The position numbers and the translations under genes were made by a program. DNA of 64,000 nt from Squalus acanthias (taxonomy: Eukaryota): the NCBI GenBank assembly GCA_030390025.1, contig CM059429.1:34162001-34226000 (forward strand), given 5' to 3'. Positions within the stretch are counted from its first letter, which is position 1, and each line of letters starts with the position of its first letter. Below the pieces are notes generated by a model. The model ran no database searches, was not told where the DNA came from, and saw only the letters and a program-made list of their open reading frames with translations. Shown in pieces: positions 1-64,000 of this stretch.

Positions 1-228
1 CTATTGGACAACATTGCTTTAGACTGCTGGGTAGTTTTCATATGCAACTGTCTGCTGAATAATTTTAACCACCTAAATCTCTCAATTTAGTATCTTGTAT
101 AAAATGACACAATCTTGAAGTTTTGACGCAAGACTAAATAACCCAGGCTGTATGTATAAATTGGGCATTGAAAATATTGAGATTGTGGATTTGCCCTATA
201 CCAATCAGCTGTCCTTTCCATTCAACAG

Positions 229-310
229 TCTGCAGGAAGCTTGGAGGGAGGTGGTGCCGTACAGGCTAATGGGGAAAATCCTCATCCAGTGCCAGTCGTC
301 ATCCGACCAG
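229..310 (+). CDS. EIF4G1: eIF4G1 exon ([27 protein letters not shown])
   Basis: ttcaacag acceptor, CAG|gtaagt donor; resembles human [21 protein letters not shown]; phase 1 matches next exon. Confidence 0.85.
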
Positions 311-3300
311 GTAAGTTGAAAAGGGTCAAGCAACTGTTCGGTGCAACATTTAAAGTAGATTGTGGCAACCATTTGTTTTCACACATTTAACCAAAAGAGG
401 TGGCGTATTTTCAATATGGATGAAAGATTACCAAACTGCGTAATTTTGGGTGGTAAGATTTGTTCTTGCAAACATTTTTCTAACTTGTAATTTTATTTAA
501 CTTTTGGCAATAATTCTAGGAACTATACTCCTAACTTATTTAGACTTGATATACACAAATGGGTATTGCTGTCATTTCATGTTGGGGGACACCTGGTGAT
601 ACTATTCCTTCCAAGAAATTATACCCTGGTCAGTCATGATCTCCCATTACCCTCCACATACCTCCAACCTTGAAGTGTGCCATGTCTCAGTCTGGGCTTA
701 TTTTACTGCCATTTAGTGATTTCTCTACAATTTTGATGCATTGGGAAGAGTTTACCATTGTTAATTTTGCAAGGTTCTTGTGCCATTTTTATCAATGTTA
801 TGTAGAACACTAGCTCACTGCAGCCAACTGTAGTTGGGTTGAGTCTACTTTGGCTATAGGACAGATACCAGTTCCTGTGCTTTTATAGTTGAGTGTCACA
901 GATGTTCCTAGTCACTGACTTGGCACAACACCTGTTGAATCTGTCTTCTCTGGTCGCATGACTTTTTGAAGTGCGAAGCCTGTTTGAAATTCAGCACAAA
1001 GGCTCAATGCCGCCAACTCATTTGCTGGAAGGCGATCCTGGCTACAGCAATGTCAAACCTCGATGCTTCTCAGCATAGAGACAAGTTGGCTGCAGAAGCT
1101 CTAAACAGTGGCTCTAAACAGTGGCTCAAATGGGAGTGGAGAAAGTGCCCAGGTTACTATGGCTCCATAACGTATATAATTAGACTCAAGCTACCTCAAC
1201 ACTGTTTTGGCGACTAGGTTAGGACTTGTGATTGTAGACCCACATCCATCCTGTAGTCCTCCATGTTGTTTCTCCATGATGCTCTGATAGTCACAGTTTT
1301 GCGTTACATAATCTTGAAGGTATTTAATGCTGCTGATATTAAGTATTCCTTTTTTTGTTTGTTTTAATAGATAAGCCAAAGTCTCCTGCAGCGGTAACTA
1401 AACCAGTAGAGGAACCGAACAAACCCGAGAAATCTATTACACCTGAAATTGTGGAAAGCAAATCTGAAATTAACACTAAACTAACAGACTCTGAGGAAGT
1501 GCTGCAAACTCCGGTCACTGAGCCAGATGACACTACAACCACTGTAGTCTCTTGTGACGTGGATGTGACTGTGACAGATTCTCTACCACCTGATCATAAT
1601 GATGAAATGAACCCTTTGGCAGAACCTGTTTCTTTGCCACCTGCAGCTACAGAAATGCAGAAAAGCGAAACAGAGGAGGTACAAGAGCTACAAAAAGAGG
1701 AGGAGGTGATTGCAGATGAATCTAGCTCAAAAGACTTGACAGTGGAAAGTAATGGTGTTATGCCAGTACAAGCAGATGAACCTAGTCAAGAATCTGAACC
1801 TCCACTTGAACCTCCACTTGAATCTCCACTTGAACCTCCACTTGAATCTCCACTTGAATCTCCACTTGAACCTCCACTTGAATCTCCTCTTGAACCTCCT
1901 CTTGAATCTCCTCTTGAACCTCCTCTTGAACCTCCACTTGAACCTCCACTTGAACCTCCTCTTGAACCTCCTCTTGAACCTCCTCTTGAACCTCCTCTTG
2001 AATCTCCTCTTGAACCTCCTCTTGAACCTCCTCTTGAATCTCCTCTTGAATCTCCTCTTGAACCTCTACTCGAACCTCTACTGGAAACTGTGATGGATTC
2101 ACCCATTGCACAACCTGAAGAACTGAAGTTGACTAATGGTTTGGAGCTTTCAACAGAGCAGGATTCAGAAGTTTCAGAAGCTCAGCAGGAATCTGACATC
2201 AGCCCAATTTCTGAACCTGAAGCAGCAAAAGTTGAAGAAAGTGCTGTAGTCTTAGTACCTTCTGAGGAGAAGGAGGAAGAGGACATTGTAGAAGTCCAAT
2301 CACAGGATGCCTCACCAACAACAGCTACTTTATCCCAGACTATTGACAATCCTATGCAAGGTATTAGTAATAGATGTTGGTTAACAGTTCAGGTACAGAG
2401 GTCATTGTAGTGACCAGTGTTGTACAGGTTTAGATATTGGAGTTGATGAACTACTGTGGGGTTTTTTCCTAGAATTCAACAGGTAAGTATAGCAGATAGC
2501 TTATTTTGAAAATTGATGGGAACAATTATGTAACATTTTATATCAAAATAACACTTTGCATTGCTTGATTGTGTATAATTTATATAATGGTCAGCTTTGA
2601 GGTTCTAATGTATAAGCCTACTAACACTTTGTGTTCAGTGCCTCTTAATTTTAATCCAAAATTTAGTGGATTTGTCGAAGTGGTTGTGCTGCTTGGTCAA
2701 CTAAATCTTATAATTTGTAATGTAAAGAAATGCTGATAAAGTCAAAATGAAAGCGGCCAAAACCGGTTTACTGTTTAATTTAAAATAGCTTTATAAAATT
2801 TCTCTAATGTAACATCGCTAAAAACGGTAATGAGGTTTGCAATTTTGACGGTGGATTGACTGAGATGATGGCACCTGCATGTCCTTCATCTGTGGACATG
2901 ATGAGCCCAATATAATAACTAGTCATTCTAGATGATTCTAGTGGGGAAAACTGATTTGGCTGGGTTAGTTTTAATATTTGAAAGACGCTTGTTTGGTATG
3001 TAAATGTATATTTCAAATGTACATAGTTTTTTTTGAACTTTTAAAAAAGGTTCTGTTTGGGTACAGTAATGGGAAGTGTAAAGAGTATTTTTTAAATTTG
3101 GAATGTGGCAAGGCTATATTTATTGCCCATGTCTAGTTGCCCCAAGATGGTGGTGGGACTTCTCCTTGAACCGCTGCAGTCTTTCTGGTGTGGTAGTAGG
3201 GAATACTAGGTTATTGACTCAACAATGATGAAGGGATGGTGGCCGACTGGGAGGTAATGGTGTTCTCACATTACCACTCTTGTCCTTCTCAGTGGTAGAG

Positions 3301-6300
3301 TTTGCAGGAGAGGGAGGTGCTCTTGAAGTAACCTTGATGCATCATTTAGATTATCTCACTGCATCCATCGTGCACTGGTGGTGGAAGGGGTGGATATTGG
3401 CCCGTATTTTCCGATCGCAGGCCTCCCGCGGGCGGAGGCCTGCGATCTGGAAAAATCTGCACCCTTACCTGAGGGCTCCCGGGACGTGCACAGTTCCGAT
3501 GCTGGGCCTCACCAAACTCCAAGAGCGCAGGGGTGCATGTAGTTCGCAGCGTCCCTGGGATCACGTGGGCCATGGGGAGCCAATCACAGAAGGGAATCTC
3601 CCTTCATACATTTGACAGGGAGACCTGTCAAATATATGAATGGAGATCAATGAAAAAACATAGTAAAACTCTTATTAAAAAAAAAAAAATTTAAGAAAGC
3701 ATCACATTTTTAAAATGAATTGAAATTACAATAAAGTATTTTAAACAAATTTAATTTTTTGAAAAAAATAAAGTATTTTACGGGGCTAAAAATAAACTTA
3801 CCTTTTTAAAAAAAAGTATTTTCAAATGATAAATCAGTGAAAAAATTTTTTAACTTTTTTCCTACTCTTATCCTGGTAAAAGCAGGCCGTACGCTTTTAC
3901 CAGGCGTAAGAATTGTAAGGGTTTTCTGCGAGCAGAGGGTCTCCAAAAAGCGGAACTATCCGCCCGCAGAGGCCCTCCTCCAGGGCAGCCGGAGGATCTG
4001 TCGAGGATTCTTGACAGATCGGAAATGCCGGTTTGCAGTGCATGCCTGAAACCGGCATTTCCGATGTCCCTACGGGTGGGTGCACAGCGCGTACCCACCC
4101 GTAGGGATCGGAATATCCGGCCCATTGAGTCCAGGGGCTCATTAAGTAAATTGCTCTGTCCTGGATGGTAATGATAAGCGTCTTCAGTGTTGTGGCTACT
4201 TTAGCAATGTAAACCTCATCTAAGATCATTCCTTGGTGCTTGAGGGGAAAGCACTGAGAGGTTGGTTTTTCTGACCATTTTTTTCTTTGGTTAGTAAGGC
4301 TGGAGAGCCGAAAATTGGAACCAAGGAATGACTTAGAAATAGATGCCATATTTTGGTTAAAATGATTGCCACCCTAAAGTCGGGAAAATCCAAAGTACAG
4401 TCTATAGGATTCAAGAAACTAAATTGATTTTGCAGTGTATGAAGTTGACACCCCTCCTCCCAAGTCAAGTTTTTATTTATCAGGACAGGACTGGTGTTTG
4501 AGATGTGGGGTGGAAGGGGGAGAGAAGGAAGAATACAAAAATAGAATCCCCTATGACAGTGACTCCGGTTTTAGTGGGCTGTGACTGAAATTGGTTGTTT
4601 TTCAGAGTACCAGCCTCATCAGTGGATGGTAAACTATTGATGCTGCACTTGGGTCATGCAAACTGATGACCTATAAAGCATACTGTTGACAATAAGTAAT
4701 GCTGTTGAATACAAGTTTCTGTACATTTTTGTTTGAAGTAAGCAAGTAATATAATCAGACTGCATTTTTCAGAATAAGAACATTGCTGTGGAATATTAGT
4801 TTCCTACTTAAATTCTGCTAATATAAAGTTAATTGGTTTCCTTAATTAGTTTCTAATGTAAACTAAACCAAAAGCTCTTAACGTGTAGTAAGCTGGGCTG
4901 AACCGTTGATGGGTAAACTTACAAACATTAGGAAGTATTTGGTATGAAAGAAAGACCGCACATACGCCTAAACAGAAACCCGACTTGTGCAGTTAAGCAA
5001 CCATCCTCAATACATGAGATGAGACAGTAACAAGCTTTAAAAAAAAGTCTTGCACAAATGCAAGGAAATGTGGAAATCCAGTGGACTGGGATAAAAAGCA
5101 ACAGAAGGATACAAAAGTAATGAGGTGCAAAAAGAAATATGAATTAAAAAAAAAAACCAGTACGGGGAACCTAAAAATAAGTTGAGGGGAGGAACTTACT
5201 GTATTTAATATGCAATAAACAAAAAAAAAAGGTAATGAAGAAAATTAGTGGGGCTTGTGATAAATCTCCAGGACCTGGTGGTTTTCACCACAGTGAAACA
5301 GGGCAAGCTTGCATCTTTTTTTAATTTTTTGTTTACAGGTTTAAAAAAATAGGTGGGGAAATTGCAAATGTTAGTCATAATTTTCCAAAGTGCTCTAAAT
5401 TTGGAAATTGTGCTTTTGGATGGGGAAAATTGCAAATGTCACTCCATTATTTAAGGAGGGAGGGAGAAACCAGGAAACTACAGGCTTGTTGGTTTAAGTT
5501 CAGTTGTGTGGAAGCTGCTGTTATCTATCGTCAGGGACAGAGTGACTGAGCACTTAGACAAGTATCAGCTGATCAGCATGGATTTGTGAAGGGTAGGTCA
5601 TATCTCACTAATCTAGTTGAATTTTTTGAGAAAGTCACTGACATTATGGATAGGAGAGTGTCTATGAATGTTGTCTATATGGACTTCCAGGAAAGATTTG
5701 ATAAGGTTCTGCACAAGAGACTATGAAAGCACATGGAGTTGGAGGTAACCTTATGACATGGATTGGTAATTGGTTGGGTAGTAGGGGTAAAGGGAACGTT
5801 CTCTGATGTGATGTCACGCATGGTGTTCTCCAGGGATCTGTGCTGGGGTCTCCGCTTTTTACCATTTATGTCAATGACTTGGTTGAATGAATGGAGAGTT
5901 GACATGAAGTTTGGCACAGTAAGTTGTGTGGATGGAAGCAGGAAGTTATAACGTGACATGGATTAAGTGAGTGGGCAGAACTGTAGCATATGAGGTTCAA
6001 TGTGGAGAAGTACGAGGTCTTCCATTTTGGATCGGCAAACGGTAAATTGGAATATTTACTTCATGACGATTGAGGAGCAAAGGAATTTAGATGTCCACAT
6101 ACACACATCACTAAAAGCTAGTGCAGAGGTACAAAAAGTGATCAAAAATGCGAATGAAATGTTGGCCTTAATGTCAAGGAGACTGGAATATAATGGGGAG
6201 AAAGTTATGCTTCAGTTGTATAGAGCTTTGGTCAGACCCCAAATAAAGATATGGGCATTGCACTTTAGAAAGGGTACATCAACCTTGGAAGAGGTACAGT

Positions 6301-9300
6301 GCAGATTCACCAGAATGATGCTGGGCATTTGAAGGTGAAATAGAGGACAGATTGCATTAACTTGGCTTGTATTCCCTTGAGTTTAGTAGCTTGAGGGATG
6401 AGTTAATTGAGGTGTTTAAAATGTATTTTGCTATCGTATATCTGTTTAAAATGATGATGGGTTCGATAGAGTAGATACTGCTAAACTATTTCCTCTGGAG
6501 GTGGAATCCAGAACAAGGGGGCACAATCTTAATTAGAGTTGGGCCATTCAGGGGTGAAATCATACAAAGGGTATTGGAAATTTGGAGCTCTCTTCCCCAA
6601 AAGGCTGTGGATGCTGGGTCAATTGAAATGTTCAAGACTGAGATTGATGGATTTTTGTTAGGCAAGGGTATGAAGGGATATGGATCAAAGGTGGGTAAAT
6701 GTAGTTGAGGTACAGATCTAATTGAATAGCAGAACAGGCTCGAGGGGCTGAATGGCCAACCCCTGTTCCTCTGTTTCTAAGCATATATGTGACATTTATT
6801 GATTCAATGTCACTTATGGTTAATTGCCACGTACGATTTTAAACAGTGGCATTACTTAGTTTTGAGATCCCAGTAAAAACTACAGGACTTCCTTACCTCC
6901 TTCAGTTTTTAGTTCCTCCTACAGTCTCTCCACCTTGGGTAATCACTTTATTTACCCGGTCTTCTCTTTTCAGCCTGCATATTTGGGTCTCCCTCACTGT
7001 GATTTCTAATTTTTTGTTTCTGTTCATACAACTTGTCATCTATTCTTGCATCATGGTTGCCATTCTCTGTGCCTGTGCGCTACTAACATTTACGGAGCAA
7101 TGCACGGAGGGAAACATCGTTATAATACCATTACTGTGGGGTGGTGTCTGGTTGGGAAACCCGTGCACATATACTTAAACATAGAACGCAGGTTACTGGT
7201 CTTCAACTAATGAAAATAGCTGGAGTGCTTGATTTTGCTCGACAGAAATTGTCAAGCAGATGTGCTAAATGTTATTCAAAGTTAGAACAGACTTTGCAGC
7301 AGCAATTGTAATAGTGCAAAACAAAAATGATGCAGTGCTGCATTTTGGCTGAAGTCTTCCTATGTCACTACTGTGGTGCACTGGCTTTATACTGTACATG
7401 ATATGGCACCAAAGGTGCAGTATAATGGCAGCACCGCTATCAATTTAAAAAATACCTATATGCATATATCATTTTCTTCCCCATTTGGTAGCTAAATTAT
7501 AATTTTAAGAAGCTCACAAAATTTACTTGTAATCTTGGCAACTTCATGAACAGAAGCTTAATTGTTCTAGTGTGGTTTGTTAACTTTCTGTTTACAGTAA
7601 GGTTAAGGCAATGGTCATGCTGATCCTTGATGGGCTTTACCTGTGCCAATTTATAGGACTGATCCTATTACTGGTGTGGGATAGTTTCTGAATGTTGTCA
7701 GTTCACTGTGAACATCTCCTTTTAGCTGCAGCTGTATCTGTGCCAAAGAAGAAGAGGAAGATGAAGGACTTGAACAAGAAAGAAGCAGTTGGAGATCTAC
7801 TAGATGCTTTCAAAGAGGTGCTAGTTTTACTTCATAAAGTAGTTAAGCACAAGTTAGAAATGCTAATTACAGTAAATGATTGGGTATGATATCTATTGGC
7901 AGAGCCATTTGGTCGTACCTATATTTTGTACATTTAAAAATTGCAATGAAGACCAAGATTCTGCATTTTTTTTTTTGCTGGAAGTGTGTTATTGAAGCTT
8001 TAGTCATTTTTTCATGGAAACTGATATTTGAGATAAGTTCAAGATTTAAAGCAAATGCTGATCTAAATGATCTTAAAAGATCTACAGATTAGTAACTGAG
8101 GTCTCAGCAACGCGGGCTAAGGACCATTTGCACCTTGCTTCCCTTTAACATAACCTGTGGCCCTCTAGTCTAGATGCTTTATGTGCCCCCTATCTCATTT
8201 CATAGCCTGTCGGGCAGTGGAATGCTGACCATGCTGGGATTTAGTTCTATTTCTCCTTCTTTCCTTGCATTTCAGTATGAGATTGCTTGATTCAGCAAGT
8301 GAAAAATACCCGTTGAAGTAGAGCTATTTATTGGAACTATTGTTCCATTTAGTGTGTTTTATATACTATGAGACAAGCATTTTTCCTAACAAAATCACTA
8401 AAAACCCCAAGTTATTTCCTTGGTGGTGAAGGTGAATTACTGTAGGAAGCCTTTTTCTGGGGCATATCTCACTTTGTTCTTTCCCATCAGCTAGGGAAAA
8501 AAAACACATTCCCAGTTATTTTAATTTTCCAGTTCCAGCAAACCGTTTCAAATTATTTCCCAACAAGTTTCTGGTTTGTATCCTGGAAGTTTATTTTTTG
8601 CAGTTTTAGTCTATAGTTTTTGCTATTCGTATTTTGGGAAGCAACCTTCTGTTGGCTGCCTTGATCTGATTGATAAGGTACCATCGCAGTACATGTATGT
8701 CACACATCCTTAAGTGGCACCTGGTTTCAATTACTGTAAAGAACAGCCAGCATCATGATAGCCAGCCTACTGCTTGGGGCATGTTTGTAGCAGGTACCAT
8801 GCTGCTGATCAAACGTTTGTTTTTGGCTACTTTTCTAATCATTAGTAATGTGTTCCACATGCGTGCTGCCAAATATTTAGAAGTCTCTTAAATTATGGTA
8901 ATAGTAATTCAGAATTATCTGAAACTGTAAATTAGGAATTGCATACTCAAAAAAATATTTTTCTGCAGTCTCAAGTAAAAGAACCTGCAGCCGAGACTGA
9001 CGCCCAGCCTGCTGCTGTATCTGTCGAAGTAAATGAAACAATTGCTCCCACCCGTGACGAGCCAGAGGAAACCTGGGAAGAGAAGGAGGATAAACAAGAC
9101 GTAGAGAACATCAAGCCAGATGGAATTAAATTGTTAGATCAGAAATATCAATACAAAGAAGGTGAGCCTAGCAGCAGTTTGTTTAAAAAAAAAAAAAAAA
9201 ATCTGAAACTAAAACCATGTGAATCACAGAAACTTATGGGTTTGTGACCTAATCTTGGAGAGGAGAGTGGGAGCGAAGACATTTTTTTTAGATGTTAAAA

Positions 9301-12300
9301 AGTAATTATAAAACGGGCAGAACTTTTTTCCAGCAGTTACATAATGGAATGGCAAAGCATCTGAAGAGAAATCTTTTCAGTTATCAAAGACTTGGAGCCC
9401 AGAAAGTATTGGGCCGTTTTAATTGTACTGTGTAATTAACCACATCTTTTTCACTGGTTCCCTACCCAAGTTGTGTATGCAGCATAATTTGATTATGAAT
9501 TATAATGTGTTTCTAATACAAGTCAAACTGCCGTAACTTGTCTTTCATGCATATAATTTGGTCATTTGCCACTAGGTGGGGATAAACTGATGTAGATCTA
9601 GATGTTTAGCCCAACACTTGTTAAAAATGTTGCAAGTACTTCTGATAGTGTTCTGTTTAGTTTTGTTTCAGTTCTTTGTATTGAATATTCTGAGCCAAAA
9701 ACATTGTATTTCTAATTTATTTAAACTCCATGTACAAATAGGAAATAATTTATTTTCGTTTTGGTGGGGGTGTGGGCTGGAATATATGAGAGGAGAGAAA
9801 CTCCTATGATGGCTATGAATGTCCTGGGCAGATTATCATGTATTCTGATACCATTGGTTCATTCTCTACTATTGTCATCCTGTTTCCTATGTAAGAAAAG
9901 TTTGAGCATTTTAATGCTGCTTACTACCAGGTTTATTTTTTTGTCTTGTAGGACAGTTTATTTTGAAGTTCATCAAGTTTTTGGTTTTATAGTTTTAAAA
10001 TCTTGCAGTTTTCTACCAGCACCATTTTGACTTATTGTCTTTACCCGTCAGAGTAAGTCCGCGCTCTTAGTCATGTTGTCATCTGTCACCTGCCATTGTT
10101 GAGAGTGGTTGTTGGAGAACAAATAAATGTGGCTCGATGATGATGCTCCATGGCCCAGATTGTCTTGACCTCACTTGAATTTGGATGCGAGTAATGTAAG
10201 CCGTTTGAAGTTATGCACTGCAAGGAATTTTAAGTTCCTCTGTCCTTCAAGACAGTTATTTACCCTTTTCTCTAAAGTGAGGTTTGTGCTTATGGTGGAT
10301 CCACTTGATTCTGGTGGGTACGTAGTAAGGCCGTGGACAATCTCCATCCTGTTCTCATGCCATTCAGTTCTGAACGTGACACTTATGTTTTACTCACCAC
10401 CATAAAGGAATTTATGTTTTACTCACCACCATAAAGGAATTTATATAGTTAACATGCATATCACTGGTCTAACAGTTTGAGCTTTTTCGGGACAAGACTA
10501 GGTAAACTCATTATGATCACCAAAGGTCCTGAGGATGAAAGTACAATTTTCTAATCTGTTATACACTACCCTATGTTTGAGGATCCTCCATTTAATTTTA
10601 TTTCCCAGTTTCCCTAAAACACGAGTAAAAATTCTTGAGTAATTCCATATAATAAAAAACAGAATTTGGCCGTAAACTGATGAATTTGAAGTAATCTGGC
10701 CCCAAAACACTAAATTAATTTAAAAATCCCAGAATCCTATGTAATAATGGAGCATAAAACTGGCCAGCCCATTATGAAACAGCGATTGCTCTCTGGCAGG
10801 GCAAGACCTACCCGGGATCTCACTAAATGAGGGGTGTGGTTATTTCTTGGGTCAGTGTGGTACTAGTTTGGTGTATTTTCTATTTTACATGGAGGTTAAA
10901 TGAATGTTGCATTAGCTATTACAGCTGTGGTATGCCCCCTCCTTTTGATAGAAGTTTGGCCTCCATGTACAAAGCTCCTTTCTAGCCACCCCAGGTTCTA
11001 GTTCTGATCTGGTGAGGCTTGCAGATGGTTTTGTTGCTTTGGAACTCAGTTCTGACATAAGCAGGTACCGTGGTCTAGGACCTTACAGCAACCTGCAGAT
11101 TGTGACTTGACTTTTGCGGGGTGGGATGAATTTCTTTGTTCTGGGTGATTTTTCTCTCATGATAATTCCCAAATGTGTATGGAGGTTGTACAATCTTTAA
11201 GGAAGTTGATGACTATACTAATGAAGATACGTAACATTACTATGTAGTGGTATGAAGCTGAAACGTATATAAAATTTAAATTTAACGATTCTAATTTGCT
11301 CCCATTAGAAAATTGGAAACCGCTTAATCCTGAGGACAAGAAGAAGTATGACCGTGAATTTCTCTTGGGGTTCCAGTTCATCTTTGCTAGCATGCAGAAA
11401 CCTGAAGGCCTACCAATAATTAGTGACGTTGTGTTGGATAAGGTATGCGGTGCACTTGTTAATCAGGTAGTAGTTTTAATAGTAAGCATTTTACAATAGC
11501 AAACTGAAGCAATGTTTAATAAAAAAAAAAATTCCATTGCTTTTGATTCACTTAAATTTACATTGCTAAAATAGACTTATTTTTAATTCATAGTATCTGG
11601 GCCTAGATGGCATTTGTTGTCTTGCTCCAGAGCAATGCAATGTGAGTAAATATTTTGAGTTAATGGATGAACAGGAGAAAACCACAGAATTTGAGTTTAA
11701 AATCTATCTACTTCCATTTATGGGTACAGATAAATCTGTTGTCTAGTTGGTGATAAGTATACCAATTATGATCCTTTTGGATTTTTATGCACAGCCACTT
11801 CAGTTGAAATGACCATTAAAGCTTCATTCTTAATGACTCCGTTGCTTTCTATCCTATTGTGAAAAGCAGTTATGCTTTACCTCAAAAGAGCCTTTGTATG
11901 TATATATTTGCACTTGTTGTTGAGTCCCAAAGCCAATAACTCCTAAATTCTTTTTGAGGCAAATTTATTGAGTTTTATTTCTGTTGGCTGGAGCACAGCT
12001 GCAGGCAGAATTTCTCCAGTCAAGTAGTGTTTAGATCTATCCCGATCAGTAATACTGGCACCCATTTTCAAGCTCTTCCCAGTGATGCGCAACACATGCC
12101 AGCATTGTCTCCAGGTATCAGCATTTGTAGAAGCGTGGAATGTGCTCCCCACTCAGCCAAAAGTCTGTTTGGACTATTGCTCAAAAGCAATCTTGGTAAA
12201 GACCCCTTTAGCCTTGATACAGAGATACTGAGTTATGCTTTCTTTAAGAAACGCACTTTCAAGCCAGAAAGAAAATGAAGAATAGGTAAGGACTATGCCC

Positions 12301-15300
12301 AGGAACAGTCCTGAAAGGTACATTGGTCGAGAAACCTTTAATATTGGCACAGATGTTAGCCCTCTGGTGTTGCACACCTTTCTTTGATACGAGTCACAAA
12401 ATTGGCTGGCACCCACTTTAGTGCTATTAAGTACCAGAGTAAAGAAAGTGTTCCAAAATTTTGAAGATGAATAGTGTGGCATAGGAAGCTTTTGATGCAG
12501 CTGAAGCTAATTGATGTTGATTGGTACTTTAATCTTAATAGCAAACCATGTCTTCCAAATGCCAGTGCCATATGGTGTAACTTCACCTGGGGAAAAAGTC
12601 CCATTCGTGCATTTTCTCTGCACACAAATGCTCATGAGAGATTCCCATTATCAATTTAAAGGATTGATTTGAAATTATATTCCTTGTCATGTGATGTCTG
12701 ACGATATGATCATACTGCTGCACAATATTATATCTCTTATGGAACTGATAGTTAAGTATGGCATTGGGGCATTAGTACTAGTCCAATTTAGCTTAAACAA
12801 ATGGGGATCTGTTGTGTTCTTTGAATACTGGTCTTTTTCCCAGAAGGATCTCTGGATGACAATGATGTACCAATGCACTGGAATCTGACTGAAATATTTC
12901 AAACATTGGCACTACATGTTGTGCCTCATAATTGGAGTTCTGTTCCTCAGAGTCCAGGTTTCTCCAGCTATTCCATTTTGGATTTATGCATACTATGTTA
13001 ATTTCTAGGGCTTCAGCTCTCGCACACGTCAAACCCCCATTTCCTCAGAAAAGGAATTCAAAAAGTTAATAGCTGGAGAAAACTATTATAACTTTGAAGG
13101 CAACCTTGAGATGACGCAGCCATTCACTACACCCGTATTTATCAAAAGCCATCTCTTTTGGGCCACTGAAATCATAGAATGATACCAGAACTGAGAGGGT
13201 ATACCTGTCAGGAAAAATTGAACAGGCTGGGACTCTTTTCTCCAGAAAAGAGAAGACAGGGGTGACCTGATAGAGCTTATTAAAATTATGAAAGGGTTTG
13301 ACCGGGCAGATGCAGAGATGGTGTTTCCAGGGGCCATAAATATAAGATAATCACCAATAAATCCGATAGCGAATTCAGAAGAAACTTCTTTACCCAGAGA
13401 GTAGTTAGAATGTGAAACTCACCACCACAAGGAGTATTTGAGGTGAATAGCATAGATGCATTTAAGGGGAAGCTAGATAAGCACATGAGGGAGAAAGGAA
13501 TAGAAGGATATGTTGATGGGGTTAGATGAAGAAAGGTAGGAGGATTCTGGTGTGGAGCATAAGCACCGCCTGTTGGGGGCGAATGGCCTGTTTCTGTGCT
13601 GTAAATACTATGTAATCATAGAATCATGCAGCACAGAAGGCAACCATTCGGCCCATCTTGCCTGTGCCAGCTCTTTGAAAGAGCTGTCCAATTTAGTCCC
13701 ACACCCCAGCTTTTCCCCCATAATCCTGCAAAATAGTTCTCCAAGTACATGTCCAGTTGCCTTTTGAAGGTTCCAATGGAATCTGATTCCACTATCCTTT
13801 CAAGTAATGTATTCCGGATCATCATATCCTACTGTGAAATATTTTCTCATTTCCCCTCTAGTTCTTTTGCTAATTATTTTAAAACTGGTTACCGACCCAC
13901 TTGCCAGAGGAAAGTTTCTCCCCCCTTGCTCTATCAAAACGCCTCATAATTTTGAATACCACTATTAGGTCTCCTCCTAACCTTCTCTGCTCTAAGCAAA
14001 TAATCCTAGCTTCTCCAATCTCTCCACATAACTGAAGTCACTCATCCTTGGTATCATCACCTCTGTACCCTCTCCAAGGCCTTGACATCCTAAAGTGTGG
14101 TGCCCAGAATTGTACACCATACTCCAGCTGAGGCCTAACCAGTGATTTGTAAAGGCTTAGCCTGACTTTTTTTTAATTCAATGCCCCTATCGACAAAGCT
14201 AAGTATCCCATACTCTTAATTGCCTTGCCACCTTCAAGAATTTGTGAATATGCATCTCCAGGTCCTTCTGCTCTTGCACCTCCTCAAAACAGTACCATTT
14301 AGATTATACTGCTTCTCCATGTTGTTTCTCCCAAAGTGCATCACTTCACACTTAACTGCATTAAATTGCACCTGCCATGTGTCTGCCCATTTAACCAGTC
14401 TATGTCCTCCTGAAGTCTGCATATACGTGTGTGTGTGTGTATATGCGCAATGGTCCGAATACTGATCCCTGGGGGACCCCACTGCATATTTCTCTCCAGT
14501 CAGAAAAGCATCCGTTCACTACTACTCTGCCTCTTATCCTTTATCAAAAGCCTTTTGAAAGTCCATGTATACATCATCGACTGCACGACCTTCATCCAAC
14601 CCTCTTTGTTACTTCATCAAAGAACTCAATCTGGTTCGGCAGACACAATTTGTCTTTTAACAAATTCGTGCTGGCTGTCCCTTATTAACCCATGCTTCCT
14701 CCAAGTGAGAAATGATTCTGTCCTCGACAATGGTCTCTTGTAGTTTTCCCAGCACTGATGTTAGACTGATTGGCCTGTAGTTAACAGGTTTATCCTCCTT
14801 TTTTGAAAAGGGGTTTAACATTTTCAATCCACCAGTCCTCTGGCACCACTCACTTATCCATGGAGGATTGAAAGATTGTGGTCTGAGCTTCTGTTATCTC
14901 CACCCTGGCTTCCCTCAGCAACCTAGCATGCATCCCATCTGGATTGGGTCACTTGTAAACTTCGAGTGATGCCAACCTATTTAGCACCTTTTTATCTATT
15001 ATCCTATCCAATATCTCTATCCTATCCAATATCTCTACCCCATCCCTCTTCTGCAACATTAACTTCATCTTTTGTGAAGACAGTGCAAAGTACTCATTCA
15101 GTACCTCAGTCATACCCTCTGCCTCCACAAGATGATTTCCTTTTTTTGTCCCTAATTGGTCCTACCATTCCCTTAACTATCCTTTTACTTTTTATATGTA
15201 GGCAGAAAGCCAAACTGCTAGAGCAATCTAATTGACATACCAGATATACTGTACAAGGGTGTCCTTTCTCATTCATGCATCCATGTGGAAATAAGAAATC

Positions 15301-18300
15301 AGTTGATCTTGCTTCCCATCCCTCCTTCGGTATGTTACATTATTGAAGTAGGGGTTCGGTTCTTTGAGGATAAGGAAGCAAGATGCCGCAACCTTCTAGT
15401 AGCAAGAAAACTATTAACAAGAACAAAGTTTAAAAAAACTCTAACATGGTTCTAAACCACTCCAGGTCAGAAGGAGAATGAGCATTAGACAGGAAGGGAC
15501 ATTTGTATGTGGAGGTTGAACTTCTCTCAAAGAATGAGGAATACTCTGCCTGTGGTAAGTAATGTAACATTCCTCCATTTTTTTTTTTCAACCTCCACAT
15601 CCAAATAAGGAAAAACAAATTGTGGGCCTTTGGCCTACGTCTCCAGGCTAGTTTGGAATACTGTATTATCAGGTTTATCCTATATTAAAGCAAGCATGAT
15701 GATGCTTGGTGAAAGCATGTAACTGCTCCATGCTCCAGGTCGTCACGTTTATACATGATTTATTGAAGAGCCCTACAGATGTTAGCCCAAAAAGTGGCCA
15801 CTGCAAGTTAAATGACAGCTATCTTTCTCTGGTAGGGAGTAACACCAGTTCACAAACCATCTTTAAGTACTAGATTTAAGTATAGCCGTGTTTCATACGA
15901 AACGCGCTCTATTTGGATAAAACTTCGGTGTCCTATCTACATGTGTTTGCAGAGGCATTTGTAAAATACACCAGGCAAAAGGTATTAGAGAATATAGCTC
16001 CATGGTTTGGAAGATGACAGGGTCAGAAAACAGAGAAGGGTGTAATGGAGTGTTTTTCAGGTTGGCTGATGTGGGTAATGCTTTGACCCAGCAGACTCTG
16101 TTGCGATCGGGGTTTTCCAGTTATATAAATGGCTTGGACTTGTGCACAGTAACTTTGATGTTTGGCTATAATAGGTTAGGGAGTACAATAAAATTAAGAA
16201 TGCAGGAGATTGCAGGCCATAGACAGGCTGGTGGAGTCAGCAGATATGCAATAGATGCAGAGAAAGATGAATTAATATAACCTTTTGGTAGGGAAGGATG
16301 AAATTTGCAAGGAGGCATACCCCAAATGGTAAACTTCTTAAGAGGAACAGAGATTGTTAAAGGTAGGTGTGCAGGTAGAAAAGGAAAATGGAATACTAGG
16401 TAAAGTCTAATTTTTATATATACTAGTTGATCCTCCTGTGGCTTTGCATACAGGGGGTCACAATTAATTATCGTCTTCTGGGCCGGTGTTAAATCGGCTA
16501 GGGTGTGAAAATTTCACTTGTCCTCATTCAAATTCAGACATTCTGGCTTTATTTTATGTAACACTTTTGATGCTATTGATAGTTAAATAGCAAAATTTGA
16601 GAAGTAGGGCATACTGAGGAGCTGGGAGATTCAAAATTTAAATGCTACAGCATAATTTTATATAGTTGGGTCTAAATGATATGTTCTTCGGTTTTGAAAT
16701 AGTCAACATTTTATTCTGTTTTGGTTTGATTTGAAGTGTGTGTTGATTTTACAGGCAAACAAGACTCCACTTCGTCCTCTTGACGCAAGCAGAATCACTG
16801 GAATGAGTTGTGGGCCAGACTTCACGCCTTCCTTTGCTAATCTAGGACGACAACCGATTGGAAGAGGCCCAGTAAGTTGGACTTTGGAGACTATGATCGA
16901 ATGGTAGTTAACGGCAATTGATATTTCAAGGTGGTGTCTTCTTGCGAAGTTATACACCTAATATTTTAGCATTAGGGGTACGAGGCCCCCTGGGGAAGAG
17001 TGACCATAGTATGGTGGAGTTCTACATTAGGATGGAGAAGGAAACAGTTAAGTCAGAGACCATGGTCCAGAACTTAAATAAGGGCGACTTTGAGGGTATG
17101 AGGCGTGAATTGGCGAGGTTAAATTGGCAAGCGATATTTAAGGGGCTATCAGTGGAAGGGCAATGGCAGACATTTAGAGATCGCATGGATGAACTACAAC
17201 AATTGTACATCCCGGTCTGGCATAAAAATAAAAAAGGGAAGGTGGCTCAACCATGGCTAACAAGGGAAATCAGGGATAGTATTAAAACCAAGGAAGTTGC
17301 ATACAAATTGGCCAGAAGTAGCAGCAAACCCGGGGACTGGGAGAACTTCAAAACTCAGCAGAGGGGGACGAAGGGTTTGATTAGGGCAGGGAAAATAAAA
17401 TATGAAAGGAAGCTTGCAGAGAACATTAAAATGGACTGCAAAAGCTTCTATAAATATGTAAAAAGAAAGAGGTTAGTAAAAACAAACGTAGGTCCCCTGC
17501 AGTCGGAAACAGGGGAAGTCGTAATGGGGAACAAGGAAATGGAAGATCAATTGAACAAGTACTTTGGTTCGGTGTTTACTGTGGAGGACACACACAACCT
17601 GCCGGAAATAAAAGGGGTCAGAGGATCTGGTAAGAGGGAGGAGCTGAGGGAAATCCTTATTAGTCGGGAAAAGGTATTGGTGAAATTGATGGGACTGAAG
17701 GCTGAAAAATCCCCGGGGCCTGATGGTCTGCATCCCAGAGTACTTAAGGAGGTGGCCTTGGAAATAGTGGATGCATTGACGATCATTTTCCAACATTCCT
17801 TAGACTCTGGATCAGTTCCGATGGAGTGGAGGGTGGCCAATGTAACCCCTCTTTTTAAAAAAGGAGGGAGGGAGAAAGCAGGGAATTATAGACCGGTCAG
17901 CCTGACATCGGTCGTGGGTAAAATGATGGAAGCAATTATTAAAGATGTCATAACAGACCATTTGGAAAGTGGCGACATGATAGGTCCAAGTCAGCATGGA
18001 TTTGTGAAAGGGAAATCATGCTTGACAAATCTTCTGGAATTTTTTGAGGATGTTTCCAATAGGGTGGACAGGGGGGAACCAGTAGATGTGGTGTATTTGG
18101 ACTTTCAGAAGGCCTTCGACAAGGTCCCACACAAGAGATTGGTGAGCAAAGTTAAAGCACATGGGATTGGGGGTAATGTGTTGACGTGGATTGAGAACTG
18201 GTTGGCACACAGGAAACAAAGAGTAGGAGTAAATGGGTACTTTTCAGAATGGCAGGCAGTGACCAGCGGGGTACCGCAGGGTTCGGTGCTGGGACCCCAG

Positions 18301-21300
18301 CTGTTTACATTATATATTAATGATTTGGACGAAGGGATTAAATGTAATATCTCCAAATTTGCGGATGACACTAAATTGGGAGGCAGTGTGAACAATGAGG
18401 AGGATGCTAGGAGGCTACAGAGTGACTTGGACAGGTTGGGTGAATGGGCAAATGTATGGCAGATGAAGTACAATGTGGATAAATGTGAGGTTATCCACTT
18501 TGGTGGTAAAAATAGAGAGGCGGACTATTACCTGAATGGTGGCAGATTAGGGAAAGGGGAGGTGCAACGAGACCTGGGCGTCATGGTACATCAGTCACTG
18601 AAGGTGGGAATGCAAGTGCAGCAGGCAGTCAAGAAAGCAAACGGAATGATGGCCTTCATAGCAAGGGGATTTGAGTACAGGAGTAGGGAGGTGATGCTAC
18701 AGTTGTACAGGGCCTTGGTGAGGCCACACCTGGAGTATTGTGCGCAGTTTTGGTCTCCTAACTTAAGGAAGGACATTCTTGCTATTGAGGGAGTGCAGCG
18801 AAGGTTCACTAGATTGATTCCTGGGATGGCCAGACTGACACATCAAGAAAGATTGGGTCAACTGAACTTGTATCCTCTGGAGTTCAGAAGAATGAGGGGG
18901 GATCTTATAGAGACATTTAAAATCCTGACTGGTTTAGACAAATTAGATGCGGGCAGAATGTTCCCAATGGTAGGGAAAACTAGAACCAGGGGTCACAGTC
19001 TAAGGATTAAGGGGAAGCCATTTAGGACTGAGCTGAGGAGGAACTTCTTCACCCAGAGAGTGGTGAATCTATGGAATTCTCTTCCACAGAAGGTTGTTGA
19101 GGCCAGTTCGCTAAATATATTCAAAAGGGAGTTAGATATAACACTCACAACTAAGGGGATCAAGGGGTATGGCGAGAAAGCAGGAATGGGGTACTGAGGT
19201 AGCATGTTCAGCCATGAACGCATTGAATGGCGGTGCAGGCTCGAAGGACCGAATGGTCTACTCCTGCACCTATTTTCTATGTTTCTATGTCTATGTTTCT
19301 ATTTGATTTCTTGAGCACTGGTGACAAATTTGAAAAGGCATGTAACCTTGTATAACTGATCAAACTGAATTCTGCAGCAGTTTATTGGTACTCTGTTCTT
19401 TAGCAGCTAAAGGTTTAACCAAAAACACTCCCTGGCTTTCCACTGTATATTTCCAAGCATTTTCCGAAACCAGATTTATGTACATTTATTAACAGCTTAA
19501 AGGGATATGGTTAACTTTTGTGAACAAGTTCCTTTTGGTTCTAAATGGCAAAATGCTGTGGCTACTCGTGTTACAGCTGGTGCAGCAAATGTACTTTTGT
19601 CCCCCTTCCCCATGTGAAGCCGTCTATTATTTGATGCCTAAAGCCGATAAATTAAACCTTAGTGGAGATTATCAAAAAAATACAGAAATTACTACTTCTA
19701 CGAGTTAAATTGACAAAGTAGTATGAAGAATAGAAGACTGTTATGTGCATGCTTGGGATGATGCCCCAACTGTATCTCCTGACTTTGCTTTTGTCCAAGT
19801 TCAGAAACTTGGACACTCTCAAATTCTGCATTAGTTTCTTTCCATATCTAATGCAATTACACATGTGCCAGTATCCTCACTGTCCTCCTAATACTGAATT
19901 GAAATCCGCACTATCCTCCCTGTTTCGGTTTTCTCTTCTGTACCCAACCGTAATCATCGCCACTCATACGAGTGTGCAGTCCCATGGGTGTCAGCAGCCG
20001 TTTGATCTTTCACCCAGACAGCCATTCGTAATGTGTGAAAACACTTAACAGTCAGGATTACTGGACAGTATTCCCCTTCCTGATCTCTGGGTGAGTTCCC
20101 CACCCCCCCAATTATGCTTTTCTTCCTCATCTTACACCCTTACTACAAAGTGGCTGGCCACCTGATAGGCATTGCATTTCAAAACTAGATGGAAACTTGA
20201 TGTGTTGTTTGCCTGTGCCCTGTCTTCCTCTTTTGGGCTGAATGTTGAACAGGCACTGTCAGGCAAGGCGAGATGAAGCTATTTGTAGTCCTACACCAAG
20301 CCTTCCAAAAGTCAAATGTATTGGGAGGCCAGTCACCTCATGGTGATCATTATCGCTTGTTTTAAATTGCTGGCTTTAAAAGAGATAAATGTATAACTGC
20401 AACTTTTGTTACCATTGTATTCTGGAATTTTGCCTTGCCTATTTATTGTGTACAGTGATTTGAAATATGTATTTTGGTGTCATAAAGGTGGCGCATGTTT
20501 TCCTGAAAGACCAATCGCATGCATGCTCAATTGTTTTCAAGCCTTCAGGTGTGGGCCCGAGAAGATCTCAGCAAGGCCAGAGGAAAGAGCCGCGCAAAAT
20601 TATTGCAACTGTCTCTCTAAATGATGACATACAACTTAAGAAGGCAGAACATGCCTGGAAACCTTCTGTAAAGAAACCAACTGAGGAGGATGACCCAGAT
20701 ATGATAAAAACACAGGTAGCCATTTGGCAGCATTTTGGGCTGTTTGATATTTCTACAGAATGGATTGGAAAAGTCACTTTTTTTAAATGTTGCAGTTTTA
20801 AAGCAAAGTGTATTCACACAAAATGAGCTAGGTGTTGATGTTTTCCCTATCAACTCAAGTCCTCAGTTTATTAGCCGATTTCTGCAATGGCTAAACACCT
20901 CATTAATGCAGGCCCATTGGTCCCTTCCTGCTGTGGACTGTTACAATATTTCTTTTTGAAAAGCCAGAGGCACTGGTAGTCAGTTAGGTTTTTAAAACTG
21001 CTTCAAGTTTATTGTATAGTTGGGTATTGGGCAGTATGGCACACTATTAAACTTAAGACATGCAAACAGCTTACAGGAGTTACTAACGCCACTGTACTCG
21101 AGATAATATCTAAGGCAGGAACCTAAACTTTTAATAATGCACGTAACTGTATAAACCCACTGAATTTGCTCATTTGGTAATGCATATGAATTACACTTGC
21201 ATATTTTGACGCAGTCAGCATTTTGATTGGACCAATTGCAAATGTTAGTTTCTGCTAATTGGCCAATAGCTATAACTAAGCCCGTCACTTTTCCTGGAAA

Positions 21301-24300
21301 CTAACTATTATAGTATTTTGTCCAGGAGTTATATAGAACAGATTAAAAGTGTGTGATTAGTACTGCATTAATGAGTGCAATGTATAAAAATGGAACCCAA
21401 GTCCAGGAGTAAGCATGAAAACTAAATAAATTCCAGATTGCTGACAGTTGCCCAACTTAGTTCTGCTTTGTGCTTGCATTAATTTAGTACCAGATCAGTG
21501 ATTTCCAGGTCTAATGCTTTTCTGCTTGAATGTTGTAGAAATGAAATGAGCCTTGTCTTTTATTAATCTAATTATCCACTAACACTGAATTATATTTGTG
21601 ATTTGGGGTGCGTTTGGGTTGGGGGGGGGGGGGGGGGGGGGGAAGGAGGCGTTTTGGGAAGGGGGTGCAACTATGCAGTCAAAGGCATCATAACTCCCTT
21701 TGCAGTGTTTGGCAGCTGGCTATGGCCAGGTCAGTTGTCTTGGGTCTGGCCACAGACAGGCTGAGCTGATGGTGCACTTGAACCATTACTTACTTTTATT
21801 ATTTAGGAATTGCTTTCATGCTGGTTCCTCTCCTATAGGTCCTGGGATGATTGCAGTCTTGCAAATAGAACCTTGAGGTAACAGTGCGAGTGCAGTCCCT
21901 TTAAATTGCATTGTGACTTCCAAACCTTGTGCGAATGCACTTCTGTTTTGTATATTTGGCATCAAAGGAATCTCGTTATATTTTGGAAGTGTGATGTGGC
22001 ATGTAAATTAAAACCATACCACTGAAACAGTATTGAGCCTCAAACAAATCTTGCATTCTGAAAAGAACTGAGCNNNNNNNNNNNNNNNNNNNNNNNNNNN
22101 NNNNNNNNNNNNNNNNNNNNNNNNNNNNNNNNNNNNNNNNNNNNNNNNNNNNNNNNNNNNNNNNNNNNNNNNNNNNNNNNNNNNNNNNNNNNNNNNNNNN
22201 NNNGGAACTAGACTATTTTAAAAATCTTTTTTAAAGAGGTCTCCTTTGTTTTGTATTCTGGTTTAGTCCTTGTGGGGGTGGTGGGGGTCTACCATTTCAT
22301 GGGTCTTTGCTTCTTTTGGCTACCTGTGGCCTGGTTTGGAACTACCTGGTTAGGAGGATCCACTACTGGCTGGCTATTGCATACTCAGCTGGTACTGGTC
22401 CAAAGCATCAGCTCCCATTGAAGTCAACTGGAACTGGTTCAAAATGACCCACAGCACATTACCAGAGAGACTTTTTAATGGTGGCCGACCCACCGGTCTA
22501 TGAACCAAACAATATAATGCAAAACTAAAATCATGTCTAAAAGATGAGCGGTCATGTTGATTTTTTTTCCTCTCCTACTTACTTGATAAGTTACTGGAGG
22601 GAAAAAAAACTTGCTGGATTACAAACATTTTAAAAATAGAATGCGCTTAATCTGTACAGTTTGGATGATACGTTGGTTCACAACTGCAGTTTATGCAATT
22701 TACTAGTTTACTTTGTGTGATTTGCTCTGAAGCCTCTGAGCAGTGTGTTCTGAAGATGCACTGAAGGTGCACAGGAGTAGATGGGGATGAGTCCCCGTCG
22801 CCCCCTGCCCCGTTCCACTTCCACAGTGGGGAAATGTCTGGCTTTTGCTGAGGTCAGGAACTTGAGAATTGTGAGCCTGTGACCTACCATTTTTAAGATT
22901 TTCTTTGACCACAAATTGCTTAAGGAAAAAAATACATGATCATGAAGTTAATTACATTCCATCCCCTCCCCTCCCCACCAGCCCCCCCCCAACTGCCAAA
23001 CTGTCGTGATTAGGCAGCGTGAAGGATTGTTGCTTCCTTCCACAATGTGCAAGTAATAGATTGCAGTATAATACTTATAAGCTGAATAGTGCACTAATGC
23101 AGAAACTGGTTTTCACTAATGATCAGTTGTAACACTGATATTCCTATTTGTGTGATCTCTCTCATTTTTATGCATGCATCAAAGCAGTATTAATACTTGG
23201 GGAACCTTGCTGTTTTGTTACATAGGAGCTGTTCCGAAAGGTGCGCAGTATTTTGAACAAACTGACACCCCAGATGTTCCAGCAGTTGATGAAACAGGTG
23301 GCAGAATTGACAATTGACAATGAAGAGCGGTTAAAGGGAGTTATTGACCTGGTCTTTGAAAAAGCCATTTCTGAGCCAAACTTCTCTGTTGCCTATGCCA
23401 ACATGTGCCGCTGTCTCACAACAGTAAGTACCCTTTAACCCCTGTTGATATTTTGGAATGATTCCAGCAGTGAATTGTGGTAACTTCAGGAATTTTGAAA
23501 GCACTGAAATAGCATACCTGCTAGCTGAAATGTGTACAGTAATTGAAAAATATTAAACTGCTGTTCTTCCATAAGATTCATTTATTAGCTGTGAAGAGTA
23601 TATCCTATCTGAGGTATTCAGACATTTTTGGGCCATAGATAATCAATCTATGGTAGATTTGAGGATTTGAAAAATTGAATAGCACATTATAGGGTAGCAA
23701 GAAGTCTGAGCTGCCTGTTGAGCATGCATTGAAATAATGAGGTTGCTTTAGGACTATGGACCCAAGTTATAGATCCATATAGATCAGGCTGTAGAACAGT
23801 ATAATATATTTCCATTTGTTGCTAAAATATACCAGTTATGCAACAGAAGACCAAATAGATTGATATTTTAATACGCGATCACCTTGTTATCTGTGTTGCA
23901 CATTATGTGTGCGTGTAAAGTGTAAGAAGCAGTCTAAAGTGAATTTGGAGTTAAAAGCCATGGATATGATAGTGTACACAGTATACTTTGGAAAGTTGGT
24001 TTCCTACTCTCTTCCCCTCAATTATTAATTTTTAAAAGGGTAACTTCTTGCTCCTGTACTTTTAACAGCTGAAAGTTCCAATACCAGACAAGCCTGGAGC
24101 AACTGTAAATTTCCGGAAGTTGCTATTAAACCGATGTCAGAAGGAATTTGAAAAAGACAAAGACGATGATGCTGTAATAGACAAAAAACAGAAGGAAATT
24201 GATGCTGCCGCTATGGTAATTAACTTAATTTCTTACAAAATGATCTAAAATAAATTGAGCTTTTTAGGGTAAAATTGAATGAGTTTGAGATGCTTTCATG

Positions 24301-27300
24301 TATATATTTTTATATTGCATCATGTTTTCACATTTTCTTTTTCCATTTGTGGTATGTTTTAACTGTTAATCTATAAAGGAACGTTGAGGAAGTAGTCTCC
24401 TAATATTCAGTGGAATTATTCTGTCCTTTTCTCACCCTGATGCTGAGTTTTCAGAACTAGAACAATTTTTAAGTGAATCTGCTCATTCCAGTATATATTT
24501 AAACAGCAAAATGCAAACATGTCATTCAAATTGGGGGTGTGTATATAAGGTAATTGATTTTGTAAGCTGTTTTTAAACTGACCAATATGGCGAAGTAGTA
24601 GCTGTGCACAGTCATTATGGTGCAAAGTATAGTTTGGTATTTAATAGGATAATGTGCAGTCTTTGTAAACGTTTGCTGAACAAAAAAAATGTAATTAACT
24701 ATAGGTTTGCTCTTAATCGTACATTCTATGGTTTGTCACTTCACGCTTGAAAAGATTATCGTTCCTGGATAATGGGTAATTATTGTGTGACCAAAATGCA
24801 TATTCATTGAAGCTTCTCAAGTTAACTGCCTAATGTGTTTCATTGATGGAGTTTTCTGCCACGTTAACCATGTTTTGAGTTCTCGTGGAATTGGTAATAA
24901 AATTCTTTTTAAGGGAACAATAAATATGCAGCATCACATTGTCATTCTCGCTCTTTACGCTTGTATAGTTCTTTAGCTATTGAGTCACTTTATTTTATAA
25001 ATGTATTCAGAATTTCCAGTTTTCTCTGTAAATGCTTAATTTGTGCTGTAACCATGTAGCAGACTGGTGTTCACAAACGTTTGCTACTTTGGATCGTGTA
25101 GATGCATATAATGGAGCCTCGGGCCGCATGCAGAATCTTAAAGGAGGCCATTCAGCCCATCGTGCCTGTGTCGGCTCTTTGAAAGAGCTATCCAATTAGT
25201 CCCACTCCCCTACTCTTTCCCCGTAGCAATGTAGTTTTTTCCTTTTCAAGTATATATCCAATTCCCTTTTGAAAGTTACTATTCAATCTGCTTCCTCCAC
25301 CCTTTCAGGCAGATCATAACTCGCCGCGTTTATAAAAAAAAATTCTCATGTTGCCTCTGGTTCTTTTGCCAATCACCTTAAATCTGTGCCCCCTAGTTAT
25401 TGACGCTTGAGCCATTGGAAACCATTTCTCTTTATTTACTCTATCTAAACCATTGATTTTAAACACCTATCAATCACCTCTTGGCCTTCTGTGCTCTAAG
25501 GAGAACAACCCCAGCTTCTCCAGTCTACCCAGAAGCATCCTGCAAACTGAGCTCCTGTGGGACAAGGCAGGCATCAGCCTGCAGACCAAGCTCAAAGTAT
25601 ACAGGGCAGTCGTTCTGATGACCCTGCTTTTTATGCCTGTGAAACTTGGACAACATATGTACAACACATTAAGAAACGGAATCATTTTCACCTAAGCTGC
25701 CTGAGGTGACTAATGAAGATCAGATAACAAGACAGGATCCATGACACTAAAGTTCTTAAAGCTGACATGCCAATCATAGATGCTGTGATCATCTAGGCAC
25801 AGCTACGCCTTCCGCTCATGTGGTGTGAATGTTTGCTGAACGAACCCCAAAGGAGAGCTTTTATGACACATTGACAACTGGGGAGTGATCTCATGATGGA
25901 CAGCAAAAGGGATGTAAAGACTGCTTAAAAGTGGCTTCGAAACAGTACATAATAGATGTCCGTAAATGGAAACGGCTTGCTCAAGATAAGGCATAGTGAG
26001 AAACCGTCCATGAAGGCACCTCCTATGAGGCTTATAGTATTGCTGATGCTGCATATAAACGCCAGCTGAGGAAGTCTCGCGTGAAAAATCACGATCCGCA
26101 GCTGGTATCTTTTATCTGGGTTCCACTGATCACTGTAGATGCTCGTTCCTAGCAAAAATTGGTCTCGCCAGTCATCAAAGACCTTACTGCAGAAAATGAA
26201 TGATATTTTGGCTATTGTCTTCGATGTTGAAGGATGGATGATCACATTTAGTATGCAGGAGTTTTTTTGTTGACTTGATACGATTAATACAAAATAAAGG
26301 AGATGGAGCACAGAAGGTACTCTTGTAAATATTGACTACTGGAGGCACAGTTTCAGGTGTCGGGTCAGGATCACCCAAAGTAAATTTAATTTCTGTGCAA
26401 GTTTTATCTCTTACCCCATACAAATTGATTAGTTTCCTCCCATCCTCTTGGATATAGTTCCACAGACAGTGGACACCTTCTGGTCCCTTACCCAAGATGT
26501 CATTGTTTCATGTGTGAGCCTTGTTGTGAAAGCTGGCAAATATCTGACTGGACATTGCAGCTAAGTCAAATCCGGTCCTAACTTGGTATTCACTCAACAT
26601 TTCCAGTAGGGGCAGCTTCATAGGGAGTGGAACCCCTGTCTGGCTTTCTCCCACCTGACCCAGGAATACTCTTGCCAATTGTAACATCCCTATTATTGCC
26701 TTAGTTGAATTCAGCTAACTTGGCACTGTCTGGACAACAAACCTGGGACTTTCCTTGTCTGTATGGTTGAAATGGAGGCTTTACATCTGAACTATCAGGA
26801 TGGCCTTGCTAATAAGTCATTCATATCCAGGATTGATGTTGAATTTAGCATTCTATCATGTATCCTTGTAAGCACTGAAACATTTTTGATTTTTAAATGA
26901 ATAGCTAATGCATTTGTATTAACATCACTTTGGTGACTGAGTTTAAAAGTAAAGCATTTATATAGTACCTTTAATGACCTCCAGGCATCCCAAAGTGCTT
27001 TACAGCCAATTAAAGTACTTTTGAAGTGTTGTAATGTAGGAAACGTGGCAGCCAATTTTCACACTACAAGCTCCCACAAACAGCAATGCGATAATGACCA
27101 GATGTTCTGCTTTACTATTTGTTGAGGAATATGTATTGACCAGAGCACTAGGAGAACTCCTCTACTCTTCAGAATAGTGCCGTGGGATCTTTTACGTCCA
27201 CCTGAGGGGGCAGACGGGGCCTCAGTTTAGCGTCTTATCTGAAAGAGCACCTCCGACAGTGCAGTACTCCCTCAGTTGGTGATGTCATTACTCCCTCAGT

Positions 27301-30300
27301 ACTGCACTAAAATGTCAACCTGGATTATGTGCTCAAGTCTCTGGAGTGGGCCTTGAACCCACACATTTCTGACTCGGGTGAGAGTGCTACCACTGAGCCA
27401 CAGCTGACAGAGTATAATCCTACTTGGCAGAGGGATTTCACTGTAGGACTACATTTGTCTGAAATCACACTGGAATATAACCACGATGGAATCATTCATG
27501 AATTATCTATGTTTATAGCTTACATAAAATCTTTCCAGCTTTTGTAGACTTGTTTTGTTGGTACTGGAAATGTGGATACTATATAATGTATGTATAAAAG
27601 TAGCAATCAGGTTAGCGAGGCCATAAAAAAATTCAAACCAAGCACTGGGGTTCATTTCTAGAGGAGTAGAATTGAAAAGCACAGAAGTTATGTTAAACTA
27701 ATATAAAACCTTGATTCGACCACACTTGAAGTATTGTGCACAGTTCTGATCTCCATATTACAAAAAGGATATAGAGGCACTGGAGGAGGTGTAAAAAAGA
27801 TTTACAAGAATGATTGTTATAACCTCAGTTCTGGTATCAGGAAAGACTGAACAGGCTAAGGCTTTTTTCTCTAAGGCAGAGATCTGACCTAACACCTAAT
27901 TATGAAGGGATTTGATATGGTAGAGATGTTTCCACTTGAGTCCAAAATTAGGTGTCATAAAGTTAAGAGAGTCACTAATTCAATAAGGAATTCAGGAGAG
28001 ACATCTTTACCCAGGAGAGTGGTTAGATTGTGGAACTTGCTACCACCATGGAATAGTTGAGGCAAATAGCATGGATGCATTTAAGGGGAAGCTAGATAAG
28101 TACACGAGGGGGGAAAAAGGTATAGACGGATATGCTGATGGGGTTAGCTGAAGTAGGGTGGGAAGAGGCTTGTGTGGAGCAGGAACAGACCAGTTGGGCT
28201 GAATGGCCTGTTTCTGTGCTGTAAATTCTACAGTGGAATAGAGCCTGGTTCTGCTTCAGGAGTTATTGTTTGTCGTTACTATTGGTGATTGAAGGTTATC
28301 TCAAAGTTGAATCCTGTAGACTTAGTCCAGCAAATGTTTCGTTCCAGCCTCACTAAAAGAATTTAAACTAAAATACTGCTGTGTATGTATATACTGTTAT
28401 GAATAAGCAATATTTTGCAATGTGTTCTGTAACTTACTGAGCTTCAGTGGTACTGTCCACAGGAGTGCACTGAGCCATTATTTTATGTAAGAAAATCTTC
28501 GTCATATTGTGTTTTCATTTGAGCTAAATTTTGTACTTTGTCATGCTGGTACCATCATAACCCCATATTGCAACATATGCTATGTATGTCTCAGCATCAT
28601 GTACTTTCTATTAATTAATTAAACTTAATTAGGGGGGACTAGTTGATGTCATTAATGCACCCACTGTTAGTTTCTTGCAAGCCCATTCCTTTATAAAGAC
28701 CCACAATTGTCTATAAAGTACGCACAGATCTAATTTTCAGTTAGTCATTTATGTAGAACAAGGCTGTAGCAGAACTATTGATTCCAAATTTTCTTCCCAA
28801 CACAGTAGAAATGTAAAATAGACTCCCACCACTAGCAGTAAATCTTCCCTTAAAATAAATCCTTTTTGGAATTGCTTTGTGTGCTGCTGTGAACATTGAA
28901 ATAGCATCTGTGGAATCCAACTGGTTCTCTCTTGTCCCTCTCTTCGCTCCTTCCCATTCAACGTGCTGACTCTTGCTGGGGTACAATTCCACGGGCACTG
29001 ACAGTCATTCAGTATCTCACCTATGTAGCCATTTGTCATGTTGGAGAAATGTCTCCATCTTGAGTTTCTAAATTTAAATGTTCTAGATTTTGAATTAAAC
29101 CTGTAACGCTTGAATTCTATTCATTTCAGTCTGAGGAGAAAACACGTCTCCAAGAAGAGCTAAAGAACGCCAGAGACAAAGCCAGGCGACGATCACTAGG
29201 CAATATCAAATTCATTGGTGAACTCTTCAAACTGAAAATGTTAACAGAGCCAATTATGCATGACTGTATAGTGAAACTGCTAAAGAATCATGATGAGGAG
29301 TCACTTGAATGCCTATGTAGGCTATTAACCACAATAGGCAAAGACTTGGATTTTGAAAAAGCCAAAGTAAGTTTAAAAATTACTTGCTAAAGTAGTCTAT
29401 ACAATAGTGATAGCTTGGTATTGATATACTTGATTTTTCTTTGGAAAATGTAACATTCACTCCTTGTATCTTGCCTATAGCCTAGGATGGATCAATATTT
29501 CAACCAGATGGAAAAAATTATTAAAGAAAGGAAAACTTCGTCTCGGATTCGTTTTATGGTGCAGGATGTAATCGATCTTCGACAAGTGAGTTCAATTGAC
29601 TTAAGTTGGTAATTGACTTGTATCTGTGTAAATGTTGAAATACAAAAGTGCCACAGAAATAAAGTTAGAATTTTTTTGTTTTGCCAGCGTTGTGTATATA
29701 CATAACCACTTTTATATTTCTGGAAATGTAAACTTTCTTCATTGCAGATATTATTCGTAGTATTTTGAAAAAAGTTGAATGCTTGGTCAGAAGTAACCAA
29801 ATATTTAACAAAGCCCAGCACTTAAATTACTCATTGCTAAAATGTGATGTGAAATTGCTATCAGGGGATATATCCAGTATATAGTGTTGCATCATGTGCC
29901 TGTTAAAGCCACAGCGCAACCATGTTGGCCTTTCAGCACTGGCTAATGTCAACCATTTAATGTTCCCAATTCTGAGCTTTTGTGCAAACAGCTGAAAAAA
30001 CAGTCATGGAACAAGCTACAAAAATTTCAGTACAGTAATATTATTGCCAAACTGTTAGTATTTAAGCCAACATGTGGTATTTTTCCATTCTGTGTTGTCA
30101 GATGTGATTCGGACTAAACTATAGACGTTAGATATTTCGGATGAGGGGAAAAATTAAGTTTTATTCTTGGGATAAAAAGATCTCAATGACTTTGTTTGTT
30201 TGAATTCTGAAATAAACCATTATGTGTTGATTTCCAGAATAACTGGGTGCCACGAAGAGGTGATTCGGGACCCAAGACATTAGAACAGATTCACAGAGAA

Positions 30301-33300
30301 GCTCAGATAGAAGAACATCAACAGCAGTTAAGGGTACAGCAACAACTTCTATCTAAGCAGGACAAAAGGAGAGGTGGTGCTGGAAGTAGCAGTAGTAGTG
30401 GTAAGTTTAATAATGATAGCATGTAATCTTTCCTCACTAATGTTATTTCTGTAGGCATTATTCTGGAACTGGAAACTGTATTCCATCAGTCTGGGGAGGC
30501 TTCAAACATTTCTACATTCACCACGTTGGGGAAAACGTTAAAAGTTACTGTAATAATTGGTCATGGCTCTTGGCTTTTTATATACTGTTTTGAGAATTTA
30601 AAAATTAAAATTCAGGCAGTGAAATAGAATCATCAACTTATCCTAAAACATGTTTGTTCTTTTAATTTGATTGGCTTTTTACTGTGAAAAGTTCTCCTGT
30701 CATTGTCTTTGGTTGGTGTTGACTTCTAGTTTGAAGATGTGCACACCTTAAACAGAGGTTTCCCAGTGACCAGCGCCTATGAGACTGCTGATTTCACATA
30801 ATTGCCCAACCTGAGTAAGCTTAAGAGTCCGTCATAAGTATATGTTCTACTGGAGGGAAATCTCCAAATTTGTGTGAATTCCGTTGATCAAATGAACTTG
30901 GAGAAATTGTATGCAGTGCTCCAGAACAACAGGATTTATTGATTTAGATGGCCAGATAGAAGATGTTGAAATCTTGGAATTCTCAACCTCCTCCAGCTTA
31001 AATCATAAGTCTGTAACCCCAGGGCAGCGTTGCTTATAATGCCGATGCTGGTAAACTCCAGGTCGAAAGTGGAGATGCTGTCTCCAACTGGGCCTCAAGT
31101 GTGATTTGACTAGGCTCTCACCTCTGGTGTGTATATTTTTAATTCCAAAATGTCTGATAAAATGCTGATATCCGTAGGTGGCAGAGGAAGTCAAGGGACT
31201 GATGAAGCAGGATGGAATACTGTGCCAATTGCCAAAAGTAGCAGACCTATTGATACCAGTAGGCTAACCAAGATTACTAAGGTAAGGGATATTTCTCTCT
31301 CTCAATTTAACTGCACATTCAATATATTAAATATAAGTAATATGTATTTAATAACTTGAATTTTCCTCATATTTTTTAAATAGGCTGGGGCCATGGATTA
31401 CAACAATCAAGTGCTGGCGCCAGCAGGTCGACTTGGCGGCTGGGTTAAAGGAAGTAGTGGTGGATCTGGAAGCAAACCTAATGATGCAGGTAATTTCTCA
31501 CAGGATACAATATTGTAACGAGTCCTTCTTGGCCAACATAGAAACAGATTCAACTGACCATTTCATTAATGGTTAAATTATTGGCAGGTTCAGGGAACAT
31601 CTGTCTCCTTGAATTTTTTCAGCGTACACACTCCAATGTTGTTAAAACCGCACTAATATTCCAGTAATTAAACTTGACAAGAATAGGAATAGGTTTGTCA
31701 CCAATATTAATGCTAATGTACTAAATGAAATGTTTGAACTGCAAATTTACAAAAGTAAAATGTAAACATTTCTTGCCTCTTTTCCATTCTGGTTTTAATT
31801 TTAATTTGATTTAACATACTCTGTAACCTGTTCAGATTGCCTTTATTTTGCTGCCTCTCTACTCCCATAGACATTTTGGAGGTGTGAAATTTTGAAAAGG
31901 GATTTTCTTGGAATGATGCTTTGCTTCATATTGGATTTAACACTGAGCCATACAGACCAGGACTGCCCCTGGTTTGATACAGGGTCTGTGCTAATCCAGG
32001 GTCACTATACATGAAAGTGCATGTGGATGTTGGGTGAGGACAAAAGGGTGTGGCTGAAATGCCCAACATTTACCACAACTTTAGAAGAGGGTGAGCAAAT
32101 TGAGGAGCTTGCCACATTAACTTACTGCTTAGTTGGTAATTCATGAAAATTGTGATTTTTGTACACTTTTTAAATTGGTTGACATATTGGCCCAAAAATT
32201 AGTGCCGCTACGCGAGAGTACGCACTGTGTACTCTCGCGTATTCTGTCTCCAATTGCCGGTTTTCTGCATGCACTGCGCATGCGCTGAAAACCGGCACTT
32301 GGTGAATTCAAAAGGGGGCGGTTCCTAGGTGAACCGCGTGCAGGCTGCGCGCACGCAGTGCACTTAGTGCTTTGAACGCGCAGGTAAGCATGGAACATTT
32401 TAGACATAGAAAGGAGGCGTAAGACCCTCTTTTAACAAGGTAAGTAGTTAATTAAGTATTATTTTGAATTTTTTTTAACAGGTATATCTTTTTTAGAGAC
32501 TTTAAAGACAGGTAAGTTTATTTTTATAACTTTTTAAAAGATTTTAAATTTTTTCAAAAATTTAATTTTTTGTTTAAAATGGTTAATTTATTTAACTATA
32601 CTTATTTTATTAATGTGATGGTTTTTAAAAAAAATTTAATTGAGGTTTAGCTGTTCTTTTGGGGGGTATAGATTCATAGCTTTCACAGCACTTATGTGAA
32701 AGCTATGAATGAAAGATGGTGTGCTGCCATTGGCTCTAACTGAGTCACGTGATCCCACAGCTCGCACGAATTAACTACGCCTGTGGTATACGGAAGCCCT
32801 GCACAGCTGCTGTCCAGAACATCAAGTTCGTGCGAGCTCGGACTGAAAAAGCCAGCGCGCAGTGAGAGATCGCGGGGAAGCCTTACCCTCGCACGAAGGC
32901 TCCCTCACGAATTTTTGGGCCATTACCAGTTATAATTTGTATGTCGTATTAGACTGAATGCTCCACAATAAGCACCATGGCTTCTTAACTAGACTGTGGT
33001 GTAAAATTTTCAGAGGACTGCTTGATTTGAAGCCAGGAAGATTTGAAAATTTCTGTTGGTCCAATCAGGAGTAGACCATTTAGTCCCTCGAGCCTGTTCC
33101 ACTATTCAAATAGTTCATGGCTGATCTGTATCTCAACTCCATTTACCCACCTTTGATGCATATCCCTGGATACCCTTACCGAATAAAAAAAAATCTGTTG
33201 TCTCGGTCTTGAAAATTTAAATTGCCTACAGCCTTTTGGGGGAAAGAATTCCAAATTTTTACTGCGCTTTGTGTGGAAAAAGTACTTCTTGATTCACTCC

Positions 33301-36300
33301 TGAATGGCCTAGCAATTTTAAGATTGAGCCCTCATGTTTTTGATTCCCCCACCAGAGAAAATAGCTTCTCTGTATCCACTCTATCAAATCTTGTTATTTT
33401 AAACACCTCAATTAGATCAACCCTCTATAAACTCCAGGAGATGCATAAACTTGGCTTGCAACTTCCCCATGTACATTAACCCTTTAAGCCCGGGTATTCT
33501 GGTGATTCTGCACTGTACCCCCTCCAAGGCCAATATATCTTTCCTGAGGTGTGGTGCCCAAAACTGAACACAGTTCTCCAAATGGAGTCTGACCAAGACT
33601 CTTAACTGTATTGGCTTATGAATGCTGTTGACTGCAGACATGAATAGTTATTTCATATTTCTGTACTTAGGTGTGGATTCAGGAAGGCCAACCACAGCCA
33701 CATTGAATAGATTTTCAGCTCTCCAACAGTCTTCATCCACAGATAATTTTGATGCACGAAGGGTTGTGCCCAGGCAAGTTTGTGAAATTGATTCTTACTG
33801 GTGGCTTAGCTTTTAAATCTGGTGCATAAATATTTAGAATGTTGTTTGAGTTGTTAGTATTCAACTACATTGTACAAAAGAGTAGAAATGCAAATGTCAT
33901 TCTAAAATGTGTGCTACCTTGTTGAAATTGCTTAATTTGGAAACCGTACTAGGACTGGAATTAATAATTTAATCAATCATTTGGGAAAATAAGGAATACA
34001 TTGTTCACTTTTTCAAGCTGTTGCAGCAAATGTGTCTTTAAAAAGTGACGCTAAAACACCTTTACATTACTGCTTTTACAATGACATTGTACCAGTGTAC
34101 TGAATGTACCAGTGTACTGAATGTCACACTAGATTCAAAACAATACTTTAGAAATGGAAGTAAACATTTTGAGGTACTTAAGTAGATTTCTTGGGCAGAT
34201 CTAAAGGATGAAACTGTCACGTCTGGATATTTCTGTTGCTATAAAATTAGAAATCTGTACCTGTAAAAGTCATTCCTGTATTGGGAAAATATAAATTGCT
34301 GCCGGGTTCTGTGGTTAATGCTTGGCTCAGGAGAACCCATGCTATAACTGGGTAGATGGCAAAATGATATTTTTTTTCACCAAAAAAACCCCAAATCAAT
34401 TTTACAAGCAAATCTAGCAAAATAAAAACCATGTGCAAGTGCTGGGGTGTGGAATTTGAGTTACAACAATTCTCTAATACTGATTTTTTTGGCGGGGTGG
34501 GGCACAACAGGAGTAGTTCAAGTCGCGATAGAAGTGAAAAGGGTGATCGAGAGCGAGGAGACCGATTTGAAAGAAATGAACGTTATGACAGAAATGAGAG
34601 GAGTGATCGGTTTGAAAGAAGTGATAGAACTGAAAAGAGTGACAAAGGTGATCGTGTTGAGAAATCTGAGCGAAGTGATCGCAACAGACCTCCACTTACT
34701 AAGAGAAGCTACAGCAAAGAAGTAGATGACCGAAGCAGGGAAAGGGAACGGCGAAGCTCTCAAGAACCTGTCAGACGTGTAGCCAGTATGACCGAAGAAA
34801 GAGATCGGGGACATGTGCGAGATCGAAGTAAAGAGCCTGGTAAGTTTCCTGACTTCATTTTTGGAGATCATAACTAAAAGGATATTGCAAATTTTGGCCT
34901 GTGCAAGCTGAATTCTGAAAGTATAGGCTGTATTTTATGTTTATTAAGTGCACGCTATATTAACTCACACTGGGATACTATACTATAAAAACAGGCTTCT
35001 ATTTTATACAGTTATGTTTAGCCATGTCCTGCTAATAAAGGGTGACTATACAGGATTGTGTACTGATTTTGTTTTGTGCTGTGCCTCTCTTAGGGTTGCT
35101 TCTAATGGCAAGATTGACAACAGCCATCTCTGTAGTGCAAGTGCCAAAGCTAAACAGCTTGCATGATCAGTGTGCACTGTTGAGTCCACCTATTTTTTGA
35201 TTCCTTAGTTTCGTGGTGCATTTGGCCCCCACATTCCTTTTGACCTACTCATGAAATTCTTGTCAATTCTGCACAGTCCTGATTACTAACTGTGCCCAGT
35301 CAACTCTTAATACAATCTGTGCTCGGATTAATTGAGTCACTGCTCCCTGATTGTGGATTTAAACCAATCTGTTGTATTATCACCTTTCACAAACCATTAG
35401 TTTTGGATCCAGTCGGTTCTCTGTTTCATGCAAACTATATGGAAGTTGTATCCAAATAGATTTCTTAGTTCCGACTGGGAATGTAATGTTGGTCTTTTAA
35501 GTTTTGGGCACACCATTCAAACTTCTTTTGTAGCATTAGTTTCAGCCCTCAGTGTTGGTGAGCTGCTGGTTTTGTTTGTGGATCTGCCCTAATTTAATTT
35601 TGCGTGAGGATATAGTGTAGCATTTGGACTAGAGTAGTTATTCATGTCAGATGGAAAGAAAACTTTCAGTGCATCGGATAAAACAGTTTACACTGAAGTG
35701 ACGAATGGGGTGTTTTTTCCATTATTCCATTCGATGAAGTGTCCTAGAGATATCAGTTAAGTGCCATTTTACTTGTTCCACAGTTACTACTTGAACTATG
35801 TTGACTGTCTTGAAGGCAGCTGTGTGGAATGCCCCTTACTCATTCACCAAACATTGATGACCATGTTTTTGACATACCTGTTTTGGCAGCATGAATTGGG
35901 TTAACTCCGGGCCTCACTCTTCCTAAAATGGAGCAGTACATTAATATGGGTTTCAAGGGGTACGAGGGTTGCCTCAATGATGAAAGCTAGGATTATCTAC
36001 CATATACCATTCTTTAAATGATGCCAACCCTCATGGAGCAAGATCTTTCCCAACTATCCCCTCAAAGCCTTACTAAGTTATTGTTTTATGGTTAGAGAAT
36101 TTTGAAAAGTCATTTTTAGAATAGTGCCAATCAAAAAGACTGAACTATTACACTGATCTTCAGTCTCTATACAGTGTGGGGTGATGCAAAAGACAATTCA
36201 GCTTTTTTTTTAAATTAAAAAAAAAATTACATCTCTGGAATCTCAACATTGAGGTTGTGAGATAGTAGAAAGTTAATCTTACAAGGTAAGTAATCCTATT

Positions 36301-39300
36301 GTCTCGCAGATGACCGAAATGTCAGGAAATAGCAGAAATAATGGCCCTGAAATTGCAGTTAGCGACGTAGCTAAGGAGTACCTCCAAACAAAATCTGCAC
36401 TTAACTGGTGCGAGGCCCCCTTCGAAAACTTGCCTTGTTTCGCTGCAGAGTTGTGCGCAGCGTAGTGGCCCACGGATCCCAGGGGTGCACCATGTGTGTA
36501 AGCGTACCTGGGATCACGTGGGGCGGTGCGCCAGTCAGGAAACAGAAATCTCTGATGCCCATGTAGGGCATGGATTTGAGAAGACCTTTCTGCCGTCCTC
36601 CTGTTTCTGGTGCACCCTGGCATATTCAGCAGTCAGTGCAGAATTTCATGTGGAAGTGTGGATTGACTTCCAATTTTTATGCTATGCAAGAAAAAAATTA
36701 ATCTCGAAATGGTGACACACACTTAGAGCTTTGGAACTCCTCATTCTGTTTAAGCAATGTTGCATTTAGCTGTGAATTTATTACAGACATGATTTTTAAT
36801 CCACAATAAATGAAATTGCCCTAAATATCTCAAATATACCAAGTTCATTAACCTGAAGATTTATGAGGGCCTGTCTTTTGAAACAGTGCAATTGGCACTT
36901 GCTGTTCCCAGAAGGACAGTTATTTATATTTAATCTTACTTTATCTTAACTGCTTTTAAGTTTGATATTTCAAGTTGCTGTTTTGATGCTTCACCTAATC
37001 TTGCATATTCCCCCTCCCCATACGCTGTACAAACAGTCCTGTGCCTGTTTGCGCCAGCCGTAAAATTTTCCTGTGTAATTGCTACGCAGTTGGTGGGAAA
37101 TTAGCCCAACTCTGCGCCAGCAATTAGGATTTGGCAGTCGCAGCGGATGATCTGTCAAGTCGGAACTTAACAGATCGCAAGTTCGGGATTTAGCGCTTGC
37201 GCAAGCATAAATCCCGAACTTGCGGTCAATTTCAAAGGCGAGTACGCCGTCCCACCAACCGCAAATTCTGCCCCAATGTGTTTGAGTGGGTGGGTAACGC
37301 TCAGCTGTGTTCTGTATCTTAAGTATGATCTCCTGGCATTGTAGTCTACTGGCTCAGGCACTAATACTGTAGCCCCTGCAGAGTGAAACTGTATGCTGAG
37401 TGCATGCATGTCAGTGCGAGAAATTAAACATTGTAGTCATCTGAACTATGGAAAATCTGCGATAATTCAGCTAAATGTGTTTATAAAAACTTAGTCCAAT
37501 CTGTTTAATTTACCAGTTAAGCTTGAACCTGTCGCGGTATCTGTGACATCTGATAAGCCTGCCCTCTCTGAGGAAGAGTTTGAAAAGAAATCCAAGGCCA
37601 TCATTGAGGAATATTTGCATATCAATGATATGAAGGTAAGCACAAAGTTATGTTAATTATTTTAGTACGTGTGAACAATATGGATCTTGGTTAAGAGGCT
37701 GTGCATTTTATGTTGCAGAACTAGTTTCTTGAAAACTACCTCAGGTTCTTAGTGCGATAGAAAACTGCCGTGTTTATATTGCAAGGCACATCCCTCAGCA
37801 GCCAGAGCAACATAACTGTCGCATAGCTGTGTTTGTCACGTTTGTAGGGGGGGTGGCAAAAATGTAATGAAACCAAGCAAGATATTGGGAATTTGCAGAC
37901 TAACTCCTGTCACAGAAAATACCAGAGCCACAATGTCTGCAGCCTCTTAATTGATTAGCCTATGAACTCGCCCACTATTTACTTGATATCAATTAACCTT
38001 CAGTGCTAAAGGGGGACATGACCATACTTTAGCAACTGGTTAATGTATTCTGTTTTATTCTGTGTGATGTTCCTGTCATTATAAAATAGCACATCCTTTG
38101 ACCTACTACAGGAGATTGTGTGTGTATATATAAATGTGCATATTATGTTGTGTAATTTAGCCTTTGGGCATAATTCTGAAACAATAATGTTGGTTAGTGT
38201 GGAATTTGTGAAAGGAAATTGAGAATTCATCTAATTTTCTTTAGGAAGCATTGCAGTGTGTGCAGGAGCTTGAGTCACCTAAGACATTGCACATCTTTGT
38301 TCGAAGTGGTATCGAATCAACTTTGGAGAGAAGTGCAATAGCAAGAGAACACATGGGCATGCTGTTGTATCAGCTTGTAAAAGCTGGGACTCTATCAAAG
38401 GAACAGTATTGCAAAGGGTAAGTATTGGGCCTTATTAACTTACTGATGAAATCATTTTCAAAGACAATTTTGGTTAAAATTAAAACTAATTAATGAGATC
38501 ATTTAACTTTTAGATCTGTGACACTAAAGTGTACACTTTGTTTTGCCAGTTTACACAGTGCCTGTACCAACTATATACATCACTTTCTATTCATAAAGGA
38601 CTTGCAATCTAAACCTTCAGATTTTAATTCAATAACCATTAAATAGACATCAATTACATTACTTTTGAATCTTCACATTTTTTGTCTCATAACTATTTTG
38701 CCAAATGTGGCTGATGTCTGGAATTTTTGAATTAAAATTAACAAACTTGAAAGAAGTATGTGAAATTAATAATGCTTAAGGAGAAGCGTTGGATCTACAA
38801 GATTGGTAGACTGGTATGGTATATTAATCTACCAATCTTTATATAGATACATATTTACATTGTTACAGAAATTTTACCTAATGTTTGTCCTTGTACATTA
38901 ATTTTTTTTTAAATATAAAGCTTTTACTTTACTGAGACTTGATCAAATAAATATTCCCAAATTCTTCATTTCTCCCTTTCTGCCTCTTTCTCTCTTCCCC
39001 CACCCCCTTTACAAACACTTTGTTTGCTCTTTGGTTTTGTTTATATTGAGAGTAAATAGTTTGTAAAGTACTCAGGTTATTTTTCGAGGGGCGGGGAAGA
39101 GTTGATTATATTTGTTCTACATTAATAGCATTTGTCTGTTTTACTTGTGTACCACAGGCTACATGAAATCCTTGAAATAGCTGAAGATATGGCAATTGAT
39201 ATCCCACATATATGGCAATATCTTGCTGAACTAATTGTTCACATGCTACATGACGGAGGCATACCAATGGGAGAGCTTTTCAGGTAACGTTTCAACAGAT

Positions 39301-42300
39301 AATGTCATCGCTATCAGCTGGTTAAAAATTGAAAACTGCACTAGCATGGCATAAATAGAATCATTGTAAATATAAATGTAAATCCGAGTGGCTGGCAGGC
39401 AGTGACTAGTGGGGTACCGCAGGGATCGGTGCTAGGACCCTAGCTATTCACAATAGATATAAATGATCTAGACAAGGGAACTAGATGTAATATCGCCAAG
39501 TTTGCAGACGACACAAAGCTGGGTGGGCGTGTGTGCTGTGAGGAGGATGCCGAGAAATTCCAGTATGATTTGGACAAGTTGGGTGATTGGGCAGATACAG
39601 TATAATGTGGATAAATGCGAGGTTATCTACTTTGGTGGCAAAAACAGGAAGGCAGATTATTATCTGAACGGCAATAGATTGGGAGAAGGGGAAGTGCAAC
39701 GAGACCTGGGTGTCCTTGTGCACCAGTCGCTGAAGGTAAGCATGCAGGTGCAGCAGGCGGTTAAGAAGGCAAATGGTATGTTGGCCTTCATAGCGAGAAG
39801 ATTCGAGTACAGGAGCAAGGATGTCTTGCTACAGTTGTACAGGGCTTTGGTGCGACCACACCTTGAGTATTGTGTGCAGTTTTGGTCACCTTATCTGAGG
39901 AAGGATGTTCTTGCCATGGAGGGAGTGCAGCGAAGATTCACCAGGCTGATACCTGGGACGCCAGGAATGACGTATGAAGAGAGATTGGGTCGATTGGGCT
40001 TATACTCGCTGGAGTTTAGAAGAATGCATGGGGATCTCATTGAAACTTATAAAATTCTAACAGGACTAGACAGACTAGATGCAGGAAGGATGTTCCCGAT
40101 GGCGGAGTCCAGAACCAGGGGTCACAGTCTGAGGATAAGGGGTAAGCCATTTAGGACAGAGATGAGGAATTTCTTCACCCAGAGAGTGGTGAACCTGTGG
40201 AATTCTCTACCACAAAAGGCAGTTGAGGCCAATTCATTAAATATATTCAAGAAGGAGTTAGATATATTTCTTAAGGCTAAAGGGATATGGGGAGAAAGCA
40301 GGGACAGGGTACTGAATTTGGATGATCAGCCATGATCGCATTGAATGGCGGAGCAGGCTCGAGGGGCCGAATGGCCTGCTCCTGCTCCTATCTTCTATGT
40401 TTCTATGAATATCAATGACTGTCTGTGTGGAGTTTGCACATTCTCCCCGTGTCTGCGTGGGTTTCCTCCGGGTGCTCCGGTTTCCTCCCACAGTCCAAAA
40501 ATGTGCGGGTTAGGTTGATTTGGCTATGATAAATTGACCCTTCGTGTTAGGGGGGGATTAAATATGTGGGGTTACGGGGATAGGATGGGATATGTTAGGG
40601 GGAATTAAATACGTGGGGTTACGGGGATAGGGTGGGATATGTGTCGGTGCAGGCTCGATGGGGATTCTGTGGGAGAAAGCAGGGACAGGGTACTGGATTT
40701 GGATGATCAGCCATGATCGTATTGAATGGTGGAGCAGGCTCGACGGGCCGAATGGCCTACTCCTGCTCCTAGTTTCTATGTTTCTATATAAAATGATTGA
40801 CTGAGATATTGATGGAATTAATTTGCATTTTTAAAATTGCCTTTCAAGCCCTTGGGACATCACAAAGTGCACTTTACAGCCAATGAATGAATTTTGAAGT
40901 GTAGCCACCGTTAAGTAGGCAAACATGGCTGTAAATATGTACACAGCAAGGTCTCACGAGCAACAATGAATTGAATGATGAGTTAATCTGGTGGTTGTCT
41001 GATAAATATTAGCCAGGACACTGAAAACTCCCTTGTTACTCTTCAAATACTGTCATGGGATCTTTCGCATCCATCCAAACAGGCAGACTTGGTTTAACAT
41101 CACATCTGAAAGATAGCACTTCCAGTAATGCAGCACCTCACTGGAGTGTTCGGAATAGATTTTGTGCCTTGGGTGTGGGGCTTAAACCTACGATCTGACT
41201 CGGATGAGAATGCTACCGCTGAACCAAGATGATGGCCATTTTTTGACACAGAAGTTCCAAGTTTAGTTGAGTAGTTCCTGACATCAATTGTGTTTTTTTG
41301 AAAATCCGATCAGAACGGTTATTCTACGTCCCGTTTCATGTTGAAGACAGGAACGACTAACGGTTCAAGGTGGGAGAATATGATGATGTCACGAGTACTG
41401 GGTCATCAGTTTCTATTGCCATCAACTGTGTCGTCTTGACTCAGAACTCTTGGTTGTGGGTTCAAAATCCTTTGTTGGGATTTTGAGCTCAATCTGAACT
41501 GATGCTTCAGTACAGCGCTGAATTATGAGAGCTGCCATCCTTCAGATGAGAATTTAAATCGAGGTCCCTGTTCAGGTGAATGTTAAAGATCCTGTGGCAC
41601 AACCTAAAGAACAGGATGTTCTGCTGGCCAACATTTCTTCCTCGACCTTGCTTACCAAAAAAACACCATAGCTGGTTATTCATCTCATTGCTGTCTGTGG
41701 GATTTTGCTATGCGCAAAGTAGTTGCCGACATACAATTCAGTGTAACTAATTTTGGAGGTGATTGAAAGTTTCTTTATTCCTTACCACCTGCTTGATCCA
41801 TTCAAAGCCGATTGTGTCAAGTAAATGCAGGGCTTAACGTGAGCAAGTGCCTATATTTCTTGGATGCAAAGATGAGTTTGGGTACATGTGGGAGTTTGCA
41901 CTAAGGACTGCTACCAAGGGTATAGCTGTCACAACCTCCTTGGTGCTCTGATTCTTGGGCTTCAATTAGGGAAAAATTTAAAGTAGGCGGTGCTCTTTTT
42001 GAGCATGGAAAACTTATTAACCTGGTTGATCAGGATGGGAAGTGCTTTAAATTGGCCTACTGTTTCAATTTGAAAATGCTTTGGTTCTGAATCTACAGAT
42101 ATGCTCTATACTCTTCAAAATGCTGTCAGATACTTCATTGGGTCATATAAAAAGCGAGGCTGACATATGGTAATAAAATAACATAGGATTTGGCACGTTT
42201 TTGTGAAATTAATGCTTTTTTTAAATGTTCTCCTGACAGAGAAGTGGCCAAGCCGCTTGTCGCCATTGGAAAAGCTGGCCTTCTGCTCGCTGATCTTCTA

Positions 42301-45300
42301 TGTTTACTTTGCAAAGGAATGGTAAGTTTTTTTTGATTACCGGATATGAATTGATATTTATATCCATGCAATTTCAAGGTTTTAAATCCCAGATACTATT
42401 GAATTATTTTGATTATCCATCAATCTTGCAGAGCCGTAAGAAGGCAGGTTCTTTGTGGAGAGATGGAGGTCTGAGCTGGAAGGAATTCCTTCCTGAGGAA
42501 GAAGACATTGACCAATTTGTCACTGAGAAGGTATTTATTATTGAAATCAATTATGTCTTGTACGTCTGAGTCAAGGGGGTGGAAGTACACTTGGGAGACA
42601 TAATGTTGACTGGTCCATTGTTGCTGCCTAGAACAGTTCCTTCTACACAGATATGCAGTGCTATTGCTTACTGAAGTAGTTGCTAGTTTGGGAAATCTGT
42701 GACTTTCCAGTTGGTATCCCACTCCAATTTTTCTAACCCTTTAATCAATTTTATGAGGCATCCTTTGATACAGTTCTCGTGTGTACCCAGTCATGCTACT
42801 TAATGCTGAAACCTCATCAGTTCAGTCTTAACTGCCATACATTAATATGGACATGTGTAGATTGACTGTTTCAAATATGTACTTAATAATTGAACAAAAC
42901 TTCTGCAATTATTAGTCCTGAGGAATCAATTACTTCTTGCCAATATGAGTTAATGTGTGACCTGAGTTAGATAATTTATGAAGTGTAAATTCTTTTCAAT
43001 ATTGCCTCCATGTTACGAACAATGACTGACAGGTTAAAAACCCTCTGGTCCATCCAGCCTGTCCCCCACAATTGTGATACCTTGTATATCACAACATATA
43101 CACTCCCCACCCTGCACAAAACCATGTGATCTCCCGGGAGAGGTGAAAAAACAGATTTAAAAACCCAGGCCAATTTTGGGACGGGGGTGGAATTTGGGAA
43201 TTCCTCTCCGACCCATCAGGCGAGTAAAACTTGTCCAGGAGATCACTCTGGCACTGAATTCCCTGAAGTACCTACCTTTTTGTAAGAGATGATGTCCACC
43301 CCAACCAGAAACAGGTTCAGCTCTCGCTTCGATGCTAATTCGAAGGAATTCAGCGAATTAGCATTCACCGCACGAGGCAGCAGAGGTGCACTATTCTCTG
43401 GGAAAAGAACCACCTCCTGACCTCTAACCTAGATTTGGCCTTGTACAACTTAAAATTGTGACCCTTGGTCCTCCCTAACCTATTTAATTGAAACAAACTG
43501 TCAACTGGAACACAGTCTATTCCCTTCTTTATCTAAACCTCAATCAGATCACCCCAGAGAAGTCTACACTTCTCTAAAGTGTAGAGTCCAGTGCTCCTTC
43601 TAATTTTGTTTTGACCCACGCTGCCCCTTTAACAGGCTGTGCAGGGCATTCAAAATTCCACACATGCGCGTTTTTTTCCTATTTAAAAGTCTGCTCATCG
43701 GCTGCGTGGGACCTGCAGAGCGTGGCCGCGCAGGTTAAAGGGAACGTTGGTAGAATCCCAACTCTTAGCCTATCTTGATAACTAAGATACTGGGAATTAG
43801 TCTAGTGGCTCTCCTTTGCACCCTTTCCAAAGCCTCAATACCACCTACCATGTGAGGAGACCAAAACTGGACGCAGTATTCCAAGTGAGGCCTGACTAAG
43901 GTCTTTTACAACGACAAAATAGTATGCCTCGTCTTATACTTAATTGTCCTATGAATGCACCCCAATACCCTATTTGCTCTAACTATCAATTCACGGCATT
44001 GCTCATGTACCTTTTTAGAGATGTATGTGCTAGAATGTCCAAATCTTTTTCTTTCTTCGCCTTCTTTAATGTTTTTCCCTGAAGGGTGTATGAATGTTGA
44101 GTATTTGCACTGCCCACATGCATAACACTGCACTTATCCAAGTTATATATCATTTGCCAGTCATGAGCCCAATTTCCCAACACTAAGATCTGCCTGAAGC
44201 AGACGAGCATCTTCTACAGTCCTAACACTCGCACAGATCTTGGTATCATCTGCAAATTTGCAGATCATGTCCCCAGCACCTATATCCAGATCACTTATAA
44301 AAAATAAAGAGCAACGGTCCCAACACTGATCCTTGCGGGACACCGCTGGTGACTGGTCTCCAAAGATATCCAAATCCATCTATAACTACTTTTTGCCTAC
44401 GTCCTGTCAACCAGTTCTCAATCCAGCTCAATATATTCCCACTAATACCAGAGGCTTCAGTCTTGTGTGGTAACTTATCAAAAGCTTTTTCGAAGTCTAA
44501 GTAGACAATGTCTGCTGGGCTTCCCTCATCCACCAACTTCATAACTGCTTCAAAAAAATACAATTAGATTTGTAAGACATGACCTTTTTATGAAGCCATG
44601 TTGGGTGTGCCTAGTGTCCCTCTATCCAAGCACTCGTATATTGCATCCATAATTATTCCCTCAAGCATCTTTCCTATTACTGATTTCAATCTTTTGGGCC
44701 TATAGATACCCGTCTTGTCACCTTTTTTAAAGATGGGGACTACATTAGCCTCCTTCCAGTCTACAGGAGCCATCCCAAAGTGCAGTGAGCTATTAAAAAT
44801 ACAGACTAGGGGCTCGCACAGCACGTGTCCCATCTCCCTGAGGACCCTCGGGTGGATATCAACTGGCCCAGCTGCGCGCTCTTTTCAAGTTCTTAATTCT
44901 TTCTAAAACAATATGTTCATCTAACTTAATACAAGTTTTATTATTAAAATCATTCAATTCTAATAGCTGAGCATCATCTTTGAGTGAAAACCGGTTCAAA
45001 GTACTCAATATTTCTGCCGTACCCAGTGTGTCCTTTGTAACCTGTCCATGAACATCCTTCAATGGCCCAATGCAGTCTTTGACAGTTCTGAATCTTCACA
45101 TTACTGAAAAAGCTTTCCCATTTCTATATCAATAGGTTACTGAATGAATAACTAGAATAAAGTAGCTATTTTCAGTTTTTACTGTCTACTACTTCTTTAA
45201 TAGAAAGTGGAGTTTACTCTGGAAAATGAATCTAGTCACGAGGAAACACCAAGCAAAACAGAAATGTCTTTTGATGAACTGTGCGAACAGTTTGATAAAC

Positions 45301-47392
45301 TGATTAAGGAGAAAGCTGAGAACCAAAGAATATTTGACTGGATTGAAGTAAGTTTATTACATTATGATAATTAGTTTTAAAAGTTATCAGTTGGGGGAGG
45401 AGGAGAGATCTGTGTGGTGAGACTGATTGATAAAAATTAATATGGGGATGAATTAAAAAAATAAATCTGCAATGAATCTTGGCTTAAAATTATCTAACTA
45501 TCAGAATTATAAAGAATATTCAAATTTTAATTAGCTTTTGTAAATACTGCTCTGTATTGTAAATACAAATTATATAATGCTTTTTGGGATTCATAAATGC
45601 AGTATGTATAATCATGCAAAATAGTGGCGTGTTGGATGTGCAATAGGTACTGTATATCAAAATTTTTACTTTAAGTGAAATCTTTCTGTTACAGGCTAAC
45701 CTTGATGAAAAGCAAATGGTTTCACCACTGTTCATTAGAGCATTAATGAAATCTATTTGCCATTCTGCTGTTGTATGTAAGTACAGTTTTGATTTTTAAC
45801 ATCTAATTTATGGAGAAATGTCCACTGATATTTGTGTCAACATTTTCTTTTTCTTTTTCCTTACATCTTTCTCTGCCCATTTTAGTTGAAAGCCCTATTC
45901 GAGTGGATGTAGAAGTCATCCAAAACAGAGTAAAAGTCCTAACAAAATACCTGAATTCTGACCCCCAGCGTGAACTGCAAGCACTCTACGCCCTTCAGGC
46001 CTTAATGGCCATATTAGAGCAGCCACCAAGTAAGTTCACTGTTCTTTGTTTTGCAACTCTTGATTGACCTTCTGCAGTCTTCTCTTTCTCCATGCAATCG
46101 CGGAGGATAGAGCTGAAAAACAGTTTGCAAACTTCCATTAATAAGGTTTTATGGGCATCTGCTCGGTAGTTATGGTAGCTCAGGATGTCGGGGCCGCTTC
46201 GGGTTTCCTTCCGTCCCTGTGGGTAAACACCTGGTCACTTTTTAAATCTCATGGCAGCACGTTTGAGATTCCCAACTTGGCATGCAAGAAATTTTACATG
46301 GGGATCTGCATCCTAAATCAATCCACATGCCTTCAAGTTTGGTTTTGTTAAGTCATTGTCAGATCTATGCTACTCTTGTACCTATGCCATAAGTCTACTT
46401 TTTGTAATTGCATGAATGTGTATTACTTTAGTTACTTAAAATAACTCCATTCCAGGCAGCATGTAGTTGTGATTGATGTGACAGATTCTACCTGACTGGC
46501 TGCTGGGAGTTGATAGAGTTTAGAAGATCTGTTTCCCCTCCCCTGGCCAAATCCTTGTGCACCAACTGTTTCCTACCATAAAAAATGACACCTGCACTTT
46601 CATATATCTTTGAGCAAAGGTTTGAATGGTCACTTTGAAGGATAGAGCGTACGGCGAAAGATGGCAAGTGTAAAAAGCTTCAGATGTTCAAAATATTTTC
46701 ATTTCACGTCACAAAAATGATGGGCATTTCATGGAATTATAGATACTATTTCTGGAAGGCTTTTCTTTAACCATATATTCTGCCCTAGTCTGACTCTCCT
46801 GGTCTACCCTTAATTGTTCTTTTGACTCTGTGTAACCTGAAGCCGTTGTTTACTGTAGATGCTTGTGCCCTTGGTGTTTGGGGTCTGCAAGCAATTTTTT
46901 TTCCTGAAAAGTTTGGGGCATGTTTTCCTTCCTTTGCTAATTTTAGCAATAATAGTATTGCCTGGCACTTTTAGCTGAATTTAGTGAACAGATGAAAATA
47001 CAGTGCATGGGTGCAATCACAAATGGGCATTGTATACTCATTGTACAAGCCTGCACTAAGGTCTTGTCGCAATATCGGCTAAGTTCAATACATTGCATTT
47101 TGCTGCAGTTCCTTTGGATACATGTGCTCTTAATTAAGTATTGGCACAATTCAGAAATTGTGTACTGCTCAAACTGAAAGGTAGACATTTATTTTCTATA
47201 TTCTTTGCAGACTTACTAAGGACATTTTTCGATGTTTTGTATGACGAGGATGTTATATCTGAAGAAGCCTTTTACAAATGGGAGTCCAGTAAAGACCCAG
47301 CTGAGCAACAAGGAAAAGGAGTAGCTTTGAAATCTGTGACAGCTTTCTTCACTTGGTTAAGAGAAGCTGAAGAAGAATCAGAAGGCAATTAG
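229..47392 (+). CDS. EIF4G1: Eukaryotic translation initiation factor 4 gamma 1, 5'-partial multi-exon gene span (25 coding exons in window)
   Basis: The exons below join with consistent phases into 4425 nt (1474 aa + TAG). [22 protein letters not shown] and [23 protein letters not shown] match eIF4G1 rather than eIF4G3 (YDREFLLDFQFMPAC). Confidence 0.96.
1371..2360 (+). CDS. EIF4G1: eIF4G1 large acidic/Pro-rich exon containing the (E[P/S]PL)24 repeat
   Basis: Pyrimidine tract + ttaatag acceptor, CAAG|gtatta donor; 990 nt open, within ORF 1355-2410; phase 1-1. Confidence 0.88.
1796..2083 (+). repeat. Coding minisatellite, 24 x 12 bp GAA(C/T)CTCC(A/T)CTT
   Basis: 288 nt = 24 units, counted directly; the last two are degenerate (EPLL). 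Confidence 0.97.
3095..4250 (-). mobile_element. Old LINE 3' fragment (probably CR1/L2 group) interrupted by a MITE
   Basis: ggctatatttattgcccat..cttgaaccgctgcagt and, after the MITE, ttgctctgtcctggatgg resemble a common shark LINE end (from recall). Confidence 0.45.
3399..4123. mobile_element. PIF/Harbinger-like MITE
   Basis: Imperfect TIRs GGCCCGTATTTTCCGATC / GATCGGAATATCCGGCCC, ATT on both sides, GC-rich arms with AT-rich core. Confidence 0.8.
5000..6780 (+). mobile_element. Decayed CR1 LINE (RT remnants + 3' UTR)
   Basis: Frameshifted QHGFVKG and [10 protein letters not shown] remnants; 3' end ggctcgaggggctgaatggcc..tgtttct. Confidence 0.9.
7726..7817 (+). CDS. EIF4G1: eIF4G1 exon ([30 protein letters not shown])
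   Basis: Matches eIF4[27 protein letters not shown]; tttag acceptor (second in-frame cag 6 nt downstream), GAG|gtgc donor. Confidence 0.93.
8969..9161 (+). CDS. EIF4G1: eIF4G1 exon ([24 protein letters not shown])
   Basis: ctgcag acceptor, G|gtgag donor; ETWEEKEDK and QKYQYK resemble eIF4G1. Confidence 0.92.
11309..11442 (+). CDS. EIF4G1: eIF4G1 exon with eIF4E-binding motif YxxxxL-phi (YDREFLL)
   Basis: [44 protein letters not shown]; cattag / gtatgc. Confidence 0.96.
13170..13612 (+). mobile_element. CR1 LINE 3' fragment
   Basis: ttctttacccagagagtagttag..gaatggcctgtttctgtgctgta; similar copies at 27610-28230 and 60170-60470. Confidence 0.88.
13617..15200 (-). mobile_element. Decayed CR1 LINE fragment
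   Basis: Minus [24 protein letters not shown]; 3' tail at 13617. Confidence 0.88.
16755..16871 (+). CDS. EIF4G1: eIF4G1 exon ([39 protein letters not shown])
   Basis: ttttacag / gtaagt; 117 nt, phase 0-0. Confidence 0.93.
16975..19300 (+). mobile_element. Young 5'-truncated CR1 LINE with uninterrupted ORF2 (endonuclease end + reverse transcriptase)
   Basis: ORF 16918-19197: [45 protein letters not shown]; short 3' UTR and (TTTCTATG)n tail. Confidence 0.97.
20542..20715 (+). CDS. EIF4G1: eIF4G1 exon ([31 protein letters not shown])
   Basis: ttttcaag / gtagcc; 174 nt; conserved RRSQQG-KEPRKII and AWKP. Confidence 0.92.
22074..22203. other. Assembly gap (130 N)
   Basis: Run of N; exon phases on either side are compatible. 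Confidence 0.99.
23226..23423 (+). CDS. EIF4G1: eIF4G1 MIF4G exon ([28 protein letters not shown])
   Basis: catag / gtaagt; 198 nt; MIF4G signature. Confidence 0.96.
24069..24215 (+). CDS. EIF4G1: eIF4G1 MIF4G exon ([22 protein letters not shown])
   Basis: ttaacag / gtaatt; 147 nt. Confidence 0.95.
25135..25530 (-). mobile_element. CR1 LINE 3' fragment
   Basis: Minus [18 protein letters not shown]; resembles 13617-14030. Confidence 0.85.
25530..26245 (+). mobile_element. RTE-clade LINE 3' fragment (decayed)
   Basis: [24 protein letters not shown] (frameshifted) is typical of the RTE ORF C-terminal region. Confidence 0.7.
26470..26765 (-). mobile_element. Old SINE-like repeat, same family as 61340-61700
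   Basis: Reverse complement shares aggaaagtcccaggttt..agttagctga..ttccactcc..ctgctggaaa blocks with the 61340 copy. Confidence 0.55.
26945..27408 (-). mobile_element. DeuSINE (SacSINE1-like) tRNA-headed SINE
   Basis: Minus strand has a tRNA-like head (gtggctcagtggtagcact..gggttcaag), Deu-like core (ttggctgccacgtttcctacattacaac) and L2-like tail. Confidence 0.8.
27610..28230 (+). mobile_element. CR1 LINE 3' fragment
   Basis: [10 protein letters not shown] remnant and CR1 3' UTR. Confidence 0.87.
29130..29366 (+). CDS. EIF4G1: eIF4G1 MIF4G exon (..[35 protein letters not shown])
   Basis: tttcag / gtaagt; 237 nt. Confidence 0.96.
29481..29585 (+). CDS. EIF4G1: eIF4G1 MIF4G exon ([35 protein letters not shown])
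   Basis: ctatag / gtgagt; 105 nt. Confidence 0.96.
30238..30400 (+). CDS. EIF4G1: eIF4G1 exon ([26 protein letters not shown]..)
   Basis: tttccag / gtaagt; 163 nt. Confidence 0.94.
31178..31281 (+). CDS. EIF4G1: eIF4G1 exon ([34 protein letters not shown])
   Basis: ccgtag / gtaagg; [19 protein letters not shown] conserved. Confidence 0.94.
31384..31489 (+). CDS. EIF4G1: eIF4G1 exon ([35 protein letters not shown])
   Basis: aaatag / gtaatt; W.KGSSGGSG motif. Confidence 0.92.
32189..32921. mobile_element. PIF/Harbinger-like MITE related to 3399-4123 (opposite orientation)
   Basis: 16-bp TIR GGCCCAAAAATTAGTG / CACGAATTTTTGGGCC (1 mismatch), ATT target duplication. Confidence 0.85.
33065..33605 (-). 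mobile_element. CR1 LINE 3' fragment
   Basis: Minus [28 protein letters not shown]. Confidence 0.88.
33671..33773 (+). CDS. EIF4G1: eIF4G1 exon ([24 protein letters not shown]), ending at a GC donor
   Basis: acttag acceptor; donor CAG|gcaagt gives the phase 2 needed by the next exon. Confidence 0.9.
34511..34839 (+). CDS. EIF4G1: eIF4G1 R/D/E/S-rich exon ([28 protein letters not shown])
   Basis: caacag / gtaagt; 329 nt; KRS.SKEV and ASMT resemble eIF4G1. Confidence 0.92.
36343..36650. mobile_element. Partial Harbinger-like MITE
   Basis: Starts GGCCCTGAAATTGC; shares ctgggatcacgtggg with the 3399 element; right TIR degenerate. Confidence 0.55.
37040..37275. mobile_element. MITE remnant with internal 49-bp palindrome
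   Basis: CpG-rich; ends GCAAATTCTGCCCC+aat like the other MITE termini; left end not found. Confidence 0.55.
37517..37635 (+). CDS. EIF4G1: eIF4G1 exon, start of MA3 domain ([24 protein letters not shown])
   Basis: taccag / gtaagc; 119 nt. Confidence 0.95.
38245..38417 (+). CDS. EIF4G1: eIF4G1 MA3 exon ([23 protein letters not shown]..)
   Basis: ctttag / gtaagt; 173 nt. Confidence 0.95.
39158..39283 (+). CDS. EIF4G1: eIF4G1 MA3 exon ([29 protein letters not shown])
   Basis: ccacag / gtaacg; 126 nt. Confidence 0.95.
39386..40407 (+). mobile_element. CR1 LINE 3' ~1 kb, closely related to the 16975 copy
   Basis: ORF 39502-40335 is near-identical in protein to the CR1 ORF2 C-terminus; TTCTATG tail. 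Confidence 0.95.
40415..40670 (+). mobile_element. 5'-truncated V-SINE (HE1-like)
   Basis: V-domain gtgtggagtttgcacattctccccgtgtctgcgtgggtttcctccgggtgctccggtttcctcccac; internal ~45-bp tandem duplication. Confidence 0.85.
40671..40786 (+). mobile_element. Second copy of the CR1 3' end (duplicate of 40290-40406)
   Basis: Direct near-identity over ~115 bp. Confidence 0.88.
40825..41230 (-). mobile_element. DeuSINE-like copy (decayed)
   Basis: Collinear with 26945-27408. Confidence 0.72.
41420..41735 (+). mobile_element. DeuSINE-like copy (decayed)
   Basis: ggttgtgggttcaaa head; ttgctgtctgtgggattttgctatgcgcaaag Deu-like core. Confidence 0.65.
42240..42321 (+). CDS. EIF4G1: eIF4G1 exon ([27 protein letters not shown])
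   Basis: tgacag / gtaagt; 82 nt. Confidence 0.93.
42432..42530 (+). CDS. EIF4G1: eIF4G1 exon ([33 protein letters not shown])
   Basis: ttgcag / gtattt; 99 nt. Confidence 0.94.
43020..45120 (-). mobile_element. Decayed CR1 LINE
   Basis: Minus ORFs [44 protein letters not shown]. Confidence 0.93.
43589..43749. mobile_element. hAT-like MITE nested in CR1
   Basis: Ends CAGTGCTCCTTCTAA / TTAAAGGGAACGTTG; 8-bp TSD gtagagtc / gtagaatc. Confidence 0.75.
45204..45347 (+). CDS. EIF4G1: eIF4G1 exon ([15 protein letters not shown])
   Basis: taatag / gtaagt; 144 nt. Confidence 0.93.
45695..45776 (+). CDS. EIF4G1: eIF4G1 W2 exon ([27 protein letters not shown])
   Basis: ttacag / gtaagt; 82 nt. Confidence 0.93.
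45886..46029 (+). CDS. EIF4G1: eIF4G1 W2 exon (..[19 protein letters not shown])
   Basis: ttttag / gtaagt; 144 nt. Confidence 0.94.
47211..47392 (+). CDS. EIF4G1: eIF4G1 last coding exon, W2 domain C-terminus (..[20 protein letters not shown])
   Basis: ttgcag acceptor; aromatic/acidic boxes [11 protein letters not shown] and WLREAEEES; TAG at 47390-47392. Confidence 0.96.
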
Positions 47393-47500
47393 AAATCATT
47401 ATTGACGGAAGTCAATCACATGGCGAATCGCATTAGGCAGATGAGAACTGTCCTTTGAGTTTTTGCACAATCAAGTGCTCGGTTCTGAGAACGTCTATTC

Positions 47501-48199
47501 AATAAACCCTTGGTACTTCAAGGTTTTATCTATTTTTTAACATCAACAGTTCATGTCTAACAAATATAACTATTTAGAAAAAAAAATTAGGGCTATTGAG
47601 ACGGTCCTTAAAATTAGGTGGTTGTCATGGGCATAGGAAAGCGGTGGGGATTTTTGATTTTTAAAAAAGAATGGTGGATACCTTGTTGGTGTTAAATCAC
47701 CAACGATGCAAACAAATCTAGGGATTCCAGGATATATCAGCTTGGCTTCCCTATGCTAGATTTTTTTTTGAGGGGAGGGGCACCTAGCCCCCTGGACCCC
47801 TCTGTTCTTATGCCTATGAGTTGTATAAAAAGCCTTGAACAAGCCTGTAGTGGATTTTAAAAATCAGTAAGAGTTTAACAGTTTAATTAGACAAAACGTA
47901 AAAACAGTACAGTTCCTAGATGATTCTACTTAATGTAGAACAGTTTTAGGACAGTTCTGTAAATAAATGTTTTGCAATATTGCTAATGTAATGCCATGTT
48001 ATTTCTGCTGTCTTTGATAAAGTGCAGCAGTGTCTCCTGTATTTATAGAATTCCTGAGTTCATAAGGTGCTTGTAATTATCAACAAGAATGAATCCTTCA
48101 TTGATTACAGTTTAAAATGAATGTGTAAATACTTTTTGCTTTATTAAGTATTTAATTAAAAATTAATGCCTCTTTTCACGTCCAAAACTGGAAAATAAA
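47501..48199 (+). terminator. Candidate EIF4G1 polyadenylation signals (AATAAA at 47501, ~47962 and 48194; ATTAAA at 48155)
   Basis: Hexamers downstream of the stop codon; usage cannot be determined from sequence. Confidence 0.4.
47626..47818. mobile_element. MITE-like element in EIF4G1 3' UTR region
   Basis: 14-bp TIR CATGGGCATAGGAA / TTCTTATGCCTATG (2 mismatches); flanks ggttgt / agttgt. Confidence 0.6.
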
Positions 48200-50149
48200 G
48201 AACATTGCAATGTAAAAAATTCTAGTGTTTAATTCTACTACTTTTACTAATGTAACAAGATATCTTCCATCACTACAGAAACCTTTACCTTTCCAATTGT
48301 ATGTAGAGTACAAGACAAGCAACAGGAGAAATAGGCATAATCTGCTCCTGTTAACTGACATTTGAGATGGAACCTATAATCCTGAGTCCTGCAGGACCAC
48401 CCAATTCATGCATTGGTTTCAGCATCTCTCCTTGTGCTGTTGGTACAAGTGACAAGTTTTGATCTTCCAAGATTGTAACATGGAACCAGGACTTATTTTC
48501 CTTTTTTTGGATTTAAGTCTGGTAATGAGTGGATCAGCTCAAGTTGATCTCGGGGAATTATTTGAAAAGGTAGCACTAGATAAGCTGTGTTCTGTTCTAG
48601 TTAAAACTAAGGGAGAGGCATTGGAGTCCTTTTAGCTTCAGTTACAAAGCCATTTAGGAATCTGCAGCCACTCTTAAGCCATTAAAGTGGCTGTCTCAAT
48701 TTTCTACTGATTTACCAGCAGACTAAGCATCAATGAAAGAATCTACTCGCATTGCTTCTAGCTTGTTACTGATCAGTGTTCTAGTTCGGCTCAAAACAAG
48801 CGAGGAAGGCTTGTCTATACAGGCTTGTGACTACCTCGCTTCAGTCAGTTAATCTTGCTAATGCAGTACCTGTAAATGCAAATGGACTTGTACCTCAACC
48901 TATTTGAAGTATTGACTTTGAAATCCCTTTGGCGTGAGAGTTGTTCAAAATTTCTGAGGAAGAGTAGAGTTTATAGTCTTAGCCAAAGGTGCTGTGAGAG
49001 TGTAGAAGGCCTAAAAGACTAGTGCCCCAAATTCTTTGTTTTGTTTGTGGATATTAAATGAGGAAGGTTCAGGATTTTTGCGTAACGTCCACATACAGTT
49101 GGATGTAGACTAGCATTGCATGGAAGAAATCATTAGGTGTATTCCTTCTTGACTGTTCTCTATTCCACTCAGAGGGGCTGGGTAATGCCCTAAGCTACTT
49201 AAAATTTGAGTATTATGGTTTTTCAGTGTGGGACAATGAAGTCTAACGAGCAGCAATGGCTTACAAACACCATTCAGGATAGCTGAATTTAGTTTCTCGT
49301 CATTTACTTCACTTCGTTCACTGGCTGCTTTCATACATACACAGCTGTGACATCAGTAGATGTAGTTACATATCTTGTTGATTGGGCATGTAACATAATT
49401 CCATTTAATTAAATTTTGTGCTCTCTCTTCAGTCCCAAATTTAGACACAAACATTAACAGAACTTGTATTTGCAATTATATATTAACGGTCACAAACATT
49501 AATCTGTAAAGAAACAACCACTTCACAATTCATTCAGTGTTTGATTTTTCTTTCTGCGTTTGATTTGTAAAGCATCAAGTTTTCATGATGTCCACTTTAT
49601 CAAGGCTCTGTGTTTCTTCATCCAGTGTAGATTTCTGGTAGTCTGACCTCTCTGAATGCCCTTTTACAAATTTGAAATTGCTATGCTTTTCTATTCCTGC
49701 ATGAGCCTACCCCATTTATTATTTTGTGTTCTGTGTCCATTCGCGTGCACATTTTGGCTTTTCCAGACCTAAGCCCATTACTTCTAACTCCCTGTTTTCC
49801 TCTCTTGGCCCCTCTACAGGCCCTTGCCTCCTGTATTCTTCATTTCCTGTTGCCTTTCTTTACTCCCCCTTTGGGTACATTGCTTCCCATAATTACTACC
49901 CCATCCATCACTACTTATCTGCCTTCCTACTCTCCTGTACCCATTGCAGGCTTGAATCCTCTTGGATAAGTCCACAGCTACCCTCTGTGCACCTCCTGAC
50001 ATTCTCCAAAAAGTCCTCTGAGGCATCTGTCACTGCTTCGTTGTGAGCAGCAACCCCAAATACCCCATGCTCCTCACTCACTGACCTTCCTGCCCACTGG
50101 GAGTTAAACTTGCCAAACTCCTCCCTGTCCTGCTCACCACTGCCATCTT

Positions 50150-52700
50150 GGTCTCTACCTGCAGATCAACAATTGCCATCCATCTCCACATTTCCTTCCA
50201 GAATGTCTGTTCACTCACAAACAAGGCCCTTGCCATCCATGACTTTATTCTGGATGATTGCATTGACATCCTGGCTTTGACTGAAACTTGGTTTATGGGT
50301 GGTGACACCTTGCCCTTTCCTGAAGCCCCTCCCTATTATCTCCATCACCTGCCCAAACCACCATAATGGTGGTCCTTATCAACCGATCACACCTTGGTGT
50401 CTCCACTATTCTGAGAATTTTGGCTTGCTCCACCTCACGTCTCCATTAAAATTCTTCTACCACTCCCAAGTTTCTCTCAGGTATTCTTGCTCCTTCTTCA
50501 GCCTTGCATTGAGTGACTCTTTATCCTCAGTGATTTCAATCTTCAGCTCAGCAGCCCTTGCTCTCCTGAATTCACTGAGCTGTTGTCCTCCCTAAATCTC
50601 TTACTTTCTGCTCCCACGGTCTCACAGACGAGGCCTTCTTTGACCACTTCATTGTATCACCACCCACATCCTCCTAACCTCTTCTAACTTCATTCCTTCT
50701 GTCTGTCTCTGGAAAGAGAACTCTTCCAAGTCACGACTGCACTTTTTAATCCAAATTACCTTTGCGCCCCCCCCCCCCCCATTTACCACATGCTTTTGCA
50801 GCTGTCCATTGGTTTAACCACTTCCTAATGTCCACCTTTGATGCCATTGTCTCCAGTAAAACCCCCCCCCAGCAAGGCCCCCAATCTTTGCTCCCTCAAG
50901 TCCAAGGGGTGCAGACTTAGTGTATTTGGCACACAACTGGTTTAGCCATCCATTGCCAGATCTGGCTGGAGCATATCGGGCACTATTGGGCTGGTGTCTC
51001 CTGCCAAAATTGCTCACTGCTCCAGAATCATCCTGCAGAACATGGTTAACTCCCTGGCTTCTTTACAACCAACCATCTCCTTAAGCCCCATTTTCTCCAA
51101 CAAAGTGCGAGGAGCTCATGGATGACTTTATCACTAAGATTTGAGGCCTTCCGTTCAGCTGCTTCTGTTGATTTCCTTCCCATCACTCACCAAGCCATCC
51201 TCGACCAATGTCCCCCGTATGCTGCACTGCCTCCTGCGCGGCCAGACTCCCCCAATGTACGGCCCATTCAAATTTTTGTGCATGCGCGGTATCTACAATG
51301 TAAAAGCTGATGTGTGGCCTGCTCAGGACCTCCTCAGACCATTGTGCGGCAATGTGCACGCACACCTTAGTGGGAACTCTGTCCTCGACCCCACTGTCCT
51401 TGCAAATGACTGACCCATCTTCACCCTCCCTTTCCTGTCCAGAGTCCTTGAACTTGTTGCCTCCCAAATCCATGCCCATGTTTCTTGCAACTCCTTCATT
51501 AGGTTTCCATCCCTTTTACAACAGAGAAATGGTCCTAATCAAAGTCTCAAATGAAACCCTCTGACTGACCATGGTGCATTATCCCTCCTCATCCACCTCA
51601 GCCTCTCTGCAGACTTTGACACGGTCGACCGCACCATCCTCCTCCAATATCTTTCCTCCATTGTCTAGCTCAGTGGGATTGCTATGGCTTGGTTCCACTC
51701 TTTCCTATCTGATTTTAGCCAGAATATCTCCAGCAATGGCTTCTCTTTCTGCCCCTCCACAGTTACTTCGAATCCCCCACAGGATCTGTCCTTGGCCCCC
51801 TCTTCATCTACATGGTGCCCCTTGACAACATCATCCACAGACATGGGGTCAGCTTCCACCTGTATTGACGACACCCAGCTCAACCTCTTCTGATCCATCC
51901 ACTGCTTCAGTGTTGTCTGACTGCTTTTCCAATGTTAAGCCTTGGATGAATTGCAATATTCTCCAGTTAAACATTGGAAAGATTGAAGCCATCGTCTTCG
52001 GACCCTGCCACAAACTCTGTAGCCTTGCCACTGATTCTATTCCACCTCCCAGCTATTGGCTTGGGTTGAACTGACTATTTGCAATCTCTGCATCCTATTC
52101 GACCCCATATACTCCATCACCAGGACCGCCTATTTCCATCTCCATAACAACACCTGCCTCTCTGCCTCAGCCCAGAAACCCTCATCCATGCCTTTGTTGC
52201 CTCCAGACTCGACTATTCCAATGCTCTCCTGGCTGGCTTCCCATCCTGCACCCTGTAAATGTCAGGTCATCCAAAACTGCTGCCTGTATCCTGCACCAAG
52301 TCCTGGTCATCCATTACCCTTATCCTTGCTGACCTGTATTAGTTCCTTGTCCCCCAATGGCTCATTTAAAATTCTCATCCAACTCCAGCCCGACAATGCT
52401 TCCCCACCTGAACTCTCCATTTGTCTGACTCTGGTCTTTTGTGCATTCTTCCCCCTTCATCCCACCATTGGCCGATGTGCTTTCAGCCACCTCGGCCCAA
52501 AACACTGAAATTCCCTCCCTCCTCCATGTCTAGTTCCTCCTTTTAAGGCTTTCCTTAAAACCCACCTCTTTGATTAAACTTTTGATCACCCCTTCTATTA
52601 TCTCCTTTGTCTCAGCATCCAATTTTTGACTGATTATGCCTTTGTGAAGTGCCTTGGGATATTTGTCTGTTAAAGCTGCTTATATAAATGCACATGGTTG
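50150..52700 (+). mobile_element. Decayed L2 LINE (endonuclease and RT remnants, 3' tail)
   Basis: QNVCSLTNK..DILALTETW, AWFHSFLSD, DDTQL, WMNCNILQLNIGKIE; tail gtgaagtgccttggga..tatataaatgc. Confidence 0.88.
51206..51381. mobile_element. hAT-like MITE nested in L2, same family as 43589
   Basis: Perfect 8-bp TSD TCCTCGAC; ends CAATGTCCCC / GGGAACTCTG; shared internal cattcaaa..catgcgcg..taaaag. Confidence 0.8.
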
Positions 52701-55700
52701 TTTTCAGTAATTTTTAGTTGATTGACTTTAGGTTAATTACTTGATTCATGTCTTCTGATTCTATTTAGACATGTCTGTCACTCCTCTCTTGGGCTCACTA
52801 TAAACATTACCCTTCTCTTTAATTGGCTTCAGCACAGCTTTATCCAAGGTGAAGCTAAGTTGCATGACCTGTATTTGATTGGTAGAATTAGCCCATCTCC
52901 CCTTTTAGTCATTGCTTCTGGCTAGTTGTCTACATTAGTAACTGCACTTCAAAGGTTACTCATTGGTTGTGAGCGACTTTGGAATGTCCCGAGTATGTGA
53001 TATGCTATATAAAATCAACTTTGTTTCTTGCATTCTCATTTGCATAGAACTTGAACATCCTTTTTGGCTTGATAGCGGGTTCCAGATGCCGAGTGTGCAG
53101 TGCTAAAGCCATCAATTCGAACTTGAGCATGTAGCATTTACATTTCTTGTGTTGTAAAGTTCAACTGGTCATTTTCCTTATCCAGTTGTTGTAGATTTTT
53201 TCAGTAATTGCCAAATTTTATACTTTGGGTTGTTCTTGCCACCATTCTTCCTTTCTGATGTAGGCTTCTTGTGGAACTTTCATCCTACTGTATCATCACC
53301 ATAAAGGAGATCATCTACTGTAATAAACCTGTGACCTGACTGATCTGCATACATTTCCAACTGTACCCATTTTGTCTCTCTTTTCCATATGCCAGGCACC
53401 TATTACCCATAGCCACACTAGCTCCTGGAATCTCAAATGATACTGTGGGTTTGGCTCAACAGCCATTTATTGTTTTGAGCCACATGCCACATAAATTCTC
53501 AAGGCCTATGAGACGATCCCAGGATTTTGACAGTACTGTTGCATACTAGACCACAGTTTTGTGCTGGCCTTTCACACATGCATTGATCAGCTGTTTCTCG
53601 TGCACTCCCCCCCCCCCCCCCCCCCCCCCCGAGATTGCAGTATCCAAGTAGTTCAACCAATACACTTGGCTGATCTACCTTGCTCCCCAACTGCAAGTAG
53701 GTTTCCTCCCTAGTGAAGGTAGTTCTCTGTACTTTTCTCTGGCACTGGATTCAATTAAATATAATTTAAATCTATGTTTCTATTCTCTCTAAGTCTTGAG
53801 TAGGTTACCTCTTCTCAGTAATCCCATTTGTTTCAAGCTTTGCTTTTTGATGCATTTCTCCAGACTCGAGTGGTTTCTACTCTGAATGGTGTATGAAGCC
53901 GTCAAAGCATTTCTTCATTTTCTATTTGTTTTTGCTGTCTCTCAGTAATTAACCCACTTTGAGGATAATACCCTTCTACGCTGAGTTTAATTGCACAGTT
54001 GTAATAATCAACAACCTTTACAATACTCTTTCCAATTCATAGATCTGTTCCCAAAAAGCTAATATGCACTCTTGGGCACAACTTCTGATACCATAGAATG
54101 AGCAGATGTGGGCTTATAAACACTCTCCCCACAAACACCTGGGTTTACTGCTTGTGTAGATTATTGTAATAGGTTGCGTGTTTTTATTAATTATCTTCAC
54201 ATTGGTCAAACAATTCCATGTAGTTCAATTTTAATTTTAAAAAGTAAATGGCCAGAGAGCCAATTCTGGGCAGTTTTAAGAATTAACCTCAAGGCGAAGT
54301 GTACTTCCTATTTGAGATTGAGTGTTTGAGTCTAGGTAATATTTTGGATGGCTACATTTCCTTGAATCTGATTTCAGCTGGCAGTGAGAGCTGTATGTAC
54401 TAATGAGATACCTGGCATGGGTTTATGGTAGTTCTCCACCTGAATGCACAATTGCTTCCTAAAGTAGTGTTTAGTTTCCATATAGATTAGAAATTTCAGT
54501 ATCATTCTTTAAAAATGAAGAGTATTTTTGTCTAAAAGGTGACCCACGTCCATTTGGGGTATTGTTTACCTTGGTAACGGACATTTGAGATCATTTTAAA
54601 ACCGGTCGTAGGTCCACAGATTGAACTTCCTTGCCACAAATCTATGGCAGCAGTGGTCCAATGGCAATGAGATCAGCTAGAAAATAGTGTGCGCCAGGTC
54701 ATAGTAAAATCCAGAAAGTTTATATTCCAATACAAGGACAATACAAATTTAGCTTACTGCGTTAGCATCCTACCTGTAAGGCCCTGAACAGGCACTTGGA
54801 CTGAGCTGAAAACTGAAATGAATCCTCCCTGAATATATCAATCAAGTACAAAGAACAATTTTAATATTTGGCATATCTTAAATGTTGATTGCTTTGTACA
54901 ATTTTGATGATTTTGTTATAATGAAACCCCAAAGTTTAGTTATAATACTGACCTCTACTGTAAAATATTTTTGCTTATAGTTTATACAAAATGAAATGTA
55001 ATTGGTGTGATTTTCATTGGTTGCACAATGTACATTTATTGTTTATGCATGTGAAATGTATTTATATCATTAACCTCAATTGTGAATATGGATTTGCATT
55101 GCTCAGTTAGCTGCTTTCTGTGTAGGCAGTGTCATTGTAGACAAAGATCCCGTGCTCCTATGAATACGTAAAGGAGTGTGCATCAATTTTCACAGAAAAA
55201 TTTGGATCCTGTAACGTGCTAATTGTGTACAGAGTTCAAACCGTAGCTATGTCATAGCATGAACTTCTCAGTAAACCTGACATGTTCGATGATATCCTTG
55301 GTTATTGTCTATGATATAAGCTCTTGTTGCCTCTAGTGTCGTTCCCAAGAGGGAACTAAAGCTCAATGCTTCCAGTGTACATAGCTAAGCTACTTTTGTT
55401 TCCATGCTCCTGTGCAAGGGGCTATTTGGGAGCTGGGGGTCTTCTTCCTGAAGGCTTGACCTCTATAGCATTGAAGGATTGTGGCTAGTCTTGTCAGTCC
55501 TGTACAAAACTGACTACAGCAACATGACAAGGATTGCTAGTACTTAAGATAGACCTACATATTAATGCTAGAGACACGCAGGCCACTGTATTTGCATATA
55601 TATTAGTCCAAAAAGGCTGCACAAAATACTAGCAGCAAAGCTTTACACACTTTCTGTTGCCTATCTACAAATGTTTAGGCACAGTTAACTATTACTTAAT

Positions 55701-55799
55701 GAAACATGCGTTAGGTTAAAGCAAATTTTTGACGTTGATACACTCGTACGGTTTCTCCAACTGTTTGTGCTGCCAAGAATGATCAAGATCAATTTAGTT

Positions 55800-56100
55800 A
55801 GATTTTGGCCCTAGTTGCATTCCCCTCCTCCTCCTTTCTCTTGGATGATTCCAGAGTCTTTGTCTTTATTACCCTACCCAAAACACCAGTCCAGATATTG
55901 TTTGCCTTTTGTGAAGTCCTTCCTGACATCAATCCTGAACCTGCCTTTTACCTGTTTGTACCTGTCCCCTTGTTTTGTAGCCCTGATTACCAATCTATGG
56001 CAGCATGTTCCCAGTCCTCCACTGGCATGCTGGTGAGATTTTGCTTGATTATGTCTTGGAGCCATTACTGCTAACCAACTCCTCTACAATTCCATCCTTG
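55800..56100 (-). mobile_element. Old CR1 fragment
   Basis: Minus RYKQVKGRFRIDVRKDFT resembles the CR1 ORF2 C-terminus. Confidence 0.6.
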
Positions 56101-57247
56101 AGCTCGCCAGAAAAGATCTATTTTGGGAGCTGATCCTTGTCGATTCTCACAATGTAGCTCTGCTTTATCAGCATTGCCTCAATGTCAGGTCCTCAGTATA
56201 GATACTTTGGCTGTTTGATGATCAGGATGGCAGTGAGGTGCCACATATGGACTCTGATGAATGCTTTCTATGACAGGTCCAAGACTCAAAGCAAAGTTCC
56301 AACCCTAATCATTATCCAGTGACTCCTGGTGGAATTGTGTATGGACTTTTGGGTAAGGGCAGGATTGGGTTTGGCTGTCATGGCCCCTATGCTTAAACAG
56401 CCTGCTGACACTGTCAAAGGCCAGAAAGTAGAGCCAGTAGATATAATTAAAACTGGTGAGAAATAGTTCAGGAAAATCTTTGCTGGTAAATGTTTAAAAT
56501 AATCTATTGAGTGAGTTAGTGGAAGCAAAAATATGATATAAGCTCAAAATGAGGCTGATTACTTTAATGAAAGATTTTTGGGTATAAAAGGAGTGAACTT
56601 TGATGGGACAAACGGCCTCTGCTTATGTTAGTGCTCATGATTAACCTTTTTCTGTCCCCGTTAACCTTTGCTGTCTGGATCCACCAGCTTTTGCCACCTA
56701 AGATCCAAAGAATCTGGTTCCACATATATATTTTTTTCTTCCTATTTTGGTTAACTCCTGCAAAATACTTTGTCCAGCTGGTAAGTGTGGCCGATAGGTT
56801 TTAACATTTAACTTCCAGCTACATTGCCCTCTCTGGTTAAAAGTGACTTGATGGAGATGTGGAAAGAGGAAGTTACATTAGTGATCAAAATATTTTTTTC
56901 TCTTTTCAATTTTCCCCAGTAGGCAGTCTCTCGGTTGGGATAGAGTTTCATAGGCAGTGGGTCTATGATTCTATCAGGATAAGGAAGCCAATTTTACCAG
57001 TGTAAGTGGGGGTCGGGGTGTGATGGCTGATAACCAAGACCAAGATTGAAGATAGGACCTTTGATCTCTAGTTCGGTGCCACAAGATGCAGGGCATCCAA
57101 TATTTCCATTATTTTGATGAATGGAATTATACACCACATCTGATTTATATTTTCAGTTTGATTGCAATTGCAATAAATATCGTTAAATTGCAGTTGCAGT
57201 TTATGGGTCAGAAATGATATACAGTATTATTGTGGTAAATTTATAAC

Positions 57248-57464
57248 CACCCAATTCAGCGTACAGGTACATTTATTATGAAGTTTATTTTGGACAGAGG
57301 AGGAAGAACTGGACATTGTCCTTTTTTTAACTTTGTAGTCAATGTACATTCCTGCGAATTATAGTGCAGGAAAAAATCTTGAAAGGTCCTTCATGTGGAA
57401 GCCAATGTGCAAAGGTGGGTGGTAAACTAAAACAATTATTTAAAAAAAAAACAATAATTACAGT
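57248..57464 (+). repeat. Direct repeat copy 1 (~215 bp), upstream of alkaline phosphatase
   Basis: Collinear with 59017-59230, including a 48-bp identical block. Confidence 0.92.
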
Positions 57465-57659
57465 ACAGAACACGCCATGCAATATGATACAGGGACTAAA
57501 ATATAAATATAATTTAAGTACAAATAGATAACAAAGACAATGTTTGTAAAAAGCCACTTGTGCGAAATTAAAAGATTTAAATTACAATACCACGATAAAC
57601 CAAAGGAAATAGGACTAAGAATTTTACGGTAATGGCATTGTCTACAATTCACAGTTGAA

Positions 57660-57860
57660 TTAGATAAGTTAATCTTATTACCACGCTATTTAACACCTCT
57701 GCTATAACAAATAAGCACTTATTCATGACTTCACAAAACCAATGTTAGGAATCATGCAACCATAGTGTGCTTGATTTTATTCATCATCACATTGTTTTAA
57801 AGAAAAGTATAAATAGAGCTTTCAGTTTTTTCAGTTTCATTATCTAAAATCCAGACCATC
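57660..57860 (+). promoter_or_regulatory. Putative alkaline phosphatase proximal promoter: TATAAAT 57808, CCAAT ~57739, GATA (AGATAAG 57662) abutting an HNF1-like GTTAAT
   Basis: Motifs seen directly, TATA 53 nt upstream of the ATG; function inferred. Confidence 0.55.
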
Positions 57861-57930
57861 ATGGCCTTGAGGTGGCCTTTGCTTATGTGTGTCAGTGCAT
57901 TAGCAGTGCTGAATGCAGTTAGTTTACCAG
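57861..57930 (+). CDS. Alkaline phosphatase coding exon 1, signal peptide ([23 protein letters not shown])
   Basis: Kozak-like accatcATGG, hydrophobic leader, phase-1 donor CAG|gtaatt. Confidence 0.85.
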
Positions 57931-60900
57931 GTAATTTCATACATTATTTGAACATTCATAATTTTTTTTTCTCTTCAAGCCATTTTGTGGGTTTTTCTTT
58001 GTGCCATTCTCCTTGTTGGTAATTATAGTAATGTTCCTTCATCACCCAATACAGTGGACGACTTTTATTTCAGTTTATTATTTGGGGAAAAAAAAGGTTA
58101 GAATGATTTGTGCAAATATAAAGGACTTAATATTGAATAATAAATAAAACACACCCAATTTAAAAAAAAGTTTTCTTATAAAGTTATTTTCATTGAATGA
58201 ATTTGATGATATTTGTATAGGGTTCAGTGTTTCATCACTGAAAATGTGATTTTGTTTGAAAAGTATTTACTGACTTTAAAAGGATGATCCATTATAATTT
58301 TGCTGCATTTAATATATATTTAAATTTGATGTAAATTAAATGTGAGACTATTACCAGAGTTTTCACAGATGTTTGGAAAGACTTGTTTATATCTGATAAG
58401 TTGTATCAGTTATAAATTGTAGATGTTGAAAAAACACCTTCCTACTGGTTGAATTTGGCAAAAGAGAAAATGCAGAAGAACATGGCCTCTCCCTCCACCA
58501 GGAAGGCGAAGAATGTAATTGTATTCCTCGGGGATGGTAAGTGAAGTTTTCTCATCTGAACTTTTATCAAACTTCTGCATTTTTCTGCTTTTCTTTAATG
58601 AGAGATTTCCGAATTTATGAAATGACTTGAAATCAGCTGCTGAGTTTCTCATTTTTCACAAGCTGGCATTTTAAAAATTATTTTCTTTGTTCTGCCATGA
58701 GCCATGATTTTTTGTTTTAAGGTATGGGGGTTACCACGGTTACAGCAGCTCGGATTTTAAAAGGGCAACTCAACGGTTTTTATGGTGAGGAATATAATCT
58801 AGAAATGGATTCTTTTCCATACACTTCATTAACAAAGGTAGGAATAATTTTTAATAGCTTAAATATGCCTGTCAAGTTTTGATGTTTTGCTTTGACTATT
58901 TTTGCACAGAAAGGATTTGGACAAAAGGAGCATCACAGGTACCTAGAATAAAACAGTGGCGTATTTAAAAAAATTAGTTATTATGAGTTTGCCTATGGAC
59001 TCGCATTGCCCCCAAACACCCAATTACGCATACAGGTACATTTATTATAACGTTTATTTTAGACAGAGGAGAAAGAACTGGACATTGTTTTTTTTAAAAC
59101 TTTGAAGTCAGTATAGATTTCTGAGCATTATAGTGCAGGAAAATCTTGAAAGGTCCTTAATGTGGAAGCCAATGTGCAAAGGTGGGTGGTAAACTAAAAC
59201 AATTATTAAAAGAAATACGATTATTACAGTCTTTTTTTTACAGGTGGTTAAATATGCCCTTTTAAGCTACAGTATTTTCTGGAAGCATTGTTACACCTCT
59301 CTGTTTTTCCAAAATAAAATTCCACCACATTATTAACACAATTGCCTGGACAGACCTAGAGTAGTATTGAAAGAGTGCTAATGTCGTCTTACTTTTTCTT
59401 GGTGTTTTTATCAATATGTGTATATAGGGAAATATACTGACAAAAAAAGGCACATGATATTAACAGAAATATTAGCTGCATGGTTATACAGATGGCTAGG
59501 AGACAGAAAGCAAACAGTAAAGGTAAATGGATATTTTTCGTAGGGGAAAAGGGAGGGAAATGGAATTGGGGTATATGGCTACTGCTGAAGATCTGCCACA
59601 ACACAATTGACTGGCCTAATTCTGTGCTTTAAATTCGATTATACTATGGTAGATAATGTACAAAAAAATGTGCGGCATGCAGAAAAGCTCTATTTATCAT
59701 ATTGAGGCACTGCATTAAAAAGATTATAGTTCTTCCATATTATAACAGGATTGTTTTCTCTCTACAATCTAGGTTTATTGTGTAGATGCCCAGGTGCCTG
59801 ACAGTGCATGCACTGCTTCTGCTTTCCTCTGTGGTGTAAAAACAAAGAAATTCACTCTAGGTACAACGGCTGCTGTTGAGTACGACCAATGTAACTCAAC
59901 TTTTGGCAATGAAGCCACTTCAATTTTGAATTGGGCCAAAAGTGCAGGTATTGTAAATACTACAAATAAGCTGTGGTTTCCTAGATTGTGTTGATTGTAT
60001 AACAAACGGTCAAGAATGGACCATCGGCTTACTGGTGGTCCAGAGATGCTTAATAATGTGTAATTAGAGAAGTCACGAGAACACTTAATCCAAGGCAACA
60101 AGAAGCCAGTTCCCACATAATTTTGCCTCAGCCCCCTTCCACCCATTATTTTGCTTTTCTTCATTTCTATTCATGAAAAATGGCCAACAATATAAGATAG
60201 TCACCAAGAAATCCAATAGGGAATTCAGAAGAAACATCTTTACCCAAAGAGTGGTGAGAATATGGAACTCGCTACCACAGGGAGTGGTTGAAGCGGATAG
60301 TATAGATGCATTTAAGGGGAGGCTAGACAAGCATATGAGGGAGAAAGGAATAGAGGGTTATGCTGATAGATTTAGATGAGGAAAGACGGGAGGAGGCTCG
60401 AGTGGAGCATAAATGCCGGAATGGACTGGTTGGGCTGAATGGCCTGTTTCTGTGCTGTATATCCTATGTAAAAAAAAAAGCCAACACTTTACCAAGATGA
60501 GGGGGCCAAATAGGTGATGAGCCTTTGATAATGAAAAACAACCAATAAAAGCACAATTCAAATCTCTGATTTAAAACAAAAATATATAGGAAAATAATCT
60601 CCAATTTGTAATTTAAGAACATGCAGTTTATAGCAAAATGTTTTTGAAACTACACCTAATAAAGTAGCTACACAATATTATAACGTCACCCACATCAAGT
60701 GAACTTCATGAGATGGAAAACTGCGTAAAGTAATTTTATCAGTGACATGGCGAAAGTACCAATTCTGGTGAATCAAAGCAGTTTGTGATGGAATAATGTA
60801 ATTTGTACACTAATGTTACATTGTGTACATTAATGTGCAAAACAATTATAATAATGTGTTCAAAGAAATTGGCTGAAAAAAAGAAATACTAAAATAGAAA

Positions 60901-61265
60901 ATAATGAGACTATCATGACTGTATATTAAGATGATTAGATGTTAATAGAAATTCCAACATAACTTTAAGTTTTTACCATTAGACTTCTCTTCTCAAAGTA
61001 ACCATTATCTTGGGATGAAACTGTTAACTTTTTATTTTAAAATGATGAGTGACGCTAAGTGTGGATTGTGACTTTCTAATATCACCCAGGGAAATCTGTT
61101 GGTATTGTTACAACAACTCGATTAATGCATGCCACTCCAGCAGCTGCGTATGCTCACGCCGTAAACCGCAAATGGTACAGTGACGCAGAGATGCCCAATC
61201 TGGCCAAAGAACAGGGCTGCAAGGACATTTCAACACAACTCATCTACAATATACCCAACATTGAG
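57861..61265 (+). CDS. Alkaline phosphatase gene (ALPL/ALPI family, possibly alp3 lineage), 3'-partial span, 5 coding exons
   Basis: Signal peptide, [13 protein letters not shown], catalytic VPDSA, GIVTTTR..HATP and NRKWYSD; intron positions as in vertebrate ALPs. Confidence 0.95.
58423..58536 (+). CDS. Alkaline phosphatase exon 2 ([25 protein letters not shown])
   Basis: ttgtag / gtaagt; metal-binding Asp in FLGDG. Confidence 0.93.
58722..58837 (+). CDS. Alkaline phosphatase exon 3 ([27 protein letters not shown])
   Basis: tttaag / gtagga; 116 nt. Confidence 0.95.
59017..59230 (+). repeat. Direct repeat copy 2, in alkaline phosphatase intron 3
   Basis: Collinear with 57248-57464. Confidence 0.92.
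59773..59947 (+). CDS. Alkaline phosphatase exon 4 with catalytic Ser ([23 protein letters not shown]..)
   Basis: atctag / gtattg; 175 nt. Confidence 0.95.
60170..60470 (+). mobile_element. CR1 LINE 3' fragment
   Basis: [28 protein letters not shown] plus 3' UTR. Confidence 0.9.
61090..61265 (+). CDS. Alkaline phosphatase exon 5 ([38 protein letters not shown])
   Basis: acccag / gtaatc; 176 nt. Confidence 0.95.
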
Positions 61266-61339
61266 GTAATCTCTCAGAAACAACTTGTAGATGATATAGT
61301 AAAATGTAGATTCTTTCAAACACACCATGTAATGATCTG

Positions 61340-61700
61340 CTGAGCCGTATGGATCAGGAAGGTCCTCGGTTTGATACCGTGCCTGTGCTGAGTTAGCTGA
61401 CCCAGCCAGATCAGTGGTGGGAGCAACACAGTTATCCTTGGTGTCCCTGATGCAATTGGCTTCAATGTCTCTGAGCTAGAGAGATGATAAACTGGCCAAG
61501 ATTCCCACTCCTGAGCAATATCCAGTGATCCCTGCTGGCAAAGGCAAATTGTAGACATCAGATGAGCACAGGATTGGTCTCAGGTTGCAATGATTTTCAT
61601 GGTCCAAAACCTGCTAATACTCACTGCCTACTGTGGCCACATGTACCAGGGACTGGAAAACTGCCGGTACTTTTGAATATGCATTTCACTAGTCTCTGGC
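61340..61700 (+). mobile_element. Old tRNA-headed SINE-like repeat (family unassigned)
   Basis: B-box-like ggtttgatacc; partial relatives at 26470-26765 (-), ~31940-32060 and ~56300-56410. Confidence 0.6.
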
Positions 61701-62029
61701 TTTAGGATAGGTTGGAAGAAAAGGGCAGCACATTGTAGAAAGTATGGGTTCTTGCCATGTTTGTTTTTGCATGAGACATAAATATATATTTTATTTAATT
61801 TGGATATTCCATATTATTATTGAAAGAAGTTTTCTTGGTGTCTGGCTAACATTCTTCCCTCAACAAAAACTACAAAAAAAACCCCAGATTAAATAGTAAT
61901 TCCTTTCATTACTGCTTGTGGGACCTTGCTTTGTGCAAGATGACTTCCACATTCACCTACATAACATAGTGACTAGACTCAGTTCCTAAAGCTGCTGGAA
62001 GAGCCTGCTGTGAAAGCTGAATTAATAGT

Positions 62030-62750
62030 AACATAGGAACACGAGGATGCCATTCAGCCCCTTGAGCCTGTTCCACCATTCAATTAGATCATGGCTGATC
62101 TGTATCTCAACTCCATCTACCCACTTTGGTTCTGTAACCCTTAATGCCCTTGCCTAACAAAAATCTTATCAATCTATGGTTTGAAATTTTCAATTGATCT
62201 AGCCTCAACAGCCTTTTGGGGGAGAGAGATCCAGATTTACACTACCCTTTTGTGTGAAGAAGTTCTTTCTGACATCTCCCTTGAACAGCCTAGCTCAAAT
62301 TTTTTGGTTGTGCCTCCTTGTTCTGGACAACCCCACCAGAGGAAATGGCTTCTCTCTCTCTCTGCCCTATCAACTCCTTTGATCATCTTAAACGCCTCAA
62401 TTAGATCACCCCAATCAATATTCAAGGAATACAAAGCTAGTCTGTTCAACCTGTCCTCATAACTTAACCCTTTTAGCCCTGGTATCATTCTGGTGAATCT
62501 GCACTGCATCCCCTCCAAGGCCAGTAAATCCTTCCTGAGGTGCAGTCCTCCAGATATGGTCTAACCAATGCGCTGTATAATTGTAACGTAACGTCCACCC
62601 CTTTGTATTCCAGCCCTCTTGAGATAAAGGCCAACATTCCATTAGCCTTTTAAATTATTTTTTGCACCTGTCCACTAGCTTTTAGTGATTTCTGTACTGG
62701 GACCTCTAAATCTCTCTGCTCATCCACAGTTCCTAGTTTCTCTAGTTTAA
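62030..62750 (-). mobile_element. CR1 LINE 3' fragment
   Basis: Minus RFTRMIPGLKGLSYEDRLNRLALYSL. Confidence 0.9.
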
Positions 62751-63289
62751 ACCCTACCACATTGGTTGTCTGAGAACCTATGTGCTGGAGCAGATGCTAT
62801 GTTTGCTGCAGTGCACACTACTGCAATGTGGTTTCACTGCTTTGATTTAAGTTAAATTTAATATATAACATTGGTAGCAGACACAGCAAACCCACTGCAC
62901 CACTAGTCAGGTCACTGTGCATTCCCTTTTTTATACAAACCTGTCGAGGTGAAATGAAAGAACAATATTGCCTCTTCAATTTGAACTGAATAGCTAGATA
63001 AAAATTGGAAAACACGTGAAAGGAACTTGTGTAGAAATACTCATGAGTTGTCACACAGTATTTTAATGGGCTGAAAGAAAGAGTTTCAGCATCTTTCTAA
63101 AAATCAAAGTTAAAATCATTCATGATGAACTTTAAGATCCACCATTCCCCTGTCTATTTACTGTTGTTTTTTCCCCAGCTATTTTCTTCCCTCTTGTCCT
63201 AAAGATGACTCCTTGTTAGGATACAGTTCCATGGGTGTCAGTTGCCCTCCAAGTAACATGTGTGCCAATTTGGAAAACTAGCAAAGCTG

Positions 63290-63460
63290 AACAACAACAA
63301 CTTGCATTTATGTAGTGACTTTAATAGAAAAAAGTGCTTCACAGATAGGTGTAAGGGGAGCTGGTAGGGAGAGGGGTGATTGAAAGCTTGGTCAAAGAGA
63401 TGGGTCTCGAGGTTTTTAAAGGTGGAGAGATATGGAGAGGCAAAAAGGTTTAGGTGGGGA
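63290..63460 (-). mobile_element. L2-type 3' tail fragment
   Basis: caacaacaacttgcatttat..gtgcttcacag is the reverse of the tail type at 52640-52700. Confidence 0.6.
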
Positions 63461-64000
63461 ATATACCCAACATTCCTTCATTTGTATTGGAGGAAAAAGA
63501 ACCTAAGTACATAAAAGCCTGAAGCGGGAAATCCAGATGTTGAAGGCACAAAATTGGTAATGCATTTCTATGGGGATCTAGTAACATAATGCTCTTGACT
63601 TTTTACATTAAAATTATGTGTTCTGGTTAATTTTAAGCAGTTTTACAGTTTACAATTGATAAAATATTAATTGAATAAAAATAAAACCAAGTCAATAGAC
63701 CATGCTGGCACTCTTCGTCCTTTCAGTTAATGGTGGCACTCCTCCCTCCCAGTCAATGATAGCACTCGTCTTCCTACTCCAACCCAAGGAAGTGCTCTCA
63801 GCTTCTTCCCTTTGGCCCCCCTCCCCCAAAGCACCACCCCCAACCTCTGCTTCCTTCGCTCCTCCCACTAAGTTGCCTCAATAGTCACTAACCCATATCC
63901 CAACTTCCTGTCCCTAGACTACCTTCAGACCTGTTTCAAAGAGACCGTACACCCCATCCAACTCCACTTTCTTTTACAGAGAGACTTGCTTCTCTTCCAA

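What the first reader, a model, noticed from the sequence alone, without database searches (positions are those of the whole stretch)
1796..2083. 24-unit in-frame minisatellite inserts a 96-aa (E-P/S-P-L)n tract into eIF4G1
Seen: 24 tandem 12-bp units with few variant positions, kept in frame in a coding exon. CCA variants cluster 5' and CCT variants 3', which suggests recent slippage or unequal crossover. Known: this is the poorly conserved disordered linker between the PABP-binding and eIF4E-binding sites, and I recall no such array in mammalian eIF4G1. Inference: a lineage-specific, possibly length-polymorphic acidic polyproline spacer with eight Ser-Pro sites, able to change closed-loop geometry or proline-directed phosphorylation. 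The repeated PP motifs may also make its translation eIF5A-sensitive.
Basis: partly seen in the sequence, partly recalled or inferred. Interest (0 to 1): 0.7.

Follow-up and report, generated by a model that had tools for sequence, protein, structure and literature searches.

The report
Repeat-expansion hot spot in eIF4G1 linker
In this shark a 12-base repeat has grown to 24 in-frame copies inside the floppy tether of the translation scaffold eIF4G1, and unrelated repeats have lengthened the same tether in sawsharks, catsharks, a chimaera, several bony fishes and a frog, so it is most likely a tolerated slippage expansion rather than a new functional module.

Summary
The array is real: 22 regular 12-bp units plus 2 degenerate ones (1796-2083), in frame in a 990-nt exon of eIF4G1. 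Spliced contigs include the exon and run into the array from both sides. The exact count of 24 was not checked by spanning reads. The array is not unique to this shark. Twelve of 15 named elasmobranchs keep a 2-7-unit seed at this site, and a close relative's contig shows 7 units. A sawshark has 42 units and two catsharks have 313-371 aa of an 11-mer. A chimaera has an unrelated 7-mer array just upstream. Across vertebrates 12 of 106 linkers carry arrays, against 0 in the three other flexible regions. The arrays share no chemistry: the sawshark and chimaera arrays have no Ser-Pro, and the chimaera's has no Pro-Pro. Best reading: a likely near-neutral, probably still polymorphic coding minisatellite in a tether with a length floor near 410 aa and a loose ceiling. 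A shared phospho-module is not supported. A longer predicted PEST segment and 14 EPP pause motifs are untested side effects. My ten literature searches found no report of the pattern.

The parts
1796..2059 (+). 22 regular 12-bp units, 14 EPPL and 8 ESPL; only unit positions 4 (C/T, Pro/Ser) and 9 (A/T, silent) vary
2060..2083 (+). two degenerate terminal units (EPLL), likely the older edge of the array
   Evidence: 'older' is inferred
1371..2360 (+). 990-nt eIF4G1 linker exon that holds the array; AG/GT, same phase at both ends
   Evidence: spliced contigs join 310 to 1371 and 2360 to 7726; no Pfam family; no residue with pLDDT 70 or more
1733..2125 (+). 131-aa stretch without Lys, Arg or His that includes the array; predicted PEST segment, score about +16
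   Evidence: my re-implementation of the ePESTfind formula from memory
229..310 (+). upstream eIF4G1 exon; the PABP-binding exon lies 4.7 kb before the window (L010:5214-5306)
7726..7817 (+). next exon (basic stretch of the linker)
8969..9161 (+). last linker exon
11309..11442 (+). exon with the eIF4E-binding motif
   Evidence: PDB 5t46_B E=1e-22; PF21140 at 26.6 bits, cut-off 27
23226..29585 (+). MIF4G-domain exons (approximate span)
47210..47389 (+). last coding exon, W2 domain

Best explanation
This is a transcribed, in-frame coding minisatellite in the PABP-to-eIF4E linker exon of a shark eIF4G1, which likely grew by slippage or unequal exchange from an ancestral 2-7-unit Glu-x-Pro-Leu seed and likely persists because this disordered tether tolerates extra acidic or neutral residues. 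Shown: the array, its exon, its inclusion in spliced RNA, the short seed in most elasmobranchs, and unrelated arrays in the same linker in other vertebrates. Inferred: the mutational route (local duplication, which spread one silent variant through neighbouring units), near-neutrality, and present-day allelic variation. The linker behaves as a tether with a length floor near 410 aa and a loose ceiling. The array adds about 82 aa (494 against 412-447 aa) and is predicted to enlarge the tether by about 10%.
For: Seed at this site: 2-7 tetrapeptides in 12 of 15 named elasmobranchs. Organism C, 98.3% identical in the flanks, has 84 nt = 7 units in one spliced contig. Large arrays at the same site: Pristiophorus 42 tetrapeptides (17 EPPR, 16 EPPL, no ESPL) and two Scyliorhinus with 313 and 371 aa of an 11-mer. 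The catsharks nest among unexpanded galeomorphs in a quick tree. Callorhinchus has about 45 copies of an unrelated 7-mer upstream and about one unit here. Survey: arrays in 12 of 106 linkers, against 0 of 107, 0 of 106 and 0 of 102 in the other three flexible regions; the linker holds 43% of those residues; p about 5e-4 if counted as 9 independent unit families. Array chemistry varies: Pro 7-47%, net charge per residue -0.17 to +0.07, Ser-Pro 0-2. Three silent third-codon positions are invariant in all 22 units, which fits DNA-level recency or homogenisation rather than old protein-level selection. Contig stops in X2 and X4 differ from those predicted for this allele.
Against: No population data and no functional test. 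Neutrality is inferred from chemical diversity, which a selected 'any long spacer' role would also produce. The concentration of arrays in the linker may partly reflect that it is encoded by one large exon. The survey drew on the best 120 of 1256 hits plus cluster members, and related species are not independent. Only one other squalomorph is named, and the window-Pristiophorus node has SH-aLRT 89 in an unfinished (quick) tree, so one versus two squalomorph expansions is open. The 7-unit count comes from a short-read contig that could have collapsed units. The unit number 24 rests on the assembly alone.
Confidence: 0.7

Rival explanations
1. The array lengthens a degradation signal. It merges into a 131-aa segment without basic residues that is predicted to be a PEST motif and would shorten eIF4G1 half-life or sharpen its loss under oxidative stress.
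For: The N-terminal third of mammalian eIF4GI holds computer-predicted PEST motifs and is sufficient for proteasomal degradation (PMC6449437, passages read). The window's segment is the longest in the 21 linkers scored (131 aa, score 16.0; next longest 97 aa); PEST residues total 202 against 73-148 in the 11 other chondrichthyans scored.
Against: The sawshark, catshark and chimaera arrays contain Arg or Lys in nearly every unit and do not form such a segment. Mouse, Xenopus, plover and coelacanth have 203-235 PEST residues without any array. The score is my re-implementation. In that paper the motifs are predictions and I saw no test of single motifs.
Confidence: 0.08
2. Selection favours a longer tether in some lineages, changing cap-to-poly(A) coupling or condensate behaviour; any acidic or neutral repeat will do.
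For: Arrays recur in this region only. Linker length is narrow in most species (median 440, quartiles 424-466) although the sequence is poorly conserved. Net charge per residue stays at -0.09 to -0.16 in all 21 linkers scored. Tether dimensions are selected in adenovirus E1A (10.1101/2021.05.14.444182, abstract only).
Against: Close relatives differ threefold in unit number (7 against 24). Lengths of 412 to 782 aa occur within chondrichthyans. The predicted size change here is only 1.10-1.12-fold. Duplicating local acidic sequence keeps the charge without selection.
Confidence: 0.1
3. The array is a regulatory module: eight new Ser-Pro phosphosites, or 14 EPP pause motifs that tie eIF4G1 synthesis to eIF5A.
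For: 8 SP and 14 PP in the array; the linker has 12 SP against 3-6 in other chondrichthyans and 17 PP against 2-6 in unexpanded ones. EPP is listed among eIF5A-dependent pause motifs in yeast (PMC5499558, passages read). Sawshark and catshark linkers also gain PP (41, 30, 24).
Against: No PPP in the array. The sawshark array has no Ser-Pro, and the chimaera array has neither Ser-Pro nor Pro-Pro. Pro and Ser units are in random order. No basic residue follows the Ser-Pro sites, which CDK-type kinases prefer (recalled). Mouse has 13 SP and plover 15 PP in the linker without arrays.
Confidence: 0.07
4. The length is an assembly artefact, or the array is spliced out of the mRNA.
For: No spanning read was seen. 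An older S. torazame gene model (P0005) lacks the whole array that the newer one (P0004) has, so such arrays do trouble assemblies and annotation.
Against: Four unit types form a non-trivial order without indels. DNA run X9 stops 34 nt into the array, exactly where this allele predicts, though X9 may be related to the assembly's source. Spliced contigs enter the array by 87 and 29 nt from the 5' side and 32 nt from the 3' side. The array has no AG or GT. No joint leaves the exon's 5' half in 3 of 3 spliced runs. Orthologues carry longer arrays.
Confidence: 0.05

Closest known systems
Coding VNTRs / in-frame minisatellites of vertebrate proteins (O'Dushlaine et al. 2005, PMC1273636, abstract and passages; bioRxiv 10.1101/2021.01.19.427332, search listing only)
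   Same: In-frame tandem units with few variant sites inside one exon; about 1 in 20 human proteins is estimated to carry a coding repeat polymorphism, enriched in protein-binding proteins.
   Different: Here the host is a core translation-initiation scaffold, and the same linker has expanded repeatedly across vertebrates with unrelated units. Length polymorphism is only indirectly indicated.
Vertebrate eIF4G1 N-terminal third (review PMC12709193 and Alard et al. 2019 PMC6449437, passages read)
   Same: PABP site, long unstructured linker, eIF4E motif, MIF4G and W2 domains are present; the linker is acidic, proline-rich and PEST-like.
   Different: The linker is 494 aa, against 427 in mouse and 412-447 in unexpanded elasmobranchs. 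None of the 12 mammalian proteins surveyed carries an array. The passages I read mention no repeats in this linker.
eIF4G1 arrays of Pristiophorus japonicus, Scyliorhinus spp. and Callorhinchus milii (database proteins P0002, P0003, P0004, P0171)
   Same: Same linker; the sawshark and catshark arrays occupy the same site and use Glu/Pro/Leu-rich units.
   Different: Different unit length and chemistry: 8-mer with Arg, 11-mer with Ala and Arg, 7-mer with Lys and Val at another site. All are longer (168-371 aa) and contain basic residues.
Conformational buffering of disordered tethers, adenovirus E1A (10.1101/2021.05.14.444182, abstract only)
   Same: Two binding motifs joined by a hypervariable disordered linker whose typical length is fairly constant.
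   Different: The eIF4G1 linker nearly doubles in some species with no sign of compensation, so its upper size does not look finely tuned.

Membership tests
eIF4G1 (EIF4G1 orthologue) | PABP-binding motif upstream of the linker | tested here: met
   exon in L010:5214-5306 matches the sawshark protein at 89%; its 3' end matches the loose ends of the spliced contigs
eIF4G1 (EIF4G1 orthologue) | eIF4E-binding motif | tested here: met
   E=1e-22 to human eIF4G1 5t46_B; PF21140 just under its cut-off on the single exon
eIF4G1 (EIF4G1 orthologue) | MIF4G and W2 domains | tested here: met
   PF02854 and PF02020 above cut-off; MA3-region exons match by tblastn only
eIF4G1 (EIF4G1 orthologue) | eIF4G1 rather than eIF4G3 | tested here: met
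   7 of 9 linker hits are named eIF4G1/1a (one hypothetical, one unnamed). A second intron-bearing gene on C16 scores 71.9 against 62.1 bits for eIF4GII over eIF4G1 and has its KADD motif; the window has eIF4G1's KDDD. Two MIF4G exons of the window do not discriminate by score (115.6 v 114; 71.3 v 73 bits).
Coding minisatellite / VNTR | tandem units of more than 6 bp, in frame, in a spliced exon | tested here: met
Coding minisatellite / VNTR | unit number differs between related species | tested here: met
   2-7, 24 and 42 units
Coding minisatellite / VNTR | unit number differs between individuals | tested here: inconclusive
   contig stops of X2 (87 and 32 nt) and X4 (29 nt) do not fit this allele (34 and 63 nt), and both X2 stops abut the variable C/T site; this points to other alleles but gives no count, and X2 bears another organism label
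Polyproline tract (eIF5A-dependent) | three or more consecutive prolines | tested here: not met
   0 PPP, 14 PP; EPP itself is a pause motif in yeast
PEST degron | P/E/S/T-rich stretch between basic residues, score above 5 | tested here: met
   131 aa, score 16.0, own re-implementation
PEST degron | shortens protein half-life | not testable with these tools
   needs a reporter assay
Conserved proline-directed phospho-module | Ser/Thr-Pro sites kept in orthologous arrays | tested here: not met
   0 SP and 0 TP in the sawshark, S. canicula and chimaera arrays

The most novel reading that the evidence does not exclude
The eIF4G1 PABP-to-eIF4E linker is an evolvable tuning knob: repeat expansions recur there across vertebrates because length, degron content or eIF5A-sensitive pausing set eIF4G1 dose or closed-loop coupling, and this shark carries segregating length alleles that change global translation.
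Probability: 0.12. Interest if true: 0.7.

Novelty: new member of a known kind. Interest (0 to 1): 0.38.

Why it matters
The array alone is an ordinary coding minisatellite. The comparative pattern is the useful part: an essential initiation scaffold tolerates tethers of about 410 to 780 aa between its poly(A)-side and cap-side binding sites, made of at least nine unrelated unit families. That argues against a finely tuned closed-loop distance. It also supplies a ready series of natural linkers to test how tether length affects cap-poly(A) synergy and eIF4G1 turnover. In practice the locus is a candidate nuclear marker for these sharks and a trap for annotation: arrays here yield truncated models and probably false isoforms.

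Tried and rejected
A third homologue search for exon-sized fragments (residues 60-145, 180-576 aa) gave 0 hits among 51 candidates, so no further squalomorph arrays were obtained. No listed run is on record as RNA; RNA status rests on the GT..AG joint. The unit count could not be read from spanning reads: all runs laid were short-word contigs, and only the flanks were laid. RNA structure was rejected: z = -1.13, centroid unpaired. A transposon or dispersed-satellite origin of the unit was rejected: no other genomic site. Internal splicing-out was rejected: no AG or GT in the array. Other reading frames give low-complexity ORFs without support. The single-sequence fold has mean pLDDT 47.6; this fits disorder but is weak without an alignment, and no fold search was run. 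Zero singleton changes in 220 site-copies do not prove the array younger than the split from organism C (P=0.15). Contigs of organisms E and F stop 51 and 35 nt upstream of 2084: a weak hint of arrays, not counted. The careful tree did not finish; the quick tree is quoted. Searches ended in script errors; 44 was redone, and the last, skate part of 63 was dropped. Earlier scan findings by place and words gave nothing on eIF4G. Ten paper searches showed no paper on repeats in this linker; most subscription journals are not covered and no supplements were read.

Full report
Observation. The array is at 1796-2083 as stated: 22 units of GAAYCTCCWCTT (14 EPPL, 8 ESPL) and two degenerate EPLL units. 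TRF scores it 428 at period 12 with no indels; no other array in the window exceeds 3.3 copies. A two-unit pattern finds 21 overlapping hits in the whole genome, all here, and the 5' flank has one match. The silent A/T site is polar (runs test p=0.0005); the Pro/Ser site is randomly ordered (p=0.72). The other ten positions, three of them silent third positions, never vary.

The gene. The array lies in exon 1371-2360. Six exons from the PABP-binding exon (4.7 kb before the window) to the eIF4E-binding exon read without a stop and give a 494-aa linker. The eIF4E exon matches human eIF4G1, MIF4G and W2 pass Pfam cut-offs, and tblastn with the sawshark protein gives 23 ordered matches along 226-47389. 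A second intron-bearing gene on C16 has eIF4G3-type residues, so the window gene is eIF4G1, although two of its MIF4G exons do not discriminate by score. The nearest named protein is that of the sawshark Pristiophorus (94%; sister with SH-aLRT 89 in a quick tree), so the host is likely a squalomorph shark. A review calls this region a long, likely unstructured linker (PMC12709193, passages). It has no Pfam family and no confident fold.

Expression and reality. Contigs of runs X2, X4 and X15 skip the 1060-nt GT..AG intron and join 310 to 1371 (3 of 4 runs laid; the fourth, X9, is DNA-like and unspliced). In 4 of 4 runs the loose end after 2360 is the next exon. Spliced contigs run into the array from both sides, and the array has no AG or GT, so it is very likely in the mRNA. 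A 31-mer graph of this allele predicts contig stops 34 nt in from the 5' side and 63 nt from the 3' side. X9 stops at 34; it may be related to the assembly's source, though it differs at two intron positions. X4 stops at 29, and X2 at 87 and 32, both next to the variable C/T site. This suggests other alleles or a sister species' allele, but contig building can shift such stops and it gives no count. The number 24 itself was not checked by spanning reads.

Orthologues. Twelve of 15 named elasmobranchs have 2-7 tetrapeptides at this site. Organism C, 12 differences in 704 flank bases, reads through in one contig with 84 nt, that is 7 units (collapse not excluded). Pristiophorus has 42 tetrapeptides, mostly alternating EPPR and EPPL. 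Two Scyliorhinus species have 313 and 371 aa built on an 11-mer and nest among unexpanded galeomorphs. Callorhinchus has about one unit here but about 45 copies of an unrelated 7-mer a little upstream; its database isoforms differ by whole multiples of seven residues (242-312 aa), which may be length alleles mistaken for introns (inference).

Vertebrate survey. I took 108 proteins, one per named species with one species twice, from the hits, dropping unnamed entries, redundant isoforms and two fragments. One search listed only the best 120 of 1256 hits. Arrays (period 4-30, score 25 or more) occur in 12 of 106 linkers, and in 0 of 107 N-termini, 0 of 106 eIF4E-to-MIF4G stretches and 0 of 102 MIF4G-to-MA3 stretches; at score 15 the last region gains 2. 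The linker holds 43% of these residues; nine independent unit families all falling there has p about 5e-4 (the count of nine is my grouping). Besides the chondrichthyans they are in paddlefish, milkfish, shad, two catfishes, a cyprinid, fugu and the tailed frog. Linker length has median 440 and quartiles 424-466, and reaches 782. The few values under 410 (down to 342) are likely incomplete models, not checked one by one.

Mechanism. Shown: a short seed, repeated growth at this site and elsewhere in the linker, unrelated chemistry, inclusion in spliced RNA. Inferred: slippage or unequal exchange amplified the seed; a silent variant spread among neighbours, giving the polarity; selection sets a minimum tether length but tolerates large additions. 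The array adds about 82 aa and would enlarge the tether 1.10-1.12-fold by polymer scaling, against 1.36-1.47 for S. canicula and the chimaera (proline stiffness not modelled). I put this reading at 0.7. One large exon encodes most of the linker, which may itself favour arrays there.

Possible consequences. The mammalian eIF4G1 N-terminal third carries predicted PEST motifs and suffices for proteasomal turnover (PMC6449437, passages). The array creates the longest predicted PEST segment of 21 linkers scored, but the other arrays do not, and tetrapods reach the same total without arrays. EPP is an eIF5A-dependent pause motif in yeast (PMC5499558, passages; PMC4176338, passages on bacterial context effects), so 14 EPP could slow synthesis, but there is no PPP. 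Ser-Pro sites are not shared among arrays, and the linker's 12 sites match the 13 of mouse. These remain untested side effects.

Comparison and verdict. Coding repeat polymorphisms are common (about 1 in 20 human proteins; PMC1273636, abstract and passages). This is a new member of that kind. Ten searches of the open literature showed no report of repeat expansions in the eIF4G1 linker; coverage is partial and no supplements were read. The recurring pattern is more interesting than this single array, because it bears on whether the cap-to-poly(A) tether length is tuned. Interest 0.38.

Noticed in passing
G000, about 29 dispersed sites; examples L013-L018, L021-L026: A dispersed repeat family carries a decayed, intronless, internally deleted piece of eIF4G mRNA (eIF4E-binding exon to the first 34 codons of MIF4G). 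The copies share flanks at about 65-87% and have residues of the C16 eIF4G3-like paralogue, which suggests capture of a spliced mRNA fragment by a mobile element.
   Followed up: partly
L010:5214-5312: The PABP-binding exon ends in a non-canonical GC donor; the spliced contigs' loose ends match that exon end.
   Followed up: partly
window 16912-19194: 761-aa open frame with a reverse-transcriptase domain (PF00078) in an eIF4G1 intron, likely a young 5'-truncated LINE; a shorter related copy lies at 39472-40332.
   Followed up: no
window 59791-59946 and 61089-61262: Exons of an alkaline phosphatase gene (PF00245) downstream of eIF4G1 on the same strand.
   Followed up: no
proteins P0171-P0182 (Callorhinchus): Database isoforms differ by 2-10 whole 7-aa units inside the array, possibly length alleles annotated as introns.
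   Followed up: partly
proteins P0008, P0009, P0047, P0051-P0057 (skates): An Asp/Gly-rich tract in the same linker; linker length varies 431-447 aa among skate entries.
   Followed up: no
window 34461-34847: Degenerate Asp/Glu-Arg-Ser-rich short repeats in the MIF4G-to-MA3 exon, shared with other sharks and below the array threshold.
   Followed up: no
proteins P0005 and P0004 (S. torazame): The older gene model omits the whole array region that the newer one contains.
   Followed up: partly
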